A stretch of DNA of 64,000 nucleotides. It comes from a virus. The notes under the pieces were generated by a model. That model ran no database searches. It had not been told where the DNA came from and was given only the letters and a program-made list of their open reading frames with translations. The translations under genes were made by a program, and so were the position numbers. The stretch lies in the IMG/VR virus record IMGVR_UViG_3300032174_000004, positions 4,636 to 68,635 of that record. One strand, written 5' to 3'. Positions 1-64,000 of this stretch are shown here, piece after piece (within the stretch, counting starts at the first letter, position 1; each line of letters begins with the position of its first letter).

Positions 1-5
1 GCAGT

Positions 6-314
6 TTAGCTCGCGCTGACCTTCGGCGTGTAACTACCTGCTTCGCCCGTGAGCGGCGCGAAGTAGCCAACTGGGACGGCTTGTCCCGTGCGGGCGAGGG
101 CCGCCTGCAGCGTCTTGATGTAGTGCTCGTACTGGCCAGCGAGATTTTCAAAGTATCTCAACCGCTGCATGACGCCTTCGGCCGTGGGAGCCGTGGCCAC
201 GAGAGCAGGCTTGCCAGCCGGGGGCGGAATAGGACGGCTAAGCGCAGCGGTATTCGGGGTAGCAGGCGGTTGCGGCGGCCTGCCGCTTACCAGAGGGGGG
301 ATCTTGGGATTCAT
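6..314 (-). CDS. Hypothetical Pro-rich/coiled-coil protein
   Basis: ATGA overlap with the upstream gene in a tightly packed operon. Confidence 0.6.
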   Translation of the reverse strand: MNPKIPPLVSGRPPQPPATPNTAALSRPIPPPAGKPALVATAPTAEGVMQRLRYFENLAGQYEHYIKTLQAALARTGQAVPVGYFAPLTGEAGSYTPKVSAS

Positions 315-493
315 CGCAGGGATCCTTTTGGCATGGCGTTACGAATCTGTTGCGTTCGGTCTTTCACCTTCTGCGCAAGGGGCTGGGGCGCATCTGCGGG
401 AACTGCGGAACGAAGCAGGGCCGTGTCATTCATGGGAGATAACCCAGTGATCGGAACCAGACTTCGACGAAGTTCCTTTGCAGAGCGCCCCAT
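311..493 (-). CDS. Small basic hypothetical protein
   Basis: Operon packing between neighbours. Confidence 0.55.
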   Translation of the reverse strand: MGRSAKELRRSLVPITGLSPMNDTALLRSAVPADAPQPLAQKVKDRTQQIRNAMPKGSLR

Positions 494-495
494 AT

Positions 496-687
496 CTATT
501 TGACGCTGATCGAGCCACCAGTGGATTGCGGGTATGCAGTCGGTTCCACCAGCAATCTAATGAGCTGCTGCAGCAGCTGGACCATCACGTCCTCCAGGAG
601 AAGTTGTCGCTCCTGGAGCTTCAGCGACTGCCGTAGCAATCCTTCTGCCTCAATCAGCCGTCGCTCGATGCGCTCGAGCTCTGACAT
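496..687 (-). CDS. Small coiled-coil protein with a C-terminal beta-strand motif
   Basis: Leu/Gln heptads, ending PTAYPQSTGGSISVK. Confidence 0.7.
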   Translation of the reverse strand: MSELERIERRLIEAEGLLRQSLKLQERQLLLEDVMVQLLQQLIRLLVEPTAYPQSTGGSISVK

Positions 688-689
688 GC

Positions 690-1007
690 TCAGGTCACCG
701 AGATGGTCGCACTCGCGCTCTGCTGGAAGGTCGCAGGCTGCCCGCCAGTGCCCGTTTCCGTGACAACAATCGGGTTCCCGATCGGGTTACCGTTCGTGTC
801 GAGATCCTGGATGGTGGCCGAGGCTTCCGCAGTACCCACGGCACCCGTGAACACGGCGGTCCACGGCGGCGTTTCCGTGCCATTGACCGACACGGCAGGC
901 AGTTTCGCCCCGCTGTTATCGACCACGGCAATGGAGGTGGCCGCGAACGTGACGCCAGCCGGCAAGGGGGCGGTGGTCTTGGCGACCGTAACCGTAATTG
1001 TCGTCAT
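690..1007 (-). CDS. Small beta-rich (Ig-like) protein
   Basis: Thr/Val/Ala-rich strands, GGAGA SD, ending PATFQQSASATISVT. Confidence 0.75.
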   Translation of the reverse strand: MTTITVTVAKTTAPLPAGVTFAATSIAVVDNSGAKLPAVSVNGTETPPWTAVFTGAVGTAEASATIQDLDTNGNPIGNPIVVTETGTGGQPATFQQSASATISVT

Positions 1008-1030
1008 CTATATCTCTCCAAAAAAGGGGG

Positions 1031-1636
1031 TTAATTGATGCTACACGCGGCCAGCGCCGCAAGCCGGTGAATATTACCGCTCCATGTGACAGCGCTTGCA
1101 GGAATCACATAAAAATCATTCACCCGTTGAGTCGGGTCACAGGCAGTCCCAAGGGGCACCGTACCCACCGCGAGAAAACTGAATCCGTTCGGCACCTGTA
1201 ACTCCATGTACACAGTGGTCGCGACAGTCACCATGTTGACCGTAGGGTTTGTGGGCGGCTGGGGCGTAAAGAGCGGCAGGGGAACGTACTTGCATACGGG
1301 TGCGGTGTGGACACTCTCGGCGCTTTGCCCATTCCGAGTGCCCAAAGCGCCCCATGCGTAGCACTTGGTTGTCCCAGGGTCCACATTAGTCCGAACGCTC
1401 AGACACGTCGTCAACGGAGTGGGCGTTAGCAAGACTAAGGGCGATCCCTGATCTGCGCCATACAGATTGAAGGTGACCGTCTCATCAGACGGAATTGGCA
1501 CAACCTGTCCAGTAGTCGGGTCCGTGCCCATCGTGGGCGCATCACATTTGACTGTGAGATCAGTCGCGTGAGCCAAAGGACACAGCGCAAGAAGTAGAAA
1601 GAACGCGCCGAGCCTGCGCAGGGTCCGTAATCTCAT
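1031..1636 (-). CDS. Secreted Fn3/Ig-like Cys-containing protein
   Basis: Sec signal (basic N-terminus, hydrophobic core, AHA cleavage site); beta-rich with multiple Cys. Confidence 0.7.
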   Translation of the reverse strand: MRLRTLRRLGAFFLLLALCPLAHATDLTVKCDAPTMGTDPTTGQVVPIPSDETVTFNLYGADQGSPLVLLTPTPLTTCLSVRTNVDPGTTKCYAWGALGTRNGQSAESVHTAPVCKYVPLPLFTPQPPTNPTVNMVTVATTVYMELQVPNGFSFLAVGTVPLGTACDPTQRVNDFYVIPASAVTWSGNIHRLAALAACSIN

Positions 1637-1806
1637 GGAACTACCGTCGTGTCGGGAGAAGGGGAGGAAGAGGCGGATCCAAAGAAAGCCGCGACCCCAT
1701 CAAAAACGTAAGGGTTGCCGAACCCAATTGCGAGTGAGGCATAGGCGACCACTAGGATGAGGAGCCATGCCCCCAAGGGAACCAAGTAGCCCCGCCTAAA
1801 CCGCAT
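1633..1806 (-). CDS. 57-aa membrane protein (absent from ORF track)
   Basis: MRFRRGYLVPLGAWLLILVVAYASLAIGFG...; TAATG and ATGA overlaps with both neighbours. Confidence 0.65.
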   Translation of the reverse strand: MRFRRGYLVPLGAWLLILVVAYASLAIGFGNPYVFDGVAAFFGSASSSPSPDTTVVP

Positions 1807-2126
1807 TACTGGCTCTGCTCGTTGATCGCTCGCTCAATGTTGCTGGGGTTCGCTTGGATGCGCTGCGCGGCAGTTCCGATGCTGAGGTCGCGAGTCGGGC
1901 TATCGTTTGGCGGCGGGGCTGCGGACTTCGGCGGGGCTGGAGTAGCAGCTGAGCCTACTGGCTTTCGGTAGAGCCCTTGCTGCGCTAAGGCAGCGCGTTG
2001 CACGTTTTCGGGAGCGGGCCCGACCTTGGGGCGGTCTGTGGCGTTTACCGGCTCTTGTGCGCCCAAGGGAGCCCCATAAGAACGGGGGGCCCCTTGCATC
2101 TCATCGCGACCTGATCGACCTGGCAT
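1806..2126 (-). CDS. Pro/Ala-rich disordered protein
   Basis: AGGAGA SD, operon packing. Confidence 0.65.
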   Translation of the reverse strand: MPGRSGRDEMQGAPRSYGAPLGAQEPVNATDRPKVGPAPENVQRAALAQQGLYRKPVGSAATPAPPKSAAPPPNDSPTRDLSIGTAAQRIQANPSNIERAINEQSQ

Positions 2127-2135
2127 CGATATCTC

Positions 2136-2510
2136 CTAAAAGCCCGCTGAGAGGGCGCTCGCGATCTCCGGAGACGCATTGCTTATCGTGCCCTGAGGCA
2201 TGCCCTGTGTCGGTGTGGCGCGCATCGGTGGTTGCATAGGCGCACTCCCAGCTGCGGGAGAAGCAAATCCTACGCCAGACCCGAAACCCCCGCCTGCCGC
2301 TGGACGGCCACCAGGCATCGGCTGGGCAAGAGGGGTTGGAGCAGCTCCGCCGGGCCGGGCCGCGGAAATGCGCGAAGCCACGCTTCCCACTGGAATTTGT
2401 GTCTTCCCAAGCGGAAGAGCGCGGGTTGAAATTCGCTGAGCGGGGGTAGCAGAAGGCCCAAACGTCTGACCACTCAACCGCGAGCGCGCTGTCGGCGTGA
2501 TGGGGGGCAT
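2136..2510 (-). CDS. Pro/Gly-rich disordered protein with N-terminal TPTARSRLS motif
   Basis: GGAGG SD; N-terminus resembles that of 17364..17564. Confidence 0.7.
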   Translation of the reverse strand: MPPITPTARSRLSGQTFGPSATPAQRISTRALPLGKTQIPVGSVASRISAARPGGAAPTPLAQPMPGGRPAAGGGFGSGVGFASPAAGSAPMQPPMRATPTQGMPQGTISNASPEIASALSAGF

Positions 2511-2541
2511 AGGACCTCCGAGTGAAGCCCGTACTGTAGCG

Positions 2542-2754
2542 CTAGGGCTTCTTCGATGCTACCTGAAGTCCCTCAAGGGTCGCGACGATCGCCGCCATCG
2601 CAGCAATCTCATCTTCTGCCTTGAATTTATTGAGACGTCCAGCCCTGACCCACGTCGGATATGCATCGCGTCGAATCTTTAGCTCGCGTTTCGCGCACGC
2701 CACTTGACGATCTAGCGGTACCGATTCCGCCGGCTGTTGCTGCACGTTCGGCAC
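2542..2754 (-). CDS. Conserved-looking small phage protein
   Basis: QVACAKRELKIRRDAYPTWV...EIAAMAAIVATL; GTG start inferred. Confidence 0.7.
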   Translation of the reverse strand: MPNVQQQPAESVPLDRQVACAKRELKIRRDAYPTWVRAGRLNKFKAEDEIAAMAAIVATLEGLQVASKKP

Positions 2755-3158
2755 TGTCGCCACCCTTCTTTTGTAGTATAGAGGTTGGAACCGGCATAGG
2801 GATGTCCGCTCGGACAATGCGTCTTAGCCAGTTGTCGAGCGCGAAGCAGCCCAGGAGCAAGCCCCCGCTGCACATTTACACTATGAGTGACTGGTTCCAT
2901 ATGCCAAGGATTTACGCATGCACGGAACCGACATAGATGATCGGGCTCAAGGCCCTTAGGTATCGTCCCTCGATATAGTTCATATCCGACCCGATGGGCA
3001 TTATGCGGCCGACGAGTCCCGTCCGTTTTACTGCCCATACCAATCTCGCCATAGCCATTTGAATTGAAGGCTGCAATCCATACCCAACACGGATCGTCCT
3101 CCCATACGACTACGGCAGGCAACCATTTCTCATCAAAGCGTTCCTGCAGGCTCCGCAT
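2712..3158 (-). CDS. HNH endonuclease with C-terminal Zn-binding motif
   Basis: CWVW...GYG...AHRVGY...DHLCRFRACVNPWH...N and KTHCPSGHPY...RQCRTC; start refined to MRSLQERF. Confidence 0.9.
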   Translation of the reverse strand: MRSLQERFDEKWLPAVVVWEDDPCWVWIAAFNSNGYGEIGMGSKTDGTRRPHNAHRVGYELYRGTIPKGLEPDHLCRFRACVNPWHMEPVTHSVNVQRGLAPGLLRARQLAKTHCPSGHPYAGSNLYTTKEGWRQCRTCSNSRRNRYR

Positions 3159-3159
3159 A

Positions 3160-3588
3160 TCAGCTCGGCTGCCGACGAATGATCGGCTCTCGCTCAAAGG
3201 AAGGTTGTTTCGCTGCCGCGCGCTTCTGCAATTTGCGTTGCGCCTTCTCGACCTGGCGCCGCACATTGCGGGGCAGCTGAACGGCGGGGGACTGCCGCGG
3301 ATTCTCTGGTACGGCGCCAGCTCCCGTAGTCGCTCGAGCCCCGCTGGCCTGAGCCAGCGCTCGGTCATACTCCCTTGAGACCCGTCGATCGATGAGCCGG
3401 CAGAGATGGTTCATCATGATTGCGTTCATTGGCGTCGACTGTACCGCCGCTCCACCATCAGTCTTCACAAAGCCGATGACCAGCGCCTGAAGCTCTCCCT
3501 TCTTCGCCAACTCCTGGAAGCGATCGAGGAGAATCGAGACCGCCGCTTGGCCGACCGCTGGGACGGGGTCTTTTTCTTTGTCATTCAT
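3160..3588 (-). CDS. Hypothetical protein
   Basis: Operon packing, ATGA overlap. Confidence 0.65.
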   Translation of the reverse strand: MNDKEKDPVPAVGQAAVSILLDRFQELAKKGELQALVIGFVKTDGGAAVQSTPMNAIMMNHLCRLIDRRVSREYDRALAQASGARATTGAGAVPENPRQSPAVQLPRNVRRQVEKAQRKLQKRAAAKQPSFEREPIIRRQPS

Positions 3589-3743
3589 GGTTTACGTCGT
3601 GCTTTCGGATGACTGGGTGGAACCGCGCCGCCGCGAGAGTTGGTGATCTTAGCGGCGCTCGTCTTGGCGGCCGCAAGTGGCTTGCCTTGGGCTACGAACT
3701 TCGCCTTGATGGCCTCGTATTGAGGGTAATCAGCCTTGGGCAC
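3585..3743 (-). CDS. Small basic protein
   Basis: GTG start with GGAGA SD; QYEAIKAKFVAQGK...AKTSAAKI. Confidence 0.6.
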   Translation of the reverse strand: MPKADYPQYEAIKAKFVAQGKPLAAAKTSAAKITNSRGGAVPPSHPKARRKP

Positions 3744-3999
3744 GTGCTTTCTCCCGTTTCTTGCGTAACTCAGGATGGGCGGCAAGCTCAGCGCGCAAGG
3801 CCCCATCGAAGTGCTCCTTGCCATAGAGACGGCGCCCTACGTCGATCCAGCGTTCTCGCGGCTTGCCTTTGAGCTCAGGAGCGATCGTTTCCATGCCCCG
3901 TTCTAGCACGAAGCGAGCGAAGCCGGCCATAAAGAGCTTCCTGCGCTCATCAATATACGTGTCGAGCTGTTGTTTGACTTTCTCGCGCTCACAACTCAT
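3730..3999 (-). CDS. Hypothetical protein
   Basis: ATGA overlap with terS. Confidence 0.6.
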   Translation of the reverse strand: MSCEREKVKQQLDTYIDERRKLFMAGFARFVLERGMETIAPELKGKPRERWIDVGRRLYGKEHFDGALRAELAAHPELRKKREKARAQG

Positions 4000-4616
4000 T
4001 TTTTCGCATCCGCCTCCCCAAGTAGCCCTTCAAACTGCCCCTCCAACGCCTCCAAATCTTTCATGGAGACCTTCGATAAATCGAAAGCGACATGTAAGTG
4101 ACGATGGCGATGCTCCATGATGATTCTTTCATTGAAGAGCCCCAGTTTCTTCCCCAGCTTCTCCAAACTCCCATCTCGATCGCGGAACCGGTAGCGCGGA
4201 GCATCCGGCTCCCCGAAAACCTCGATCGCTATCATCTGCTCACGGGTGAGTTCGTCTAAACGCTTGCGACGCACTGTGACCTTTCCGTCTTTCCCTGTCT
4301 CAAAAGCCAAGTAGTCGTAATCATTCGCACTGGCGATCTGCGCAAGCTGCTGGACGACCCACTCCTCATCGACTGCAATAAGCTTCGCGGTCTCCTGCGC
4401 CATGTGTGCCTGGAGCCATTCGATGTAGTCCTTGTGATCCCGGACATACCCGTAGGAATACACCTTAGCCCATTTCTCACCGTAGCCAGCCTTCCGCGCT
4501 GCGGCCCGAATATCTAAGCCTTTGGCGACTCCCTGAAAGAATTGAAATAGCTTTTCTCCATCCGCGCCAGTTCTCGCTTTCGGCAATTTCCCAGGAAACC
4601 CGAACCGTAGATCCAT
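3996..4616 (-). CDS. terS: Terminase small subunit
   Basis: AAARKAGY HTH, VDEEWVVQQLAQIA, DRDGSLEKLGKKLGLF; start placed downstream of the promoter at 4642-4670. Confidence 0.85.
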   Translation of the reverse strand: MDLRFGFPGKLPKARTGADGEKLFQFFQGVAKGLDIRAAARKAGYGEKWAKVYSYGYVRDHKDYIEWLQAHMAQETAKLIAVDEEWVVQQLAQIASANDYDYLAFETGKDGKVTVRRKRLDELTREQMIAIEVFGEPDAPRYRFRDRDGSLEKLGKKLGLFNERIIMEHRHRHLHVAFDLSKVSMKDLEALEGQFEGLLGEADAKK

Positions 4617-4641
4617 CTCCGCGACTGGCCGCTTCGTGGCA

Positions 4642-4670
4642 TTATTACTCGTTGTTGCATCTTGTTTCAT
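4642..4670 (-). promoter_or_regulatory. Phage promoter motif copy upstream of terS
   Basis: ATGAAA-CAAGATGCAACAACGAG(17)-TAATAA. Confidence 0.6.
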
Positions 4671-4683
4671 CCGCGGAGGTCTC

Positions 4684-5022
4684 ATGGCTCGCCTAATCCT
4701 GAAGTATGCGCTCACCTGCGAAGCGCAGCCGCAAGTCGTCGATATGCCGCGGCGCGCCCGCGTACTTTATGTCTGCATGGACGAACGCGGCCCATGTCTC
4801 TTTGCGGAGGTCCTGCAGGATGCGGATACGAAGGCCTTCGACGTGAAGCATCAGCGGCATTTTGTCGTCGTGATGGCAGGGGGCGTGATTCCAGAAGGCG
4901 CCGGCTATATCGGGAGTTGTGTCGCACGACTGGAATTAGCAGATAAAGCGCGTGGCTATATACGCAGAATAGCGGATTATCACGTCTTCGAGGTACGCCC
5001 AGGGAAAGCTACTCAGCTTTGA
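4684..5022 (+). CDS. Small conserved phage protein (DUF7352-like)
   Basis: ILKYAL...VVDMPRRARVL...PCLFAEV...YIGS...HVFE; GGAGG SD. Confidence 0.75.
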   Translation: MARLILKYALTCEAQPQVVDMPRRARVLYVCMDERGPCLFAEVLQDADTKAFDVKHQRHFVVVMAGGVIPEGAGYIGSCVARLELADKARGYIRRIADYHVFEVRPGKATQL

Positions 5023-5040
5023 TCGGAGCATCCTTGCTCC

Positions 5041-5100
5041 CCATGCCTTGCCTAGCCGCGCCTTACCCCAGCTCGCCTGGCCGTGCCACGCCTAGCCCTG
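5041..5100. repeat. Degenerate pentamer array (CCnnG)x12
   Basis: CCATG CCTTG CCTAG CCGCG CCTTA CCCCA GCTCG CCTGG CCGTG CCACG CCTAG CCCTG. Confidence 0.8.
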
Positions 5101-5108
5101 AAAGTTGA

Positions 5109-5570
5109 TTATATCGGAGTCTTGACCCACCGTAGAGCCGCCCCTCGATCTGGGACGAATTCCTCAATCCAGACGAACATCGCTCCGTTTTTCATCGTCG
5201 GCCCGCGGCGTACTTCGATATGTTCAATCTGGGAATCGTCTAAAAACAGATTACCGTTCTTCAATGCATCGATCGCAACTTTCAATCTGTTATCCAAGTC
5301 TTGCTTGCGCTCATCCCGGAAACAAATCACGAAGCGCGCAAAAAGAGGATGAGGCGAGCGGAACCACGCTTGACGCTCCAGCAGCAGCTCGCGAATTGTT
5401 TGCTGATATTTCTTCCCTATCGAGCCCACGTAGGTAAGCGCCATGTGTCGATTCTGTGCCGCCACCCAAACTACGCGCTGTCCCCAATAATGGTTCACTG
5501 TGGGAGCAAGCGGGAGCGCGATTCCTGCAAGTAACGTTCGACACGTGCCCGCACCAGTGGGGTGCTCCAT
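5109..5570 (-). CDS. rusA: RusA-family Holliday junction resolvase
   Basis: LPLAPTVNHYW...QDLDNRLKVAIDAL...DDSQI; start uncertain. Confidence 0.9.
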   Translation of the reverse strand: MEHPTGAGTCRTLLAGIALPLAPTVNHYWGQRVVWVAAQNRHMALTYVGSIGKKYQQTIRELLLERQAWFRSPHPLFARFVICFRDERKQDLDNRLKVAIDALKNGNLFLDDSQIEHIEVRRGPTMKNGAMFVWIEEFVPDRGAALRWVKTPI

Positions 5571-5995
5571 TGCCACGCGAGGAACCACAGGCTGTACTTC
5601 AGTAGGCGCGAAGTCGAGCTCAAATGCTCCACTTGCGCCCCGTGCCTCGCCTCCCAGCTCTTCACCCCGCCGTTGATTCGGCAGTCGATCCCTTCGCTTC
5701 CGACGTGGTACTCGAGGTGTAGGGGGATCTGTAGCGCTGGGTTCTGCTTCTGGCCAATCCCCGGAGTGCCGAACGGACTGGTCGCCATCGATCCTCCCCT
5801 TGTGTGGTGAAGCGTCACGGGAGTTCGTCCGCTCACGCAACACGCCAGCTTCCGCAGCTTCTTTTCGTGACCGGAAACGGAGCATGGCAGTTCAACCTCA
5901 TCGGATTCGGTAGCGCAGAGAGGATTCTCGCAGAAAGTACCGGCTGCAAAGGGGCAGTTAGTCGGGCTAATACAGCGAGCAGCAAGTTCAATCAT
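5495..5995 (-). CDS. Ref/DUF968-like His-Cys nuclease
   Basis: LACCVSG...LHHTRGG...IPLHLEYH...WEARHG. Confidence 0.7.
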   Translation of the reverse strand: MIELAARCISPTNCPFAAGTFCENPLCATESDEVELPCSVSGHEKKLRKLACCVSGRTPVTLHHTRGGSMATSPFGTPGIGQKQNPALQIPLHLEYHVGSEGIDCRINGGVKSWEARHGAQVEHLSSTSRLLKYSLWFLAWQWSTPLVRARVERYLQESRSRLLPQ

Positions 5996-6010
5996 GAGGC
6001 GCGGAGACTT

Positions 6011-6532
6011 TCAGCGGTCGTACGTTGGATGTTTTGGGAAGCCCTTGCATCCAAGGTGCCGCGCCGCCTGCTGAGAATCGGCGCAGTATTGGACACAGGG
6101 ACACGCGGAGGCTTTCACAGCAGGTACACCATCGAATCCACAATGACGGCATATCTGTACCGTCTCCAGCGGCGAGCCACACTGACAACGTGTCGGCTCC
6201 ACAGCAGGTCGAATCTGTTTGCGAAGCTCGATGACCTCCTGCGCCAGTTTGTTCCAACAGCCCAGACAGATTGCGGCCTTCAGCGGTTCCTCCGAATCGC
6301 AGTTCTCACACAGAAGCGCATTGTCACCGGTCGTCTCGTCCTGTCGCATTTGAGCTTTGCACTCCTGGGCCGCTTCATAGCTTTCCCACGATTGCGCCAC
6401 GGGGCGTAGCCGCTCAATCTCATCAGCGGCAGCTCTGACTTTGAGCGCCGCGATGTGCCAGCCGCCATTGCACTCCATGGTCCGCGCAATCTCATAGAGT
6501 TCCTGTTTTGAGGTCCGGTTATTGTCGGTCAT
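6011..6532 (-). CDS. Accessory protein with CxxC motifs
   Basis: AADEIERLR motif plus several CxxC pairs. Confidence 0.65.
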   Translation of the reverse strand: MTDNNRTSKQELYEIARTMECNGGWHIAALKVRAAADEIERLRPVAQSWESYEAAQECKAQMRQDETTGDNALLCENCDSEEPLKAAICLGCWNKLAQEVIELRKQIRPAVEPTRCQCGSPLETVQICRHCGFDGVPAVKASACPCVQYCADSQQAARHLGCKGFPKHPTYDR

Positions 6533-7443
6533 ACGAGCACCATTTGAGCTTCTGACACGCGGCGCGAAGTCTTAGCATTGGCGTCGTACTCTTGGAAAGA
6601 GGCATACCGCCAGATCCGGCGATTGGCCCAGCGGGCCATTGCAGCGAGGCGTTCCAGCGTCCAGTCGTGCCGCACCCAGGGCGTCTTATCGAGCGCGTTG
6701 AGTTTCATGTTGCGTTGGACGTAGGGCTCGCCGCCCCATTCGATAATCTCTTGGATGCGCTGGAGACAGTCGGCCATCGGCTCGTGACCGATCATGCAAT
6801 ACACCTGCATCTTGCGAGGCTTCACGCCGCCATCGCGCAGGACCTTCATCATCGCTCGCACGGGCTCGCGCTCCTTGAGCTCGTCGTAGCCGAAGCGCCA
6901 GGCGCCGCGCATGATCTTCGACCAGCGCTCGAAGGTTCCGCCGTCGAACGCGATCGGCTCGAATCCCGAATTGGCATCGATCAGCGCCACGCCCTCGGCC
7001 TGGTAGCGCGCGATGATGTGGTCCTGATACTCGACCGGGAGCGCCGAGAGGTTGTCGTCGCAGAGAATCGGCCGCACCGGGAAGTCTGGAATTAGCGTGA
7101 ACGTGGTGCCCCACATCTTTGGGACAGTGCAGAACCAGCAATCAGCGGGGCAGCCTCTGCTGGCGACCGTCGCCCAGGGGTGATGGCGCCGGACTACATC
7201 GGGCAGCATTCCGCCGATCTCGGCGTCTTGCTCGAGCAGCTTGCGCCGCGAAGGCAGGAACAGAGCCGGGCCGCCGGCCTTCACGCGGTAACCATGCGAG
7301 GCGTACATGCGGGCGCGATCGCGCGCTTCGTAAATCTTCCAGGTGAATGCCACTGACAGGTAAGCAACATCTCCTTCGACCCACTCCGCAAGGCCGTCGA
7401 CCCACGCGGCGCGCTGTTCCGATGTCAGAACTTCATTCTTCAT
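6529..7443 (-). CDS. Radical SAM enzyme with a degenerate B12-binding-like N-terminus
   Basis: ASRGCPADCWFC (CxxxCxxC), SVAFTW...GGPA, DDNL; start at MKNEVL with GAGGAGG SD. Confidence 0.85.
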   Translation of the reverse strand: MKNEVLTSEQRAAWVDGLAEWVEGDVAYLSVAFTWKIYEARDRARMYASHGYRVKAGGPALFLPSRRKLLEQDAEIGGMLPDVVRRHHPWATVASRGCPADCWFCTVPKMWGTTFTLIPDFPVRPILCDDNLSALPVEYQDHIIARYQAEGVALIDANSGFEPIAFDGGTFERWSKIMRGAWRFGYDELKEREPVRAMMKVLRDGGVKPRKMQVYCMIGHEPMADCLQRIQEIIEWGGEPYVQRNMKLNALDKTPWVRHDWTLERLAAMARWANRRIWRYASFQEYDANAKTSRRVSEAQMVLV

Positions 7444-7537
7444 CGTCGCAATCCTCCTCGACGTAATCGCACCACGCGATGAGATTCCCGCAATAGGGGC
7501 AATACTTCTGAGGCGCTCATTTGAGGTGAGCGTTGCA

Positions 7538-7741
7538 TCAGTCACGGGAATACTCCGGGAAAGAGATCAGCGAAGGATTGCCGCCAACAACATCCGCCCA
7601 GTCAGGTGGGATGCCGTTTTGCGCATCGTCGCTCTCCAGCCATTGTGACCAATCCGCCATACGGGCCTTCGGGATCACGTAGAAGTGCCCATCATTGTCG
7701 CTCTCAAAGACATACGGTCCGATTCTCAGTTCCTTGATCAT
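7538..7741 (-). CDS. Small hypothetical protein
   Basis: SDNDGHFYVIP motif; AGGAG SD. Confidence 0.7.
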   Translation of the reverse strand: MIKELRIGPYVFESDNDGHFYVIPKARMADWSQWLESDDAQNGIPPDWADVVGGNPSLISFPEYSRD

Positions 7742-8053
7742 GTTTTCATACTCCTGCGAATCTCGTGGAGCACGGCCTTACATCCCGGGCAGTTCGTATC
7801 GCGCCGTGGATCCACCGCTAGTCCGCAGCAGTCAGTAAATCGAGTGCTATTGCGAAGTCCCGATGTGTGTAGGCCGGTGCGCTTTTCCTTGGTCATGACT
7901 TCCTCGTGCACGGGCAAGTGTGAATGTTGCCACCACACTGTGGGCACAGCAGCGTATAGACCGTCTCCTTGGAACGGTTAGCTTCGCTCATCGCATTTCC
8001 TCCAGAATCGCCAGCGCTTTCAACCCGATACGGAACCGTATCTGCAGTCCCAG

Positions 8054-8257
8054 TCATGTGCGCACCACGCTTCGGTTCCAGGCTTTTTGAGCTTCGGGTG
8101 CTGTGAGCATGATCGGGCCGCCGGCATGGCATTGGTCACATTCAACTTGATGGCCGTCATCGACAAAGTCAGTGCTGACGGAAATCAGAGTGAGATCAGA
8201 TGAAGCGCAAAATGGACACGAGAGGAGGCCATCATCTGCAGACTTATGCTCAGCCAT
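8054..8257 (-). CDS. Lar-like (restriction alleviation) Zn-finger protein
   Basis: LLSCPFC...VECDQCHAGGP...AQKAWNR. Confidence 0.8.
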   Translation of the reverse strand: MAEHKSADDGLLSCPFCASSDLTLISVSTDFVDDGHQVECDQCHAGGPIMLTAPEAQKAWNRSVVRT

Positions 8258-8600
8258 GATTGCCACCATACGCGTTATCCAATCGGCCCTGAAGTCGCGC
8301 AATCTCCCGGCGCTGGTTCGCTACCCGCCATGCCAGCGCGTTGATCAGATCCTGCGTGTTGACGGGGCGCCCCTTGTCCCAGTCATGCAGCACGGCTTTA
8401 ATTTGCTCTGTCGAAGCAGTTACAGTGAGGCTAGGGCAGGTCAAGGTTTCATGAAGTCTGCCGATCTCATCCGCAGCTTGGAGAATGGTATTCACGATGC
8501 AACTCATGGTTGGCGGCATCGCGGATTGCATTTCGGCCACAAGCTTGCGGAGCCACTTCTCGTGAGGGTTTATCCGATCTTCGGGCCGATGATCAGGCAC
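8250..8600 (-). CDS. Hypothetical coiled-coil protein
   Basis: QAADEIGRLH; GTG start after GAGGGGG. Confidence 0.6.
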   Translation of the reverse strand: MPDHRPEDRINPHEKWLRKLVAEMQSAMPPTMSCIVNTILQAADEIGRLHETLTCPSLTVTASTEQIKAVLHDWDKGRPVNTQDLINALAWRVANQRREIARLQGRLDNAYGGNHG

Positions 8601-8940
8601 GATTGACCCCCTCTGTATTAGGCACAAAGATACGCGGGCCGCTTTCCTTCTCAGGCTCCGGCAGGCGGTGACCGAACTTACCGCCCAACTCGAGCCGCTC
8701 CGCGTCCCGCAAGTCGCGGTTGATGTAGTCCTCAACGGCTGTGCGCAGGTTCAGGTTCGCCTTCTGGTCACGCGGATGATCATGCGCATAGCGGTAGTAC
8801 GCCATCACCGTAGTGGCTAGCTGATCCCCGTTCTTCATCAGCTTGCCGATCTCCGGCCCCAGCGTACGCAGCAGCTGCATGAACTCATTCCATGCCATGT
8901 CACGGATACGAACGGCGCCAGTTGGGTTTGGCTCAGTCAT
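8593..8940 (-). CDS. Hypothetical protein
   Basis: Operon packing. Confidence 0.7.
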   Translation of the reverse strand: MTEPNPTGAVRIRDMAWNEFMQLLRTLGPEIGKLMKNGDQLATTVMAYYRYAHDHPRDQKANLNLRTAVEDYINRDLRDAERLELGGKFGHRLPEPEKESGPRIFVPNTEGVNRA

Positions 8941-9436
8941 GGGGTCGGTTCCTGAGTGTCTTTTCTAAGGCCTGTAGCCGCCGAATCTCCTGAAGAGCGC
9001 AATCAACTCCTGTGCCAGTTTGCTGCACCCATTCCTTATTGTGATACGTAAGCTGTTTGCACACCTCTATCCACCCAAAAGCCATGTCGCACTGTTGCCG
9101 ATATTTAGGCTCTGTCGTCTCAATAGAGCGCTTATCGATCTCAAAACCACACCCCGGTTCCGGGCAAAACCACACGTCAGTCAGCGCGTCGGAATCATCC
9201 TCCCGCGCCCTAAGCAGTTCGTGGTGGAAGCAATGCCTCTTTGAGGTCATCCCTCCACGCTCCACGGCGTTTTCCAGCTGATCCTCTAGATCAAGTGGCC
9301 CGTCTTCCTCATAAGCATCCCATTCGCTCCAGTCAGAACCCGCCTCTTGAACCCCGTCCCGTTCATCCTCGCAGTCGCACCACGTCTGCATTCCGCAGTT
9401 GGCGTGATCGCCATGAAGGCAAGCGTCGCACTTCAT
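8933..9436 (-). CDS. Hypothetical Cys/acidic protein
   Basis: Operon packing. Confidence 0.6.
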   Translation of the reverse strand: MKCDACLHGDHANCGMQTWCDCEDERDGVQEAGSDWSEWDAYEEDGPLDLEDQLENAVERGGMTSKRHCFHHELLRAREDDSDALTDVWFCPEPGCGFEIDKRSIETTEPKYRQQCDMAFGWIEVCKQLTYHNKEWVQQTGTGVDCALQEIRRLQALEKTLRNRPHD

Positions 9437-9651
9437 TCGATCTTCTTCCCGCTCATCCCGGTCATCTGCTGCTCACGGCGTAGGTCTAACAGCGTAGCGG
9501 CGATGCCGCGCATCATGTCCGCGTTGCGGGTCGCCCACTGGTTACCTGGCTTCGCCCGTAGGTCATCCAGCCGTGAGGCCTGATCTCGCAAGAACTTGAT
9601 CTGCTCATCCAGCTTGTGTATGTCAACTTTCATGGGTGTTGGTACGCCCAT
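9433..9651 (-). CDS. Hypothetical protein
   Basis: Operon packing. Confidence 0.55.
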   Translation of the reverse strand: MGVPTPMKVDIHKLDEQIKFLRDQASRLDDLRAKPGNQWATRNADMMRGIAATLLDLRREQQMTGMSGKKIE

Positions 9652-10472
9652 TTTTCATATCCGCGGCGGATCTGCTCATGGAAGCGTTTCACAGCTGCAG
9701 GGTCGCGGTCTAGGTCCGAGAGGCTTTCGATGTGGAGGACCTTTTTCGTGTACTGCCGGGCGAGCTCCGGAGTCCACTCTTTGACGAGCGTCCCTTTCGT
9801 TTCTTGGAGCCAGCGGACATAAAGTGGGCTTGTGATAAGCAAGTGAACTGACGAGGAAAATCGCCTCGACCTTGTCGACTTACCAACTCGAGATGCAGGA
9901 TTTCTAGAAGCATCTCCGTATCCAGTGCTGCCCGCCGCCTTTGTTGCAACTGGCGAATCGCAATGCCCATCTTGCTGAGGATTTGCTCCGTCTTGAGGCG
10001 GCTCGCATGGAACTGGAGATTTAGACGCTCTCCGAGAAACAAGCTCCTGCTGCGTTTGGTTGACTGGGGATTCGTCATCATTTAACTCCACAAGCACAAG
10101 AGCAAACATATCTCCAGGCGTGCCATTCTTGCGGCGCGTACACGCACAAAAGGGATGTGTTTCGAATTCGTCATCCAACCACAATGTGATCGACTGCCCG
10201 ATGGCAGAGCTGTCTTTCCAAGACTGTAGCATTACTTCCATATCCAACACTTGTTCCCCATCACACGCCCGCGCGAATACCGCCTTAAACCGCGTCCCCA
10301 TCTTGCCGTTGCGGCGCTGCTGGAACTTCTTGAAAGGATGGATCCGGTCGAAGGCCTCCCCCGCGAGTCTCAACTCAACCGTTCGCCCTGAATCGAGCGA
10401 CCACGTCGCATTTATCAGTTCCACAAGCCCGTGAAACGCGATGATCCCTTCAACCATGGCGCTGGCGCCCAC
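9630..10472 (-). CDS. Hypothetical two-domain protein
   Basis: 280-aa ORF in operon. Confidence 0.7.
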   Translation of the reverse strand: MGASAMVEGIIAFHGLVELINATWSLDSGRTVELRLAGEAFDRIHPFKKFQQRRNGKMGTRFKAVFARACDGEQVLDMEVMLQSWKDSSAIGQSITLWLDDEFETHPFCACTRRKNGTPGDMFALVLVELNDDESPVNQTQQELVSRRASKSPVPCEPPQDGANPQQDGHCDSPVATKAAGSTGYGDASRNPASRVGKSTRSRRFSSSVHLLITSPLYVRWLQETKGTLVKEWTPELARQYTKKVLHIESLSDLDRDPAAVKRFHEQIRRGYEKWAYQHP

Positions 10473-10626
10473 GAGGAATATGCAGAGGGAAAGACATGTG
10501 CTCTACCAGCCGGCGGTTGCGACGCAAGGCGCGCCACTCACGAAATCGAGGCCATACCCAGTCACACACCAACGCGCCAGCGATAAGCCCACCTACCACG
10601 CACCAGAAGATATCCATCTTGCTCAT
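10450..10626 (-). CDS. Small membrane protein
   Basis: IFWCVVGGLIAGALVC transmembrane segment; ATGA overlap. Confidence 0.55.
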   Translation of the reverse strand: MSKMDIFWCVVGGLIAGALVCDWVWPRFREWRALRRNRRLVEHMSFPLHIPRGRQRHG

Positions 10627-12167
10627 GGGGCTTTCTCTTTGTGTTTGGAGCGCCGAATGGTGAGGTACTTGAGGTAGCGCAGCGTCATAAGAGACGGGGC
10701 TGCGGGTTTCGAGTTGCTCCACTCTCGAGGCGGCATCTTCTTGTGCTTGCTCTGGTAGGCATACGCAGCCCAGCCGGGCTTGTAACCTTTCTCCTGGGCG
10801 TACCCAAGCAGCTCCGCGTAGAACGCTCGCTTCACCAACTCCAGCTCTGGCTCGATCTCCTTGATGGGCTGGAGTTCGCCATCGACCACTCGGAACTGCT
10901 TGGCCGTCTTCTCAAAGTAGTAACCACACTCCGGGCAAGTGAGCGAACCCGAAAAGACCAGCGTGCATTTCTTGCAGCGCAACCGCAGGATCTCCTCCTT
11001 GCGCTTACCCGTCCGCGATCTCCCCTTCCCTTTATGACTGACGTTCTTGATACCCTGCAGGCTCCAATACCGATCATCCTCAAAATACCCGTGCTCATAC
11101 ACGGCGCCTGAGTGGTCGTTAATGATGAAGTCTTTCTTGCCAGTAGCATTATCGCGCCGCGCCGCCCGCCCGATCCGCTGCAGATAGCGCACAACGCTCA
11201 AGGTCGGATTAGCAAGCACGACACAGCTGACAGCTGGGATGTCGAGCCCGTACGTTGCGAGATCGACATTGCACAGAACCTGCGTTTCCCCACTCCCTAC
11301 CCGATCGAATACCGCATCGCGATAGTGATCGGGAGCGCCTCCATCGCAGTGCTCTGCAGAGACTCCGACTGCACGAAATTGCTCAGCGAGCCAGATCGAC
11401 TTCGTCACCGAATTCGCAAAGACGATCGTGCGCCGGTCCGAACAACGCTCCATCCATGTCTCCACGATGCCCCCCACAATGGGATCCATCGCAATATCCA
11501 CGTCTTTTTTGTTGTAATCGTCGGCCGTCTTGCGCGCCTTCTGTAGGTCTGGCCGCGAGGGAGCGTAGTGGCGCGAAGGCATCAAGAAGCCCTCCTCGAT
11601 CAACTGCCGCGGCGTCGCTATCTCCAAGAGGCTCTCAAAGCCTATATTGAGCGCGCGCCCATCATGCCGGCCTGGCGTCGCAGTGAGGCCGATGATGGTC
11701 GCATCCGGGAATAGCTCAATCAGCGATGTCCGTAGCGCAGTGATGTACATGTGGGCCTCGTCGAGGATCACATAGTCAATCGGCGGCAGCACCAACTTCT
11801 GGCGCTTGATAACACGCGAAATCAGGGTATCAACAGAGGCAACCTGCAACTGTGAGTACGGATTCGTGCTGCGCTCGCTAGCCAAGATCATGTTGTAATC
11901 GCCAAAGGCCCACGTATCCAGCTTCTGTGCCGTCTGCCGAAGCAGCTCCTTGCGTGGAGCCATGAACATACACGACATGCCACGTTCACGTGCCCGATAC
12001 AGGAGTTCCATCGCCAACAGCGTTTTGCCCGATCCAGTTGGGGACGCCACCAGAAGCCGCCGTACGCGCTCTTGTTCTTTCAATATCCGCTCGATCCCCT
12101 CCCCTTGGAATGGCCACAGGGTCCACGGACGACGGCCCGTACCGAGCGAAGAAGCGTTCTGGCTCAC
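10623..12167 (-). CDS. SF2 DEAH-box helicase with Zn finger (RadD/YejH-like)
   Basis: SPTGSGKT, DEAH, TATP, QRIGR, CKKC...CPEC, GYKPGWA; GTG start inferred. Confidence 0.93.
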   Translation of the reverse strand: MSQNASSLGTGRRPWTLWPFQGEGIERILKEQERVRRLLVASPTGSGKTLLAMELLYRARERGMSCMFMAPRKELLRQTAQKLDTWAFGDYNMILASERSTNPYSQLQVASVDTLISRVIKRQKLVLPPIDYVILDEAHMYITALRTSLIELFPDATIIGLTATPGRHDGRALNIGFESLLEIATPRQLIEEGFLMPSRHYAPSRPDLQKARKTADDYNKKDVDIAMDPIVGGIVETWMERCSDRRTIVFANSVTKSIWLAEQFRAVGVSAEHCDGGAPDHYRDAVFDRVGSGETQVLCNVDLATYGLDIPAVSCVVLANPTLSVVRYLQRIGRAARRDNATGKKDFIINDHSGAVYEHGYFEDDRYWSLQGIKNVSHKGKGRSRTGKRKEEILRLRCKKCTLVFSGSLTCPECGYYFEKTAKQFRVVDGELQPIKEIEPELELVKRAFYAELLGYAQEKGYKPGWAAYAYQSKHKKMPPREWSNSKPAAPSLMTLRYLKYLTIRRSKHKEKAP

Positions 12168-12525
12168 CGAAATTGTCCCACTGGAATGTAGGTTGATATT
12201 GGCCAGGAGGAGAGGGAGGCCCCTCGTAACCACGGACTATTGTTATCCAATAGGCATCATCGCGTAATAGCGCCCTGAGGAGACGCTCGCGCAGCTCAGG
12301 AGTCGTTTTCTTGACGAAGCGAGCGACGACGTGCTGCCCCTCGACTGGCCAGAAGTAGAGCATGGGATCAAATAAGCGCTCCCACCGCAGGGTGTCTTCC
12401 GAGCAGCCCATCCTTTCATCGGTGCACTCTACCCAGATGAGCCGGGGCTCATAGTCCATTCTCAACAGCTCATACAGGCGTTTGCCGCCCTCAGGGAAAA
12501 GCTGCTTGGGGCGGGGCTCACGCAT
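11986..12525 (-). CDS. Hypothetical protein overlapping the helicase 5' end
   Basis: MREPRPKQLF...; start inferred. Confidence 0.5.
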   Translation of the reverse strand: MREPRPKQLFPEGGKRLYELLRMDYEPRLIWVECTDERMGCSEDTLRWERLFDPMLYFWPVEGQHVVARFVKKTTPELRERLLRALLRDDAYWITIVRGYEGPPSPPGQYQPTFQWDNFGEPERFFARYGPSSVDPVAIPRGGDRADIERTRARTAASGGVPNWIGQNAVGDGTPVSGT

Positions 12526-12718
12526 GCGAACTGCCCCAGATTTCCTTCGCGTATTCGCGCAACGCCGCATATACATAGGGTTCCAGCGCAATCCGCTGCT
12601 GCCTACCGTCCTTGGTGACCAGCCAAATTTGGTATCCATCAAACGATGCGTACACCGCGTCCCCTAAGTACACCTCACGCGCTGGCGGCCGTACCCCCAC
12701 ATCAATCTCAGTCGTCAT
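12518..12718 (-). CDS. Small conserved phage protein
   Basis: YLGDAVYASFDGYQIWL...IALEP. Confidence 0.75.
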   Translation of the reverse strand: MTTEIDVGVRPPAREVYLGDAVYASFDGYQIWLVTKDGRQQRIALEPYVYAALREYAKEIWGSSHA

Positions 12719-12722
12719 GGCA

Positions 12723-12956
12723 CTAGCCGACTTTCTGAGTCTTGATCGCTGGATCGCGCCGGATGTGATCGTTGAAGTATTTCCCTTTCGAGTTAGCGAG
12801 CATCAGCTGGTCGTGGTGGTTCTTGACGATCTTGTCGTCCTCAGAGGTGTACTGGTAGATACCCCCTCCAATGAAGCCAATTTCTAACACAGCGGGCGGT
12901 CCCTTATCGAAACCCACTGAGTTGATATTGGAGGAGTCGACTGGCTTGCGGATCAT
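12723..12956 (-). CDS. KTSC-domain protein
   Basis: VDSSNINSVGFD...LEIGF.GG.IYQY...ANSKGKYFNDHIR. Confidence 0.9.
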   Translation of the reverse strand: MIRKPVDSSNINSVGFDKGPPAVLEIGFIGGGIYQYTSEDDKIVKNHHDQLMLANSKGKYFNDHIRRDPAIKTQKVG

Positions 12957-13132
12957 GGATGGCCCTTTGGGTTACGGTCTGTGATGGCGTGATTCGGAAC
13001 CAGCTTGACGTATGTCGTGCCGAGCCGCTCGAATCTCACACGTGAGCGTTTCGGGTTGCGCTTCAGGACTTGACCTGGCCACTTCATACGACCGGCCCAG
13101 CCGTCTGTATGAACCCAAACCGCATCACTCAT
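12953..13132 (-). CDS. 59-aa hypothetical protein (absent from ORF track)
   Basis: MSDAVWVHTDGWAGRMKW...; ATGA overlaps at both ends. Confidence 0.6.
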   Translation of the reverse strand: MSDAVWVHTDGWAGRMKWPGQVLKRNPKRSRVRFERLGTTYVKLVPNHAITDRNPKGHP

Positions 13133-13344
13133 GCTTGTTTCCTAGCCATAAGAAGCGCGGCCTGAGTGCGGTTGACAACCCCTAACACCCTGAAGATGGC
13201 GGTGACGTGAGTTTTCACTGTCTTTTCCGAGCGTCCAAGTTCGAGGGCTATCTCTCTGTTCGTCTTGCCCTGACAAATGCCAGCGAGCACTCGCTCTTCG
13301 TGAGGGGTGAAGGCTCTAGTCGGCTTGTTGCTGCTTGCGTTCAA
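13129..13344 (-). CDS. Stand-alone LuxR-type HTH regulator
   Basis: FTPHEERVL...GKTNREIALELGRSEKTVKTHVTAIFRVLGVVNRTQA; TTG start overlapping the upstream stop. Confidence 0.88.
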   Translation of the reverse strand: MNASSNKPTRAFTPHEERVLAGICQGKTNREIALELGRSEKTVKTHVTAIFRVLGVVNRTQAALLMARKQA

Positions 13345-13496
13345 TCCGTAAGATCCTCTGCGGAAAACAGCCAGCGCAAGAAAGCGTAGAAAAGGATCAA
13401 TCCGACGACGCCCAGCGCCAGCCAGAAATTCATCAAGCACGCAACCAGGAGAATCGCCGAGAGACCGCTGCGGATTATCTCTGCCGCTTTTTTCAT
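13341..13496 (-). CDS. 51-aa membrane protein, probably leaderless (absent from ORF track)
   Basis: MKKAAEIIRSGLSAILLVACLMNFWLALGVVGLILFYAFLRW; ATG 6 nt after the -10 box. Confidence 0.65.
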   Translation of the reverse strand: MKKAAEIIRSGLSAILLVACLMNFWLALGVVGLILFYAFLRWLFSAEDLTD

Positions 13497-13502
13497 GGTA
13501 GT

Positions 13503-13531
13503 ACTTTAGTCCTTGTTACAGCTTGTTGCAA
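13503..13531 (-). promoter_or_regulatory. Phage promoter motif copy
   Basis: TTGCAA-CAAGCTGTAACAAGGAC(17)-TAAAGT. Confidence 0.75.
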
Positions 13532-13654
13532 GCCCGCTCTCCCTCCTGTTTTGCGCTCTTCTAGGGTTAGAAGCGACTACCGAGTTCTCTCGCTGCAGAA
13601 TCGTTGTCTCCAGTCTTCGCAGATCGACTGCGCGGCGGCGCTTGCGTGACTGGT

Positions 13655-15112
13655 TCATTTGCGCTCTTCTTCCTGGATCAGGATCAGCGAGTGCTTTGCC
13701 CTGGTAGTTGCTACATAACAGAGGTTGGCCTCCTGTTGTTTCTGCCAGTCCTGCCGCGCCCACTTCGCAGGGCACCTGTCGCTGTTGAGCCAGTACACCG
13801 TGTCGGCTTCGAGGCCCTTCGCGCGATGGATGGTCGAGAGTACGACTGCCTCCGCAGAACCAGCGGAGAACAAACGCTCAATGGTCTGCATCAGCTCGCC
13901 GATTGTCCTGCTTGTCTCAGGCAACTCGTGTAGCAGGCACAGGATGGTCTCAACCTTGTCATCGATCGCTTCCACCTTCGCCTCGTCCCCCTTCGCCCTG
14001 GCCTTTTCCTTCTCGCGCGTCCGGTAGGTCTCCAAGTTCGCTTCCAACTCGTTGACCGTCTCCGCGTGCATCCGCTTGATGAGCGATGTGAGGCCCTGAC
14101 CAATCTCGCGACCCATGATTCGAGCGGCTCGACCATTGCGCAGCAGCCGGAAGGCGAGCGAGACGATCGGCGCCGTAGTCCGGCAGATGATGAGATCATT
14201 GGGATTGAAATCAGATGGGCCCCACGCAGTACCGCGCGACTCGACACTGCCCTCTGTCGCGCCAGGTGCCGCGAGAATGTGGCTCACCCATTGCCTCGCG
14301 TGATTCACCACGCTTGTTGGGCAACGGTAGCTCACCGACAGCGGCAAGCGAGTGCACTGAAATTCAGACGCGATGAGGTTCATGCTGTCGCTGTCAGCAC
14401 CGCGGAAGCCGTAGATAGCCTGCGCTGGGTCTCCCACCGCCATGATTCGCGACTGAGGAGTTAGGATCTTGCGTAGCAGCGCGCGCTGAATAGCATTCGT
14501 GTCCTGCGCCTCATCCACGAACGTGAAGTCGTACTTCTGCAGCTCGATCCCATCGCGTACCGCGAAATAGAGCAAGTCATCGAAGTCGCACAGGTTGGAC
14601 TTGTTGGACCAGCCGAGAAGCTCGCTCGCGAGCTCCACGGCCGCCTCAATCGTTGCGCCCTTCTTGTCCAACTGCAATTCGTGGTAGTCGACTAGCTCAA
14701 GCCAGTGCTCCGGCAGGTCGGGCAGCAGGCAACCGATCCCGCTCTGGCGGCCGAGGCTGACGAGCCTTGTGATGAACGGCCCGTACATCTCGGCGCGCGC
14801 ACCCTCAAGGTTCTCGTTGACCAGCTTGCGCAGCTTGTTCTGTTCGATGTTGCGTACGCCACGGTCGCGGGTCACGGGCATGAAAGTGAGCGAGTGGAAG
14901 GTGCGGGCATTCACGCCGCGTGCCTTCAGCTCCTCAGCGATCGACTTGTTGAAGGCGAGAAGAAGGCTTGAGCCCTTCGCACGGGCCGAGCACTCCACCA
15001 GCGTGGTGGATTTCCCCGACCCCGCCACCGCCTCCACGATGGCATTCCCAGTCCCATTCTCGACAAAGTCGAAGATCCGTTCTTGGTATGTCGACCAAGT
15101 GCGAGTGAGCAT
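13655..15112 (-). CDS. UvrD/Rep-family SF1 helicase
   Basis: AVAGSGKS, VDEAQD, VGDPAQAIYGFRGA, SYRC, STIHRAKGLE, YVATTRAK. Confidence 0.95.
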   Translation of the reverse strand: MLTRTWSTYQERIFDFVENGTGNAIVEAVAGSGKSTTLVECSARAKGSSLLLAFNKSIAEELKARGVNARTFHSLTFMPVTRDRGVRNIEQNKLRKLVNENLEGARAEMYGPFITRLVSLGRQSGIGCLLPDLPEHWLELVDYHELQLDKKGATIEAAVELASELLGWSNKSNLCDFDDLLYFAVRDGIELQKYDFTFVDEAQDTNAIQRALLRKILTPQSRIMAVGDPAQAIYGFRGADSDSMNLIASEFQCTRLPLSVSYRCPTSVVNHARQWVSHILAAPGATEGSVESRGTAWGPSDFNPNDLIICRTTAPIVSLAFRLLRNGRAARIMGREIGQGLTSLIKRMHAETVNELEANLETYRTREKEKARAKGDEAKVEAIDDKVETILCLLHELPETSRTIGELMQTIERLFSAGSAEAVVLSTIHRAKGLEADTVYWLNSDRCPAKWARQDWQKQQEANLCYVATTRAKHSLILIQEEERK

Positions 15113-15136
15113 TGAGACCTCCTGTGTGACGTAGCT

Positions 15137-15166
15137 AGCGTAACATGATGTAACAAGGAGTCACAA
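15137..15166 (-). promoter_or_regulatory. Promoter for the UvrD gene, with inverted repeat-motif pair in the spacer
   Basis: TTGTGA-18-TACGCT; spacer reads CGTAACAT-GA-TGTAACAA on the + strand. Confidence 0.5.
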
Positions 15167-15365
15167 GCGCTACCGCTCCTCTCCCTTGCGCAGTCCCGCA
15201 AGCCATGCTTGCCACATCAACTCAAGCTCGATCCATCGATATTCGCCGCGCCGGTTGTGCGGCGCGATCACGCTAAACCGATCCTGTTCGTATCCAGGAA
15301 AGGCTTTCTCTACCCACTGCTCAAAGTGGGCGCGCGCTACCTCTTCGGAAAAGCCGTCACTGTAT

Positions 15366-15836
15366 TCAGCCATCGCGTCCTCGTGCAAAGCAGCAATCGG
15401 CCAAAGTAACTTTTTCTTGTTCTGTGAAGTCTCGATATTCGCCAAGGGATTCGTCCCAAGGAGGAACTACGCCGCACCAAACGTGCGTAATGGGGTTGGT
15501 CGATTCCGCCTGGCGAAGCGGTAACTGATGCTGATCGGAGGAAGAATGTTTGGTAGCGGCAGCAGATAACCCAATCTGTCCAGGCCTTTGTGCCAACTTC
15601 AGCGCCTCAGTTGGGCTGACTGGCTTCTGGCCATGAGGAGCGCCGAGAATCCACGCGCGACGAGTTGCAGGCCAGTAGTCCACTCGGCGACGGCCAAATA
15701 GCCGAATGTGCATCGGGTAGATGTTCAACATCACGGGTTTTACTCCGCAGTGTTCACCAAGCCGCTTCAATTCCTGGAAGCAGTTCTCGTTGGCGACTGC
15801 TTTCCGTGCCCGTTGTTCAGGTGTGCGCTTCCCCAT
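15366..15836 (-). CDS. Hypothetical protein
   Basis: GAGGG SD; RRVDYWPATRRAW. Confidence 0.6.
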   Translation of the reverse strand: MGKRTPEQRARKAVANENCFQELKRLGEHCGVKPVMLNIYPMHIRLFGRRRVDYWPATRRAWILGAPHGQKPVSPTEALKLAQRPGQIGLSAAATKHSSSDQHQLPLRQAESTNPITHVWCGVVPPWDESLGEYRDFTEQEKVTLADCCFARGRDG

Positions 15837-15839
15837 TGA

Positions 15840-16140
15840 GACCCTCTTACTTTCAATTCACTAGAAGAGCTTCTTACTCTAACTCTTCTTCTTCTCTTAC
15901 TCTTATCAGGGGGTTTAAAGCCCATGGGACGGCAGGGACCACGGAAGGCCCCCCCAAACCCCCCCAGCCTTTAGCTGGGAGGAGGAAGGCCTCCAGATCC
16001 TGCGTCCCATGGGCTCATGGTCCGTATAGGTTCTTTCGACCGACGACGCACTTATTTAGCCTCGCATTGCCGCTACGGTGTGAACCGCCCCCACGAGGAC
16101 GCACGGCTGTGGAGCTGAGGGGCGGGGAGCGGGGAGCGAA
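15840..16140. other. Structured non-coding region, candidate replication origin / primer RNA
   Basis: Pyrimidine tract 15871-15905; 17-bp inverted repeat 15919-15936/15999-16015 enclosing C7A3C7; second hairpin 16070-16132. Confidence 0.5.
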
Positions 16141-16147
16141 TTAGAGG

Positions 16148-16176
16148 TTGCAACAACCTGTAACAACGTGCAGAAT
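16148..16176 (+). promoter_or_regulatory. Phage promoter motif copy driving a small RNA
   Basis: TTGCAA-CAACCTGTAACAACGTG(17)-CAGAAT. Confidence 0.7.
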
Positions 16177-16182
16177 CTGGTT

Positions 16183-16266
16183 CTGCTGGCGTTGCGCCGC
16201 CGGCTGACCCGAGCCACTGCTACTCACAGTACTCGGCGTGAAACGCCTCCTCTCGGAGGCGTTTTG
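16183..16266 (+). ncRNA. Putative ~80-nt three-hairpin antisense RNA
   Basis: SL1 GCTGGCG/CGCCGGC, SL2 CCGAG.ACTG/CAGT.CTCGG, SL3 terminator AAACGCCTCC/GGAGGCGTTT; bounded by promoter and terminator. Confidence 0.55.
16241..16266 (+). terminator. Intrinsic terminator, possibly bidirectional
   Basis: 10-bp stem AAACGCCTCC-TCTC-GGAGGCGTTT followed by T. Confidence 0.75.
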
Positions 16267-16268
16267 CG

Positions 16269-16298
16269 TTTATACGCCTCCGCTTTCGCTCTCGGCAA
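16269..16298 (-). promoter_or_regulatory. Putative sigma70 promoter firing into the structured region
   Basis: TTGCCG-18-TATAAA; start predicted near 16262. Confidence 0.5.
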
Positions 16299-16467
16299 GC
16301 TTTTTGCGAACGGCCATGTTGATCCAGTGCGTGAGGATTCCAGTCGGAGTCTGGATGATCCGCTCCTCATGGCCGCAGACGGCGCAGCGGTAATCGTTCT
16401 GGATTCGCCCTGATTTCAAGGGGATAGGCTCATGGCGCATGATCTGCCCGCAGTGGTACTCAGCCAT
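16270..16467 (-). CDS. Small Zn-ribbon protein
   Basis: HCG...CAVC. Confidence 0.55.
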   Translation of the reverse strand: MAEYHCGQIMRHEPIPLKSGRIQNDYRCAVCGHEERIIQTPTGILTHWINMAVRKKLAESESGGV

Positions 16468-16684
16468 TATTCGGCAGGATCACTTCGAAGGCCGTATCGC
16501 CGCAGGGAGCAAAATCTGGATTCGGATCGCCGCGAGCGGCCAGGAATAGCCCTCGGCGGTTGCAGTCACAGGCCTCATTGCCTTCTGTCCACCGAAACTC
16601 GGCCCCCTCATCCCAATCCCCTGGCTCGGAGATAACCGCTTTCTCGCCGTCAGAGCGGCTAATGATGGTGACTTCAAAGGTCAT
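16460..16684 (-). CDS. Small conserved phage protein
   Basis: FRWTEGNEACDCNRRGLF. Confidence 0.7.
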   Translation of the reverse strand: MTFEVTIISRSDGEKAVISEPGDWDEGAEFRWTEGNEACDCNRRGLFLAARGDPNPDFAPCGDTAFEVILPNNG

Positions 16685-16745
16685 TTACTGAAGGAATAAC
16701 CCGGCCGGGGCAAAATCAGCGAGTCCGGCCGGGAGGAAGTCCCAT

Positions 16746-17036
16746 TCAGACTGGGCCGCCTTCCTGGCCGCCAGGCCCCGCAGCGCCCCCTATACCGGCC
16801 GATTGCTCGGCGGCCTCTTCCTGAGGGCTCTCAGCGGCTTCCTCGGCTGGGGAGCCTTCTGCCATGCCCGCAGGCATTCCAGACGGGCCTGCGTGGCCGT
16901 GGTAAGGATTGGAGGCGTTCTCCTCGTGTTCCCGGGTCCCGATGGAGTGCGCACCCGAATGGTCGCTGTGGTGAGGCTTATGGCGCCCTGGGTGGCTCTG
17001 CCGCGGATGCTTGACGTGGGGGATCTCGTCACTCAT
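16746..17036 (-). CDS. His-rich/acidic disordered protein
   Basis: HHSDHSGAH, EGSPAEEAAESPQEEAAE. Confidence 0.7.
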   Translation of the reverse strand: MSDEIPHVKHPRQSHPGRHKPHHSDHSGAHSIGTREHEENASNPYHGHAGPSGMPAGMAEGSPAEEAAESPQEEAAEQSAGIGGAAGPGGQEGGPV

Positions 17037-17335
17037 TCCTGGTCTCCCTGGTTGTGGTGGAGCGCAGGCAGCTCGAGCTTCGTGGGATGCTCCGAGAGAT
17101 GCATATCGGATTTGCCCTCATTGCCCTTGCGCGAGAAGCCTGGGCTATCGCCAGCCTCCTCGCCAGCTTCCATGGGTTCGTGCTCGCCGCCCTCGGATTC
17201 GGTCAACCCATCGGTCGGAATATGGGCTCGAGACATGTGATGGTGGGTGCCACGAACGTGCGCACCTGAGTGGTCGGTGTGGTGGCTCAACGGATGACGG
17301 GTGTGGTGGTCGCCCTTGGGCGGTGAGTGCTTCAT
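17033..17335 (-). CDS. His-rich disordered protein
   Basis: HHTDHSGAH; start MKHSPP with GGAGA SD. Confidence 0.7.
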   Translation of the reverse strand: MKHSPPKGDHHTRHPLSHHTDHSGAHVRGTHHHMSRAHIPTDGLTESEGGEHEPMEAGEEAGDSPGFSRKGNEGKSDMHLSEHPTKLELPALHHNQGDQE

Positions 17336-17363
17336 GGGATCTCCAAAGTATGGGAAGGGGGAA

Positions 17364-17564
17364 TCAGCCGATGCCGAACTTGCGCTTTGCAGCCGCGCGA
17401 ATCTGCGGGAGCTTTGAGGAGTGATGCATCGACGCAAGGCCGATAGCTACTTTCGCGTGATTAGCGTCCGGTATCGGGTAACTACCAGGGCCCGGCGCTT
17501 TGCTAGGAACGGCAAAGGTGGATCTGCTGAGCTTCGAACGAGCGGTCGGCGTCAGTTTGGCCAT
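17364..17564 (-). CDS. Small basic DUF6582-like protein
   Basis: LTPTARSKLSRSTFAVP...SYPIPDANHAKVA. Confidence 0.75.
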   Translation of the reverse strand: MAKLTPTARSKLSRSTFAVPSKAPGPGSYPIPDANHAKVAIGLASMHHSSKLPQIRAAAKRKFGIG

Positions 17565-17627
17565 TGACAATCTCGTTTCAATCCACGCGCTTAGGTAAGC
17601 GCGAAGCTGAGATTGTACCGCGCAGAT

Positions 17628-17813
17628 TCAGCCAGCGCGACGAAACCCGTAGGCACGGGTGGCGACGCCGCAATACTCCTGCAACTTGCGCCCCAAGTTG
17701 TGATCCTCAGGGTTCGGTCGCTGTGAGTTCTCGCGCAGGACGAGCTCGGCCATCCGCGCGAGCTGACGCACGGTGAACTCAGTCGGAAGCGTCATTTCTT
17801 TGCGAGTATTCAT
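17628..17813 (-). CDS. Hypothetical protein divergent from recT
   Basis: ORF at the strand switch; start uncertain. Confidence 0.5.
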   Translation of the reverse strand: MNTRKEMTLPTEFTVRQLARMAELVLRENSQRPNPEDHNLGRKLQEYCGVATRAYGFRRAG

Positions 17814-17832
17814 ATGGATAGGGTGCCACTAC

Positions 17833-17861
17833 TTGCAACAAGATGCAACAACGCGTAACTT
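17833..17861 (+). promoter_or_regulatory. Phage promoter motif copy upstream of recT
   Basis: TTGCAA-CAAGATGCAACAACGCG(17)-TAACTT. Confidence 0.75.
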
Positions 17862-17883
17862 GGCCGAAACATCCGAGGTCTCA

Positions 17884-18906
17884 ATGGCTAAAGCACAGCA
17901 AACCGCCGCCGCTCGTCCGTCGCTCCTGTCCGAGGAGCAAGTAATGCACCAGCTCGTTCAGGCGCAGACCGTCTTCAAGACCGTCGCTACCCAGGAACAA
18001 TCACCACTTCAGTGGGATAGTGAACTCGACTTTGCCCGCGCGATCGTGATGAATGACCCCACCGACCGGCTGCGCCAAGTGGTGCCTGAGACGCTGGCGA
18101 ATGCGATGCGCGATCTCGCCCACGTCGGTCTCACACTCAACCCCGTCAAGCACTTCTGCACGCTCATTGCGCGCTGGAATGACCGCGCCAAGGTACTTGA
18201 GGCGCATGTCATGTTCATGTACCGCGGCCTCGTGTACTTGGCGACCCAAGCCGGCGTGCACGATATCCAGTGCGACGTGATCTACAAGGCGGATGCTTTC
18301 AAGATCGCCCGTCGCAGCGATGGCGACTACTTTGAGCACGAGATCAACATCACGGTCCCGCGCGACAAGGACAACTTCTTCCTCGGCGCATACGTGGCGG
18401 CCCGCATGCCCAAAACCGGTGAGCGCAAGGTGGAGTGGGTACCGGCCGAGGACATCTTCAAGATGCGAGAGGAGTCCGACTCGTATCTCGATCGCGAGGG
18501 AAAGGTACGGCCCAATTCCCCCTGGGTGAAGTGGTTCGATGAGCAGGCCAAGAAAAGCGCTTTGAAGCGCGCCACCAAACGATGGGAAGAGTCCATCGAT
18601 GAGGGCTCGCGATGGCAACGGCTGCACCACGCGGTCGACCTAGATCACCGTAGCGAGGGTGGAACCACGATCGAGGGAGTGGCGACGGAAGTCGAGGTCC
18701 AGAAGCTCTCCGTCGATCAAATCACGGAGATCGAAACCAAAGCGCAGGAACTCGGCCACATAGACGTTAATAAATACCTGCGCAAGGTCTGCGCCGCGTA
18801 TGGCACTGAGGTCCTGGCCGACATTCCCGCCAAGTGCTACCCGGAAATCCTTGAGCGCATCGCCGCTTCCAAAGCCGAAGTCGAGAAGCGCAAGAACAAG
18901 AAATGA
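17884..18906 (+). CDS. recT: RecT-family single-strand annealing protein
   Basis: GLTLNPV...YRGLVYLA...VIYKADAF...SPWVKWFDEQAKKSALKRA. Confidence 0.9.
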   Translation: MAKAQQTAAARPSLLSEEQVMHQLVQAQTVFKTVATQEQSPLQWDSELDFARAIVMNDPTDRLRQVVPETLANAMRDLAHVGLTLNPVKHFCTLIARWNDRAKVLEAHVMFMYRGLVYLATQAGVHDIQCDVIYKADAFKIARRSDGDYFEHEINITVPRDKDNFFLGAYVAARMPKTGERKVEWVPAEDIFKMREESDSYLDREGKVRPNSPWVKWFDEQAKKSALKRATKRWEESIDEGSRWQRLHHAVDLDHRSEGGTTIEGVATEVEVQKLSVDQITEIETKAQELGHIDVNKYLRKVCAAYGTEVLADIPAKCYPEILERIAASKAEVEKRKNKK

Positions 18907-19130
18907 ACCGCGCTGGCCATTGCTTCTACTGCGAGACTGGAACGCACATCAACGGGCATAAGCGTAAGGATTGCGGGACGGCGCTGTGTGACTGCTGCCG
19001 CAAGCCAATTCCCTGGCATACGGTTTCTTTTCGCGGCTGGTGTCAGCACTGTGAGTTGGAATTCACTGTTTTAAAAGTCTCCGTTCGCAAGATGCGCCGC
19101 ACTCGTCAGCGCCTGAAGGTAGTAGCATGA
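18903..19130 (+). CDS. Small Cys-rich protein
   Basis: CxxC motifs, ATGA overlap. Confidence 0.55.
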   Translation: MNRAGHCFYCETGTHINGHKRKDCGTALCDCCRKPIPWHTVSFRGWCQHCELEFTVLKVSVRKMRRTRQRLKVVA

Positions 19131-19375
19131 CTTCAAATTTGTGTCTCAGTGGAGTTAGTCGTGCTGCGGACGATGGCGAGCCGTTAAGCCGCCGCGTGAT
19201 TGAGCTTCACTTCAATCGCGAACCGACAGACGATGAGATGCGCGCGGTCCACGAGCACATGCGACTTGCAGTTTGTTTTTCCTGCGATCGCGTCGCCGCT
19301 CTGGACTGCTCAAGGGGCACAGCTTCCGAGGTATGCAAGTGTAAGTGCCATCCTGAGAACAAGGCGAATCCATGA
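19127..19375 (+). CDS. Hypothetical protein
   Basis: LHFNREPTDDEMRAVHE. Confidence 0.65.
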   Translation: MTSNLCLSGVSRAADDGEPLSRRVIELHFNREPTDDEMRAVHEHMRLAVCFSCDRVAALDCSRGTASEVCKCKCHPENKANP

Positions 19376-19602
19376 AAACTCAGAAGTTCCTGCAATGGCT
19401 CGCGGTCGGGTACATCGCGCTACTTGCGCTGTGTTTTCTATGCGTTATTGGCGTGTTGCTCTTTTTGTTCTTTAAATCTGTCTTCAACGACTGGGGTACG
19501 TGGCTGAAGGTCTGCGGCGCAATTGCCGTCATCGCCGCAGGTCAGTGGGCTCAGTCGTACTTGTCTGATCATGGCGTGCCGTGGAATACCGATGAGCGAT
19601 AA
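19372..19602 (+). CDS. Small two-TM membrane protein
   Basis: Two hydrophobic helices. Confidence 0.65.
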   Translation: MKTQKFLQWLAVGYIALLALCFLCVIGVLLFLFFKSVFNDWGTWLKVCGAIAVIAAGQWAQSYLSDHGVPWNTDER

Positions 19603-20233
19603 TCCCCTCCAATACAACGATGCTTGGTGGCAAGCGCGGCGCGGCAAGCTAACGTCTTCACGCATGAAGACAATTGTTCATGGAGGCCCGCGTGCTTGGA
19701 CTACGTTGATCAAGAAGCTCCAGGCGGAACTTGCGAGCGACCAGATTCTTGAGCCGGATCTCGACTACGTGCCGGCGATCGCACATGGCCGTAAGTACGA
19801 GCCGATTGCGCGTAATAACGTCGAGATGGACTTGGGTATCGACTTGGAACTCGTGGGATTCGTCACGCACCCTAAGTATGACTTCATCGGATGCTCAAGC
19901 GATGCGCTGGCAGCAGATCGCTCATTCAATTTTGAGGCGAAATGTCCTCTCAACATCGACCGGCATCGCGTGGTTTACCAGACACGCCGCATGCCCGATG
20001 AGCACCGACCGCAGGTGCAGTGCCAGATGTTTGTCCACAACGTCGATACGACCCTCTTCACGTCCTTCCACCCCGATGAGCCCCACTGGAGAATGCGCAC
20101 AGTTACCGTTGAGGTAAAGCGGGATCAGGCCTACATCGAGTATATGGTTGAGCGCTGCCAACAGTTCATGAAAGCGATGCGCGGTGAGGCCCCAGTGATC
20201 CAAAAGGCGATTTCCATCCCCTCCATTTTTTGA
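19592..20233 (+). CDS. YqaJ/lambda-exonuclease family nuclease
   Basis: WWQARRGKLTSS...HGRKYEPIAR...GCSSD...EAKCP...QVQCQM. Confidence 0.92.
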   Translation: MSDNPLQYNDAWWQARRGKLTSSRMKTIVHGGPRAWTTLIKKLQAELASDQILEPDLDYVPAIAHGRKYEPIARNNVEMDLGIDLELVGFVTHPKYDFIGCSSDALAADRSFNFEAKCPLNIDRHRVVYQTRRMPDEHRPQVQCQMFVHNVDTTLFTSFHPDEPHWRMRTVTVEVKRDQAYIEYMVERCQQFMKAMRGEAPVIQKAISIPSIF

Positions 20234-20244
20234 GGAACAACAAC

Positions 20245-21006
20245 ATGAAGAAGGTCTCTCTTGATACGACTGGCTCTATGCTCGTCGTCCCCCCAGACAT
20301 CGATTCGGCACCGATTGCCATCCTGCCAATACTATCTCTCATCCCGCAGTTGGAGCCCTTCAAAGCGGCTGCGGCCAATGTGGAAGCGCAAGCGCAACGC
20401 GCCATGATTGAGTCCGAGGAAGCCTGGCAGAAGGGCTCTGAATTCCTCACCGTGTGTGCGCAGCAATGGGATCAGCTCGAGGACTTGCGTAAGGCGGTGA
20501 AGAAGCCGATCGACGACTACGGCAAGTTCATCCAGTCGATCTTCCTGCCGATTCAGAACCGCTTCGCGACGGCAAAGGGCGTCGTAGCAGAGCGGATGCG
20601 GGTTTTCCAAAAGGCCGAGGAGCGCAAGCGAGCGCTCGCTGCAGAGGCTGTGCGCAAGGCCAACGAGGAAGCCGCCCAGAAGCTGGCCGCAGAGGCGGAG
20701 GCCCGCGGCGATACCGCAGCGGCCGAGGCTATCCTCGATGTGGCCGTGATGGTCCCCGTCCCCGTAGAGCCCCTGAAGCTCGGCGGCACGAATGCCTACG
20801 GCAAGTCCACCAACGTCGTGAAGCGCTGGACCGCGACGGTCGAGAACCCGATGGAAGTCTTGAAGGCCATTCTCGCCGGCCAGATCCCCATCAGCATCAT
20901 CGACTGGAAGCAATCGGAACTCAACAAAGTCGCCTCCAACCTGAAAGTTGAGAAGTCCCTCCTTGGCCTGAAGGTCTATCAGACCGAAACTCTGCAGCAG
21001 AGGTGA
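20245..21006 (+). CDS. Coiled-coil phage protein of the recombination module
   Basis: LEDLRKAVKKPIDD..., long helical region, GLKVYQ end. Confidence 0.8.
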   Translation: MKKVSLDTTGSMLVVPPDIDSAPIAILPILSLIPQLEPFKAAAANVEAQAQRAMIESEEAWQKGSEFLTVCAQQWDQLEDLRKAVKKPIDDYGKFIQSIFLPIQNRFATAKGVVAERMRVFQKAEERKRALAAEAVRKANEEAAQKLAAEAEARGDTAAAEAILDVAVMVPVPVEPLKLGGTNAYGKSTNVVKRWTATVENPMEVLKAILAGQIPISIIDWKQSELNKVASNLKVEKSLLGLKVYQTETLQQR

Positions 21007-21009
21007 GTC

Positions 21010-21456
21010 ATGGAACCGTACCGCGTTGAAATAGATAACGAGGGGTGTCGGACTTGTGCTCATGACAAAACATGGCACGTAATTGGCCCGGATGAAATTG
21101 CCGAGAGCACTTCGTATGGAGATGAAGAAGACGCGCACTGGCTGTGCCGTGCGCTAAATAGCGCCTATACCTTGGGGCAATCCAACCCTACCGATAACGC
21201 ATGGGTCTCTTTCGCCACTCGCCTCCCACCGGAAAACTCACAGATACTGATATGGGATGCTGAATATGATCAAACGTCTCAGCGATTCTATTATTCAGCT
21301 TACTTTACGCCAGAAGAACTCCAGAGGTTGAAATACACCCACTGGAGACCGGCGCTTGCCGGGCCGCCGAAGCTTACCGATCCGCCAATCACTGCCGAGG
21401 AAGTCAAGGAGGAAATCAAGCCTGTGCCACATGCAGAGGACGATATCCCCTTTTAG
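21010..21456 (+). CDS. DUF551-like protein with SSB-type C-terminal tail
   Basis: WVSFATRLP...THWRP; ends EDDIPF. Confidence 0.75.
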   Translation: MEPYRVEIDNEGCRTCAHDKTWHVIGPDEIAESTSYGDEEDAHWLCRALNSAYTLGQSNPTDNAWVSFATRLPPENSQILIWDAEYDQTSQRFYYSAYFTPEELQRLKYTHWRPALAGPPKLTDPPITAEEVKEEIKPVPHAEDDIPF

Positions 21457-21461
21457 CTCGC

Positions 21462-21490
21462 TTGCAACAAGCTGTAACAAGCGCTACGCT
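21462..21490 (+). promoter_or_regulatory. Phage promoter motif copy
   Basis: TTGCAA-CAAGCTGTAACAAGCGC(17)-TACGCT. Confidence 0.75.
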
Positions 21491-21512
21491 CGTCTCACAA
21501 TAACGAGGGTCT

Positions 21513-21737
21513 ATGGCAGATAAAGTCTCTTTCGGTAATGGCGATTCAGCACGCGTAGAGCGCTGGCCATTCTCGAAGTTGAAGCCGGGCAAGTACTTTG
21601 AGATTACCGATCTCTCCCAGCATGTTGCATTGCGGACGGCGGCAAGCCGGGCCCGAAAGAAGCACAACACGACATTCATCGTACGCAAGATGACGCGTCA
21701 GGACGGCACTCCTATCCTACGGGTCTATCGCGAGTAA
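21513..21737 (+). CDS. Small basic putative DNA-binding protein
   Basis: RWPFSKLKPGKYFEI...LRTAASR...FIVR...LRVYR. Confidence 0.75.
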   Translation: MADKVSFGNGDSARVERWPFSKLKPGKYFEITDLSQHVALRTAASRARKKHNTTFIVRKMTRQDGTPILRVYRE

Positions 21738-21738
21738 A

Positions 21739-21840
21739 CCGAGCCACAATGCTGCAGCGGCAGACAGGTCACGCACTCCCTCGGCAATGTGCGTGATGAG
21801 CGCAAGCTCACGCTGAGGTTCGACTCCTCAGGGCCGGCCC
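21739..21840 (+). ncRNA. tRNA-like RNA (type II layout, aberrant anticodon and acceptor arms)
   Basis: D arm CTG/CAG with GGCAGA loop, 8-bp arm, variable arm TGAGC-GCAA-GCTCA, T arm TGAGG-TTCGACT-CCTCA. Confidence 0.65.
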
Positions 21841-21862
21841 CTAGAACTAGAAGGTCTCAGTC

Positions 21863-22168
21863 ATGGAAAAACCTGCCACAACAGACTGCGAGAAACGGCT
21901 CGACAAGATGATGTCGCGCTACGGCTCGTACGAAACTGCGCATGCTCTCCAGAAGCAGCTGCAAGAGCTAGTTATACAGATGAATCTCAGCGGCGCCGCT
22001 CCTGAACTCATTGCCTACTCAGTCGCGCAGCATGCCTCTGCATGCGTCGCCGCGCTGAAAATGGCCAAGATCATCGATCCGCACCTCGCCGATGCGTTAG
22101 CCGAGGACTTCTTTGAGACCATCCACCGCGCTTTCCCTGGAGCGCCAGGGTTGAGGAGCAAGCAATGA
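21863..22168 (+). CDS. Hypothetical helical protein
   Basis: Operon packing. Confidence 0.65.
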   Translation: MEKPATTDCEKRLDKMMSRYGSYETAHALQKQLQELVIQMNLSGAAPELIAYSVAQHASACVAALKMAKIIDPHLADALAEDFFETIHRAFPGAPGLRSKQ

Positions 22169-22656
22169 GCGAGCCGACAAAGGGACTGCAATTATCCTTA
22201 GAGGATGACCAGTTGCTCTTCACTACTACAGAGTCCGAAACCAAGATGATGCCACTGCTGCTCTCTGAGGAGCACATGCAGGTCAATGTCACCTATATCA
22301 ACTGGTTGTTGCAAACCGACCAGAAGCGCCGGGAGCACCTAGAGAAGCTCCACGCTGGCGGCCAAGACATCCTAGTCGACATGGGCGACATGACGCGCGC
22401 CAACATCGATAGCATCGAGCTTGATGCTGATTACGAGTCGATGACCGAAGACATCATCCAGAACGTTAACCACATCATTTTGCAGGGAATTGAGCCTATA
22501 AAAGCGCTCTTCTCCATGTCGCAGGCTTTCGCCATCGTCCTTGGCTATGCCCTGCGAGCCAACATGCCTTTTGAGGTCGCCAAGGCGCTCCTCACGCAAG
22601 TGATGAACTCAGCGACCGCCAGCGAGAAGATGATCCGGATCATTACCAAACAGTAG
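22165..22656 (+). CDS. Hypothetical protein
   Basis: GAGGAG SD, ATGA overlap. Confidence 0.7.
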   Translation: MSEPTKGLQLSLEDDQLLFTTTESETKMMPLLLSEEHMQVNVTYINWLLQTDQKRREHLEKLHAGGQDILVDMGDMTRANIDSIELDADYESMTEDIIQNVNHIILQGIEPIKALFSMSQAFAIVLGYALRANMPFEVAKALLTQVMNSATASEKMIRIITKQ

Positions 22657-22667
22657 TTAGGAGAAAC

Positions 22668-23246
22668 ATGCAATTTTCATTTAAGAAACGCGCCGCCAAC
22701 TTCGGCGTCTATAACAATCGGCTCGAAAACAATGGCCCCGATAAGAAGGTCAAAGCGATCGATCTACCCTTCGAGTTTCAGATGAAGCCGAAGGAAATCG
22801 ATATGGTCGTGCCCACGAACGGCGTACCGCTCTCACAGTTCCTCTTCGGCGACAACCTGCGCAAGCCCGAACTCCAGACCCATCTGCTCTCACCACTCAA
22901 GGTGCAGCGCAAGCCCGAACATATCGAGCTTGTGATCTACGATGATGGCATCGACAAGCGCAAGTGCATGCGTTTCAAGGACACGACGGTGAAGGACCCG
23001 ACCATCGTCATCGACCAGGACGGCACCCCGTATCTAACGGGCAAGTTCCAGATCCACCCGAACGGTCAACTCCAGCGCATCTCCGACAACATCGAAGGCC
23101 AGACGCGGGAGTTCGAGTGTCGAGCTACCCAGCCTGAACTCTTCGATGAGAAGGAAGAGGAGGAGGATGAACCAGCGGGTGAACAGCAGGACTTTATGGA
23201 CTCACCGGATAAGGGGGACAAAGACGAGGATGATGACGAAGATTGA
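22668..23246 (+). CDS. Hypothetical beta-rich protein with acidic tail
   Basis: AGGAG SD; D/E-rich C-terminus. Confidence 0.75.
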   Translation: MQFSFKKRAANFGVYNNRLENNGPDKKVKAIDLPFEFQMKPKEIDMVVPTNGVPLSQFLFGDNLRKPELQTHLLSPLKVQRKPEHIELVIYDDGIDKRKCMRFKDTTVKDPTIVIDQDGTPYLTGKFQIHPNGQLQRISDNIEGQTREFECRATQPELFDEKEEEEDEPAGEQQDFMDSPDKGDKDEDDDED

Positions 23247-23289
23247 ACTTCCAGTCGCGTCAAAGACGCAGTAAGGAGCAGCGAAAATT

Positions 23290-23478
23290 TTGATCCTAAC
23301 TCGGAGAATCGGAGAAACCGTGATGATCGGGGACGAGGTGACGATCACGGTCTTGAGGGTAAAGGGAAGCCAAGTGCGCGTTGGCATTAACGCCCCGAAG
23401 AGCGTTGCCGTCCATCGTGAAGAAGTTTACGACAGGATCAAACGCGAGCAGCAGGGCGAGCCGCAGAACGCGTCTTAG
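23290..23478 (+). CDS. csrA: Carbon storage regulator CsrA/RsmA
   Basis: [22 protein letters not shown]...[20 protein letters not shown]. Confidence 0.95.
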
Positions 23479-23486
23479 CCGATCCC

Positions 23487-23954
23487 ATGGCTAGCCTCCC
23501 CTACGAAACGGCAACGAGTGGCGACCGAGCTCTCCTGGAGATCCAGAAGATTCTAGGCAAGTTCGGTTGCCAGTCCTTCGGGCACATGATCGACGCTGAG
23601 CGCGGAATGACGATTGTTCAGTTCCGCTGGCGTGATCGGCAGATCCAACTGGAGGCATCGTGGAAGGGCTACGCGGCCGCTTGGCAGAAGGCCCACCCAT
23701 GGGCCACGGTGCGCGGCAATGACCGGCAGGCGTACGACAGGAAGGCGCTGGAGATCGGGCGCACAGCGGTGTGTTCAGTCTTACGTGACTGGGTAAAAGG
23801 CCAAGTCACGGCGATCGAATGCGGCGTTCTGAGTTTCGACGCCGTATTCATGCCGCATATGCTGTTGCCCTCTGGGGAGCGAGTGATAGACCGAATCGAA
23901 GCGAGTCAGATGTTGCCGCGCTCCGAGCAAAAGGCCGTGGAATTCAAGGCATGA
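23487..23954 (+). CDS. Conserved phage protein
   Basis: EIQKILGKFGCQSFG...LRDWVKGQVTAIECGVLSF.AVFMPH. Confidence 0.8.
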   Translation: MASLPYETATSGDRALLEIQKILGKFGCQSFGHMIDAERGMTIVQFRWRDRQIQLEASWKGYAAAWQKAHPWATVRGNDRQAYDRKALEIGRTAVCSVLRDWVKGQVTAIECGVLSFDAVFMPHMLLPSGERVIDRIEASQMLPRSEQKAVEFKA

Positions 23955-24207
23955 GACTCAGGGCAAGCTGCGCGCGCGCTCGATCGCTCTGAAGCGCTGC
24001 CGCACAGTGAGCCCGACCTAACTTGGGTTCGAGCCAGCGTAGGAAACCGCGCTGCCAGCCATACAGCCGAAGATCGGCATCTTTGCCATCGCGGACAAGG
24101 CCAGCGAGAGTACTTACCGTTAATCCATATCTCCCAAAAAACGTCGCACTTGCCCAGAAATCGAGCCCTAATGCTACTTCTAAACCCCACGGCTGCCCTT
24201 GACTCAC
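23944..24207 (-). CDS. Small phage protein
   Basis: LGLDFWASATF...TVSTLAG...HCAAA; GTGA overlap with the HNH gene. Confidence 0.6.
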   Translation of the reverse strand: MSQGQPWGLEVALGLDFWASATFFGRYGLTVSTLAGLVRDGKDADLRLYGWQRGFLRWLEPKLGRAHCAAALQSDRARAQLALSLMP

Positions 24208-24755
24208 GATGTAGTCCTTCGTTTAGGCAGAAAACGTCCTGTGCGCATGTCTTTTAACATCGCAGGCCGGGGCCTGCTATTGTGCCTCTGCTCCAGCCGT
24301 GTAGCCCACCGACAGTTTCTGGGTTCGTAATTCCCATCATTGTCTTTCCTATCTATGGACAGACCTTCGGGCTTTTCTCCCATATCAGCTAGGAAGTTTT
24401 CAAACTTATCCCAGCGCCCACAAACCGAGATTCCGCGTCCACCGTAATTCTTGTATCCAATGTGTTTCGGATTAGTACAACGGGCATGAATGCCTTGCCA
24501 TACCGTATAGGTCTGACTTACACGAAGACCACCATTGGACTTTATTCGAGAGTGCCCATGGATAACTACGGCTTTGAGGAAATTCTCGCGCTTCAGACAT
24601 CCGCATGATGCAGTAACGCCGTTCCGCAAGTTGCCAGTGCGAATTAGACCAAACGATCCACAATCACAAACGCAAAAAGTATTGACTCCGAATGCAGCCA
24701 AAGTTGTCCATCGACCAACCTTGATCCCGATCGTGATAGGCTTCAGAGCAGACAT
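24204..24755 (-). CDS. HNH-type homing endonuclease
   Basis: CVCDCG...SCGC...W.GIHARC...YGGRGISVC...FLADMG...SIDRKDNDGNYEPRNCRWAT; start MSALKP with AGGAG SD. Confidence 0.9.
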   Translation of the reverse strand: MSALKPITIGIKVGRWTTLAAFGVNTFCVCDCGSFGLIRTGNLRNGVTASCGCLKRENFLKAVVIHGHSRIKSNGGLRVSQTYTVWQGIHARCTNPKHIGYKNYGGRGISVCGRWDKFENFLADMGEKPEGLSIDRKDNDGNYEPRNCRWATRLEQRHNSRPRPAMLKDMRTGRFLPKRRTTS

Positions 24756-24786
24756 GGCGTATCTCCTGAATAGATCGCTGTGTTTA

Positions 24787-24818
24787 GGGCGCGCGGTGTT
24801 ATAAGCGCCGCGCTGCCC
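24787..24818 (-). promoter_or_regulatory. Leader hairpin of the HNH gene
   Basis: GGGC-GCGCGGTG-TTATAAG-CGCCGCGC-T-GCCC inverted repeat upstream of the SD. Confidence 0.5.
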
Positions 24819-24865
24819 GCATCCTAATACATCGAGACCGAGACTGGCTTCGAGTGCGCAGGGGG

Positions 24866-25333
24866 TCACTGCGGCCACCCGTCAAGCGCACGCCGGCAGT
24901 CAGCCACTATTTTTTCGGCTTTGAGTTCGAACTCGTTGAGTTGGGGTCGGATGTCGGTAGCAATGAGACTATCGATTCCAGGCTCTGGCTGAGTTCCCCC
25001 GGCTGCGGTAGATCCACTACTGGCTTGGGCGGGAACTGCGGGCAGTTGGTGGGCTGCGGGCGGTTGGTGGCACAGGAGCACAGCAGTGCGCTGGCCAGTA
25101 ATAGCATTGTTGACCTTCGCCAAATCGATGTCATGTTTCTCATTTGCACGCTCCTGACCCTCCCGCCACTCCGACTCGATTTTGAGATTCTTCTCAAACT
25201 GCGCCTGAAAGTTCTTCATATCCTGAACTTTCACGATGTCCTTGCCGTAGTTGATCAACAACCAAATAGCCAGCCCCAAAGCTATGAGGATCACGATGTC
25301 CTTGACGAGCGCGATGATGGCGCTGGGCGTCAT
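24866..25333 (-). CDS. Rz-like inner-membrane spanin
   Basis: N-terminal TM plus coiled coil, in the lysis cassette. Confidence 0.75.
   Translation of the reverse strand: MTPSAIIALVKDIVILIALGLAIWLLINYGKDIVKVQDMKNFQAQFEKNLKIESEWREGQERANEKHDIDLAKVNNAITGQRTAVLLCHQPPAAHQLPAVPAQASSGSTAAGGTQPEPGIDSLIATDIRPQLNEFELKAEKIVADCRRALDGWPQ
24907..25107 (-). CDS. Rz1-like outer-membrane lipoprotein spanin embedded in Rz
   Basis: MLLLASALLCSC lipobox, Pro-rich, alternate frame inside Rz. Confidence 0.75.
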   Translation of the reverse strand: MLLLASALLCSCATNRPQPTNCPQFPPKPVVDLPQPGELSQSLESIVSLLPTSDPNSTSSNSKPKK

Positions 25334-25665
25334 GGCGCTGGTGCAGGCGATACGGGGGCGGGAACTTTCGCTTGTGCCTGTGGTATTGCAGCCGCAGCAG
25401 CCGCCACTTGAGCCAATGCCTGCGCCTCAGCCAATTGCCTAGCGGCGTCCCTGGCCTTCCGCCCCGTGAAGTAGCCGCGGATAATCACAAGGATGAACAA
25501 GCCCGCGCCCATCTTCTCCACTTCGTGATCGCCCAAGAAGGTGTGCGCAGCCTCACGGATATACAGGGGATCCAGATACGCCAGCACTGACATCATCGCA
25601 GCGCCCAATACCCCAAGGGCTTTGGTCAAGTGATCGACCACGACCCGATACGCTTTAGTGAGCAT
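25330..25665 (-). CDS. Holin-like two-TM protein
   Basis: Two TM helices between endolysin and spanin. Confidence 0.6.
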   Translation of the reverse strand: MLTKAYRVVVDHLTKALGVLGAAMMSVLAYLDPLYIREAAHTFLGDHEVEKMGAGLFILVIIRGYFTGRKARDAARQLAEAQALAQVAAAAAAIPQAQAKVPAPVSPAPAP

Positions 25666-25668
25666 TGG

Positions 25669-26121
25669 TTATCCTACTAGTTGGTAATTCCACGCACCTG
25701 CATGCCCCGTCGCGGTGAGCGCTTGGCGACGTGGACTCAATCCTTCGGGTGCGACCGAAATATGAATCCATGCGCGACACTCAAATAGCACTTGGTCTAT
25801 AGGAAACTCCACCCGAGTCCTGAGCATATCGAAGACGACGCTGAGGTCCAATCCTATTGGGATGAAATCGGCGGCGAGGCCTGCCAGATGCGCGCTGCCA
25901 TGGGCACCCCCGACTGCCGCATTGACCTTGGGAGAGCGGAACCCGCTGTTGATGTGCATCGGGACATTGAGTAGGGAGCGTACGGGCTCCAGCAGTTCCT
26001 GACAGAGGCGCTTCAGGTTCAGGACCTGCTCTGTGGTCGGCGTATTGTCGATGCCTTGCCGTAGAGCGACCTCTGAAAAGGTTAGCTCCTCCAGAGAAAA
26101 GTGAGGCGTCAATGGGTTCAT
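25669..26121 (-). CDS. Endolysin, peptidase M15 family
   Basis: LTPHFSLEEL...INSGFRS..VN.AVGG...SAH..G.AAD...WIHIS. Confidence 0.92.
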   Translation of the reverse strand: MNPLTPHFSLEELTFSEVALRQGIDNTPTTEQVLNLKRLCQELLEPVRSLLNVPMHINSGFRSPKVNAAVGGAHGSAHLAGLAADFIPIGLDLSVVFDMLRTRVEFPIDQVLFECRAWIHISVAPEGLSPRRQALTATGHAGAWNYQLVG

Positions 26122-26558
26122 GTGTCAGTTCTTCTACGGTTATAAGGTTGCGACTCAAACCGCTGCTCAATGCGGTTCAACTGCGCCTTGATCGCGTTGA
26201 ATTCCCCCGGAATGTAAGGATCAATGAGTTCGTGCTTCCAGTCCCTCAACCGCTCTAACTCCGCCTCAAGATGGGTTAGCCGCTGTACGACAGCCACTTG
26301 CACGTCGATCTTTGTCTCAATGCGCTCAAGCCGCGCTGTGTTTTCAGTATGTAACGCAGCACGATCAGCGCGATTTTGGTCTTGGATCTCCTTCAATTCA
26401 GTTCGAGTAACGGCTTTTTCCTGAAGCTTAACGGCTTCTTCCTGAAGCTTGTCGAGCCGGTTATGAAGACGCACGCCGATAAATCCCAGTAGCGTGGTTA
26501 TGAGGGCCGTCAGCCATTGCATAATACTCCCAACAGAGAACACATCTGGCTCACTCAT
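26118..26558 (-). CDS. TM + coiled-coil lysis-associated protein
   Basis: Single N-terminal TM, coiled coil, upstream of endolysin. Confidence 0.65.
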   Translation of the reverse strand: MSEPDVFSVGSIMQWLTALITTLLGFIGVRLHNRLDKLQEEAVKLQEKAVTRTELKEIQDQNRADRAALHTENTARLERIETKIDVQVAVVQRLTHLEAELERLRDWKHELIDPYIPGEFNAIKAQLNRIEQRFESQPYNRRRTDT

Positions 26559-26576
26559 CGACCCTCCTGTGAGCGG

Positions 26577-29500
26577 TTAAGCAACATTTTCCTTGATTGT
26601 TTGGGCAAAGTAGTCGCGAGCCTGTCGGTCCGGCTCAAGAGGCAAAGAAGCAACGAGATCTGCCGTAGCAGGATAGCCTGCTTGGCGCATGGAGATAGAT
26701 GTCTTGCGTCGGGCGGCCGCCGCTTTCGCTTTGTCCTGCCCCACGGTCGCCTTGGTCTGGTTCATGCGCTTGACCGACTCGACATACTCCTTGGTGAGCT
26801 CGGCTGCAGTCGCTTTGTCACCCGACATCAGCGCTTTCTTGATCTTGTATTTCAGCTCACCAGTATATTTCTGGTCCTGCTCGAGACGATCGCGACGCTC
26901 AAGCTGCTCAGGCGAGGTGATATAGCCAGGCGCCGGTGTCACCCCAATCATGGGCAACGCCTTCTTTACTGACGCCCCAAACCCAGAAGGCTGCTCTGTC
27001 GCCTGCATCTGTTGGCGTCCCTGCAACGAGAAAGGCGTCATCTCATGCGCGGCAAACTGCGCCTGTTGCAGTTTCTGGTGCCAATAGCTGGCCTCAGGGT
27101 CGCTGATCGGGTTGCCGAAGAAGTCCTGGTTCGAGTACAGGTTGCCGATCAGACTGAAAATCGGGTTCAGCTTGTTGACGATGGTCTGTCCAGGCCGCTG
27201 CGAGTACTCGTAGACATCCTTCACGTAGGATGGTAGCGAGACGCGCTCCGGCGTCCCGTAGTTCGTCGTGCCACCCGTGCGGGGGAAGAAGTAATCCTTC
27301 AGCTCCTGCGGTCCTTGGCCAGTTGCCATGTACTGGTAGATGGCCGAGTACAACGCCGTCGTGCCAGCCATCGCCAGCACGTAAGGAATCCGGTGCCCCA
27401 AGTCATCAGCGCTCACCTTGCCCGTGCGAATAGCCTTGTCGACGGCTTTCACCATGTCGATGGGCGCGCCGCCGATTTCGCGAACGGTACCCACGTTCCA
27501 GCCCACCGCGCGTATCCCTAGATGCAGTGAGTCTTTCATGGTCCGGTTCCAGAAGAGGTTGTCGTACACCATCTCGCCCAACCGGTTGTCGACCGAGTCC
27601 CAGATTCGCTGCATCGCGGCCGCGCGATCGTTGGGGTCCTGAGTCGGGTTGCGCCGCAAGTGATCGGCCGCCAAGTCCGAGAACACCCCCAGCTTCTGCA
27701 TGGGGACGAGGTGCTCCATGATCCAGGAGGTGGAGGCGCGCACTACCCGCATTGCCATCTCCACTGGGACTTCCATTTTTGGGGTCGTCTTCCAGATCTC
27801 CTGCGTCTCCTTCCAGAGCTTGTTGGCGTACTCGATCGGGAAATGCCCTAGAGCTCGACCCAGGTTCTGGATCTTGTCCTGCGGCGCGGTGAGCGCTTGT
27901 CGAATGTCGTTAGCAAGCGAGCGAACACCAACGCCACGGAAAGGACTCACGCCCTCTGCCGCCTGGTAGTAGCGATCCATGTGCGCGCGACCGCCGGCCA
28001 TGGTGAGCATCTGGACCATCCGCTGCATGTCTGGGGTCGCGCCAGCCGGATTCGAGTAGGCCTGCAGCAGCTTATAGCCGCGGCGGACGTTCATGACCGC
28101 CCCGACTGGCGTAGCTCCCTCTACGAAGGAAGCCGCAGCCTTCCCGACCTCCCCATGGGCTAGCCGCTCGAGCGCCTGAGCGTTCTTCGAGATCATCGCA
28201 TCGAGTGTCGTGAACCCTAGGTGGAACGCTGAGAAGCCAAGCTGCATGGCATTTAGCGCGTTGGCGCCACGGCGGAATATCTGGGCAGGCGCGAAGTCTC
28301 GGAGGGCCGAGGCCGACACGTGGTTATTAATCACTCGTGCCGCATCGATCGGCATGATGTACTGACCGCGCTCGATGAAGCCGTTCTCCTCCTCCGACCA
28401 AGAACGGACTTTCGCAATGTTGTCGTTGATCGGACCCCAGCCATCTGGCATCGAGTGGCCAGCGGGTAGGAACTTGGCGAGGCCATCTTCCTTGAAGCGC
28501 CGCATGAGCGTGACGCCCGTCACGAAGCGCTGCATCTCGCGCGTCTTGAGCAGCGTCATGATGAGTGGGTTCGTGGTGAGCGGCGTGAGACCCGCGTCCA
28601 TACCTTCCTTGATACTAGGGATAGTTCGCATCTTCAGGAAGGATGCCGGCCCACGCAGAGGACGCCGGCCCATGATGGAGGCCACCATACGTTGCGCCTC
28701 ATCCGGGAAGCGCCAGTAGTGCGGGAAATAGTTCTCGATGAAGTTGTCGAGGTAGCCCTCGCCGAGGCCTTGTACCTTCCCGCGCCAGTCATCTAGCAGC
28801 TTGCGCATCGCATCCGCGACGGGCTGCATCTCAGGATTCGGCTGCTCTACCCCACGCTCGATCGCATCCATCATGGCAAGTTGCTCAGGGATAGGAGTCT
28901 TATCGATCTCCCGTGAGAAGCGCTCTAGCGCTTCCTGCGTTTGTACCGTCTCGTGAGCAAGCTTGCCGAGAGCCTCTCGAGCGATTTGCGCGACTTGGCG
29001 TGACTCAGCGCTCATGCCTACTGGGTTGATCAGCTTGCGGAGATCGCGAACGCCTTTCGCTTCCGCAACGGCAGAGACTGCTCGACGAACGATCGGATAT
29101 GCTCCGGGCTCGCGCTGCTCTTCAAGAGGCAATTCCTGCTGGCGCCGAGAGAACATCGGAAAGCCCTGGCTGAGGGCTGCTTGGCGAAGAGGTTCGGTAA
29201 TGTCAAAGCCGTGTACGGGGATCGCTGTATCTGAAGGAGCGTTCGGCGATAGCGCCGCTTCGGTGGGATCAGGCCCTATTACCTCAGTACGCCCTACCTT
29301 CGCGCCGTACTTCTTGATGAGCTTGTCGGTCTCGCGGGGGAGGATAGAGTCATAAAACCCTTTCATGCCAGACCCCCCGACATGGAGGTCCAAGCCAGAT
29401 AAACTGCGTTCTGGAAACTTCTCGTTAGGATAGATCGAGGTGATCTGACCCTCACCTCTCTCCATCTTTTCCGCGAGTTCCTGCCCTACATACTCTCCAA

Positions 29501-32500
29501 CCTGCTCCTTAGTCATTCCCTTATTTTGCAGATCTGGTGCAGCAGACTGCCCATTTCTCTCCGCATATAACCAGTACTTGCCGTCTTCATCGCGCGAATA
29601 GACGATGCGATCGATATGCTGCGCGAGGTTATATCGGTCTGCCTGCTGATCTCCGGTAGTCCAGGAGATGCGATCGAATCCGTTCTCCGCCGCGTGCCTG
29701 ATCATTCGCTTCATGGCCAACATCGGCCAGGAGGTTTTGAAGGGAGCGGACGGTACCCCGACTTCACCCTCAGTAAGCGCCTTTATTTCGTTTTGTGCAT
29801 CCACCCATTCTTGCTTTTGCTCAGCAGTGACTGACTTGCCATGAAAGTCCCAGAGAAGTGCCTGTATTTCGTCACGCCGCTTTACCAGCTCCGCAAGGCG
29901 CGCTTCCTTCTCTGGCCGGTATCCCTGCTTGCGGCCTACCTGATGCCAGTCCGATTGAATCTCTTCGAGGTGTAGAACCTTCTTCCCTTCAGAGTCGGTG
30001 CGCTCGTTGAAGCGGACGTGGGCGAGGATGTTGGGCTCGCGCCAGTGCCCAGATTTATAGATAGGCTGGAGTGCACCATGATGCTGGGTGGGCAATTGCA
30101 GTAAAAGCTCGCGGTAGTTCCCCCCGCCAGGTAGCGTGTACTCACCGTACTGCGTTCCGTCATTCTCAAGGTGAGTCCAGCCTTCCGGGCCTGCTGCACG
30201 CCGAGTGCGCTCATCTCCCACGCGAGTAGAGATGTTGTTTAGCTCCTCGACATCGGAGCGAAGAGAATCTGGTAGCCGCTCCATATCGTCCGTGTTATAG
30301 CTATAGTGACGCGATTCAATGCCGTCACCGTCCTCTCCACGTACTCCGATGTGATCTAAATATCCCTCATCAGTGAATGTGATTTGATGGCCTTGCGCTC
30401 GGAGCTTTTCAGCTAGTTGTATCTGGGCGCGCTCGTCTTCTGTTTGTTCAGCAGAATCGATGCGTTCCCCATGAACCGTTTCCTGCAGCTCAAGCCGATT
30501 CGCGCGCACGTAGTCAGCGAGTTCTTCCTTGGTGACTGGACCTTTATGGTCCTTTAGCCAGTGGTCTAAATTTAGCCACTCAAGTTCCTCAGGCTTGACT
30601 CCAGACTGCTTCTTGAGAGTTGCTAGCCATTGTTCAGCGGAGGCCTTCCCCTGCTTGCTCTCACTGATGGCGCGCTCAACGGGCGAGTAGAACATCGGCG
30701 CGCGCTGGGAGCGTGGGGGTTCGCCAGGAAGCGTTCCAGCGGTCCCACCCTCAAGCGCAGTGCGCGCCTGCTGGATCAGTCCCGCGATCGCCTTGTCATC
30801 GTAGAAGGGTTTCCCCCTCATCTTAGAGAAGAATGCCTTCACGGCGCGGACAGCGCGCTTCCAGTACGGAAGGACTGGCTTGTCGATGGGCTGGCCGGAG
30901 AGATGCTGACCGGCCGCATAGGCAATCACTTCCTCTGCAGCAGCGCGGCGTTGGTCAACGTCACTGACATCGAGCCCGTTCCTCTGGGCCGCCGCCTGCA
31001 CCCGCTCCGGCATATCTCGGTTGATCCCATCCATGACTGCGTTATATGTTGGCCTATCCATCGCCAGTCGGAGACCGTGATGACCCACCGCCTCGTGCCA
31101 GAGATTCTCGCGCACCTCACGCTCACTCCCGTTGTTGCCGGCAATGAGATGGATGCGATCTGCGCCCGGATCGTAGACGGCGCCTGTCAGGCGTTCCGCG
31201 CCCTGCTGTTCAACGAGGCTCTTGATAGATTGTGGAAGAGTGGACACATCTTGGTGCACCTCGACGTGCGGAAAACCGGCGACGAGGTTAGCTTCTCGTA
31301 TCGTTTGGTGAACGATGCGCTGGACGTGAGCCAGCGGGAGGCCTGACGTCGTCCCCTCGGTCCTACGGTACTTCGATTCCTTTCCCCATTTGTCAACGAG
31401 GAGCACCGACTTGGGCTGGCCAGGTCCCTCGCTAAGACGTACTGCCTGTTTACCGGCTGCTCGAGCTTCATCGACCGCTTTGTCTACTGCGTCTGGATTT
31501 CCGGCATATACATCTTGGGCCGGCTCGTAGATATCGTCGGAAGCTAGCTTGAGCCGCTTTATCTCATGGTCTTGACCAGACTGAGTGAATTGGCGCGCGA
31601 ACTCCTTCTCTGGTGTATAGAAGCCGCCACCAGCGTTGCGAACATTTTCCCCGCGGTAAAGCGTCTCAGTCTTACGGTGGGAAAACTTCGGCTCTACTTC
31701 CTTTTCGGAGCCGGCGGGAGGGTGACCTTGGTTATCTTGCCGCCCTGCTTCGCGAGCTCGGATAGCCGATCCGGGAGGCGCCTGGCCGCGCGCAGCGCGC
31801 TCTCCTTGGGCTTCTCTTCTCGCTTTGTGGGCACTGAGGGCGGCATCGGCTTCTTGAGCGTTCTTACCTACGCCGTAGGATACTCCGAATCCCTTCAGTT
31901 CAACGACTCGGCCGTCAGGCATCGTCACTTCGATCTGTGCGCCCTTCAGGTGCTCCTGAATGCGGCTCATCAGCTCGTGCGCTTCCGTCTCAGTATGGGT
32001 CTGCGCGGCGAACTCATCCCCTGAGATGTGGTAGGCCTCGTCGGTATGGCGCGCGAGCGCGGTCCCAATGGCTTTCAGCAGCATGTCCCCCGACTCATGG
32101 CCCATCTCATCGTTGACCCATTTCAGCGAGTCAACGTCGATCGCCACCTGGTGGGGAAGCTTCTCGGCTTCCTGATAGGCCCGACGGTTTGGGATGCCAG
32201 TGAGCTCGTGGGTCAGCAGCGCAGCGCGCAATTGATCTGGGGTCATCTCTTTGACCCGACCTCGAAGCGCCGTATCTACGCGCCGGTCAACGCGTTCCGC
32301 TCCAGGAACTGCGCGGTTTGTGTTTCCTGAATCCAGCCACTCCTTGAACTTCTCAGTAGGCATCTCGGCGATTGAGCCCAAGCCCCGCCACCCCTTCGGG
32401 TAATTTGCGCGATAGACCGCCTCGGCTTCCTGTTGAGAGTCAGCACCCAGAACTGATTTGTGCTCGTCCAGCTTGCCCGTAGCTGGATCGATTTGATTGA

Positions 32501-34898
32501 TGACGAAGACTTTACCGGTATCTGGCTTGCCAGTGAGAAAAGCATCCACTGCATCCCCATCCTTGCCCTCAGTCCCCTTCACATAGCCATACGTGTGGGA
32601 CATTTCCCTGGACCATGGCTTGCCATCCGGGCCAATACCTGAGCGCGTAGAGCCTTTGGGGTTCTCGATCGCGACCTTCATTCCCGCGAAATCGACAACG
32701 CCCTTTTTGTACGTCCCGGCTTGCTTCTGCCCTTCGGTGGGCGCCGTATTGGTCTGCGCCTCAGCGCGCGCTAGGGCTTCTTGGAAGCTTTCTTCTTGGC
32801 CTTGCGGTGCGCCTTGAGCCTTTGCAGGTTCTTCAGTACCGCCGCCTGGAGTTTGCTGTTTTTCGGATCCACGGGCGATTATGGACTCAAGCTCACCGCG
32901 AACGCGAGCGATCGTCTCTGGGTGATCGTCATTCCAGCTATCGAGCGTCTGGACGGTTGCCGCGCGATCGTGATCGCTTGCCCGGCTCGCCAGCAAGGTG
33001 AGATCTAGCGCCCCTTCTGGCTGCTTATCCAGATCCGGTACCGCTTCCCGCAGCTCCGCATGCCTTTGGTTCATGGCGGTGCGCTCGTCGTGCACCTGCG
33101 TCATGAAGTCGATCATCGACTGCTCACGGGCCTTGAGCGGCTGCCCAGCGAGCGCCTTGTCGACCGCATCGTGCACCTGGCTCTCCGTAAGCCCCTTCGG
33201 GCGATCTGGCCACCAGTCGGCGCGTGGGAGCCACTTGGTGCGGCCTACCACCTCATCCGTGGTGGCGTCGCGGATGACCCGGCCCCCTTCCTCCGCCCAT
33301 CCAGTCTCATCCTTCATGGCGGTTAGGCCATCTCGGAGGTCCTGGTCGGTAGCGAGACGGTGCTCTGGAGTGCCGTCTTGAGGGCCCTGTGGATGCACCA
33401 CGCCGTCACTGACTTCCTGGTTCAGCTGTGTTAAGCGACGCCGGCCAGCGGGGAGGAAGATCGGCTCATTCAAGTCATTGCGCTTGATCAGCCCCAGCTT
33501 CTCCAGCATGTCGGCTTGCGGAGGGGTAATCGACTTATCCTTCAAGGCTAGTAGCGCGGCATGCTCGGCAGAACTTGGTTGCGACCCTTGGGAGCTGCTG
33601 GTAGCAGCTTCGGGCGCTTCGGAAGATTTCTCGGCGCTTTCAGTAGGTTGAGTCTCAGTCGAGGTGGGGTGGACAGTGGTAGCACCTTCACCTGCCTCAG
33701 TGTGTGTCTGTAGCACAGTTGGCTTCGGCGTCCGCGACGTTGCCGCATGGAAGGCTCCCATTGGGGCTCCTACCACGCTTCCGACCAGCCCCGACCACGC
33801 GACCTGCTTGAGCGCCTCATCGAGCGGCAAATGCTGGTTGAGCACCCCTGCATCGATCCCCTGCTGGAGAGCATTCACCACACTTTGTGTAACGCCCTGA
33901 GCCGCCGCAGTGCCGGCGACTTTGCCCACTCCAGTCTGTGCGAGCTTGTCACCCACCACACCGCCGATGATTTTGTTGGCAAGAGGCGTGTTCTCAACGA
34001 TCTTGAGGACTGGAACCTCCGGTACGCTCGAGGCGAGGGTAGACAGCACTGCGTAGGTGCTCGCTGTATCGTGATCTAGTCCCTTATTACGTGCCGCCGC
34101 GTACTCATTCGGCGCGATATCTGCGGCCATGACGGCGGCACCACCGACGCCCCCTGTTGCTACTGTCGCACCGACCCCAGCCAAGATGTCTGGCGACATG
34201 GTTGCGGCATCAAATACGAGCGCCTTGAGCGAATGGTCATCCATGTGCGGCGCGTAAATCTCCTGGACCTGCTGCGCCGTGAGTCGCCGCTTCGTGCCAG
34301 CCTCCATCTGCGCGCTGCCAGTCTGTAGCCGATCGCGCTGCTTCGACTTGAATTGCTCAAGCTGCTCCTGGGACTGATTCACGTATGTTGGCCAGTCGCG
34401 AGTAAACGTGTCCGGCCGAATCCCAAGGTGCTCAGCGGCGCTTTGGACCTCCGGCATATCAGTCAGCGCCGCCCCTTGCTTCTGAGCGTCTCGGACCGCT
34501 TGTGGGAGCACGGTGGCCTGCCAGAACTTCTTGCGGGCGTCATCGTAGGCGCTGTGGCCTAGGTACTCCTGAGCCCCCGCGATCTTCGTCTCAATGCCAG
34601 CACCGATGGCAGTCGGGATCCCGCGGGCCACATCGCTCCAGGAAGCCGGTGGATATTCCCGCTTGGCACTGACCGTGACCTCAGGCATCTGCGCCTGGTC
34701 GGTGACGTCCTGCATGCGGGAAGCCGTCGTGTCCGCCGCAGACGGGCTATCCATCTGGTCCAATGGATTCCCAGCTGGATGGTCGTCGAGGTCGTCTAGC
34801 GGATTCCGTTGAGGTGTAGGCGCGCTCGCCAGCGCCGACATAGGAAGTGCAGGGGCGCTTGCTGCGTCATCAAGGGCGTCAAGTGGATTCGCTGCCAT
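26577..34898 (-). CDS. Giant polyvalent ejection protein (InPase, GGDEF, ART-like, metallopeptidase, LPD-type domains)
   Basis: IENPKGS.RSG...YGY..GTEGKDGDAVD; ELTGIPNRR...IDVDSLKWVND.MGH.SGD...SGDEF; LYRGE...FYTP...ARQF; HEAVGH; EEIQSDWHQ; last gene of the ejection-protein series. Confidence 0.85.
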   Translation of the reverse strand: MAANPLDALDDAASAPALPMSALASAPTPQRNPLDDLDDHPAGNPLDQMDSPSAADTTASRMQDVTDQAQMPEVTVSAKREYPPASWSDVARGIPTAIGAGIETKIAGAQEYLGHSAYDDARKKFWQATVLPQAVRDAQKQGAALTDMPEVQSAAEHLGIRPDTFTRDWPTYVNQSQEQLEQFKSKQRDRLQTGSAQMEAGTKRRLTAQQVQEIYAPHMDDHSLKALVFDAATMSPDILAGVGATVATGGVGGAAVMAADIAPNEYAAARNKGLDHDTASTYAVLSTLASSVPEVPVLKIVENTPLANKIIGGVVGDKLAQTGVGKVAGTAAAQGVTQSVVNALQQGIDAGVLNQHLPLDEALKQVAWSGLVGSVVGAPMGAFHAATSRTPKPTVLQTHTEAGEGATTVHPTSTETQPTESAEKSSEAPEAATSSSQGSQPSSAEHAALLALKDKSITPPQADMLEKLGLIKRNDLNEPIFLPAGRRRLTQLNQEVSDGVVHPQGPQDGTPEHRLATDQDLRDGLTAMKDETGWAEEGGRVIRDATTDEVVGRTKWLPRADWWPDRPKGLTESQVHDAVDKALAGQPLKAREQSMIDFMTQVHDERTAMNQRHAELREAVPDLDKQPEGALDLTLLASRASDHDRAATVQTLDSWNDDHPETIARVRGELESIIARGSEKQQTPGGGTEEPAKAQGAPQGQEESFQEALARAEAQTNTAPTEGQKQAGTYKKGVVDFAGMKVAIENPKGSTRSGIGPDGKPWSREMSHTYGYVKGTEGKDGDAVDAFLTGKPDTGKVFVINQIDPATGKLDEHKSVLGADSQQEAEAVYRANYPKGWRGLGSIAEMPTEKFKEWLDSGNTNRAVPGAERVDRRVDTALRGRVKEMTPDQLRAALLTHELTGIPNRRAYQEAEKLPHQVAIDVDSLKWVNDEMGHESGDMLLKAIGTALARHTDEAYHISGDEFAAQTHTETEAHELMSRIQEHLKGAQIEVTMPDGRVVELKGFGVSYGVGKNAQEADAALSAHKARREAQGERAARGQAPPGSAIRAREAGRQDNQGHPPAGSEKEVEPKFSHRKTETLYRGENVRNAGGGFYTPEKEFARQFTQSGQDHEIKRLKLASDDIYEPAQDVYAGNPDAVDKAVDEARAAGKQAVRLSEGPGQPKSVLLVDKWGKESKYRRTEGTTSGLPLAHVQRIVHQTIREANLVAGFPHVEVHQDVSTLPQSIKSLVEQQGAERLTGAVYDPGADRIHLIAGNNGSEREVRENLWHEAVGHHGLRLAMDRPTYNAVMDGINRDMPERVQAAAQRNGLDVSDVDQRRAAAEEVIAYAAGQHLSGQPIDKPVLPYWKRAVRAVKAFFSKMRGKPFYDDKAIAGLIQQARTALEGGTAGTLPGEPPRSQRAPMFYSPVERAISESKQGKASAEQWLATLKKQSGVKPEELEWLNLDHWLKDHKGPVTKEELADYVRANRLELQETVHGERIDSAEQTEDERAQIQLAEKLRAQGHQITFTDEGYLDHIGVRGEDGDGIESRHYSYNTDDMERLPDSLRSDVEELNNISTRVGDERTRRAAGPEGWTHLENDGTQYGEYTLPGGGNYRELLLQLPTQHHGALQPIYKSGHWREPNILAHVRFNERTDSEGKKVLHLEEIQSDWHQVGRKQGYRPEKEARLAELVKRRDEIQALLWDFHGKSVTAEQKQEWVDAQNEIKALTEGEVGVPSAPFKTSWPMLAMKRMIRHAAENGFDRISWTTGDQQADRYNLAQHIDRIVYSRDEDGKYWLYAERNGQSAAPDLQNKGMTKEQVGEYVGQELAEKMERGEGQITSIYPNEKFPERSLSGLDLHVGGSGMKGFYDSILPRETDKLIKKYGAKVGRTEVIGPDPTEAALSPNAPSDTAIPVHGFDITEPLRQAALSQGFPMFSRRQQELPLEEQREPGAYPIVRRAVSAVAEAKGVRDLRKLINPVGMSAESRQVAQIAREALGKLAHETVQTQEALERFSREIDKTPIPEQLAMMDAIERGVEQPNPEMQPVADAMRKLLDDWRGKVQGLGEGYLDNFIENYFPHYWRFPDEAQRMVASIMGRRPLRGPASFLKMRTIPSIKEGMDAGLTPLTTNPLIMTLLKTREMQRFVTGVTLMRRFKEDGLAKFLPAGHSMPDGWGPINDNIAKVRSWSEEENGFIERGQYIMPIDAARVINNHVSASALRDFAPAQIFRRGANALNAMQLGFSAFHLGFTTLDAMISKNAQALERLAHGEVGKAAASFVEGATPVGAVMNVRRGYKLLQAYSNPAGATPDMQRMVQMLTMAGGRAHMDRYYQAAEGVSPFRGVGVRSLANDIRQALTAPQDKIQNLGRALGHFPIEYANKLWKETQEIWKTTPKMEVPVEMAMRVVRASTSWIMEHLVPMQKLGVFSDLAADHLRRNPTQDPNDRAAAMQRIWDSVDNRLGEMVYDNLFWNRTMKDSLHLGIRAVGWNVGTVREIGGAPIDMVKAVDKAIRTGKVSADDLGHRIPYVLAMAGTTALYSAIYQYMATGQGPQELKDYFFPRTGGTTNYGTPERVSLPSYVKDVYEYSQRPGQTIVNKLNPIFSLIGNLYSNQDFFGNPISDPEASYWHQKLQQAQFAAHEMTPFSLQGRQQMQATEQPSGFGASVKKALPMIGVTPAPGYITSPEQLERRDRLEQDQKYTGELKYKIKKALMSGDKATAAELTKEYVESVKRMNQTKATVGQDKAKAAAARRKTSISMRQAGYPATADLVASLPLEPDRQARDYFAQTIKENVA

Positions 34899-34901
34899 AC
34901 A

Positions 34902-36353
34902 TCAGCGGGCCAACGCGCTCTGCGGTTGAGCGAACTGCTGATATTCGCGAGGCAGATAGCCAAACTTAGCTAGGAAGTAGGGCGCGATCTGCTGCGGGTT
35001 CTTCTGGAGCGCGTCCAGCTGAGCGGCATTGGGCCCCCGCGTCATTCCAGATGGCGGCTGCGTCGGGACAGCCCCTGTTCCACGTGGAACAGCTGAGGCT
35101 GTGGGACGGGCGCCAGGGTTTGGAGGGGTCTCAAGCGCCGAGCGTGGCGCAGGCGGTACGGGAGTGGCTGGGCCCCCACGCTGCATGCGGTTGTACTCGC
35201 TCTCTGCGTAGTCGTCATGGTGCTTCTGCACTTCCTCCGGTGTCATCCCCATCCACGAGGTGGGATTCGCCCGGATGAAAGAATCCGCCGACTTCTCCGC
35301 CATTTGACGACGTTGGGCGTCAGAAAGCTGGTACGTGCGGGGATTAGCGGCGTACTTGAGCGCTTCTTGCTGGACATTCTGCAGATCTTGGCCAGTTAGC
35401 GGCTGGCCATTCGCGTCCTTGCCATTGGTGGACATGTACAGGTTGTAATTCGCCTGTGCGGCCGTCTGTTTGCCACCTCCTGAGCCGCCGCCTGGAGCGG
35501 CCTTGATGGGGGTCCCGTCCTTACCAAGTTGCACGACCGACCCGCTACCTGTCACCCCGTAGATCGATCCGTCATCCCCCGTGACTGTGCGCTTGACCTG
35601 GCCAGCGAGCATGGAGGCGCGCTTATTCGCCCCCGCCTGCTGGGTATCCACCCGCTGCTGAGCGGCCGTATTGCGGCTCTCTGTACGGGCACCAGCTCCT
35701 TGCTGCTGCAACTCCGTACGCCCCAGCATGGCGTCCTGCTGCTGGAAGGCGCGGATATCGCGACCCTCCTCGAGCGCTGAGCGTGAGGCCAGCTGCGCCT
35801 TCTCCTTCCCCTGCGCAATCGTGAGCTGGTTGCGCATCTGGGCGTAGCGCCCGGCCTGCGCCTGCTTCTGCGCCATGAGGTCCTTGGCGCTCTGCAGTGT
35901 CTCCGTGCCCGACTCTCCTATGGCGGCGCCCACTGAGGGGGTCACCTGACCATACTGGGAGCGCGAGTGCGACATCATGCGCAGCCCGAACTCCATGAGC
36001 AGCATCCCTTTCTCTTTCTGAGAAAGGTTGGTCTGCGGCTGGCCGCCCAGCTGATCCATCATCTTTTGGTAGCTCGAGTCGATGCTCTCGTTGGCGGACT
36101 TCAAGTGATCGCGCAGTTCCTGCAGCGTTTCCTTCTGCGTTTGATCGTGCTGCTGCTGCCATAGCTGTCGGAAACTCAGGCCATTGCCTGCCTGCTGATC
36201 CCCCTGTGCACCCATGAGCGCGCTGGGAGGTGGCGGGGGAGCTTGCCCTTGGTAGAGATCCGGCCCCAAGTCGCTCGCCTGGCTGTTATCGGTTGGATCC
36301 GGCTGCGGGGCTCCAGCCAGTTGCGACTGCATCTGATCGGCAGGCGTACTCAT
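34902..36353 (-). CDS. Internal virion / ejection protein
   Basis: Q/A-rich helical protein between pilot and giant protein. Confidence 0.7.
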   Translation of the reverse strand: MSTPADQMQSQLAGAPQPDPTDNSQASDLGPDLYQGQAPPPPPSALMGAQGDQQAGNGLSFRQLWQQQHDQTQKETLQELRDHLKSANESIDSSYQKMMDQLGGQPQTNLSQKEKGMLLMEFGLRMMSHSRSQYGQVTPSVGAAIGESGTETLQSAKDLMAQKQAQAGRYAQMRNQLTIAQGKEKAQLASRSALEEGRDIRAFQQQDAMLGRTELQQQGAGARTESRNTAAQQRVDTQQAGANKRASMLAGQVKRTVTGDDGSIYGVTGSGSVVQLGKDGTPIKAAPGGGSGGGKQTAAQANYNLYMSTNGKDANGQPLTGQDLQNVQQEALKYAANPRTYQLSDAQRRQMAEKSADSFIRANPTSWMGMTPEEVQKHHDDYAESEYNRMQRGGPATPVPPAPRSALETPPNPGARPTASAVPRGTGAVPTQPPSGMTRGPNAAQLDALQKNPQQIAPYFLAKFGYLPREYQQFAQPQSALAR

Positions 36354-36664
36354 TTGGGCTCCTGGTACTTCATGCCACCCTTCGCCTTACCGCCGGTGAA
36401 GTAGACCCCCGCCACCTGTGCAGCTGCCGAGAGCAGATGCTTCACTGCGAAATGGGGAATCTTCTGGTGAGCGGCCGGAGCAGGCCCCTGCAAGGCGCTA
36501 CGCGGCGGACCAGCGGCGCCTGCCGGCGCTGCGGGGCCTGGCGGTCGCCCCTGATTCGGGTCCCCAGCCAGCATCGAGTGCAGCCGCGCCCCGTAGTTCT
36601 GCATGTACTGATCCAGCGGGCTAGGCGCCGGCTGCTGTCCAGGAACGGTTGGAGTAGGCGCCAT
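36350..36664 (-). CDS. Small Pro-rich protein
   Basis: Operon packing. Confidence 0.6.
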   Translation of the reverse strand: MAPTPTVPGQQPAPSPLDQYMQNYGARLHSMLAGDPNQGRPPGPAAPAGAAGPPRSALQGPAPAAHQKIPHFAVKHLLSAAAQVAGVYFTGGKAKGGMKYQEPK

Positions 36665-36665
36665 G

Positions 36666-37682
36666 TCAGCTCCCTAGATCGCCCGATGAGAAGTCGATGG
36701 GCGCCGGCTGCGTTTGGTCGATGACATCTTGCGCAGCGACCTGTGATTGAGCGTTGGCGAGCGCTGTATCAGGCCCTGAAGAACTCCCACCGCCGCCGCC
36801 CATCTGCTGCCAAAGTCCAGCACCTGCCGCTGCTCCCCCAAGAGCCGCGCTTCCCATGTTGCTCGGCGGCCCATACAGGCTCGTGTTCGTCTGAACTCCC
36901 TTCGAAGCGGCAATCGCCTGTATGAGCGGCTGAAGCTGCGTCGTCGACCAGTTCTGGTTGGTCAGGAAGGTGTTCAGGTTGAAGTTCAACTGCTGCTGAT
37001 TCAGCGACTGCGCAAGGCCCCCCGTGGCCATCAACTGCTGGATCTGCTCACCGTTGAGCCGACTGACATCCCCGCCGACCTGAGCAAGGGCCTCCCCTGC
37101 TGCGATCTTGGTCTTGTTGTCGTTGAAAAAGGCGTTCTGCGCGTTCGTGTAAGCCGCCGAGTAGGCATTGCCTATATCCGATGCGAGCGCCTGGGAATGC
37201 GAGGTCTCAAGCGATTGCTCCTCGAGCGCCGAGCGATCGCCACCGAAAGCCCCTGCCTTCGAGTTCTCCAGCGCCGACTTCTGCGTCGCGTAGTTGATGT
37301 TCTCCTGGTTGAGAACCGGAGTGAGGGTCGCCTGTACATACGGATCCATGTACGACTGCAGGTTCTGCGAGTTGTACTGCTTGATGCCCGCGATATCGTT
37401 GGCCCCCTGAGTCAGCAGGCTTGAGGCTTGCGTATTCAGCGCGCTCTCAGGAGAAGCCTGCGCAGTGGCCTGCTGCTGGCCCTGCGACTCCGGCGCCACC
37501 ACCGCCCCGCCATAAGGCGTGTACGGCGTGTTGGCGATCGTCTCGGCTTTCGCTAGCGCGTCATTGCTCGCAGCCTGCGTTTCAGGTGACTCGGAAGTCG
37601 TCGAGTGGCCCGCAGCATTCTTGCTGCTCATGTACTGGCCACCGGCGGAGATTACGGCCCCCGCAACCGCGCCCCATGGCGT
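36666..37682 (-). CDS. DNA pilot / ejection protein, probable ACG start
   Basis: YTPYGG.VVAP...YMDPY...GAFGGDRS; in-frame extension PWGAVAGAVISAGGQY upstream of ATG 37631. Confidence 0.75.
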   Translation of the reverse strand, partial: TPWGAVAGAVISAGGQYMSSKNAAGHSTTSESPETQAASNDALAKAETIANTPYTPYGGAVVAPESQGQQQATAQASPESALNTQASSLLTQGANDIAGIKQYNSQNLQSYMDPYVQATLTPVLNQENINYATQKSALENSKAGAFGGDRSALEEQSLETSHSQALASDIGNAYSAAYTNAQNAFFNDNKTKIAAGEALAQVGGDVSRLNGEQIQQLMATGGLAQSLNQQQLNFNLNTFLTNQNWSTTQLQPLIQAIAASKGVQTNTSLYGPPSNMGSAALGGAAAGAGLWQQMGGGGGSSSGPDTALANAQSQVAAQDVIDQTQPAPIDFSSGDLGS

Positions 37683-37688
37683 TAAGTC

Positions 37689-37723
37689 CCTGATTCTATG
37701 GTGGAATATACCATCGAATCAGG
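37689..37723 (-). promoter_or_regulatory. Hairpin sequestering the pilot-gene SD
   Basis: CCTGATTC-G-ATGGT...ACCAT-A-GAATCAGG; contains the upstream TGA stop and part of the AGGGA SD. Confidence 0.6.
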
Positions 37724-38369
37724 CCCCCATTTGTCTTGGAGTCGCATCGCGTTCCCCATCGCCACACCACAGTGGCTTCAGTCTCTGGTCGCGTTTCACA
37801 CAGACAATGCAGGTGATTCTCTCGACCGTTGACCCGTTGGAGACCCAATGTGTTTCATTATTATTGAAAGAGTACACAGTGCCAGGAGCACACTCGAAAG
37901 CGCCGTCATCGTAGCAAAACGTCTGCCCTGGTGCGCTCTTGAGCTGTACGGCAATTTTCTCATACGTGGTTGCGTGCCAACCGTGATCGATATGCGGTTT
38001 TACTTCACCGCCCGGCGGGATGCGCGTGATCAATACACCGCCTAGCCGCTCCGCCTCAAAGTGCCGCATGAGATCGAAGATAAGCGTGCGCAGGTTGGGA
38101 AGGAGGTCAATCGCCGAGTACCACACGCTCTCATGAGGCTCGCCAACGAAATGAACGACAACCTCATTGGGATGAGGATATTCCTTGCGAAGCGCGTGGA
38201 GTTCGTCAATCGCGCGGTAACGAATCCAGATATCCGATACACCGTTGTGCGCTGGCGCGTAGCCTTCAGTCCGTAGGGTATAGCGATTCCACAGCTCTGG
38301 GTGCGCATCGAGCTCCGCGACGACCGATGATACGTCCAGCCCATACACAAGAGGGCGCAGGTACTTCAC
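37719..38369 (-). CDS. Aspartyl/asparaginyl beta-hydroxylase-like 2OG-Fe(II) oxygenase
   Basis: LGGVLITRIPPGGEVKPHID...FNNNETHWVSN...ERI. Confidence 0.85.
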   Translation of the reverse strand: MKYLRPLVYGLDVSSVVAELDAHPELWNRYTLRTEGYAPAHNGVSDIWIRYRAIDELHALRKEYPHPNEVVVHFVGEPHESVWYSAIDLLPNLRTLIFDLMRHFEAERLGGVLITRIPPGGEVKPHIDHGWHATTYEKIAVQLKSAPGQTFCYDDGAFECAPGTVYSFNNNETHWVSNGSTVERITCIVCVKRDQRLKPLWCGDGERDATPRQMGA

Positions 38370-38881
38370 CGTACGTTCCCCATCATTCGCTGGATCAGGC
38401 GTCGGCAGACAGCGGGATCTGGGTCGAGCTTCTCAAAGTCGGCTTGCACATTGAGTTGCCGCAATAGGGCGTGCCGAGGAGCATCGAAGGGAATATGCCC
38501 TTCAAAGAGATGATCGTGAATGATTTCGGGATGGTGGAAGATTTCGCGCCAGTCCACATGGAAGCCATCAATTCTGGCGAGGTCGTCTTCCCAGTTGTGA
38601 TCAAGTGGCGGGAGCCCCGCTCGACGCAAGGAAAGGTCTATCTCGCGCATGTCCCGATGCAAGATCACTTTGCGAGCGGGATGCCGCTTGAGCCAGTCCG
38701 GGAAGAGAGCGATGCCCGTGTCTGCAAGCCCTAGGATGCGATCGCAAGGTATCGTGTCCAGATCCTCAAGGTCATGCGTGATACACAGCTCGTGCAGACA
38801 CAGCGAGAGCTCAGTGGTGCACCAGTTACTACACCATGCGGTTCCTGACCGAGGCGCTCCTATGATCATGAACGTAATCAC
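38366..38881 (-). CDS. Sulfotransferase-like P-loop protein
   Basis: FMIIGAPRSGTAW...LHE...KVILHRD. Confidence 0.75.
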   Translation of the reverse strand: MITFMIIGAPRSGTAWCSNWCTTELSLCLHELCITHDLEDLDTIPCDRILGLADTGIALFPDWLKRHPARKVILHRDMREIDLSLRRAGLPPLDHNWEDDLARIDGFHVDWREIFHHPEIIHDHLFEGHIPFDAPRHALLRQLNVQADFEKLDPDPAVCRRLIQRMMGNVR

Positions 38882-39381
38882 GCGCTGGCCGCCTTCGTGA
38901 GGGTCGGTAGCGGCATGCGCAGGAAGGTATGGCGAGAGGGCAGGTAGCTTGAGCGCTTGGCGATGACCTCATTCAACTCTGCCGGCGTCAGCATCTGCGA
39001 TCCCAGGAAGCCGACTAGCTTGTTGCTGTCGAGGAATCGCTCCAGTGCGTCGAGTAGCTGCTCAGGGACTCGCGTCGTACGATAGGCCGGCGTCACTGCC
39101 AACCAAGTCTCAGCCAGCACTACAGTCTCGCACCATGGCGTGCGAATCGGCGCCACGCCTATGCTGCCGAGAAGCCGTCCTTGGAGATCCGCGACGATCA
39201 CGAAGGCGTGTCGCAGCGTGGTAGTCACGTACTCCAGGAGCTTCTGCTCATCGAGTTTGCCGATTTCCCTAGCCGGTGTTTCAGAGTAGCCGGCCTTGAT
39301 CAGGCGGACCAAATTCACGCTGTCCATCGCCGTTGCTGGCCTGATGACTACCGCATCCTTCTTCTTCTCTCGCATCTTCAT
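38878..39381 (-). CDS. GNAT-fold acetyltransferase-like protein
   Basis: IRPATAMD...LLGSIG...WLAVTPAYR. Confidence 0.75.
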   Translation of the reverse strand: MKMREKKKDAVVIRPATAMDSVNLVRLIKAGYSETPAREIGKLDEQKLLEYVTTTLRHAFVIVADLQGRLLGSIGVAPIRTPWCETVVLAETWLAVTPAYRTTRVPEQLLDALERFLDSNKLVGFLGSQMLTPAELNEVIAKRSSYLPSRHTFLRMPLPTLTKAASA

Positions 39382-39419
39382 ACCTCAGAGTGCCCGCACT
39401 GCGGGGACTGCGATGCTGA

Positions 39420-39791
39420 TTACGCGAAGCCAATCTCCGCGTCAATGTTCAGAGTGATCTTGTTCGCGACATCAGCGAGACCTGTGAGGAAGTCGGCAGC
39501 ATCGAAGCGCGTCTTGCCGTACCAGTCCGCGTGTGAGTTCGCGCCGATGGTCTCACCTGCGAAGGCAAACTCAGTCCCTACCGCGCTCGCGCCTGTCGCG
39601 CCCTTGAAGAGCTTCAGGGTGTGCGGGGAGCTGTCATTGTTCACGGCACGGATGTGCAGGATGGTGAGATAGGGCTGCGTCGCCGTAAAGCCAACCGGTC
39701 CTGCCAGCGACGTGATATTGCAGTTGAGCAAGTTCGCGGCCGATGCCGAAAGCGCGATCGCTTGGATGTTCAGTAGTTTCTGCTGGGCCAT
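39420..39791 (-). CDS. Small beta-sandwich tail-associated protein
   Basis: Beta-rich; resembles 41102..41434; AGGAG SD. Confidence 0.65.
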   Translation of the reverse strand: MAQQKLLNIQAIALSASAANLLNCNITSLAGPVGFTATQPYLTILHIRAVNNDSSPHTLKLFKGATGASAVGTEFAFAGETIGANSHADWYGKTRFDAADFLTGLADVANKITLNIDAEIGFA

Positions 39792-39819
39792 TGCAAACTC
39801 CTAGAAAGGGTGAGGGACG

Positions 39820-40725
39820 CTAAGCAGTGCGGCGGAACCAATCCATTTGGTGCGCCGATACGATATTAACGCCGCCGTTCCCTATAATCGCTATGTGTGT
39901 AACGCTTCCGACCCAAGCTGACAATGCCACTGTAGCCAGTACAGTGTACTGCAACCCACCGGCGCTATACGAAAATATTAAGTTAGTCCCGTCATTCTTG
40001 ACCTTCATATACACTGGAACTATACCGCTCCATGTCTGTGTAGCAGTAGTCGCGTTGAAGGAGTAAGTATTATTACTAGCGTTACGGGTCTCGCTTTGGA
40101 GTTGTAAGTTAGTTCCATTCCATCCCCAGTAATATCCCTTGTACGTCGAACTGTTGTAAATCGCAAAGCCCGCTGCGGCGAAGAATTTCCATGTAAATTC
40201 CCAAGGGGTTGCGGGTACGGCTTGTGAAAAGAATATGCCAGAGTTGCTGGACCCGTTCACCGATATGTTAGCTAAACCACCGAGTTGTACCAAAGAGGTT
40301 ACGGGAGTAGCGCCGCCATTATTTATGAGCACCCATGCATTCGCTCCAGCAAACCTGGCTCCCGTTGTATCGATAGAGGATCCAAATTCAAACTCATCAT
40401 CCCAAACTGTTGGACTACTTGGATGTGTGTCAGGAGTTATATTTACCCCAGTAGCCCCGCCAGTACCCGCCGGCCCTACCGCCCCAGGTGGCCCAGGCTC
40501 TCCGTCCTGCCCATCCTCAGCGAGAAAGAAAATTGCAGGCCCTGCTGGACCGGCGCTGCCCGTGGCTCCAGCTACTCCTGGTTGTCCGGGGATTGCATGC
40601 CATCCATCCTCCCCATCCTCGGCGGCCAGATAGATAGCCGGCCCTTGCGTTCCTGGCGTCCCAACAGCACCAGCGGGCCCTACTGGACCATCTTTCGGCA
40701 GGCCTTGAGGGTCGAAGAGCTTCAT
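39820..40725 (-). CDS. Collagen-like fibre with C-terminal lectin-like (ConA-type) head
   Basis: Gly-X-Y repeats, two GPAI..AEDG.DG units, aromatic beta C-domain. Confidence 0.75.
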   Translation of the reverse strand: MKLFDPQGLPKDGPVGPAGAVGTPGTQGPAIYLAAEDGEDGWHAIPGQPGVAGATGSAGPAGPAIFFLAEDGQDGEPGPPGAVGPAGTGGATGVNITPDTHPSSPTVWDDEFEFGSSIDTTGARFAGANAWVLINNGGATPVTSLVQLGGLANISVNGSSNSGIFFSQAVPATPWEFTWKFFAAAGFAIYNSSTYKGYYWGWNGTNLQLQSETRNASNNTYSFNATTATQTWSGIVPVYMKVKNDGTNLIFSYSAGGLQYTVLATVALSAWVGSVTHIAIIGNGGVNIVSAHQMDWFRRTA

Positions 40726-41105
40726 AGCAGGAACCGCCAGCCGGCGACGGTGAGTAGCAGCAGAACTCCCGCGCCAGGCAGGAGGTCGTAATCCTCTCCG
40801 CCGATGCCGATGAAGCGGTTCGCCGCTAGGGAAAAACTGGACTGGTTTGGAAAGGTCACAAGATCCGTGACGGTTGCGGTGTCATTTACGGCTACCACGA
40901 CATCGCCGACCTGGTGTACCGAGGCATTCAGCCCAGTGATGACCGTCCCACCAGAAGCCGGTGTGATTTCCAGACGGCTGACCGTCGACCCCCATCCTGC
41001 TGGGCTGTAATCATTGACCGAGGCAGCCGGCGAATCTGCGACCGCGATCGGGAAAACGGGAATCGCGAGACGCTTCTGCAAGCCGTTTTGGTCATAGAGC
41101 TTCAC
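40722..41105 (-). CDS. Fibre-associated protein
   Basis: NDYSP...ITGL...S.AANRF; N-terminus similar to 39820..40725. Confidence 0.65.
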   Translation of the reverse strand: MKLYDQNGLQKRLAIPVFPIAVADSPAASVNDYSPAGWGSTVSRLEITPASGGTVITGLNASVHQVGDVVVAVNDTATVTDLVTFPNQSSFSLAANRFIGIGGEDYDLLPGAGVLLLLTVAGWRFLL

Positions 41106-41434
41106 GTTTCCTGCACGCCAGTGAAAGTGAAGTCGACCGCGGCCGCTGTGGTCGTCACCGCCTGAATCGCATCTCCAGGGGTGAGCGTCACCGACTCCGC
41201 ATCCTCCAGCACGTGCGCCGACTCATTCTGCGCTAGGACGATCCGATGCCACGTCGTCTGTGTGCCGCCATTCGGAACCAAGTACAGGAAAATCGTCTGG
41301 GTCGCCGCGTTGTTGTTGAAGAGATAAAGCTGCTTGACGTAATAGTTCATCCCAGCTGGGCAAGTGAGAATCGCTGCCTGCGAATTCGGTAGCTGACCGT
41401 TGGCGACTGGCAGTGGCGCGAAATTCCCACTCAT
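41102..41434 (-). CDS. Small tail adaptor beta-sandwich protein
   Basis: ILTCPAG...L.PGDAIQA...FTGVQET. Confidence 0.7.
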   Translation of the reverse strand: MSGNFAPLPVANGQLPNSQAAILTCPAGMNYYVKQLYLFNNNAATQTIFLYLVPNGGTQTTWHRIVLAQNESAHVLEDAESVTLTPGDAIQAVTTTAAAVDFTFTGVQET

Positions 41435-42063
41435 ACGATCCCCGCGTAGGCTAGCTGCTTGGGATAGCCAGATGTACCAATGATGGCCGCGAGGTCACTG
41501 GCCGCGAGTTCCTCCACGTTCCCGATGCCATCGCCGCTCTTGCGGCCGAGCACTACCGCATCCGTACTCGTTTGCTGCATCTTCGCGTAGGTCACCACAT
41601 TGGTGTTGATCTCAAGCTCAATGCTTCCGTGTGTAGTGATCGGAGAGCCCGTGACCTTCAGATCTGCGCTGTTGATGCCGATAGAGGTGACCGTTCCGCT
41701 GCCACTACCGCCGCCAGATGCCGAGATGGTGATCGAATTTGAATCCACGGAAAAATCGATGTTGCTTCCAGCGATAAGGGTCTTGAAAGCGAGCAACGCG
41801 CCTTCGATATCCTTGAATACCCCCGCGCCATCGCCGACGTTCTCAGCCCCAGTGATGGTTCCACCGCCGCCTGTCTCCCATGAGGCATCATAGTCATTGG
41901 TGCTGTTCTTGAGCAGCATTTGGCCTGTGTTGCCGGAACGTAGCATCTGCTGGAGGGCTTGCGCTTCTGCGGCTAGCGTGCGCACGAACTGCATGAGGCG
42001 ATCGAGCTTGGGGTCGCCAAACTGGATATCAGGAGCCGCAAGGGAGTGTCGCTTGATAGTCAT
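41431..42063 (-). CDS. Tail fibre / needle-associated protein
   Basis: GQML.KNS.NDYD.SW, FKTLIAGSNI, GTVTSI, VTYAKMQ; start MTIKRH. Confidence 0.7.
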   Translation of the reverse strand: MTIKRHSLAAPDIQFGDPKLDRLMQFVRTLAAEAQALQQMLRSGNTGQMLLKNSTNDYDASWETGGGGTITGAENVGDGAGVFKDIEGALLAFKTLIAGSNIDFSVDSNSITISASGGGSGSGTVTSIGINSADLKVTGSPITTHGSIELEINTNVVTYAKMQQTSTDAVVLGRKSGDGIGNVEELAASDLAAIIGTSGYPKQLAYAGIV

Positions 42064-43967
42064 CAGCGTCGTCCGACAGGGCTCGCGATCGCGCGCCAGA
42101 AGTCCATCCGCCAATAATCGCCCATCGTCACCGACTCCATGTAAAGCGCGACGCGGCGCTGGCAGAACTGTGGATCAATCTGATCGGTCGTCGGGGTCAC
42201 AATGAGACGATCACCATAGACCGTCGCATCTCCTGTGAACTCACGCCCGAAGACCTGGAGCGTCACGGAGCCCGACATCTCTTTGAAGTCAGGGATGAGC
42301 GAGTGCAGCAGCATAAGCATGGAGCCTGAGGCCATCGACCACAGCGTCTGGTTCTGTGGCACATCGTGGCGAGAGGTCATGGCGAACTCCCCCTCCCACG
42401 TCGTCAGGAAGTTGAATAGCGCCTCCTCGCTGCTGACATCGGTTCCCGTCTCCTCAAGATACGTCCCCGTATCGTTAAAGCCGATCGGCACCCCGAAGAA
42501 GACATTCTTGTCGAGGCCGCTCTCCCGGGCGATCGAGGACTTGTACCAGATGCCCAGCTGCCAGTTGTAGATCGCCGTGCTGTCATTCTCGTCCGAACTG
42601 TTCGACGGGAAGCTCCAGTGGATCTCAAAGAACTGCAGCCGTACCCGACAGGTGACCTTGCTCTGCATCTTGCGGTTGATGCCGGAGGTGGGGTCGCTCT
42701 TCGTACCGAACACGTAGTCGGCGATATCGCAAGGCAAGTCGTTGACCGTGCCGTTGTAGAACGCGAAGCCATTCTCGGTCATGTAGTACACGGTCCCGAA
42801 GACATCGACGCCGGCGCCCGGTGAGATGATCTTCACCGACTGGGCGAGTGGAGTGATCTGGTAAACGTCGGTGCCCCCGACTAGAGCGACCGTGTAAAGG
42901 CACTCATCGGAAAAGATGACGATGGAGGTACGCGTCTTGACTCCAGTGATGATGCGCGAGCCAGTGTCGAGCCGCTTGCTTCCCGCGTCATTGAGCGTGG
43001 TCTCGACCCAGTTGTCGAAGTTGTCACCCTCGCACCAGCGCACGAACATCTTGTCCTGCTGCCCAGTGACAGTAGTCGCATCCGTGCTCAGCAGGTTGGT
43101 ACCCAGCGCTAGGACATGCCGATCGTCCGGTCCCACCAGCATGCGCTCAATGTTCGCGGGCGCCGTCGGCCGAAGGAGTGCGCGGGAATCCGGGCCTGTT
43201 TGCCGCTGCCACCAGTAGAGCGCCTCACCATTGGGCGCGGCGAGGAGATCCTCCCCCCAATTGTCCAGCGACCAGATGCGCGCAAAGCCGCCGAAGGTCG
43301 ACGCCGATCGTGCTGTGCCATAGGCCTCAAGCCCATAGCCACCCGTGCCGTAGCCAGAAAGCGTGCCGTCTGAAGTGAGGCCGCTTGAGATATCGTAGTT
43401 CGCTACCACGGCGCCACCCGACCCCGCATTGGTGACGCTCACGGGTACGCCGTACACGATGGTATACGTGTTCAGGTCGATGATGCTGGCGATGACCCAC
43501 TCGCCGTTGACGTTCACATTCCCGAAGGGGGTCATGCCGGAATAGGTGACGAAGTCGCCAGCCTGCGCGTTGTGCGAAGGGTCGGTGACCGTGATGACCA
43601 GCGACCCTGCCTGCGTCGCGAAGCCGTTGATGATCGTGTCGGTTTGCCGGATCGGCGTGATGTCGTACAGGCGCGCGTTGTTGATCAGATAGAGCTTGTA
43701 CTCGGTGCCGAAAGCGATCCAGTTCTGCCCATCGAGCGAGTCCCACTGATGGCAGCTGCGCGCATGGCCTTGGTACCAGATGCGGTTGCCATTCGTATCG
43801 ATCAGCAGCTCTTCCTGGAAGCCCCCCATCTTCTGTGGTAAGCCGAGGTACCAACGCACGTTGTCGCCGTCGATGTACCGGCCGAGTGCTTGCCGCGCAG
43901 ACCGCTGCATGAAGATGCCGGGCTGCACCTGCATGTCGATCGTGTTGGCTTGGCGAGGACCGGCCAT
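42063..43967 (-). CDS. Tail hub / DNA stabilisation protein (P22 gp10-like)
   Basis: YIDGDNVRW...WSLDNWGEDL...VRWCEG...EIHWSFPS. Confidence 0.8.
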   Translation of the reverse strand: MAGPRQANTIDMQVQPGIFMQRSARQALGRYIDGDNVRWYLGLPQKMGGFQEELLIDTNGNRIWYQGHARSCHQWDSLDGQNWIAFGTEYKLYLINNARLYDITPIRQTDTIINGFATQAGSLVITVTDPSHNAQAGDFVTYSGMTPFGNVNVNGEWVIASIIDLNTYTIVYGVPVSVTNAGSGGAVVANYDISSGLTSDGTLSGYGTGGYGLEAYGTARSASTFGGFARIWSLDNWGEDLLAAPNGEALYWWQRQTGPDSRALLRPTAPANIERMLVGPDDRHVLALGTNLLSTDATTVTGQQDKMFVRWCEGDNFDNWVETTLNDAGSKRLDTGSRIITGVKTRTSIVIFSDECLYTVALVGGTDVYQITPLAQSVKIISPGAGVDVFGTVYYMTENGFAFYNGTVNDLPCDIADYVFGTKSDPTSGINRKMQSKVTCRVRLQFFEIHWSFPSNSSDENDSTAIYNWQLGIWYKSSIARESGLDKNVFFGVPIGFNDTGTYLEETGTDVSSEEALFNFLTTWEGEFAMTSRHDVPQNQTLWSMASGSMLMLLHSLIPDFKEMSGSVTLQVFGREFTGDATVYGDRLIVTPTTDQIDPQFCQRRVALYMESVTMGDYWRMDFWRAIASPVGRR

Positions 43968-43985
43968 CTACGCCATACTCCCCGT

Positions 43986-44672
43986 GTGAAGAAAAAGAGC
44001 GCCGATTTGAAGGCGAGACAGACCTTCGGTTTCCTTACAGTGCTTCGTTACGCGGGTAAGCGGGGACACAATGATTACTACGATTGCCGCTGTCAGTGCG
44101 GAAACGAAGCCCCGTACCAGAAATGGAATCTGTTGAGCGGCAATAGCCAAAGCTGCGGGTGTCTCAAAGGCCGGTTGATTTCGTTGGGGCGCACTGTTCA
44201 TGGGCATGCCCGTCCTCGACGCACGCGCGAATATGGCGCGTGGAAGCATGCGAAGGGTCGATGCTATACGCCCACAGACGAGAAGTATCCTGACTATGGC
44301 GGACGTGGCATTCGCATGGCCGAAGAATGGCTCAACGATTTTCAGGCTTTCTTCGACCACATTGGCCCAGCACCTCCGAATACCACGCTTGATCGCATCC
44401 ATAACGATGGGCATTACCAGCCGGGTAACGTTCGTTGGGCTACCGCTGAAGAGCAGGCCAATAACCAACGCAGGGTCGTACTGTTCGAGTGGGCCGGGAG
44501 ACGGCTTTCTCTGAGCCAGATAGCGCGGATATATGGCATCCATTCCGGAAATCTTTGGGGGATGGTTCATGATGCAAAAATGCAGGTACACGTCGCAGTA
44601 GCTCACATCCTGCAGAACCGCGAACGCACGCGACTGGGACTGAAGAAAGTGCAACTGTCGCGTCCTAAGTGA
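43986..44672 (+). CDS. HNH-type homing endonuclease, antisense insertion in the tail operon
   Basis: CRCQCG...SCGC...YGGRGI...TLDRIHNDGHYQPGNVRWAT. Confidence 0.88.
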   Translation: MKKKSADLKARQTFGFLTVLRYAGKRGHNDYYDCRCQCGNEAPYQKWNLLSGNSQSCGCLKGRLISLGRTVHGHARPRRTREYGAWKHAKGRCYTPTDEKYPDYGGRGIRMAEEWLNDFQAFFDHIGPAPPNTTLDRIHNDGHYQPGNVRWATAEEQANNQRRVVLFEWAGRRLSLSQIARIYGIHSGNLWGMVHDAKMQVHVAVAHILQNRERTRLGLKKVQLSRPK

Positions 44673-46257
44673 CCGAGCCACGAATATTGGGGCCGCCAGA
44701 ACCGCTGGAGAACGTCACCGATCCTCCGTTCAGATCGATCGCCTTTCCGGCCGCCCCGCCAGTACCGGGTAGCGAGGGCGACCCCACCGACGTTCCACTC
44801 GCACCAGGTGAGCCCCAGTCGCCGCCGTTACCGCCCGCGCCCGCGCTAGTCGTCCCACCGCCATGATTGCCAGCCCCTCCTGTCCCAGGCGCACCGTGCA
44901 CGCCCCGGCCACCAGGGGTCCCATTGCTGGCGTTCACAGGGCTGCCGTAGGATGAGTTGGTGCCCCCAAAGCCTGGATGGCCCCCTCCTACCCCGCCGCC
45001 GCCGCCGCCGCCATTGGAGGAACGCGGAGAGCCTGTGCCAGCCGCCCCACCCCCGCCGCCGCCGCCGCCCGCGCCCCAGATGAACCCTGGGTTGGCAATG
45101 TTGAAGTTAATCCCTGCGCCCGGCCCTTTGACTGCAGGCCCTCCATCGGTTCCATTCGCGCCACTGGTCTCATCAGTGATGGAGCTGCCGCTCTGACCGT
45201 ACTCGCCTCCCTTGCCCCCGTCGCCCCCGCAACCCAGCACGTAGCCGTTGTTCGTCAGGTTGATTGTCGAGCCGGAGGGGAAGCCCGTGAAATCGAGTGC
45301 GGGCGTTGCGGGAGAGCCTCCCTGAATCGTGACGCCAGCCGGAATGACGACGTTGACTGTCGGGGTGCCCCCAGGCGAGCCCACACGCAGATAGACATTC
45401 ACGTCCATCTCATTTGAGGTGAGGTTGAGGGTTGCGGTCCCTGGCGTGGCCACGCCGATCGAACTGCGGGCCCGCCAGATGTTTGCGCCCGCGTTGTAGG
45501 TGAGCTGGAAGCGGTCAATCGCCCCAGGAGTCGTTGACAGCGTCCCAGTCGACCCTGAGTCGAAAATCACAGTGCCCGGCCACGTCATCGTCCGGGAGCC
45601 CGTGCCGTCCTGCTGAAACCAGATCTCGATGCGCTGTCCGTCGTCAGGATTCGTGATCGAGAGCGTCCTGTTGCCACCGATCAGGCAATAGAAGCAGTTC
45701 GACAGCATCGCGTTCAGCGTGATCGTCGCCCCGTCCGTGAGGTTTGCGAACGCCGTCGCATTGCCAGCACGGAAGGCATTGAAGATGTCCAACCGCGCGT
45801 AGTTCGCCGCGACCACGCCACCAAGTTGTAACGAATTCGTTACGGATCCGACCGGCGCAGCCTGCGGAGCGAATACGTTCGTGCCATCACACGCGACCCA
45901 CTGATTAGAAGCGGCCGGGATAGCAACGCCCGTCCCTGAGGCCGTCTTAACCGTCATCGTCTGGCCCGTGTTATTCACCACGAGGTAGATCTTCGGGAGG
46001 GCGGGGACGATGCAGTTGAAACCACTGGTCGGGGCGCCAGTGAGGTTGATGATCGCCATGCGCGCGGTATCCGTCGCGCCGTTGTTCGTGCTGAGCGTGA
46101 CATCACCCGTGGAGACGGGAACGTTCGCCAGACCGCAGATGGAGTCCTCGACGAGCTGGATGGCCGCCGCGTTCAGCAGCGCACCCCAAGTATTGACGTT
46201 GCCACCGGTAGCTTGGAGCCGGAACCGGAGACGACTGCTGTAGGAATCAGCGGGCAT
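44665..46257 (-). CDS. Tail fibre with Gly-rich C-terminus
   Basis: YSSRLRFRLQATGGNVNTWG anchor; QDGTGSRTMTW; polyglycine head. Confidence 0.8.
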   Translation of the reverse strand: MPADSYSSRLRFRLQATGGNVNTWGALLNAAAIQLVEDSICGLANVPVSTGDVTLSTNNGATDTARMAIINLTGAPTSGFNCIVPALPKIYLVVNNTGQTMTVKTASGTGVAIPAASNQWVACDGTNVFAPQAAPVGSVTNSLQLGGVVAANYARLDIFNAFRAGNATAFANLTDGATITLNAMLSNCFYCLIGGNRTLSITNPDDGQRIEIWFQQDGTGSRTMTWPGTVIFDSGSTGTLSTTPGAIDRFQLTYNAGANIWRARSSIGVATPGTATLNLTSNEMDVNVYLRVGSPGGTPTVNVVIPAGVTIQGGSPATPALDFTGFPSGSTINLTNNGYVLGCGGDGGKGGEYGQSGSSITDETSGANGTDGGPAVKGPGAGINFNIANPGFIWGAGGGGGGGGAAGTGSPRSSNGGGGGGGVGGGHPGFGGTNSSYGSPVNASNGTPGGRGVHGAPGTGGAGNHGGGTTSAGAGGNGGDWGSPGASGTSVGSPSLPGTGGAAGKAIDLNGGSVTFSSGSGGPNIRGSVT

Positions 46258-46267
46258 GATCTAGTCC

Positions 46268-46939
46268 TTACTGTATGGGCATCGCCGCCGGCTGCAGGGG
46301 CTGGTAGTCCCCTGTGCGCATCGACTTGCGGAGCTCATTGCGCAACCGCGGCACAAGCTCTTGCTGGTACTTCGTGAGCATATCCGCATAGCGATCATCC
46401 GCCTTGATGAAGTGCTCGGCTTCCGCAAGGCAGGCGGCGAACAGTGCATCGGGGCCGGCGCGCGACAACCAAGTGGTCGCAGTGGGCGTGGTCGGATTCA
46501 AGGACTCAGCCGGCGCGCCGATGTAGCGGTAGTACATCTGATAGGCCTGGTCTGGCGTCGGCACGACCTCGATTTGGTTGAATGCGAGCTCGTGGTAGTA
46601 CTGCGGGGGCGCTTGAGCCGCAGAGAGCGGCGAGAAGGACTGGCAGTACTCGGACGAGCGTTTCTCTAGGTAGGTAAAGCCGTTGACGGGGTGGATATAC
46701 GCCGCCGTCCGGACCTGAATCACATCAGAGGGCTTGTTGACCGCTCGAGTCCCGATGCCCATCTGAATCGACGTGTTGTCCGTCTTGTCGTATTCCTCGA
46801 TATCAAGGTCGCCCCACAGCCGACGCTCCCCCAAGCCGATCAGGTTAGGCAGGTTCCGCAGGTAGATCGCTGAGGCGTGCACTGGCCAGTCCTGCAGGGC
46901 TTGCAAGAGAGTGTTGTAAGTCCAAGCGAGATTCGGCAT
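46268..46939 (-). CDS. Head-tail adaptor / tail tubular protein
   Basis: TYNTL...LPNLI..GERRL...PTPDQAY...TWLS...PDALF.ACL.EA. Confidence 0.8.
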   Translation of the reverse strand: MPNLAWTYNTLLQALQDWPVHASAIYLRNLPNLIGLGERRLWGDLDIEEYDKTDNTSIQMGIGTRAVNKPSDVIQVRTAAYIHPVNGFTYLEKRSSEYCQSFSPLSAAQAPPQYYHELAFNQIEVVPTPDQAYQMYYRYIGAPAESLNPTTPTATTWLSRAGPDALFAACLAEAEHFIKADDRYADMLTKYQQELVPRLRNELRKSMRTGDYQPLQPAAMPIQ

Positions 46940-46949
46940 AGCGCGCCTT

Positions 46950-47618
46950 CTATGGAACGATCACGGCAAAAGGGGTTGACTGCGGAGATGTGAGACTCGC
47001 GGCCGTGTATGTCACGTAGTAGGAATAGGTATTCCCACTGGAAACGGCCGTGTCCGCATAGGAGAGCACATTGGCAGCAAGCGAGGTGAGCAATGCGTAA
47101 GCACCGCCATTCACTGAGCGATAGAGACTCCATCCAGTGACAGCTAAGAATTCCCCTACGGGTAATGACCACACCGTATTTGCCGCGGGCCCCCCAGGGT
47201 TGTACCACCCACTAAGCGTCGGTGGGCTAAGTGATTCTGTGAGGCAAGCGATGTTCGAAGAGATCGGAGGGCCCTGCGCAACCGACTGGTTATTCCCCAT
47301 CGGAGTGGCCATGATTTGGTAGCAATACTGGTGGCCAATTTGAACCGTTTCATCCACGTAGGTGATCGGCGCATCCTCATTTGTGACGACGGTATACACC
47401 GAGCCGCTGGAGGTATCGTCGGTAGGAATGCTTGGCACGGTCGTGCAATTTTCCACCCCGATAATGCCGCCGAGGAAGTCCCGTAATACGGCACATTCGA
47501 CCAACACCGTCTGAGCCCCGCCATCAACCGCCCGAAAAATCGTGTAGCTATCAATCTCCGTGATGCCTGTCTCAGCAGGCGTCCACGTCAGCGTCAATGG
47601 GATAGGGGCAGTAGGCAT
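46950..47618 (-). CDS. Tandem Fn3-domain virion protein
   Basis: LTW...YTIFR.VDGG...YVD..V..G..Y.Y, twice. Confidence 0.75.
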   Translation of the reverse strand: MPTAPIPLTLTWTPAETGITEIDSYTIFRAVDGGAQTVLVECAVLRDFLGGIIGVENCTTVPSIPTDDTSSGSVYTVVTNEDAPITYVDETVQIGHQYCYQIMATPMGNNQSVAQGPPISSNIACLTESLSPPTLSGWYNPGGPAANTVWSLPVGEFLAVTGWSLYRSVNGGAYALLTSLAANVLSYADTAVSSGNTYSYYVTYTAASLTSPQSTPFAVIVP

Positions 47619-47622
47619 CGGA

Positions 47623-49056
47623 TCACCACAAATAACTTTTTACAACCACAACGCCTCCACCACCAGTCCCACCGGCAAGCGCCGTAGCCGGCTGAGTCGG
47701 ATTCCCAAAATTAGCGGTATTTATCGCTAAACCTCCACCGCCGCCACCGCCTCCATAGCCGCCGCCGTTACCGCCGCCGCCACCTATTACGGGGCCACCC
47801 CCTCCATAGCCGCCGCCGCCGCCGCCGCCGCCGCCGGAATAAGTGTTAGCTGCGGTAGAAGTCCCAGCACTCCCTGTTCCGCCAGTAGCGGGGCCTCCGT
47901 TGCCGGCAAAATTCGCTACATTTACTCCACCGATTCCGCCCGCGTTGACCCCTGAAGTGCCGCCACTACTAGCCGACCCGACACCACCAGGGCTGCCGTT
48001 TGTGCCTCCGCCCGCACCAGCATGAGTAGTACTGCCGCCCGGAGGATAAGGACCCACACCAGTACTTCCTCCCGGACCGCCAGCGCCGCCCGTTTCTGAA
48101 ACAATGGTCCCACTCAAAGTTGTAGTTGCCGTTCCGCCCGCGCCCCCAGGAGGAGTAAATGTTTGGCCGCCGCCGCCACCTTGCCCACCATGAGCGACGA
48201 CATAGGTACCAAACGAGCTATTCCCACCATCAGCGCCATCAAACCCTTGTTGTGAAAAACCCGCAGTTGTATGAGCCTGACCGCCAGCGCCCCCAGCCCC
48301 GACAGTAATCGTGACAGTAGCGGGAACCGCAGCTCCAGAAACACCCGTCACACTAATATAGCCGCCGCCGCCGCCGCCCGTCGCACTCCCTGGCGTACCG
48401 TTAAGGTAATATGTTTCGCCAGATCCGCCACCTCCTCCTCCACCAATGACTGATGGAATATCAATGATGAGAGTTCCTGTTGGTTTCTGCCACGTGTACA
48501 CGCCTGGAACATTGTAGACAGCTTGGATAGATCCGCTCTGCGACAGGATGTTAGAAGCCGCCCCCTGCGCCCCGTTTGAGGCCACAGGCACGACGAAATA
48601 TCCATATGAGTTGTGAGCTGTTAATGCCGTGTCGATGTACGTCATCGTCGGAGCATTTACGCTCGCCAGGAAGACGTAGGCTCCTTGGTTTGTCGCCCGA
48701 TAGATGGAGTAAGTCGAGACCCCTCCCGCAGTGAGGGCATCAAGCGTCCACGTCAATTGCACCCCTGGCCCAGCGACTACGGCCGCTGAAAGAACGGGAG
48801 CGCCGAATGTTTCAGTGCCCACCGTCAAAACTGGCGCAGTCGGTGCGGCAATCGTCTCTGGCGATGGACGGTAGAGCGCAACGGGGTCTTCAACTTTGGG
48901 GAGGAATTCTTGTGGATGCTTATCCTCCCAGTAATCTGGGTGAACGCGCATATTCGGAAAGCGACCATCGAATACGGCGTCCTTCAACAAAAACTTCATT
49001 CCGCTACGCCCACAGATACACCATGCTCTCGAGCCTTTGGCGTATTTGTTAGCCAT
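47623..49056 (-). CDS. Neck-associated domain fused to Fn3 and Gly-rich domains
   Basis: YAKGSRAWCICGRSG...WEDKHPQ...DPVAL; Fn3; polyglycine. Confidence 0.75.
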   Translation of the reverse strand: MANKYAKGSRAWCICGRSGMKFLLKDAVFDGRFPNMRVHPDYWEDKHPQEFLPKVEDPVALYRPSPETIAAPTAPVLTVGTETFGAPVLSAAVVAGPGVQLTWTLDALTAGGVSTYSIYRATNQGAYVFLASVNAPTMTYIDTALTAHNSYGYFVVPVASNGAQGAASNILSQSGSIQAVYNVPGVYTWQKPTGTLIIDIPSVIGGGGGGGSGETYYLNGTPGSATGGGGGGYISVTGVSGAAVPATVTITVGAGGAGGQAHTTAGFSQQGFDGADGGNSSFGTYVVAHGGQGGGGGQTFTPPGGAGGTATTTLSGTIVSETGGAGGPGGSTGVGPYPPGGSTTHAGAGGGTNGSPGGVGSASSGGTSGVNAGGIGGVNVANFAGNGGPATGGTGSAGTSTAANTYSGGGGGGGGGYGGGGPVIGGGGGNGGGYGGGGGGGGLAINTANFGNPTQPATALAGGTGGGGVVVVKSYLW

Positions 49057-49546
49057 CGAGGTGGCTCCATGAACGCCCGAATTTAATATCGGCTACTGTT
49101 TGCGGCGAGATCCCGTACTCTTTGGCGATAAGAGTCGACTGAATTCCTCGCGCGATCTGCTTACGGATGCGACGTATATCACGCTCAGTGAGGATTGCCC
49201 TGAAGTGTTGCTCGCCCCATGGCGCAAGCCCCATTACCGCTTTGTGGTCAGTATTTCCCTTCTTGGTGGTCCATTCCAAGTTGAGAACGGTGCAATTCGT
49301 TTTCACGCCATCTTTATGATTTACCTCTGGCAACCCTAAAGGATTCGGTAAGTAAGTAAGGGCCACTAGGCGATGAGCGTACATCTGAATCGACCCTAGC
49401 ACTGGGTGCTTCATCCAAATGCGTAGATACCCGCGCCGCGTTAGGTGCCGAGCAAGCCATCTCCCCTTCGTCTTGCACTTCACCAATGACCAAACGCGGC
49501 CATCTTCAGTGATGAAGTATCCGGGGAAGTAAGGAATCTCGCGCAT
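49049..49546 (-). CDS. NUMOD4-HNH endonuclease
   Basis: IPYFPGYFITEDGRVWS...AHRLVA...VNHKDGVKTNC...NLEW.T. Confidence 0.9.
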   Translation of the reverse strand: MREIPYFPGYFITEDGRVWSLVKCKTKGRWLARHLTRRGYLRIWMKHPVLGSIQMYAHRLVALTYLPNPLGLPEVNHKDGVKTNCTVLNLEWTTKKGNTDHKAVMGLAPWGEQHFRAILTERDIRRIRKQIARGIQSTLIAKEYGISPQTVADIKFGRSWSHLDG

Positions 49547-49572
49547 CACGCACCCTTGATCAGACCACCCAC

Positions 49573-49953
49573 TTAACAGCTTACCGCACGCCCGTTCGTG
49601 ATGAAGCCATGCCACACCTCCTCTCGATTGTCAGGAGTGTCCGGCTTGTTTACGTCCTTGCTGCGCCACGTGAGGATGGAGGGCGTAAGAGTCGGTTTAT
49701 CCTCATTCCCGTCCCAATTCCACGTAGCCCTGTCGGCCGGTGGATCGCTGCCGGGTCCCTTGATCGGGATTCCGTGCAATTCACCGCCCTCGCACGGCAA
49801 TACGACCCACAGCTGGCGCCACCGTGGACCTCCTTCAATGAAGCACCAGCCAATGTGGAATAGACCAGGGACTGGAATTCCCTCTCTCCAGAAGTGGGCC
49901 TCCATCGTCTTTACCAAGTCGATAGAGCACTTACATGGCCGCTGTTTGCACAT
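49573..49953 (-). CDS. DUF6527-like protein
   Basis: WNWDGNEDKPTLTPSIL...WHGFITNG. Confidence 0.75.
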   Translation of the reverse strand: MCKQRPCKCSIDLVKTMEAHFWREGIPVPGLFHIGWCFIEGGPRWRQLWVVLPCEGGELHGIPIKGPGSDPPADRATWNWDGNEDKPTLTPSILTWRSKDVNKPDTPDNREEVWHGFITNGRAVSC

Positions 49954-50696
49954 CAGCGTCTTCCAACTCTCGGTTCAAAAGCCGGATAAGTGTCGATATC
50001 TCCGCGCTCACGGTCCTCCGTAATCAGCATCGCAAGTAATCCACCAGGATTCAGCGGATTCTGCGACCACTGCGGCCCAGCGTAGATCGTCTGGAGCAAC
50101 TCGTACTTCTGTGGATTCCATTTCAACGCTAGACGCGCCGCGAGCCCCGCCGCCAGCGCCGCGTACGCATACACCGGCAATCCCAAGTTCAACTGCAACG
50201 AACTCGTCACATCCTGGTTCTGCTGGAACATGTTGTAGACGATTTGGTCGGTGGTATTGCTGCCTGCCTGCCAGTAGTGCACGACCTTCGTGTCGGCCAG
50301 CCGCTCGACCCAGTATCGGTCCGGCCGTCCCTGGTTCTGCTTCGAGACCAGCGTCAGGTACTCGTTGCGGGTGATCGCGTACATCTCCACATCAGAGTAG
50401 GTCGCTATCCCGCTTCCGGGACGCCGCAGCACCGCCTCCACAATGTCCATACCCCCAGCCGGCAACGTAAACGTCGTCTCCCCGACCGCCGTCGTGTGAC
50501 TCTCCTGCGTCACCATCCAGTTGCGTATCCCAATTGTCGCCCACTCGGAGTTCAGCATCAGCCTTAGGGAGCGCTGCATACTCTTGATGTGCGCGCCTCC
50601 CGTAGCGGAAGGATTGATCCCTGCGTTCTCTACCGCCTCATCGAAGAGCTCGGAGATGAAGGGGTTATAGAGGTAGGTGCCAGATTCGGTGGTCAT
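49953..50696 (-). CDS. Head-tail connector / tail tubular protein A-like
   Basis: RSLRLMLNSEWATIG...ITRNEY...K...GRP..YW...AGLAARLA. Confidence 0.8.
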   Translation of the reverse strand: MTTESGTYLYNPFISELFDEAVENAGINPSATGGAHIKSMQRSLRLMLNSEWATIGIRNWMVTQESHTTAVGETTFTLPAGGMDIVEAVLRRPGSGIATYSDVEMYAITRNEYLTLVSKQNQGRPDRYWVERLADTKVVHYWQAGSNTTDQIVYNMFQQNQDVTSSLQLNLGLPVYAYAALAAGLAARLALKWNPQKYELLQTIYAGPQWSQNPLNPGGLLAMLITEDRERGDIDTYPAFEPRVGRR

Positions 50697-50708
50697 GCAC
50701 TCATCGCT

Positions 50709-53378
50709 TCAGTTGCTGTGTATTTGCGCTGTGGCGCCGATATCGAGCGATGCGCAGGCTCCGGCGGATATCGCCCACGCGATGGAGTCTCCCGCCGCGA
50801 TGGCCGCGTTACTCACGGTGCCGTCCATCCGTTGACCGGTAGCTGTGATTGTCACTGAACCTATCGTTGTCGGCGATGCGCACGAAGCATCCGTGCCGCA
50901 TTCATACATTGTGATCGTCGGGTTTGTGGTGCAGGTCGTGAGGGACTGCGCCGATCCCTTGATGTTATCGACTGTGGACGCCTTGACGAAGGTCGCATAG
51001 ATGCTCTTCGTGTTGACGATCGACGTCAATAGTCCGGGCTGATAGGACTCATGGCTATACGCAGGGGAGGCGCCCCCATTAGTAACCAGCCACGACGTGC
51101 CGTTACAGTAGATTTGCGCTGGGGTTGAGCCGCCGTTCGTATAAGCGGCCCCATTTATTGGGGATGTCGCATCGCTCACCGCCATAAATGAGCCGTTGGA
51201 GTTCGAGTTGCAGGTGATACCGCCGTTAGAGGTTTGAGTCGGCAGGTTGGATGCTACGGTGTCATTAACCAATATCCAGGTCTTCGCGTTGGCATCTTTG
51301 ATGCGGGAATTCCCATTGGAGCCTGTACCACTACCTTTCGGACCCGCTTGCACGACACCATCCCCGCCAGTTGAGTTGCCCGATGTCGTGGTGGATCCCG
51401 CGCCGCCCAACACTTCGCCCACTCCACCGGTACCGTTGGCTGCTGTACTGCCCCCCTTGCCGCCTTCAACAATCAGGCCGCCACCTATAGCTACTCCAGA
51501 GGTCAACGTGGACGCATTGCCTCCTCGGACGATCGTCAAACCTCCTCCACCCGCACCGGATGAAGTGGAGCTATCGCCTGCAGTGTAGGTCGCTGAAGTT
51601 CCTGCGCCAGTAGGATTCGCGGCAGGTCCGACAGTAAGCGCCTGATTATAGGCTGAGAAAATCCCAGTAATTCCGTTCCAGGTCTGGGAGGTAGTCCCCA
51701 CGGTAATGTTGCTCGCGGTGGTGTTGAGCGTGAATATCGAGCCGGTCGTCGTATCCCGGACCACGAGATTTGTATATTGTGGGATGACATAGCCGGTCTG
51801 AAAGATTCCGAGCGGTACCCAGGCGCCCCCACCGCCCGGGACGAAATAAACCCCATTGTTCTGAGTTACCGTCTGCCCCGTTAAAAGGATCGATGTACCT
51901 AATTGGACAGTGGCTGTAGCCCCTGCCACGCCGGGTACTGTAATGGTCTGTGAGCCGGATAACGTCGCAACGTTCGCGGTAGCAATGTAATTCACCACGA
52001 TTTGACAAGTCGTGCCCAAATCAGCGATAGCATCCGTACTGCTCTGGAGCGCCGCGCAGTTGCCGTTTGTCCAGGACCCAGCGGCCCCTACCATGGGACG
52101 GCTATTTACTTGTGTATTACCCGGCGAACCCCCAACTATGTTGGTTACGCTGGAGGGGTTTGTATTCTCTCCAAGTGTAACGTTGACTTGAGAGGTGCCT
52201 GCGGTTTTAGCAACATACGCAAAAGTAGTGCCCGCCAGAGGCCCCCCTAAGTCACTATCCGTCCCGCCATCGCTCATCTGCCATACGAAACTGCCCCCTG
52301 AAGTCATCCATCCTTCATAGCCTGCTGCTAATTCGTTGTACGCCGATCCTGTCAACGTTGTACACGTCGTCACGCAAGGTTGACTTAACGTGTATTGACT
52401 ACCCCCAAGACTTGCCCACACCATATAGGCGGCGGGTGTAGAGCCGGGAAACACTACCGTTTGACCTACCGCGAGCGTTGCCGTTCCGCCCGTTGTAGTA
52501 AGCGTATTGCTCGATATTGACCCCGTCACGCTGCCATTCAGCGCGCCAGTCACATGTGGTTGACGTTGCGCGCTAGCCGCCGTGGTCGTTTGCGCAGGCA
52601 CATGCTCCGTCATCGTGCCAAAGCGAGTGGACGGTCCCGGCCCTGTATATGAGTAGGTCCAGCCGTAGCCGGTAGAGCCCGTTCGGTGATTGCCGTTTAG
52701 AAACCCGCAGCTGTCATTGTCGAAGCAACGTATCCGAAATCCTTCATCATAGGGGGACGTTCCTGGCGGATCTAGCGGCCCCAAGATCACTTGCACCCCG
52801 GAAACAGGGCTGTTGGAAAACGCCCCACCATTGGTTGCCAACGTAATACGACAGGGCAGGTAGGCCGCGGTAATGGTCCCTTGGGCTCCGCATACGCCTG
52901 TCAATCCATTAACGTTGCGCCAGATATCCATGTAGTCCATTGTTCCATTCGTGGCGACCGCCAAATTATCCGGCGCAGTCGCGAAATGCGTACTAACAAA
53001 ATCAGTCCATGACGCTATTACATTACCGTCAGTGGGCGCGCCCATCGCGCCATCGACCTGAAAAAAGAACGTCTCATTGCCATTTGCCAGAGATCCTACT
53101 TGGAATGCGCCGCTGTTCCAGGTCAGTGCGGGATTGCAAGCAAGACCACTGATCGTATCGTAAACAAGTTGATTAGCAGAACAAGTCAGCAATGACGGGA
53201 GTTGCCCTGTCACATAAGACGCAACCTGCGCAAAAGTTGCCTTCTGGGTGAGCGCGCCTGTGTCATCCCATGTCAAATCGGTCCCAAGCACTCCGGGGCT
53301 TGCAGGGAAATTGGGTAGCTTGACTTGCCCCCACGTCAGCAGTGGCCACAGAAAAAGAAGGGGGAAGAGTTTCTTCAT
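50709..53378 (-). CDS. Large fibre-like protein with Sec signal peptide
   Basis: MKKLFPLLFLWPLLTWG then QVKLPNFP; G/T/S-rich; ILL.GQT..QNNGVY; many Cys pairs. Confidence 0.75.
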   Translation of the reverse strand: MKKLFPLLFLWPLLTWGQVKLPNFPASPGVLGTDLTWDDTGALTQKATFAQVASYVTGQLPSLLTCSANQLVYDTISGLACNPALTWNSGAFQVGSLANGNETFFFQVDGAMGAPTDGNVIASWTDFVSTHFATAPDNLAVATNGTMDYMDIWRNVNGLTGVCGAQGTITAAYLPCRITLATNGGAFSNSPVSGVQVILGPLDPPGTSPYDEGFRIRCFDNDSCGFLNGNHRTGSTGYGWTYSYTGPGPSTRFGTMTEHVPAQTTTAASAQRQPHVTGALNGSVTGSISSNTLTTTGGTATLAVGQTVVFPGSTPAAYMVWASLGGSQYTLSQPCVTTCTTLTGSAYNELAAGYEGWMTSGGSFVWQMSDGGTDSDLGGPLAGTTFAYVAKTAGTSQVNVTLGENTNPSSVTNIVGGSPGNTQVNSRPMVGAAGSWTNGNCAALQSSTDAIADLGTTCQIVVNYIATANVATLSGSQTITVPGVAGATATVQLGTSILLTGQTVTQNNGVYFVPGGGGAWVPLGIFQTGYVIPQYTNLVVRDTTTGSIFTLNTTASNITVGTTSQTWNGITGIFSAYNQALTVGPAANPTGAGTSATYTAGDSSTSSGAGGGGLTIVRGGNASTLTSGVAIGGGLIVEGGKGGSTAANGTGGVGEVLGGAGSTTTSGNSTGGDGVVQAGPKGSGTGSNGNSRIKDANAKTWILVNDTVASNLPTQTSNGGITCNSNSNGSFMAVSDATSPINGAAYTNGGSTPAQIYCNGTSWLVTNGGASPAYSHESYQPGLLTSIVNTKSIYATFVKASTVDNIKGSAQSLTTCTTNPTITMYECGTDASCASPTTIGSVTITATGQRMDGTVSNAAIAAGDSIAWAISAGACASLDIGATAQIHSN

Positions 53379-53380
53379 GG

Positions 53381-53572
53381 CTAACTACTTGTAGTGACTT
53401 GCACGCCCGAATCGGTGATTACATTGATGCCAGCATCCGTTTGGACATTCGGCGGTCCAGGATTAGATCCCCCTCCGTTAGAAACTCCAGTGCCCTTATT
53501 CACTGTCCCAGGGGGCGGATAACTCACACTTGCTGTAGGGCTGACTCCATTCGCGCGACTGACGCTGGGCAT
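53381..53572 (-). CDS. Small fibre-anchor peptide
   Basis: Ends VQTDAGINVITDSGVQVTT. Confidence 0.6.
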   Translation of the reverse strand: MPSVSRANGVSPTASVSYPPPGTVNKGTGVSNGGGSNPGPPNVQTDAGINVITDSGVQVTTSS

Positions 53573-53576
53573 GGCA

Positions 53577-54140
53577 TTACCGTCCTGCGCCCTGCGTGAC
53601 AGTGAGCGAAGCGCTACCAGCGCTGAGAGCGCTCATCTTCAGTCGGCACGCGCGAATCGGGAAGGCGTAGTTGCCATCTAGGCGAGAAGCTCCAGGGGGA
53701 GTAGTGCCAGTACTGCTCAACTGCGCGTGGTTGATGACTCGCAGCGTGATCACTTGAGCGGTTGGCAACGCTGCAGTGAGACCCGTATTCGCGACCGTGT
53801 AGGTATACGTGTTCGCATCTACGACAGTGATATCGGCGCCGATGCCGATCGGGGTATTGAGGTTCGGGTCGCCGCTCGCGAAGACCATGACGCAATCGCC
53901 CGTCAGAAGGCCATGGCCCGGATCGACCACGGTAGCCGTCGTCCCCGATCGGGTGATCGATTGCGGCTGGTGAGGGACTTGCGGATCATCAAAGGTGTGC
54001 TGAACCGATCCAGCCGGCGGCCCCGCCGCATCAGTGGATGGCGAGTACTCCAGACTCACCGAGAAAGGATTCTGGTAGTAACTCACTGGTACCCAGGCGG
54101 AATCCCCCGGCGCGCCCGTGACCGTAACCGTCGTACGCAT
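53577..54140 (-). CDS. Virion accessory beta protein
   Basis: VQHTFDDP...ITRSGTTATV...HGL..GD...YAFP.RA.RL. Confidence 0.7.
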   Translation of the reverse strand: MRTTVTVTGAPGDSAWVPVSYYQNPFSVSLEYSPSTDAAGPPAGSVQHTFDDPQVPHQPQSITRSGTTATVVDPGHGLLTGDCVMVFASGDPNLNTPIGIGADITVVDANTYTYTVANTGLTAALPTAQVITLRVINHAQLSSTGTTPPGASRLDGNYAFPIRACRLKMSALSAGSASLTVTQGAGR

Positions 54141-54182
54141 CGCTCACTCCCGAAGAGGGGGCCTTGCGCCCCCTCAGGTTAG

Positions 54183-54866
54183 TTAGGCTGGGGTGACGCC
54201 GTACGCGCCGACCTGCTTACCGACGCCGCCAGTGCGATCAGAGATGATCACGTTGATGGCGTAGGCATGCGTGCCATTCGGGGCGGTCGAGGCCGCGATA
54301 GTGCCGCGGACATCGCCCGTGCTTGAGGTCGCAGGGCTCGTGGTATCGGCCGGCACAAACGTGTAAGTCACGTCCGGCAGGTTGTCCATGAGGGCGTCCA
54401 ACACGCCATTCGTGTCCACCCGATAGGGCAGCGCGATCTTCACGCCCGTCCCAACCGTTGCCGCAGTCACCGCAGCCGAGAAAGTCACCGCCGTGATCGT
54501 CGCGAATCCCTTCTTGCCTGTGAAGGACGTACCGCTGGCCGAGACTTCCGTCTGCGCCACACCATAGTAGTCTGTGCCCGTCACGGTGCAGATCGCCGTT
54601 CCGGTCCACGCCGCAACCGCATTGCGCGGCGTCGGGATTGTCGCGACTCCCGCCGTCGCCAGCGCCCCGTTGATCGCGAGCGCATTCGTGCCGCCCGAAC
54701 TCGCCTGGCTCGTGCAGATCGCATTCGCCGAAGCCGCCGCAATAACCCCGAAGTTGATGTAGTTGGTCACGCTCACTGGCAATCCAGGCAGCGGATTAGC
54801 CGGGGGGTAATACGCGGACTGCGAATACATCGTGTCTGCGCGCGTAATCGTGTGTCGAGTGGTCAT
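54183..54866 (-). CDS. Head decoration/accessory protein
   Basis: PRN...TVTGTDYYG...E...GKK.F..IT; TSSTGDVRGT. Confidence 0.7.
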   Translation of the reverse strand: MTTRHTITRADTMYSQSAYYPPANPLPGLPVSVTNYINFGVIAAASANAICTSQASSGGTNALAINGALATAGVATIPTPRNAVAAWTGTAICTVTGTDYYGVAQTEVSASGTSFTGKKGFATITAVTFSAAVTAATVGTGVKIALPYRVDTNGVLDALMDNLPDVTYTFVPADTTSPATSSTGDVRGTIAASTAPNGTHAYAINVIISDRTGGVGKQVGAYGVTPA

Positions 54867-54907
54867 GACAGCTCCATAGCCAGGGATTGGTTACCCCGTC
54901 AGTGACG

Positions 54908-54937
54908 AGAAAATACCGGGCGAGTTGCCCCGCCCGG
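54908..54937 (-). terminator. Intrinsic terminator after capsid and HNH
   Basis: CCGGGCGGG-GCAA-CTCGCCCGG followed by TATTTTCT. Confidence 0.65.
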
Positions 54938-54993
54938 CAAAGGACTAACCCGTGAGGTCTCAAAACACGGATTAGATACGGCGAAAAGTGGAA

Positions 54994-55680
54994 TCAGACT
55001 TCGAAGCGGTTGAGCTTCGTGCGATTCGCTTTGATAGGTAGGTACTGCAGGTTCTCCAAGACATGAAGTCCGGAGATCCTTTTTCCTTTCAGAGGTACGA
55101 TGTGATCGACCTCGTGACCAGGAGGGCAGTTGATATAGAACAGGTGAATGGCCTTCATGTCGGCCCACGGTGGCGTCGCGATCTGGACGCGCGTACGCCG
55201 AGCATTCCGCCGCGCCCGTTCTACGGTGTGATTCGCGAAGTAGTACCCGTTGTGGTAGCAGTTCGCGCACAGATCCTTGGCTTTGCCCTTGCCAGTTGGC
55301 ATGCCGCATTTCGCGCAGACAGCCGCCACGCGCTTCGTTTTGTTCACAGTGGGGTCGCCGTGCTTCCATACGCGGCGCTGATGGACATTGCACATTCCGT
55401 TTGAGTGTAGCGGTCGATCGCAGCCTGCAACCGTACATGTGCCACGAGAGGCAATCGTGCGCTCTGGGGTATAGCAACCGAAGCGCCGTCCCCATTTCAT
55501 TTGGCAACGAACGTTGCAAAAGACTGTCTGCGGGCGACGCCCAGCGAGATCTCTCTCGCAGAACTTGCAAGTCTTCGCTTCTAACCCATGCTTGCCTTCC
55601 CTGGCCCGCGTGTAATGAAGCTTGCACAGCCCTTTGCCGTAGTGCTTGGCGCTGCAGTTCGTGGCTGTGCAAGTTCTCAT
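54994..55680 (-). CDS. HNH endonuclease with Zn-finger repeats
   Basis: CTATNC...GLCKLHY; ATPPWAD...HEVDHIVPL.G..ISGLHV.ENLQYL....NRTK. Confidence 0.9.
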   Translation of the reverse strand: MRTCTATNCSAKHYGKGLCKLHYTRAREGKHGLEAKTCKFCERDLAGRRPQTVFCNVRCQMKWGRRFGCYTPERTIASRGTCTVAGCDRPLHSNGMCNVHQRRVWKHGDPTVNKTKRVAAVCAKCGMPTGKGKAKDLCANCYHNGYYFANHTVERARRNARRTRVQIATPPWADMKAIHLFYINCPPGHEVDHIVPLKGKRISGLHVLENLQYLPIKANRTKLNRFEV

Positions 55681-55687
55681 TCATCTG

Positions 55688-55716
55688 ATATTACGCTCTG
55701 TTACAGGTTGTTGCAA
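55688..55716 (-). promoter_or_regulatory. Phage promoter motif copy upstream of the HNH gene
   Basis: TTGCAA-CAACCTGTAACAGAGCG(17)-TAATAT. Confidence 0.75.
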
Positions 55717-55742
55717 GAGGCATGGAAACCTAACGTGTTATG

Positions 55743-56645
55743 TTAGGGGCCGCCACTCGCCGCACCTCTCCAGTCCGTCCAGCCAAAGCTGTACCTCTCC
55801 CTTTTTTTGTAACGCATGTTGCCCGTTTCGAAGTCCCCCTCCACCCCTCCGCTGATAGCCTTGCGGACAAAGTGTTTGAGGCCATCGGGCACGTTGGTCT
55901 TGAAGAACCAGTTGCGCGGGTCGGTGAGACGGTGATTGACCGAGAAGCCGTCGCGGATGCTCCCCAGCTTGAAGATCGCGTTGATGTTGTTGTCGCCAGT
56001 GTCGGGCTGATACGGCGTCATCAAGAGGCGTGTTGCAATGAACTGCAACTGGGTGGGGATGATCAGCCGAATGACATCCGGCTTGATCGGGATCCCGCGC
56101 TCATCCGTCCACTGGCTGATCTGCACCAACAGGGCTTCCATGGCCGCTTCAGCCAAGTCAGCTGGCGTGGCGAGAGTATTCGACAGAACGGCGCCGTTCG
56201 CCAAAGGATGCGCAGTCGAAAACAGGGCGACCCCGTCCCCCCCCGGAAAGCTCGAGGATTGACCGTTGTTGAGGACATTCGCACCTTTCACCTCCTTGGT
56301 CTGCAGGAAGGAGCGAGAGAGGCCGCGGCTCATCTTCTGGCCGATCGAGCCGTAGAGGCCGTCTTCCTCGGCTTCCTCGGTGATCGCGAAGGCCAGAGCG
56401 ATGGTCTCGTGGTTGTAGCGAGCGGTGTAACTCTCCGCTCCCTCGTCGTAGGCGACGGCAGAGCCTTCGTCCTTCACCTGCGCCTCGCCGAGTCCGTACA
56501 TCAGTACGTCCTCTTCGTAGGCCTTCTGTGAGGTCTCCACGTCGAAAATGTCGCGCCACTCTTCCGGGTAGCGGTCGTATTCCATACCGAAAACGGCGTT
56601 CAGCCCTTCTTGGAGCTGCCGCCGAAAGTCTGCTCGGTTCATCAA
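55743..56645 (-). CDS. Major capsid protein (Mu gpT-like family)
   Basis: GLNAVFGMEY...YNHETIALAFAITEEA.ED.LY...GGDGVALFSTAHP...DFETGNMRYK.RERYSFGW.DWRG. Confidence 0.92.
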   Translation of the reverse strand: MMNRADFRRQLQEGLNAVFGMEYDRYPEEWRDIFDVETSQKAYEEDVLMYGLGEAQVKDEGSAVAYDEGAESYTARYNHETIALAFAITEEAEEDGLYGSIGQKMSRGLSRSFLQTKEVKGANVLNNGQSSSFPGGDGVALFSTAHPLANGAVLSNTLATPADLAEAAMEALLVQISQWTDERGIPIKPDVIRLIIPTQLQFIATRLLMTPYQPDTGDNNINAIFKLGSIRDGFSVNHRLTDPRNWFFKTNVPDGLKHFVRKAISGGVEGDFETGNMRYKKRERYSFGWTDWRGAASGGP

Positions 56646-56659
56646 GATGGCATGCTCCC

Positions 56660-57238
56660 TTAGATACCGGTCTGAGCGCCGGATAGGTAGTGCAGGGCGA
56701 TCGTCACGAGCACCCGTGCGTAGTTGCCGACAATGTTGTCGGGCCGGTTGACGATGTCCTCGATGCGGAAGACCACGCCCGTGTTACCAGCCGCCGTGGT
56801 GGAGTCCACCGCGTCGTTGCTGATCTTGATGGTGGTGTTCTCCGTACCGCTCACCAGATTCGCGAGCGCTCCGATGTAGCTCAGCGCGAAGGCGAGCGAC
56901 ATCTGGGCTTCAAAGATGGTGTGCGGGTCGTCATAGACCCATGCATCCACCGTCGAGCCCGCCACGACTGCCTGAGCGGCAGGCCAGAGCCGGTTGTACT
57001 GCGGCGCCGACTGGTTGGGGTCGAGGTAAAAGCATCCGTCGAACACACCGCTCAGGCGGTCGGTCGCCGCACCAGGTCGGATGATGTTCTTGGATGTGGT
57101 GGTCTGTTCCACCGCATCGCCCACCGCGATGGCGCTTCCGTAAGCACCAGCGATGTGATAGCGGGTCCGGCGGTTGGCTGTGCCACCGCCTTGGTGCTTC
57201 GCGACTCGAAAGCCGCTCGGCGCATTCACGTTAGCCAT
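56660..57238 (-). CDS. Capsid-associated (cement/decoration) protein
   Basis: MANVNAPSGFR...GVFDGC.Y...VYDDP..IFEAQ. Confidence 0.75.
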   Translation of the reverse strand: MANVNAPSGFRVAKHQGGGTANRRTRYHIAGAYGSAIAVGDAVEQTTTSKNIIRPGAATDRLSGVFDGCFYLDPNQSAPQYNRLWPAAQAVVAGSTVDAWVYDDPHTIFEAQMSLAFALSYIGALANLVSGTENTTIKISNDAVDSTTAAGNTGVVFRIEDIVNRPDNIVGNYARVLVTIALHYLSGAQTGI

Positions 57239-57279
57239 TGAGGTCTCCGTTTAGGGGATGGGTGTGCTGGAAGGAGGCC

Positions 57280-58023
57280 TCAGGCCTCCGCCTCGTCTCC
57301 CGGAATGGCATCGTCCAGTCGACCACGCCGTGCCGTGGTGGTGACTCGCGTACTGCGCTCAGGCTGCAGTAGCGGCATCACACGGTGGTTGATCTTGAAC
57401 AGGTTCCGATCGACGCCGCGGTTCATGTCCTTTTGCTGCTGTTTGAAGTAGCGATCCCGTTGGATCTGCAGCTTCTCTGGCATTTCCATGAGAATCAGGC
57501 CGCGCTTGACGTAGTACTGATCGTACTTCCCATGAGTGCTGGCCGTCAGTTCATGCGCCCGTCGCACGCGCGATCGTTTAACGGGGCGCCAGCCTTCCTC
57601 GAGCATCGCTTCGAAATGCTCGACATCCTCTTCGCTACCCGCCTTCAGGCGTACCCAGCGGTTGCACATACCCGGCCGCGGGGGCGGGGCGTCCAACAGG
57701 CTGGGCAGTCGCCATGAGGTGGGTACCTCACTGTCACGGTCGACTTCAGTTCGCGAGTCGGCCTGACGATCAGATTCATTCGCGGTGTGGACGTTGTCGT
57801 TGTCCACCGCGTGGGTTTGTTTCGCTTTGGGCGTGATCTTCTCGCGCCTCACAGTCTGCGCGCGGGCCTTCGCCTTCTCGGCGCGCTTCACGCTGGCGGC
57901 GATGATCTCATCGGCCACCTCATCGCCTGCGATGCGCTGCTGAGCAGGACGTACTGCCGCTCCAGGAAGGCTTGCGTCCTCCTCATCCGGGGGCACCGTC
58001 AATCCAACGTGTTTGGCCTTCAT
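57280..58023 (-). CDS. Conserved head-module protein
   Basis: W.LPSLLDAPPPRPG...RWVR...EGWRPV...GLILMEMP. Confidence 0.75.
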   Translation of the reverse strand: MKAKHVGLTVPPDEEDASLPGAAVRPAQQRIAGDEVADEIIAASVKRAEKAKARAQTVRREKITPKAKQTHAVDNDNVHTANESDRQADSRTEVDRDSEVPTSWRLPSLLDAPPPRPGMCNRWVRLKAGSEEDVEHFEAMLEEGWRPVKRSRVRRAHELTASTHGKYDQYYVKRGLILMEMPEKLQIQRDRYFKQQQKDMNRGVDRNLFKINHRVMPLLQPERSTRVTTTARRGRLDDAIPGDEAEA

Positions 58024-59330
58024 TAGCGATTACCTCCGGTCGTGTCACGCTGACCGGTGAGGATCGAGCGCATCTTTTCTTTGGCGAAGTACTTCTTGTC
58101 GTTGGGATTGTTGGGGTCCATCTTGAACAGGCGCATGGTTGCGAAGTCGTCCTGATCAAGAGTGACCTTCCCCTGACGCGCGAGATCCATATCGCTTGCC
58201 GACTTGCGTCCGTTCTGGCCCATACCACGGGTGGGAGCGCGGTTGCCCTGTTGACGACCGTTCTGCTGACGGCCGGTCTTACCGCCGTTGCGACGGTCGT
58301 TCTGGTTCATGTTCTCCTGCTCCTCGTCATCGAAGTTGTAGGGCTGGCCGTCGAGGTCCTGGATCTCAAGGTGCGGATAGGCCTCGTGGAGTCGGTGAGC
58401 CACCTCTTCCCAGTGCTCATCCGAGTAGGGTTCAAAGTCGAGTTCGCCGTCCTGGATCTCCTGGAGGATCTCGCGGTCGATGGTGACCGCGTCTTCCTTG
58501 GCCTCTTTGTTGGCTGTGCGGTTCCACCAGTGACGGTTCGCCTTCTTGAAGGCCGCGGCCGAGGCAGCCGCATCAGGATCAATCTCAGTGGTCTTGTCTG
58601 CCTCAGTGGTCGTGGTGGTCGTACGCGATCTAGCGGCGGCCGCAGCGGCTTCAGCGGCTCGAGCACGCTGCGCCAAGTCGTACTTGACGACTTCCAGTTT
58701 CGCCTTGAGGTCCGAGAGCTTGTCCTGGATATCCAACGCCTTCGCGGTCTCGCCGGCTTCCATGGCGGCGGCCAATTGCGGCTTCAGGGTCGCGATCTGG
58801 TTCTCGAGATCCTTGACGCCCGCGTTCTGCGCGACCTCGGTAGTGGCGCGCTCCAGCCTAGCAATGCGCTCATCGGTCGCCTGGCGGGCTGCGCGCTCCT
58901 CATCTAGGGCTCGCTGCGTCTGCTCACGTAGAGCACGCTCGCGGTTGACGAGTGCCCGCTCTCGAGCGATGCGCTTACGGACTCTGGCGCCGTAGCCGCC
59001 CTCATCATCATCGCTGGTCGTGTGTTGACGCGATTCGCGCTCAGTGCGTGTCCGGCGTGGAGTGGGCTCCTCCTCCCCAGCCCCGTCATTCTCAGAGGCC
59101 ATAGAGCGCGCATCTCCCTCAGTCGCGCTATTCACGTCGACGCCATCCCCCTCAGCACGTACGCCGGTATCGACCGTCTCCGCCTTGCCGAACACATCGA
59201 CCACTTCGGTCCGGCCGGCATCCTCGCGGTTTGCCAACTGGTCCTGACGGTCCGGCGGGATGAAGTCATCCTGCGCGTCATCGCCCGTAGGCTTCGGGTG
59301 AGTCTTCAAGTTGCGTTTCGCTTTGGCCAT
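58023..59330 (-). CDS. Scaffolding protein
   Basis: Acidic N-terminus, RVRKRI coiled coil, NRHWW, terminal helix; between portal and capsid. Confidence 0.75.
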   Translation of the reverse strand: MAKAKRNLKTHPKPTGDDAQDDFIPPDRQDQLANREDAGRTEVVDVFGKAETVDTGVRAEGDGVDVNSATEGDARSMASENDGAGEEEPTPRRTRTERESRQHTTSDDDEGGYGARVRKRIARERALVNRERALREQTQRALDEERAARQATDERIARLERATTEVAQNAGVKDLENQIATLKPQLAAAMEAGETAKALDIQDKLSDLKAKLEVVKYDLAQRARAAEAAAAAARSRTTTTTTEADKTTEIDPDAAASAAAFKKANRHWWNRTANKEAKEDAVTIDREILQEIQDGELDFEPYSDEHWEEVAHRLHEAYPHLEIQDLDGQPYNFDDEEQENMNQNDRRNGGKTGRQQNGRQQGNRAPTRGMGQNGRKSASDMDLARQGKVTLDQDDFATMRLFKMDPNNPNDKKYFAKEKMRSILTGQRDTTGGNR

Positions 59331-59368
59331 CGATCAGTACCCCCGGCACGTGTGCCGTGTGTGGTGGA

Positions 59369-59836
59369 TTACTCGGCGTAACCCTTGAGGAGATCCGGGT
59401 CATTCACCCGCATCAGCAATTCGGTGTCGGTGAGCAGGCGCAGGATGTGGCCGGAGCGCAGGTGCACTTCCTGGCCGGCATACATCTCGTAGAGCCAGTA
59501 CTGACCGACTTCGGCTTTCTCGCGCGCTTGGGAGAGCTCCAGACCCGCTGTGGTGCGGCTCTGATAGGCAAAGCACCCCACCTGCACGATCCGGCCTACT
59601 TTGGAGACCACGCGCTCGGCCGCATCCACCTGCGGCGGACGCACGATCATTCCGCGCTGCTTCGGGATGTAGGGCTCGACCAGGATTCGCCACAACGCTA
59701 CGTTGCCAAGCGCCTCAACTTCCCCATCGGTTATGGGTTGAAGCCGCTGTGCGTCGTTGACCTGTTCGATCGCCCGGCGTAGCGCGCTGGGTTCTCTCGT
59801 GCTCACGTCTGTCTGCCTCCAAGTAGTCGCTGACAT
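59369..59836 (-). CDS. GroES-like co-chaperonin
   Basis: WRILVEP...VGRIVQVG..AY...EVGQY.L...YAG...RLLTDTELL..V.DP. Confidence 0.8.
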   Translation of the reverse strand: MSATTWRQTDVSTREPSALRRAIEQVNDAQRLQPITDGEVEALGNVALWRILVEPYIPKQRGMIVRPPQVDAAERVVSKVGRIVQVGCFAYQSRTTAGLELSQAREKAEVGQYWLYEMYAGQEVHLRSGHILRLLTDTELLMRVNDPDLLKGYAE

Positions 59837-60032
59837 CGTCGAGGTCAGCCTTCATCATTTCGTTGATCTGCTGGATCTGGACCTTGCATTCGGCGATACG
59901 GCCCACGTGGCGCTGGTATTCCCGCTCCTCCACACCTAGGCCGATACGGCCTTCGAGCTCGCGCTGACGTGTCTGGACCTGCGTCCGCAAGGCCATCAGC
60001 ATCTGCACGTGTATGGGGAGGTCGGCGGTCAT
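59715..60032 (-). CDS. Hypothetical protein upstream of GroES
   Basis: G....EYQRHVGRI motif. Confidence 0.6.
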   Translation of the reverse strand: MTADLPIHVQMLMALRTQVQTRQRELEGRIGLGVEEREYQRHVGRIAECKVQIQQINEMMKADLDDVSDYLEADRREHERTQRATPGDRTGQRRTAASTHNRWGS

Positions 60033-60421
60033 CAGCAGCCCATCGTCCCTTTGTATTTCGGCTCACCCTTGGCGCCGTCGCCCATGGTCCCGCGGTACTT
60101 GCCGCTCGAGCCACGACCGTTACCGATCACGCCGCGCGCATTGCCGACGTTGCGATCGCCGATAGGACCAGCGGCTTCCTTCGAGGGAGTCGGCAGGATG
60201 CGATGGTTGTGGCCGCCGCCACCCGCAGTCTGCTCACCTGGCTCCGGATAGTCGGTCTGTTCCAGATGATTCGGGCTGGATGAGGGCTTCACGCCAGTCC
60301 CCGCATTCGCAGTACCCGCTCCCTCGCTGTGCCGATCGCTCGGCATGCCGTGCTCAAGCGCATCCTCGTGCTCGCCGCCAGCCTTCGGATGACTCATGCC
60401 GTGTGGGCTCTTCGGTTTCAT
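60032..60421 (-). CDS. Gly/His-rich small virion protein
   Basis: RGT.G.GAKG..YKG C-terminus; AGGAG SD. Confidence 0.65.
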   Translation of the reverse strand: MKPKSPHGMSHPKAGGEHEDALEHGMPSDRHSEGAGTANAGTGVKPSSSPNHLEQTDYPEPGEQTAGGGGHNHRILPTPSKEAAGPIGDRNVGNARGVIGNGRGSSGKYRGTMGDGAKGEPKYKGTMGC

Positions 60422-60423
60422 GT

Positions 60424-60645
60424 CTAGGCTCCTGAGTTAGCGGCGGCTGAGATATCCTCGCCGCGGAAGAGAGATTGCTGTGCTCCGCCCGCGTATAGGC
60501 GCGAGATGAAGTGGATGAGGTGATCGAAGGACGAGCCCGTTTCATTGGCAGCCGCCGCGAACTTCGCGGGCGGTATGCCGAAGCCGTTCGGGTGGCGCTG
60601 GAAGAGGTAGCTGCGGGCCTGCTGGGGAGTGGCTTTGCGTTTCAT
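60424..60645 (-). CDS. Small hypothetical protein
   Basis: Operon packing. Confidence 0.6.
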   Translation of the reverse strand: MKRKATPQQARSYLFQRHPNGFGIPPAKFAAAANETGSSFDHLIHFISRLYAGGAQQSLFRGEDISAAANSGA

Positions 60646-60647
60646 CG

Positions 60648-63311
60648 CTAAGCCGCCTTCTTCATGGGCTGCTTGGCCATCGTGCGCCGCTGTGTCTTCT
60701 TGGCCAGCAGTGACTCCTTCGCCTCAGCCTGCTTGTGCTTCAGGCCCTGGCGGTGGGTGTCGACAGCCTGCAGGAGTGACTGGGTGTGCGCGGCCTGCTT
60801 ATGGCGATGCTGGACGAGGCCATCGGCGTGCTTGCGCAGGATGCTGGCGGAGGTCTCCTCGTCGATCTGGCGCATGCGGACGCGGTGCTCTTCCTCAAGC
60901 TGCCGTAGCCGCTGTTCATGCTCCAACTCGCGCTGCTTGTGATCCGCCACGAATGTATGCGTGTCGCGCTGGATCTTCGCTTGCGTCTCGGCTTCCTTGT
61001 TCTTGATGCCCGCAGCCGTCTTCGCCTGGTCGGCGGCAATCTGCGCTTGGGCTTCCTGCTGCGGAGGCGCTTGACCCGACTGCGGCCCACCTCCCTGCAC
61101 AGATGCTTGTGATCCCGGCACGGGGGGAGGGACTGGCGGGAGGTTCTGCGCCGCCAGGATGGAGACCGCCATTTCGATCTTGGGGTCCATCGGCTGGTTC
61201 GGCCCGTACAAGTCAGTGGGCGGCAGTGGGATCTGGTGGGACTGCTGCATGCCAGCCGAAACTTGCTCAAACTGCTGCAGCGCCAAGTGCTCGCGGATGT
61301 GCGCCATCAGCGCGCTGTGCACGACCTGGTACTGATCAGGCGGCAACGTGTTCTGAGCGATCTGGTCCTGACGGTCGTGGAGCAGGTTGTGCAGGTCATG
61401 CCGCTGGCCCGGGAATGCGCGCACTCCTTTGCCCGTCATCATCAGCATGTTCTCGCCTACCGGATCCATGTAGGTCGGTGCTGGCATCTCCGGGGCGATC
61501 TTCTGCCAGTCTGGGACCTTGAGTGCTTTCAGGAAGCGCACATGCGCTTCGATCGTCTTTTCAGGCCCGTAGAGCTGCGGCGCCTTCTCCACCAGCTCGA
61601 GAACGGCTTGCGCCATCGCGATGCGCTGCACGTCCGAGATGATGTTCGGGTCCGCAACCGGTACGAAGCTCGTGTGATCCCCGAAGTCCGCCTTCATGGC
61701 AACCTGCGCCTGGCCATCCATGTGGTACGGGTACTGCTTGTCGGGCGCGAAGTCGTGGATGAGCTCGCGCAGCATGCGGAACTCTTCCCGGGCAGCGGCG
61801 AAGATGCGCTTGTGTACCGCCGTGAAGAGCTTCATCGACTGTTCGATGAGTGCCAGCGTGGTACCAACGGGCGCCTTGTTGTCCGCCTGCCCGACCAGTA
61901 CCTCAGTCAGTGAGGCGAAGCGGCGCGCATCCGAGACCATCGCTTGGAACAATTGCACCAACGCGGGTGAGGGCTCCTTGCTCGGGGGGGTGTAGAACCC
62001 CTTGGCTAGCTCCTCAGCTGTCGCGTCGATGTCAATCCATTTGCCGGGCTGGATAGCAAGACTGCCCCCCTTCTTCGGACCATCCTTTGCCCGAAATCCT
62101 CCCTGGACAGTCGCCATAAGTGCGCTATCCAGGAGTGCGCGCGCGCTGCCGCCGATGGCTTCAGCGAGCGATCCAATGACATGCAGGAAGCCCCACCCGT
62201 AAAAGCCCAGCCCCGGCAAGAACTTGTAGTGGGCGAACCAGACGCGCTTCTTGCGCTTCTCGTCCTGCTGGCGCCAGTTGCGGCGTACCGCGAGGATCTC
62301 CTGGCTCGTCTTGTCGCAGATCACGATGTAGGGCAGCTCAAGGCCACCCTGGTCCTGCTCATCCACGCCTTCTGGCAGGTTCAGGTCGATGTGGTACTCA
62401 AGGATGTCGAACAGCTCGTCCTCATCGTGCAGCGAGCGCACCCGGCGGTCCGAAATGTCGTCGATCTTCTGCCCGCGGTACTGCTCATCCTCGGAGTTCA
62501 GCGGCGGCCGCGGGAGGTTGAGCTCGATGAACTCCCCCAGCGCCATCGCCTTGGCGATCTCGCTCTTCGTCATCTGGTACTGATGGCAGTACCGAGAGCA
62601 GTTCTCGAGGTCCCGGGCGAAATAGGGAGCGACGAAGTCTTCGGCCTTCACGTACCGAGCGCGCGGGAGCTGGTCGCGTGGGTCGAGCCACGTCTTGCTA
62701 AAGAGGCTCCCCGCAGTCGGTAGATAGAACAGCGACTGGTCCTTGTCAGCGTAGTACCCCGTATCGATGACTGTGAGGTAGTAGTTCATATACTGAGCGG
62801 CGCGCTCAGCACTGTCCTCAATGTCCTCAGTCACATCGCCCAGCGGGTCGCCCTTCACGGGGCCTGTAGGCGGGAAGAACTCCTGGATGGCGTTGCTACT
62901 GAACTGGACGCAGGCCTCGGCGATCACGGGGTGCTGCATTGAGGCCGCGCCGGGGAAGGGCAGACGGCTCATCTCAAGCTTCTCGATGCCGAGGAGCGAT
63001 AAAGCAGAACGGGTGAGGTTCTCCCACTCCTTGCGTGAGTCGAGGTCTACCCGGTGGTACTCGGTGAGTCGCTGAGCCAGATAGTTCCTCTGGCTGGTCG
63101 ACATGTACTCGGCGAGGTTCTCCGAGAAAGCACCGCTGGTCCCGAAGTTCTGCGGGCTGGTCTGCTGGATACCCGTAATTTGGCTGTCATCCGGCGGCCC
63201 GAACAGGTCCACCATCTCCGTCCCATCCGGATGATGGGTGAAATTGGCGCCTGCTCCCTGAAACTTTACAGGGTGATTCGGCCGTAATTCGATGACTTCG
63301 CTGGGTGGCAC
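60648..63311 (-). CDS. Portal protein
   Basis: DLDSRKEW...PFPGA....HP.IAEA...GSLFSK...HYKFLPGLGFYG.G...APVGTTLAL.EQ...DPNIIS. Confidence 0.92.
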   Translation of the reverse strand: MPPSEVIELRPNHPVKFQGAGANFTHHPDGTEMVDLFGPPDDSQITGIQQTSPQNFGTSGAFSENLAEYMSTSQRNYLAQRLTEYHRVDLDSRKEWENLTRSALSLLGIEKLEMSRLPFPGAASMQHPVIAEACVQFSSNAIQEFFPPTGPVKGDPLGDVTEDIEDSAERAAQYMNYYLTVIDTGYYADKDQSLFYLPTAGSLFSKTWLDPRDQLPRARYVKAEDFVAPYFARDLENCSRYCHQYQMTKSEIAKAMALGEFIELNLPRPPLNSEDEQYRGQKIDDISDRRVRSLHDEDELFDILEYHIDLNLPEGVDEQDQGGLELPYIVICDKTSQEILAVRRNWRQQDEKRKKRVWFAHYKFLPGLGFYGWGFLHVIGSLAEAIGGSARALLDSALMATVQGGFRAKDGPKKGGSLAIQPGKWIDIDATAEELAKGFYTPPSKEPSPALVQLFQAMVSDARRFASLTEVLVGQADNKAPVGTTLALIEQSMKLFTAVHKRIFAAAREEFRMLRELIHDFAPDKQYPYHMDGQAQVAMKADFGDHTSFVPVADPNIISDVQRIAMAQAVLELVEKAPQLYGPEKTIEAHVRFLKALKVPDWQKIAPEMPAPTYMDPVGENMLMMTGKGVRAFPGQRHDLHNLLHDRQDQIAQNTLPPDQYQVVHSALMAHIREHLALQQFEQVSAGMQQSHQIPLPPTDLYGPNQPMDPKIEMAVSILAAQNLPPVPPPVPGSQASVQGGGPQSGQAPPQQEAQAQIAADQAKTAAGIKNKEAETQAKIQRDTHTFVADHKQRELEHEQRLRQLEEEHRVRMRQIDEETSASILRKHADGLVQHRHKQAAHTQSLLQAVDTHRQGLKHKQAEAKESLLAKKTQRRTMAKQPMKKAA

Positions 63312-63383
63312 ACGTGTCCCAAAGCCTGCCGGCTTGGTGGAGTTCTGTGGCAGGTCCCAGTGGGGCGGGCCACGTGTGCGGGG

Positions 63384-63404
63384 GATTGTATGTCTAGCTA
63401 GACA
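63384..63404 (-). promoter_or_regulatory. Putative late promoter -10 with adjacent 14-bp palindrome
   Basis: TGTCTAGCTAGACA immediately followed by TACAAT on the minus strand; no clear -35. Confidence 0.45.
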
Positions 63405-63410
63405 GAATCG

Positions 63411-63590
63411 CTAGTTAGCGGGTGTGCGCTCGAGCACGTAACGGATAGCGCATTCCTCGAATCTGCCTATGGGCTGCTGGCCCGTGCACCAGTAGCGCAC
63501 TAAGCGATCGGGTATCTCAAGGTCACGCGCGAGTTGCCGCTGGCTCTTACCGGCCCGCTCCAGCAGGTCGCGGAGTTCAGTAGGCGTCAC
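63411..63590 (-). CDS. Cro-like HTH protein (59 aa, absent from ORF track)
   Basis: MTPTELRDLLERAGKSQRQLARDLEIPDRLVRYWCTG; GTGA overlap. Confidence 0.8.
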   Translation of the reverse strand: MTPTELRDLLERAGKSQRQLARDLEIPDRLVRYWCTGQQPIGRFEECAIRYVLERTPAN

Positions 63591-63769
63591 AGCGGTGGGA
63601 AGTTTCGGGTCTGCAGAATGAACCGTACGGCGAATTCGTTGACGCGCCGTAGAGAGGTATCGCTAGTCCAGCGGTGGACGGTACGAACGGGCACGTTCAA
63701 CGCCCGCGCTATATTACTTTGGGATAGCCCTGCCTCTTTGAGGAGGGCTTTGAACTCAGCGCCAGTCAT
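63587..63769 (-). CDS. Cro-like HTH protein
   Basis: MTGAEFKALLKEAGLSQSNIARALNVPVRTVHRW. Confidence 0.85.
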   Translation of the reverse strand: MTGAEFKALLKEAGLSQSNIARALNVPVRTVHRWTSDTSLRRVNEFAVRFILQTRNFPPL

Positions 63770-63978
63770 GATCCGCAGTGATACGGAAGATGTGCTAGCC
63801 GCTGCAGTTCGCGGAGGTATCCAGCGAGCAATCGCGCCTCATCTGGGGAGATCTCAAAGTACCAATCCTTCTGGATACACACCTGCAAGTATTCGGCTAG
63901 CTCTTCTCCCTGCTTGAGTTCGTCTTCGGTCATTTGATCAGCGACGATAGCGGCAGGCGGAAGTTCTGCGCGTAACAC
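63766..63978 (-). CDS. Small hypothetical protein
   Basis: ATGA overlap. Confidence 0.5.
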   Translation of the reverse strand: MLRAELPPAAIVADQMTEDELKQGEELAEYLQVCIQKDWYFEISPDEARLLAGYLRELQRLAHLPYHCGS

Positions 63979-64000
63979 ATCACTGGCGCGTACCCTTCCT

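Follow-up and report, generated by a model that had tools for sequence, protein, structure and literature searches.

A conserved facing-promoter cassette with a predicted small RNA in uncultured soil phages as a candidate for cis-antisense control of an early leftward transcript

In an uncultured soil phage, the early region of recombination and helicase genes contains an ORF-poor gap of 434 bp (positions 15837-16270 of the window, the whole 64-kb stretch of DNA that was analysed) in which two predicted promoters face one another next to a GC-rich hairpin. The rightward promoter, P(+), and the hairpin delimit a predicted small RNA of three stem-loops, while the leftward promoter, P(-), would give rise to a long transcript whose 5' end is complementary to it. 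The cassette is proposed to act as a cis-antisense (countertranscript) control of the leftward transcript, most likely at the level of gene expression; judged from its sequence, this reading is given a probability of about one half (0.5). The elements of the cassette, their folding and their conservation were observed in four phages, namely the phage of the window (G0) and the related sequences G001, G002 and L086; a further relative, L083, was also compared. Every element listed in the original prediction, which had interpreted the region as a candidate ColE1-like origin of replication, was found where it had been placed (Table 1).

Table 1. Features of the cassette and its flanking genes in the window.
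Feature	Position	Strand	Remarks
UvrD-like helicase	13655-15112	-	Next after the 156-aa ORF
156-aa ORF, no recognised family	15366-15836	-	First gene after the leader in G0
Leftward leader, ~425 nt, highly structured	15837-16262	-	First ~80 nt complementary to the small RNA
AT-/purine-rich 5' UTR	15840-15905	-	Three AGUAAGA repeats and the GAGGG ribosome-binding site of the 156-aa ORF
Long near-perfect hairpin, ~45 bp, around G7-U3-G7	15919-16015	-	G0 only
GC-rich leader hairpin	16068-16133	-	Minimum-free-energy structure
P(+), predicted small-RNA promoter	16148-16176	+	TTGCAA-17-CAGAAT, sigma-70-like
Predicted small RNA, ~86-90 nt, three hairpins	16183-16272	+	Ends placed from promoter and terminator
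Small-RNA hairpins	16185-16204, 16209-16236, 16237-16268	+	Predicted fold
GC-rich hairpin AACGCC...GGCGTT	16240-16265	both	11 bp, -17.5 kcal/mol
P(-), sigma-70-like promoter	16269-16298	-	TTGCCG-18-TATAAA, 9/12; predicted start near 16262
Zn-ribbon ORF, 65 aa	16270-16467	-	Ends the upstream leftward operon

The gap holds only short ORFs of 31-53 aa without homologues, and comparison with the relatives revealed no conserved ORF on either strand, in agreement with the earlier claim that no credible ORF lies here. It is strongly structured: the whole gap folds at -199 kcal/mol on the - strand (z -6.1) and with a z-score of -4.25 on the + strand, and in both cases none of 100 shuffles folded as well. 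The - strand is the better folded in G0 and the window + orientation in G001 and G002, so the strand asymmetry gives no consistent answer as to which strand is the structured one. No known RNA family matched the window at the Rfam gathering score, and at E <= 10 the region 15700-16400 returned only chance-level matches, with no RNA I (RF00106) among them. Likewise, no plasmid or phage sequence matched the cassette (blastn against 72,556 plasmids). Positions 14800-17600 of the window were matched by two soil-metagenome DNA sequencing runs, one of them perhaps the origin of the sequence, and by no RNA run.

Several other roles for the region were considered and rejected. These include a CsrA/Rsm sponge RNA, rejected because the four gaps show no GGA enrichment on either strand; a type I toxin-antitoxin system, a small hydrophobic ORF being absent from the gap region; and a palindrome of a repeated or mobile kind, since further copies of the long-hairpin arm do not occur in the window beyond chance. 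The window does contain a gene for a CsrA homologue, at 23290-23478.

The small RNA is predicted to fold stably. The segment 16183-16275 reaches -45.9 kcal/mol (z -5.0, 0/200 shuffles as good), and the small RNAs of the four phages have z-scores of -5.0, -4.8, -4.4 and -3.2 against shuffles. The counterparts in G001, G002 and L086 are about 100-115 nt long. No start codon with a ribosome-binding site was seen after the predicted start. The proposal that a + strand promoter and terminator bracket an RNA of three hairpins was borne out at the level of sequence and predicted fold, with the length in Table 1 predicted from the sequence.

The 3'-terminal hairpin of this RNA (16240-16265) is the sole such hairpin in the window. 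In G0 its + strand tail reads TTGCGTTTATAC and it fails the 5-T rule of the terminator scan; the same hairpin was scored as terminator-like in G001 and G002, two of the four phages. Its AACGCC/GGCGTT pairs are fixed, and compensatory changes between the four phages occur in the inner stem (TCC/GGA, CCCG/CGGG, GAGG/CCTC); for the terminator stem, the covariation check suggested in the original prediction thus had a positive outcome. This comparison was made on per-sequence folds; MAFFT alignments of the cassette misplace G0.

P(-), the leftward promoter that had been proposed, is present and, in each of the four gaps, outscores every other sigma-70-like site on both strands. Its -35 hexamer is TTGCCG, TTGCCC, TTGAAG or TTGCCA, its spacer 17-18 nt and its -10 hexamer TATAAA or TAGAAA, and it lies 2-6 nt from the hairpin in all four phages; in G0 the predicted start coincides with the hairpin base. 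The -10 element of P(-) contains the stop codon of the Zn-ribbon ORF, and this ORF has homologues in G001 and also L086. In three of the four phages the -35 and -10 hexamers overlap the last codons and stop of the Zn-ribbon gene, and the conservation of P(-) could therefore be partly coding. In G002 the promoter, TTGAAG-17-TATAAA, is fully intergenic.

P(+) matches the sigma-70 consensus at only 8/12 positions, yet no other + strand site in the gap scores better as a sigma-70-like promoter. A strict promoter scan picked up neither P(+) nor P(-). Two TGYAACAA repeats, 10 bp apart, lie over the -35 and spacer of P(+), and the paired motif TGYAACAA-NN-TGYAACAA occurs 10 times in the window compared to 0.07 expected from 100 shuffles. 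Those sites with a recognisable -10 (13513 on the - strand, 17834 and 21463 on the + strand, 55698 and 4652 on the - strand) face the next gene on their own strand. The TGYAACAA promoter/operator family is common to G0 and its relatives, with motif-bearing promoters at the equivalent position in G001, G002 and L086. On these patterns P(+) belongs to a significant, orientation-consistent, phage-wide promoter/operator family and, since it carries the phage's own repeats, it should switch together with the phage's other promoters. Candidates for the protein that recognises the repeats are the conserved small proteins encoded at 17364-17813.

The cassette is present in four of the five related sequences that reach far enough (G0, G001, G002 and L086). 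In each, a motif promoter is followed by about 85-115 nt, the hairpin and the facing promoter. The bodies of the cassettes are otherwise unalignable, which fits a cis-antisense pair because both partners change together. The predicted overlap between the small RNA and the leftward RNA is about 80 nt in G0, as the earlier claim of a small RNA antisense to the leftward 5' end requires, and about 92-104 nt in the relatives; the geometry is thus found in four phages, in which the ORF-poor leader measures 425-650 nt. The next leftward genes of G001, G002 and L086 carry motif sites of their own right after the leader, a point against the antisense reading. L083 deviates: its available 180 nt contain no motif promoter, and its P(-) matches at only 7/12 positions. 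L083 is also the closest RecT relative, and it keeps a hairpin next to a gene stop.

These relatives are few, four sequences in all being informative. A motif scan returned 66 single-match loci, two of them true relatives, and the relatives among the matches listed from a hairpin-pattern scan were again G001 and G002. RecT scans yielded L083, L086 and two contigs of insufficient length for the comparison (L079=L084, L081=L085), and 67 RecT relatives were present in a large protein collection. The helicase led to more distant phages (<=50% identity) without the TGYAACA motif, and a scan of viral contigs with the 156-aa protein found no relatives. There was no close relative among cultured phages (best match 30%) or in 185,579 prokaryote genomes, where the best RecT match had 36% identity over a short stretch.

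The leader downstream of P(-) contains several predicted structures. A long-range helix joins 16193-16204 to 16040-16051, with G-U pairs possible on the - strand only. The long hairpin claimed at 16070-16132 is present and is not alignable to the relatives. Further downstream, the + strand reads C7-A3-C7 at 15949-15965 (G7-T3-G7 on the - strand). The inverted repeat enclosing it exists, but the claimed 17 bp is reached only with one bulge, the arms 15919-15931 and 16003-16015 being perfect over 13 nt. The A/G-rich tract claimed at 15871-15905 is pyrimidine-rich on the + strand and indeed purine-rich on the - strand, but it is broken there by U and belongs to the 5' UTR of an ORF; the stretch 15845-15924 ranks within the top four 80-bp segments of the 64 kb for AT content. 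That ORF, of 156 aa, has a good ribosome-binding site and is G0-specific, with no counterpart in G001 or G002; its homologues besides itself are three, all weak and partial. The G0 leader has no recognisable attenuator terminator on its - strand.

From this layout we infer both transcription starts, termination, pairing and a regulatory outcome as follows. The cassette would lie at the junction of two leftward transcription units. P(-) is predicted to start the leftward RNA at the base of the GC-rich hairpin, which would thereby become the 5'-terminal stem-loop of that RNA on the - strand while serving on the + strand as the small-RNA terminator. Read on the - strand, the hairpin is not followed by a U tail and would therefore be a poor terminator for the leftward operon. 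P(+), about 80 bp away and facing P(-), would make the small RNA, ending at the same hairpin. The leading ~80 nt of the leftward RNA would find a perfect complement in the small RNA, which by sequence also has, on the strand opposite its target, the predicted promoter and terminator of its own that an antisense RNA needs; the predicted fold further suggests a stable RNA with stem-loops able to start pairing. Pairing would probably begin loop to loop and then remodel the long-range folding of the leader; it would break the helix between 16193-16204 and 16040-16051, which makes an alternative leader folding plausible. The duplex could also be exposed to RNase III, and pairing together with polymerase collisions could reduce the output of P(-). 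The outcome in G0 would be tuned or timed expression of the 156-aa protein and the UvrD-type helicase.

Antisense RNAs transcribed from within a rep leader are found in plasmid R1 (CopA/CopT), pT181 (RNAI/II) and pIP501 (RNAIII). The present cassette resembles these plasmid systems, as they are commonly described, in the origin of the antisense RNA within the leader and in its loops suited to kissing; it differs in that no rep gene lies downstream and no - strand attenuator was recognised in G0. Phage precedents for antisense logic are provided by lambda OOP, P22 sar and P1 c4, described in the part of PMC12197685 drawn on here as RNAs of about 70-90 nt with their own promoter and terminator, directed against an early operon and pairing with its RNA. 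They have no sequence relation to the small RNA, the target of which is a long ORF-poor leader. According to the same part of that source (PMC12197685), OOP overlaps the 3' end of cII, unlike the small RNA, which faces the 5' end of a separately promoted transcript.

Besides an origin, three rival readings were considered. Face-to-face promoters with interference are known from phages 186 and P2, and transcriptional interference without RNA pairing, in which collision or occlusion lets a TGYAACAA-binding regulator set P(-) output indirectly, is an unlikely account. The facing promoters and their spacing of ~80-105 bp are conserved, and the P(+) transcript is predicted to terminate over the -10 and start of P(-); that convergent phage promoters can interfere with one another is well established (PMC5001618). 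The co-varying terminator hairpin and the well-folded RNA bodies, however, suggest that the RNA product matters, and interference and RNA pairing are compatible rather than exclusive. It is also conceivable, though we would not expect it, that the hairpin is a shared terminator of the upstream operon with a stand-alone, trans-acting small RNA, and that P(-) is a silent by-product of the stop codon and the U-rich tail. The overlap of the P(-) hexamers with the last codons and stop of the Zn-ribbon gene in 3/4 phages speaks for this, as do the sequence TTT(A/C)TAC, which doubles as a terminator tail (TTTATAC being GTATAAA on the other strand), and L083, where a hairpin stands next to a gene stop with a P(-) of just 7/12. 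Yet G002 keeps its P(-) in a purely intergenic spacer, P(-) scores highest in 4/4 gaps and the - strand hairpin is without a U tail; moreover, the lack of sequence conservation among the small RNAs speaks against a common trans target. Far less probable is a hidden - strand small protein or leader peptide whose translation the small RNA blocks. A - strand ORF of 41-83 aa does run across the P(+) complement in all four gaps, with its start codon within the region covered by the small RNA in 3/4, but the peptides, 41-83 aa long, share only residues encoded by the DNA motif, gave no tblastx match beyond the motif or terminator and have weak ribosome-binding sites. The candidate ORF in G0 occupies 16056-16217. 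In plasmid R1, translation of tap is blocked in this way by CopA.

The ColE1-like, RNA-primed origin is considered rather improbable. In that account the P(-) RNA is a pre-primer and the small RNA an RNA I-like inhibitor; a persistent RNA-DNA hybrid would form some 350-420 nt downstream, at the G-run or AT-rich tract, and the pre-primer would be processed by host RNase H and extended by host Pol I. The geometry is the part of the idea that stands, with an overlap of ~80-105 nt and an ORF-poor leader of 425-650 nt in four phages. As in ColE1/pMB1, the predicted 3' end of the small RNA falls where the long RNA would begin and there is no recognisable initiator, as far as the portion of PMC5043065 used here describes that system. 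The original prediction's remark that no primase, polymerase or initiator is seen was upheld for recognisable families: a six-frame search of the genome for polymerase, primase, DnaB-type helicase, lambda-O, D5 and the like matched 0/7 Pfam families, and none was found in the 57 early-region and terminase ORFs scanned. RNA-based origins are also described, in the part of Wetzel et al. 2020 (PMC7157519) drawn on here, for the extrachromosomal prophages of cluster A mycobacteriophages, which, as would be the case for G0, have no Rep protein and a transcribed non-coding region needed for replication, the need having been shown there. By the same partial account (PMC7157519), the mycobacteriophages concerned are temperate and carry parABS, and deletion and plasmid tests established the function, whereas G0 lacks parB and integrase, belongs to a different host group and is known from sequence alone.

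The features on which R-loop priming would depend did not hold up in the relatives. G7-T3-G7, the long hairpins and the AT-rich/purine tract were confined to G0; in G001, G002 and L086 the leaders cannot be aligned and have no long G-runs, nor do the relatives' gaps contain an AT-rich tract apart from the promoter itself, and in G0 the purine tract forms the 5' UTR that precedes the 156-aa ORF. Neither RNA I of Rfam (E <= 10) nor any plasmid resembles the cassette, which sits in an apparently virulent phage of ~68 kb rather than in a plasmid, with priming here a candidate function only. In addition, P(+) bears regulated operator repeats, whereas RNA I of ColE1 is constitutive in the portion of PMC5043065 concerned. 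The earlier statement that no integrase is present was upheld, with 0 matches each for integrase, resolvase and ParB_N. The suggestion of a plasmid-like prophage fared less well: with these genes missing and no close relative in the prokaryote genomes searched it is without support, and a copy-number brake has no evident role. Conserved proteins of no assigned function could instead be an unrecognised initiator, for example one of 280 aa that folded with a pLDDT of 36.6 alone and 87.6 with a 62-sequence alignment. It had no Pfam family, no PDB sequence match and no Foldseek match at E <= 0.001; its best VIA Z score, 7.5, was within the noise range, and the ESM Atlas placed it in unnamed viral clusters only. 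Lambda OOP, which sits beside replication genes, offers a caution, having once been mistaken for a primer and later shown otherwise (according to the part of PMC12197685 drawn on here). A wider form of the idea, in which the clade of soil phages of about 65-68 kb, having no recognisable polymerase, primase, replicative helicase or initiator, uses a protein-free, ColE1-style lytic origin with the P(-) transcript made by host RNA polymerase and gated by the small RNA, is regarded as similarly doubtful, and the same low expectation attaches to its companion proposal that the sequence of the priming site drifts from one relative to the next with an unchanged control cassette. RNA I/RNA II-like geometry is also used by many antisense gene-control systems, and the evidence on the cassette favours gene control over an origin.

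If cis-antisense control is the correct reading, it would represent a compact form of antisense regulation in a phage group without a cultured member. A single hairpin would serve both as the terminator of the small RNA and as the protective 5' stem-loop of its target, and the -10 element of the target promoter would be merged with both the terminator tail and a stop codon. The small RNA would also be tied to a phage-wide operator family and so may provide a way to study the timing programme that these phages follow.

The virus record (68,635 bp, of which the window covers bases 4636–68635) is rated complete by CheckV, and the stretch is present in two soil-metagenome DNA runs. The ORF-poor gap studied here, and the cassette of two facing promoters within it, sit in an early-type region (see the table), while the rest of the window carries terminase genes and a structural module. 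The UvrD-type helicase left of the gap is 61% identical in amino acids to gp71 of Nipunavirus NP1 and is the sole protein of this phage (G0) that resembles one of a cultured phage; the remaining genome is unrelated to NP1, and G0 has no counterparts of the NP1 polymerase, primase or other replication genes. The helicase gene is missing from the related genomes G001 and G002, and on this evidence is a mosaic acquisition.

Features of the G0 early-type region and its promoter motif family
Feature	Position	Strand	Remarks
RusA fusion		-	left of gap
Radical-SAM-like protein		-	left of gap
280-aa protein	9630–10472	-	conserved; adjoins SF2 helicase
SF2 helicase	10623–12233	-	left of gap
LuxR/GerE-type HTH protein	13129–13440	-	directly behind motif promoter at 13513; no homologue in G001, G002
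UvrD-type helicase	13655–15112	-	left of gap
156-aa ORF	15366–15836	-	left border of gap
Gap	15837–16270
G0 hairpin, ~45 bp	15919–16015
G0 hairpin	16068–16133
P(+)	16148–16176	+	predicted small-RNA promoter
Shared hairpin	16240–16265
P(-)	16269–16298	-	predicted facing promoter
65-aa Zn-ribbon ORF	16270–16467	-	right border of gap
RecT	17884–18906	+	right of gap
Two exonucleases		+	right of gap
CsrA/RsmA homologue	23290–23478	+	Pfam CsrA, E 1e-22
Motif site	4642–4669	-	promoter at 4652
Motif site	13513–13530	-	ahead of LuxR/GerE-type gene
Motif site, second type	15139–15166	+	also G002 (L075, about 11311–11340), L086 183–212
Motif site	16149–16166	+	within P(+)
Motif site	17824–17851	+	promoter at 17834, ahead of recT
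Motif site	21463–21480	+	directed at next + gene
Motif site	55698–55715	-	directed at next - gene

P(+) belongs to a family of promoters of the form TTGCAA-17-TAnnnT, in which direct repeats of TGYAACAA, 10 bp apart, cover the -35 element and the spacer. With up to two mismatches allowed, the window contains 10 copies of TGYAACAA-NN-TGYAACAA where 0.07 are expected, and none of 100 shuffles reaches this count. The sites at 4652, 13513, 17834, 21463 and 55698 are each directed at the next gene on their own strand, and the family is kept in the relatives G001, G002, L079, L083 and L086; a protein binding the repeats might act as an activator or as a repressor for early shut-off. P(+) matches the motif perfectly. 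Alone among the sites it points at no gene, since minus-strand genes occupy the next 1.2 kb to its right. A second type of site, GCGTAACA..TGTAACA..GTCACAAGC, precedes the next leftward gene, UvrD in the case of G0, by 30–120 nt and is oriented opposite to it.

In G0 the gap folds to -199 kcal/mol on the minus strand (z -6.1) and to -181 kcal/mol on the plus strand (z -4.25), with none of 100 shuffles as good in either case. The small-RNA stretch of 93 nt is predicted to form a row of three hairpins (-45.9 kcal/mol, z -5.0). An 11-bp GC hairpin, its tail rich in T, lies 65 nt downstream of the predicted P(+) start, and reading onward from P(+) shows no start codon preceded by a ribosome-binding site. 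All the elements listed in the original prediction are where it placed them in the window. Strict consensus scans of G0 found neither promoter, nor the terminator, so that from the window alone the promoters would be weak calls. The phage encodes a CsrA/RsmA homologue, 81% identical to one in G002; the gap shows no enrichment in GGA motifs.

Comparison with related phages was made through a motif scan of viral contigs, which gave two syntenic relatives of about 70% nucleotide identity, G001 (67,283 bp) and G002 (64,768 bp), and through RecT scans, which gave the metagenome contigs L083 and L086 and two more too short to judge (L079=L084, L081=L085). Accessory genes between a conserved KTSC gene and the His-rich genes differ among the three full genomes; UvrD, the LuxR-type protein and the 156-aa ORF are found in G0 only. 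At the same place as in G0, an ORF-poor gap of 0.5–0.8 kb is present in each of G001, G002 and L086. Their P(+) counterparts consist of TG(Y/A)AACA repeats in 10-bp phase with a -10 of TACCAT, TAGAAT or TAGCAT, followed by an RNA body of about 100–115 nt, an AACGCC...GGCGTT-type hairpin and the tail TTT(A/C)TAC, in the same orientation throughout. The outer stem AACGCC/GGCGTT is constant across the four phages, while the inner stem covaries, both sides having changed together (TCC/GGA, CCCG/CGGG, GAGG/CCTC; extended in G002). This hairpin is called terminator-like on the small-RNA strand in G001 and G002, though not in G0 or L086.

The cassette is thus present in four of the five sequences that reach far enough. 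The fifth, L083, is the closest RecT relative (72%) and deviates: its contig continues for 180 nt, with no TGYAACA promoter in them, and the P(-) position has only a 7/12 site. Within its positions 1–260, a terminator hairpin directly adjoins the stop codon of the His-rich gene, and a GATATAA direct repeat lies upstream in place of the TGYAACA repeats. L083 may hold a variant of the cassette that uses a different type of promoter.

On the opposite strand, the TTT(A/C)TAC tail reads as a -10 element (TATAAA or TAGAAA), and all four phages have a TTG-type -35 (TTGCCG, TTGCCC, TTGAAG, TTGCCA) 17–18 nt further upstream. When both strands of the four gaps were scanned for at least 8/12 matches, with at least three in the -35, at least four in the -10 and A at position 2, P(-) was the single best match (9/12) in every gap. 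Its -10 ends 2–6 nt short of the hairpin, which places the predicted start at the stem base; a leftward RNA would open with a 5'-terminal stem-loop. In G0, G001 and L086 P(-) overlaps the end of the Zn-ribbon gene, whose stop codon falls inside the -10 and whose last codons hold the -35, so coding could account for part of the conservation there. Only in G002 is P(-) entirely within a spacer of ~60 nt outside any ORF, and this is the one independent case.

The four gaps align nowhere except at the promoter motifs and the hairpin: blastn returned motif and terminator pieces only, and tblastx nothing coherent. The G7-T3-G7 run, both larger hairpins and the AT-rich purine tract are specific to G0, where the tract is the 5' UTR of the 156-aa ORF and immediately precedes its GAGGG ribosome-binding site and ATG. 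The strand preference of the fold is inconsistent (minus strand in G0, window plus orientation in G001 and G002). A start context GAGG(G)TCTC(A)-ATG is common to many genes (15836, 17884, 21513 and in relatives) and may be a conserved translation-initiation region.

These comparisons bear on the original prediction of a ColE1-like, RNA-primed origin, of which the geometry stands: the cassette has the ColE1 layout as described in a review (PMC5043065). Mycobacteriophages offer known cases of RNA-based prophage origins (PMC7157519). The reported lack of primase, polymerase and initiator agrees with a six-frame genome search, which matched none of seven replication families (DNA_pol_A, DNA_pol_B, Prim-Pol, Toprim_2, DnaB_C, Phage_rep_O, D5_N), and with Pfam and/or PHROGs scans of 57 ORFs, where no such family appeared. 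However, the would-be hybrid site, at the G7-T3-G7 run or the AT-rich purine tract, is not conserved among relatives; no relation to RNA I, any plasmid or any cultured phage was found; and the operator-like repeats of P(+) contrast with the constitutive expression of ColE1 RNA I (PMC5043065). For the suggested plasmid-like prophage no support was found: integrase, resolvase and ParB_N gave no matches, and there was no close relative among prokaryote genomes. On these grounds the phage looks virulent, and a brake on copy number would have no clear role.

Another point against an RNA-primed origin is that several conserved proteins without an assigned family could include an unrecognised initiator; the 280-aa protein is an example. 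It has 226 relatives in a library of 1.8 billion proteins and gives a confident model only when an alignment is supplied (pLDDT 87.6). In this model a disordered linker joins a beta-barrel at the N terminus to a helical domain at the C terminus. The protein matches no Pfam family and nothing in the PDB convincingly (Foldseek, none at E ≤ 0.001; best VIA Z 7.5), with weak matches to Upf1/Sen1/Dna2-type helicase barrel domains and FAD-binding barrels. The history of lambda OOP RNA, which lies beside replication genes and was first taken as a primer of DNA synthesis but later shown to be an antisense regulator (PMC12197685), is a warning. An RNA-primed origin at the cassette is considered improbable.

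The best-supported reading, to which we give a probability of about one half, is that of a putative cis-antisense control cassette. In this arrangement the host-type promoter P(-) would start a leftward RNA carrying a 5' stem-loop, and the facing, phage-regulated P(+) would make a short RNA complementary to its first 80–105 nt. In the G0 fold, part of the covered segment (16193–16204) pairs with 16040–16051 via G-U pairs possible on the minus strand only, suggesting that binding of the small RNA would refold the leader. The outcome may be decay, altered translation of the 156-aa/UvrD unit, control of antitermination, or interference.

Follow-up and report, generated by a model that had tools for sequence, protein, structure and literature searches.

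Genomic context of the gene

The window analysed here (64,000 nucleotides) comes from a complete tailed-phage genome of 68.6 kb and covers most of it. The largest gene of the phage (P0001) is an uninterrupted open reading frame at 26577-34898 on the minus strand, encoding a protein of 2773 aa; the database copy of this protein (P0002) has its start 19 codons later. The same-strand structural block is headed by the portal protein (60648..63311, minus strand) and contains the major head protein (55743-56645). Its order is portal, head, tail-fibre and ejection-protein-like gene, followed by the 2773-aa gene and then the endolysin. The upstream neighbour (36666..37631, minus strand) has a weak PHROG match to the ‘DNA ejection protein’ family phrog_4287 (E 1.8e-7), and the endolysin downstream (Peptidase_M15_3) is found at 25669..26121, also on the minus strand. 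The gene is thereby placed in the late structural operon of the phage.

No near-identical DNA was found among the phage records searched, and no tRNA genes were found in the phage sequence. The relatives of the portal protein come from phages of Roseobacter, Pelagibacter, Caulobacter and cyanobacteria, and among contigs from genome bins the nearest ones with a GGDEF domain carry the labels Methylococcaceae and Gammaproteobacteria; this information is too weak for the host to be named. Concerning possible users of c-di-GMP, no Rfam family, c-di-GMP riboswitches included, reached the gathering score in the phage sequence and neither a PilZ nor an EAL domain was found in the phage, so there is no sign that the phage itself uses the signal.

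Conserved domains of the 2773-aa protein

All features of the protein are given on the minus strand. The InPase domain (PF18823) occupies aa 723-855 (32334..32732; Pfam E 4.7e-51; score 172.6 bits, cut-off 26.8) and spans positions 2-134 of the 135 in the model, in agreement with the inorganic-pyrophosphatase-like domain first placed at ~32330-32740. Its core motifs are IENPKGS (32649-32669), DGDAVDAF (32538-32561) and LDEHK (32457-32471). The acidic metal-binding residues known from family I pyrophosphatases are conserved: in a 13-row alignment neither D780 and D785 nor the D811-E812-x-K814 motif varies, and position 782 is always acidic (D or E). The YGY..DGDAVD core aligns with residues 54-75 of E. 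coli Ppa (hhalign: 22 columns only, E 3.1e-5, probability 73%). When the InPase part was searched against solved structures by phmmer and by profile, no solved pyrophosphatase was found and the sole match was a phage portal (PDB 9b41 chain L, ‘gp19 Portal’; phmmer E 9.5e-26, profile search E 8.9e-38). In 9b41 the clearly homologous InPase domain is fused to the portal and not to a cyclase. The domain is predicted to be an inorganic pyrophosphatase of the family-I type, and this part of the structural model is strand-rich and confident.

The GGDEF domain begins ~40 residues after the end of InPase. Its Pfam core (PF00990) covers aa 899-1026 (31821-32204; E 1.9e-11; score 44.4 bits, cut-off 23.8; 48.9 bits in a six-frame search), and the module as kept across its clade covers aa 879-1043 (31770..32264). 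The domain is compact, with 128 residues covering 151 positions of the Pfam model. The motifs on which the initial annotation had recognised a GGDEF-family domain are all in place: ELTGIPNRR (32181-32207), IDVDSLKWVNDEMGHESGD (32085..32141) and the active-site loop SGDEF (aa 959-963, 32010..32024). The second of these holds D921, N929 and D938, which we take to be the metal-binding and guanine-binding positions by PleD numbering. The metal Asp, the guanine Asn and Asp and the C-terminal Lys and Arg (D921, N929, D938, K1025 and R1034) are all present and align with those of cyclase chains. In addition, the tetrapeptide RHTD (32040..32051) is located five residues ahead of SGDEF, which is the canonical spacing of an I-site. 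When the GGDEF part was searched against PDB sequences, 48 matches were obtained at E ≤ 1; most are named as diguanylate cyclases or GGDEF proteins, and the one listed last is an unrelated anti-sigma factor.

The AlphaFold model of the InPase–GGDEF fragment, built from a 13-row alignment, has a mean pLDDT of 89.4 and a pTM of 0.50. The stretch linking InPase to GGDEF (aa 869-875, 32274..32294; fragment residues 170-176) has a pLDDT below 50. Two confident domains and a disordered linker are thus predicted, and no fixed InPase–GGDEF interface. The matches listed by Foldseek are GGDEF-domain proteins, nearly all named diguanylate cyclases. In VIA-align the best 32 rows are all GGDEF domains (Z 10.9-16.4); solved diguanylate cyclases align at Z 14-16.4 with a typical rmsd of 1.8-2.3 Å over 127-139 residues. 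The lower rows contain other palm enzymes, namely GTP cyclohydrolase III (Z 10.0), adenylyl cyclases (at most 9.6) and mCpol (8.4), so that the GGDEF fold is set apart from these (Z 14-16.4 vs at most 10). A two-copy complex prediction for the aa 700-1060 fragment (score 0.27, mark 0.42) was counted neither for nor against dimerisation.

The first residue of the active-site loop is a serine. Natural SGDEF cyclases can be active, as described for ECA3270 and MbaA (PMC3974145, PMC8079147); in one AGDEF cyclase that was tested, VCA0965, replacing the first motif residue by Ser kills activity (PMC3974145). Based on profile, fold and residues, the GGDEF domain is an intact-looking predicted c-di-GMP synthase.

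Concerning the region C-terminal of the cyclase, two further domains had been proposed, and the evidence differs between them. The ‘ART-like’ stretch (aa 1076-1175, 31374..31673), which opens with LYRGE (31647-31661), was not matched by any Pfam family when aa 1060-1239 were searched at a threshold as loose as E ≤ 10; phmmer against 206 collected proteins matched only the 2773-aa protein itself, and the stretch models at a pLDDT below 50. The active site of ART-PolyVal is an H-Y-D triad (PMC5512222); relative to this triad in PF18760, LYRGE has R instead of H. The ART-like identity is therefore unsupported rather than disproved. The metallopeptidase is better founded: a zincin-like region is found at aa 1176-1361 (30816..31373), with the motif HEAVGH (31080-31097), which is HEXXXH and not HEXXH. 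No Pfam model matched this region. In the fold list it is headed by zincin peptidases (Z 9.3 down to ~6), and the model, which is limited by its thin alignment (three rows, covering the ART and peptidase regions), has a pLDDT of 65-85 with HEAVGH in a helix (fragment residues 195-215) after three strands. Peptidases with HEXXXH do occur in polyvalent proteins, as reported in the text of Iyer et al. 2017 (PMC5512222).

Distribution and conservation of the GGDEF clade

The GGDEF module belongs, by sequence, to a large clade found within giant phage-type proteins: 18,702 matches were obtained at E ≤ 1e-3, 1,243 at E ≤ 1e-10 and 254 clusters at E ≤ 1e-30, and the best 150 matches are mostly proteins of 1,000-5,600 aa. 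The extra domains of the relatives include RadC, ART-PolyVal, LPD1, LPD38, MuF_C and helicase/MTase domains. Common traits of the clade are a conserved helix preceding the GGDEF domain and a conserved tail, GxRAxRGExPPG.

The key residues are strongly conserved over 213 domain copies: N929 and G960 are found in all 213, D921 in 212, E962 in 211, D961 in 210, K1025 in 209 and R1034 in 205. The most variable is D938, present in 193 copies and replaced by N in 16, by T in two and by S in one. In 184 of the 213 copies the full set of eight is intact. The loop reads SGDEF in 158 copies vs GGDEF in 32; S opens the loop in 167 copies and G in 36, and the following G, D and E are each found in at least 210.

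The I-site shows a different picture. The initial annotation had pointed to an RxxD I-site, and RHTD with its five-residue spacing is indeed present; it is, however, not a family feature. RxxD is found at this position in five of the 213 copies; the frequencies of R (21/213) and D (38/213) in their columns would by themselves give ~4. In the closest relatives the R is replaced by S or D/E. RHTD is therefore probably a chance occurrence.

Tandem GGDEF modules are found in eight of 204 proteins, with both copies intact in six of the eight, an arrangement which fits an enzyme needing two domains. In one tandem protein (P0082) the guanine-contacting Asp is altered in both copies.

Pairing of the InPase and GGDEF domains

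InPase was found in 74 of the 204 GGDEF proteins, and in 57 of these 74 it is located at most 120 residues from the GGDEF domain. This is far above the 11.9 of 74 expected from random placement, which is the sole baseline for the enrichment. Both orders occur among the 57 adjacent cases (InPase first in 27, GGDEF first in 30), and InPase adjacency undergoes at least 25 state changes on the domain tree, which argues that it is not one inherited accident. In the other 17 co-occurrences the two domains are more than 120 residues apart, and an adjacent InPase is absent from 109 of the 167 scorable GGDEF modules. InPase is also frequent in cultured phages which lack GGDEF (hundreds of records), and no such protein turned up among the 50,697 phage records searched: none of the 504 matching records from cultured phages covers at least 80% of the InPase–GGDEF fragment, and none contains the pair.

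With regard to the built-in removal of PPi that had been suggested for the pair, the adjacency is non-random but also dispensable. Since most GGDEF modules of the clade have no adjacent InPase, the cyclase does not depend on PPi removal, and since InPase is common without GGDEF it has uses of its own; PPi coupling to the cyclase is optional at best. The same figures bear on an alternative in which the cyclase is active and delivered and InPase is an independent effector, which might serve early transcription or replication by removing PPi, or might have a nucleotide as its substrate, as in the proposal of Iyer et al. The adjacency would then reflect cassette inheritance and domain shuffling and not a shared reaction. 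The unpaired modules, the distant co-occurrences, the cultured-phage records and the portal-fused InPase are all consistent with this, as are the flexible linker and the pTM of 0.50. Host cells also have abundant pyrophosphatase of their own. Against it stand an adjacency at about five times the random expectation, the occurrence of both orders and the repeated state changes on the domain tree, and we consider an independent InPase rather unlikely.

Comparison with known systems and proposed delivery

The core idea that such a protein delivers a cyclase and a pyrophosphatase has already been published. The text of Iyer et al. 2017 (PMC5512222) reports that polyvalent proteins can contain GGDEF and InPase domains, for which it proposes these roles; it defines the InPase domain, with PPi clearing as its proposed function, and argues that phage-type polyvalent proteins are packaged. 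The protein studied here has an InPase, a GGDEF and a zincin-like peptidase domain in one 2773-aa chain encoded among structural genes, and judged by its domains it is what these authors call a ‘polyvalent protein’. Like theirs, it is a very large phage-derived polypeptide with several effectors, containing GGDEF, MPTase and other domains, for which they predict delivery at invasion and manipulation of nucleotide signalling (PMC5512222). The GGDEF example of Iyer, Burroughs, Anand, de Souza and Aravind (Acetonema longum WP_004096050.1; PMC5512222) has a SNF2/MTase/ART set, which the 2773-aa protein does not. The text of PMC5512222 mentions no InPase–GGDEF pairing, SGDEF norm, missing I-site or tandem GGDEF, although its figures or supplement may show the pairing. 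The present analysis adds to the 2017 prediction the conserved SGDEF loop, the lost product-inhibition site, the frequent tethering of InPase in either order and the tandem cyclases.

Cellular cyclases (PleD, WspR, DgcB, SiaD, DgcR and DgcZ) have the fold and the catalytic and guanine-binding residues in common with the phage domain, and the stalk-type cyclases also share the helix ahead of GGDEF (the top VIA-align row is a DgcB structure of coiled coil plus GGDEF). The phage domain differs in that it is shorter, has no sensory or receiver domain, carries SGDEF instead of GG[DE]EF and the conserved GxRAxRGExPPG tail, lacks a conserved I-site and lies within a virion-type polyprotein. The closest relatives in cultured phages (33-38% identity) are small GGDEF-like proteins of Yuavirus (Pseudomonas) and Vojvodinavirus (Bordetella), which are annotated as diguanylate cyclases. 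In contrast to the 2773-aa protein, these are stand-alone proteins of ~150 aa encoded in the early/replication region, outside any structural polyprotein and with no fused InPase. Vojvodinavirus lysogens are reported to be hyper-biofilm formers (PMC8471281). The concept of a head-packaged enzyme injected with the DNA is common to T4 Alt, the N4 virion RNA polymerase and P1 DarB (PMC5512222); these act on proteins or nucleic acids, whereas the predicted phage cyclase would make a diffusible second messenger.

Gene context and the published polyvalent-protein concept suggest that the 2773-aa protein is probably carried in the virus particle. If instead it were not injected, a late-made protein would act in the cell already infected, where it could, for instance, raise c-di-GMP ahead of lysis, or would have a structural or assembly role with its enzymes serving in morphogenesis. 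This would agree with the non-structural, early/replication nature of the Yuavirus and Vojvodinavirus relatives and with the lack of similarity to known ejection proteins: the C-terminal 874 aa had no match among 50,697 phage records, and BLASTP of gp31 and gp32 of CRP-901 (a portal relative), which occupy the corresponding position, gave no significant similarity to the 2773-aa protein. On the other hand, the gene lies in the structural operon beside an ejection-protein-like gene, an InPase domain is present in a solved portal inside a capsid, and giant size, MPTase, InPase and low-complexity linkers form the phage-type polyvalent architecture for which packaging has been argued (PMC5512222), all of which makes a protein confined to the producing cell improbable.

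A GGDEF domain with another function, forming a hybrid or adenine-containing dinucleotide or linear pppGpG or serving in nucleotide binding or as a scaffold, might be read from the compact domain, the serine of the loop, the altered guanine-contacting Asp of some members, including both P0082 copies, and the degenerate GGDEF domains with other roles described in PMC3974145, but it is very improbable given the intact catalytic and guanine-binding residues here and in 184 of 213 copies, a fold within ~2 Å of cyclases and the SGDEF enzymes able to make c-di-GMP (PMC3974145, PMC8079147).

Proposed mode of action

The full reading that we favour, at a probability of about one half, is that of a virion-delivered polyvalent protein whose SGDEF cyclase and tethered InPase raise host c-di-GMP. 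The following steps are what we infer. One packaged polypeptide with unrelated effector domains would enter the host along with the DNA. Residues ~715-1045 would act as a two-domain cassette, with low-complexity linkers on both sides, comprising InPase and the phage-specific SGDEF-clade cyclase. In the GTP-containing cytoplasm two GGDEF domains would pair, either from two copies of the protein or joined via the conserved helix ahead of GGDEF, and the pair would convert two GTP to c-di-GMP and two PPi. The tethered InPase would hydrolyse PPi locally, which is proposed to make the cyclase reaction irreversible; since the clade has no RxxD product-inhibition site, the c-di-GMP output is proposed not to be limited by feedback. 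Further along the chain, the zincin-like HEXXXH peptidase may cleave the polyprotein into working units. The rise in c-di-GMP would reprogramme the host ahead of phage gene expression.

Possible implications for the clade

For the clade as a whole we suggest, as a doubtful possibility, that the SGDEF proteins are feedback-free, virion-delivered c-di-GMP synthases, often with their own pyrophosphatase or arranged as a tandem pair, of which a few injected molecules could flood a cell within minutes. No experimental work on the clade (254 clusters at E ≤ 1e-30) was found in the literature searched. If the suggestion is true, it would give the first demonstrated case of a virus injecting a second-messenger synthase. 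The host would be driven to a high-c-di-GMP state, with motility and pilus or flagellar receptors switched off and matrix production switched on, or alternatively, in hosts of the alphaproteobacterial type, to cell-cycle entry; such a state would exclude rival phages or prime replication. These effects on motility and the cell cycle, as well as any interference with defence, are speculative. An active and injected cyclase would place a global second messenger under phage control from the first seconds of infection, with no need for gene expression, and would tie c-di-GMP biology (motility, surface structures, biofilm and cell cycle) to phage entry and inter-phage competition.

Conserved domains of the 2773-residue protein

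Based on the Pfam search, two families exceed their cut-offs in P0001, the 2773-residue putative polyvalent protein of the window (26577–34898, minus strand; residue i corresponds to window base 34898 − 3(i − 1)): InPase (PF18823, residues 723–855, E = 4.7e-51) and the neighbouring GGDEF (PF00990, residues 899–1026, E = 1.9e-11, 44.4 bits against a cut-off of 23.8). Since both domains are found and all motifs quoted in the initial annotation lie at the positions it gives, including the SGDEF loop (32010–32024) and RHTD five residues upstream of it, its central observation of an InPase next to a GGDEF domain is confirmed. As a whole that annotation is partly confirmed: the core stands, the I-site is doubtful and an ART-like domain at residues 1076–1175 is unsupported. 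For this stretch Pfam gives nothing at E ≤ 10, the 206 collected proteins include no relative, and the model shows no confident fold; in polyvalent proteins, ART domains use an H-Y-D active site (PMC5512222), whereas the window protein has R, in LYRGE.

Concerning the metallopeptidase proposed at HEAVGH (31080–31097), no Pfam model matches the region and the motif is HEXXXH, not HEXXH; HEXXXH metallopeptidases are described in polyvalent proteins (Iyer et al. 2017, PMC5512222). The peptidase fold itself is favoured by the model of residues 1065–1440, which has pLDDT 65–85 across residues 1176–1361, where a helix and three strands precede the motif helix; the best structural matches of this part are zincin peptidases (Z 9.3 down to about 6). 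Residues 1–53 (34740–34898, minus strand) contain three NPLD(A/D/Q)(L/M)D repeats in Pro/Ala/Asp-rich surroundings; this stretch could act as a signal for packaging or ejection.

Fold of the GGDEF domain

When residues 880–1060 are searched by sequence against solved structures, 48 entries match at E ≤ 1, the majority annotated as diguanylate cyclase or GGDEF domain protein and the final one being an unrelated anti-sigma factor. For structure prediction, a check suggested in the initial annotation, we used alignment A1, whose 13 rows are the window fragment (residues 700–1060) and 12 of the 17 InPase-first segments (P0005, P0016, P0093 and the truncated P0168 and P0193 are omitted). The AlphaFold model (mean pLDDT 89.4, pTM 0.50) consists of two confidently modelled domains with a linker (residues 869–875) at pLDDT <50 between them, and its GGDEF part adopts the GGDEF fold with solved cyclases as top matches. 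The Foldseek matches listed all contain a GGDEF domain, and nearly all bear the name diguanylate cyclase. Among 48,161 chains compared with VIA-align, the top 32 are GGDEF domains (Z 10.9–16.4; rmsd 1.8–2.3 Å over 127–139 residues for the best). GTP cyclohydrolase III (Z 10.0), class III adenylyl/guanylyl cyclases (9.6 or less), Y-family polymerases and the minimal CRISPR polymerase (8.4) all rank below them; the window domain is therefore a GGDEF domain proper and not another palm enzyme.

Distribution and catalytic residues

An exhaustive HMMER search with residues 880–1060 against 50%-identity representatives finds 18,702 proteins at E ≤ 1e-3, 1,243 at ≤ 1e-10 and 254 at ≤ 1e-30; the best 150 of the 18,702 are 185 to 5,613 amino acids long, mostly >1,000. 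A word-indexed search within 1,525–4,853 amino acids finds 79 proteins, including P0002, the window protein with a later start, which is left out of every count. The Pfam content of these proteins, whose GGDEF modules belong to the clade of modules in giant phage-type proteins, is polyvalent-type in both precomputed and rescanned annotations (InPase, LPD1, LPD38, ART-PolyVal, RadC, MuF_C, ddrB-ParB, helicase/methylase modules). Some members carry the automatic-pipeline label 'diguanylate cyclase', and one lies in a 1.9-Mb Candidatus Manganitrophus contig, where it is presumably prophage-borne.

The catalytic residues are conserved in nearly all of the 213 domain copies, from 205 proteins: N929 and G960 in 213/213, D921 in 212/213, E962 in 211/213, D961 in 210/213, K1025 in 209/213, R1034 in 205/213 and D938 in 193/213 (Asn in 16, Thr in 2, Ser in 1). 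All eight are intact in 184/213 copies. D921, N929 and D938 are taken to correspond to the PleD residues that bind metal and guanine, an equivalence with which the alignments to solved cyclase chains agree. The loop is SGDEF in 158/213 copies and GGDEF in 32/213. The natural SGDEF enzymes ECA3270 and MbaA can make c-di-GMP (PMC3974145, PMC8079147), although VCA0965 (AGDEF) loses its activity when its first motif residue is replaced by Ser (PMC3974145); context thus matters. The GGDEF domain of the window protein is real and apparently catalytically competent.

The guanine-contacting Asp (938) is Thr in both tandem copies of P0082 (1628 amino acids), and such substitutions hint that a minority of the clade has altered nucleotide specificity. 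In P0056 (2316 amino acids; residues 22–137 and 254–386) a 2_5_RNA_ligase2 domain (2H phosphoesterase, E = 2.1e-11) lies just upstream of the GGDEF module and has a below-threshold match to the anti-CBASS protein Acb1; one polyprotein may thus degrade as well as synthesise cyclic nucleotides.

RHTD, proposed as an I-site, is present five residues before SGDEF, but its function as such is doubtful: RxxD occurs at the canonical position in 5/213 copies, against about 4 expected from column frequencies (R 21/213, D 38/213), and the closest relatives, in A1, have SHTD, SHSD or DETS. RHTD in the window protein is most simply a coincidence. Product inhibition appears to be absent across the clade, which would fit an effector better than a regulated signalling enzyme.

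InPase and its pairing with GGDEF

The InPase has strong homology to a domain at the C-terminus of a phage portal of known structure (PDB 9b41; E = 9.5e-26, profile 8.9e-38), and no classical pyrophosphatase is matched by this domain in the sequence search. The A1 profile and E. coli Ppa can be aligned over 22 columns, with HTYGYVKGTEGKDGDAVDAFLT on Ppa residues 54–75 (probability 73%, E = 3.1e-5); this segment corresponds to the core of family I pyrophosphatases, which comprises a Tyr and Asp-x-Asp-x-x-Asp. D780, D785 and D811-E812-x-K814 do not vary across the 13 rows, and position 782 is D or E.

The adjacency survey suggested in the initial annotation covered 204 other proteins with a GGDEF module, 74 of which contain an InPase. 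The two domains lie within 120 residues in 57/74 (27 InPase-first, 30 GGDEF-first) and farther apart in 17/74; if the InPase were placed at random within each protein, 11.9 of the 74 would be adjacent. A FastTree of the domain copies, scored for InPase-first (28 copies, the window's included), GGDEF-first (30) or none (109), with 46 short-flanked copies outside the scoring, requires at least 25 changes against 50–55 in the five listed of 200 shuffles, a rough count from about 170 columns. Hence the two domains do not pair at random, and the arrangement has repeatedly been gained or reshuffled. The pairing is also facultative, with no adjacent InPase in the majority of modules. InPase without GGDEF is common in cultured phages; the GGDEF part is matched by only 84 cultured-phage records, and none of the 504 matching records covers ≥80% of the fragment. 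Tandem GGDEF modules are found in eight proteins, with both copies intact in six, as might be expected of an enzyme requiring two domains.

Genome context

The 68,635-base source record, of which the window is bases 4636–68635, is rated complete by CheckV. Its structural and lysis block consists of minus-strand genes from about 63,300 down to 24,200: the portal (60648–63311), major head protein (55743–56645), several tail-fibre-like and virion proteins, a GNAT, a weak 'DNA ejection protein' match (36666–37631), the 2773-residue ORF, an M15 endolysin (25669–26121) and an HNH endonuclease. Genes for replication and recombination lie in the left third of the window (helicases, RecT, YqaJ, RusA, small terminase subunit). 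The portal is 31–38% identical to podovirus portals (phages of Roseobacter, Pelagibacter, Caulobacter and cyanobacteria); no near-identical DNA is found in the phage collection, and no tRNA genes in the window.

Three HNH endonuclease genes are present (49049–49615, 24204–24878 and 2712–3368, all minus strand), one of which sits among the tail genes. Directly upstream of the ejection-protein-like gene, three small enzyme-like genes (37719–39381, minus strand) encode an Asp/Arg beta-hydroxylase-like protein (E = 6e-5), a PHROG 'hydrolase' (phrog_10855, E = 4.3e-38) and a GNAT, the last found at the matching place also in CRP-901. The block also contains an 889-residue ORF (50709–53378, minus strand) with no PHROG match at E ≤ 1e-5. 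A 103-residue LuxR/GerE-type helix-turn-helix regulator (13129–13440, minus strand) has helicase genes on both sides.

Known systems and proposed role

GGDEF is an infrequent domain of polyvalent proteins, proposed to interfere with host nucleotide signalling, and InPase was defined as phage-specific, probably packaged, and suggested to clear the PPi of nucleotidyl-transfer reactions (Iyer et al. 2017, PMC5512222); the window protein is thus an instance of a published class. The InPase–GGDEF pairing, SGDEF norm, missing I-site and tandem copies are not mentioned in the accessible text of that paper, and no experimental test of a polyvalent-protein GGDEF was found in the literature searched, which covers few subscription journals. 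In contrast to the giant proteins, the nearest cultured-phage relatives of the domain are proteins of about 150 amino acids encoded by early-region genes of Yuavirus and Vojvodinavirus; hyper-biofilm is reported for Vojvodinavirus lysogens, with no enzyme assay alongside (PMC8471281). The siphoviruses Bordetella phage CN2 and Pseudomonas phage Epa38 have a stand-alone GGDEF-like gene between an exonuclease/DNA-binding gene and other early genes; in CN2 a separate 'putative pyrophosphatase' gene lies about 3.6 kb upstream of it.

Domain identity, fold, catalytic-residue conservation, non-random adjacency and a phage structural gene context are established here. The protein would be packaged and then ejected, as other polyvalent proteins are. 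The cassette (residues ~715–1045) is bordered by low-complexity stretches (~660–715 and 1045–1075), and the HEXXXH peptidase may free it. In the cytoplasm, GGDEF domains would pair and convert two GTP to c-di-GMP and two PPi, the tethered InPase clearing the PPi, and output would be uncapped without an I-site. Roughly, with cyclases turning over 0.01–1 times per second, a few copies in each virion and one molecule in a 1-fL cell amounting to ~1.7 nM, tens to hundreds of nanomolar c-di-GMP would be reachable in minutes. This lies within c-di-GMP receptor range, if host phosphodiesterases do not keep up. No c-di-GMP riboswitch, PilZ or EAL domain is encoded by the phage. The interpretation in the initial annotation, an injected cyclase coupled to a pyrophosphatase, is thus partly supported; the concept is already in print, and delivery and activity are predicted here. 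The idea is attractive, and the features described here for the clade open it to testing.
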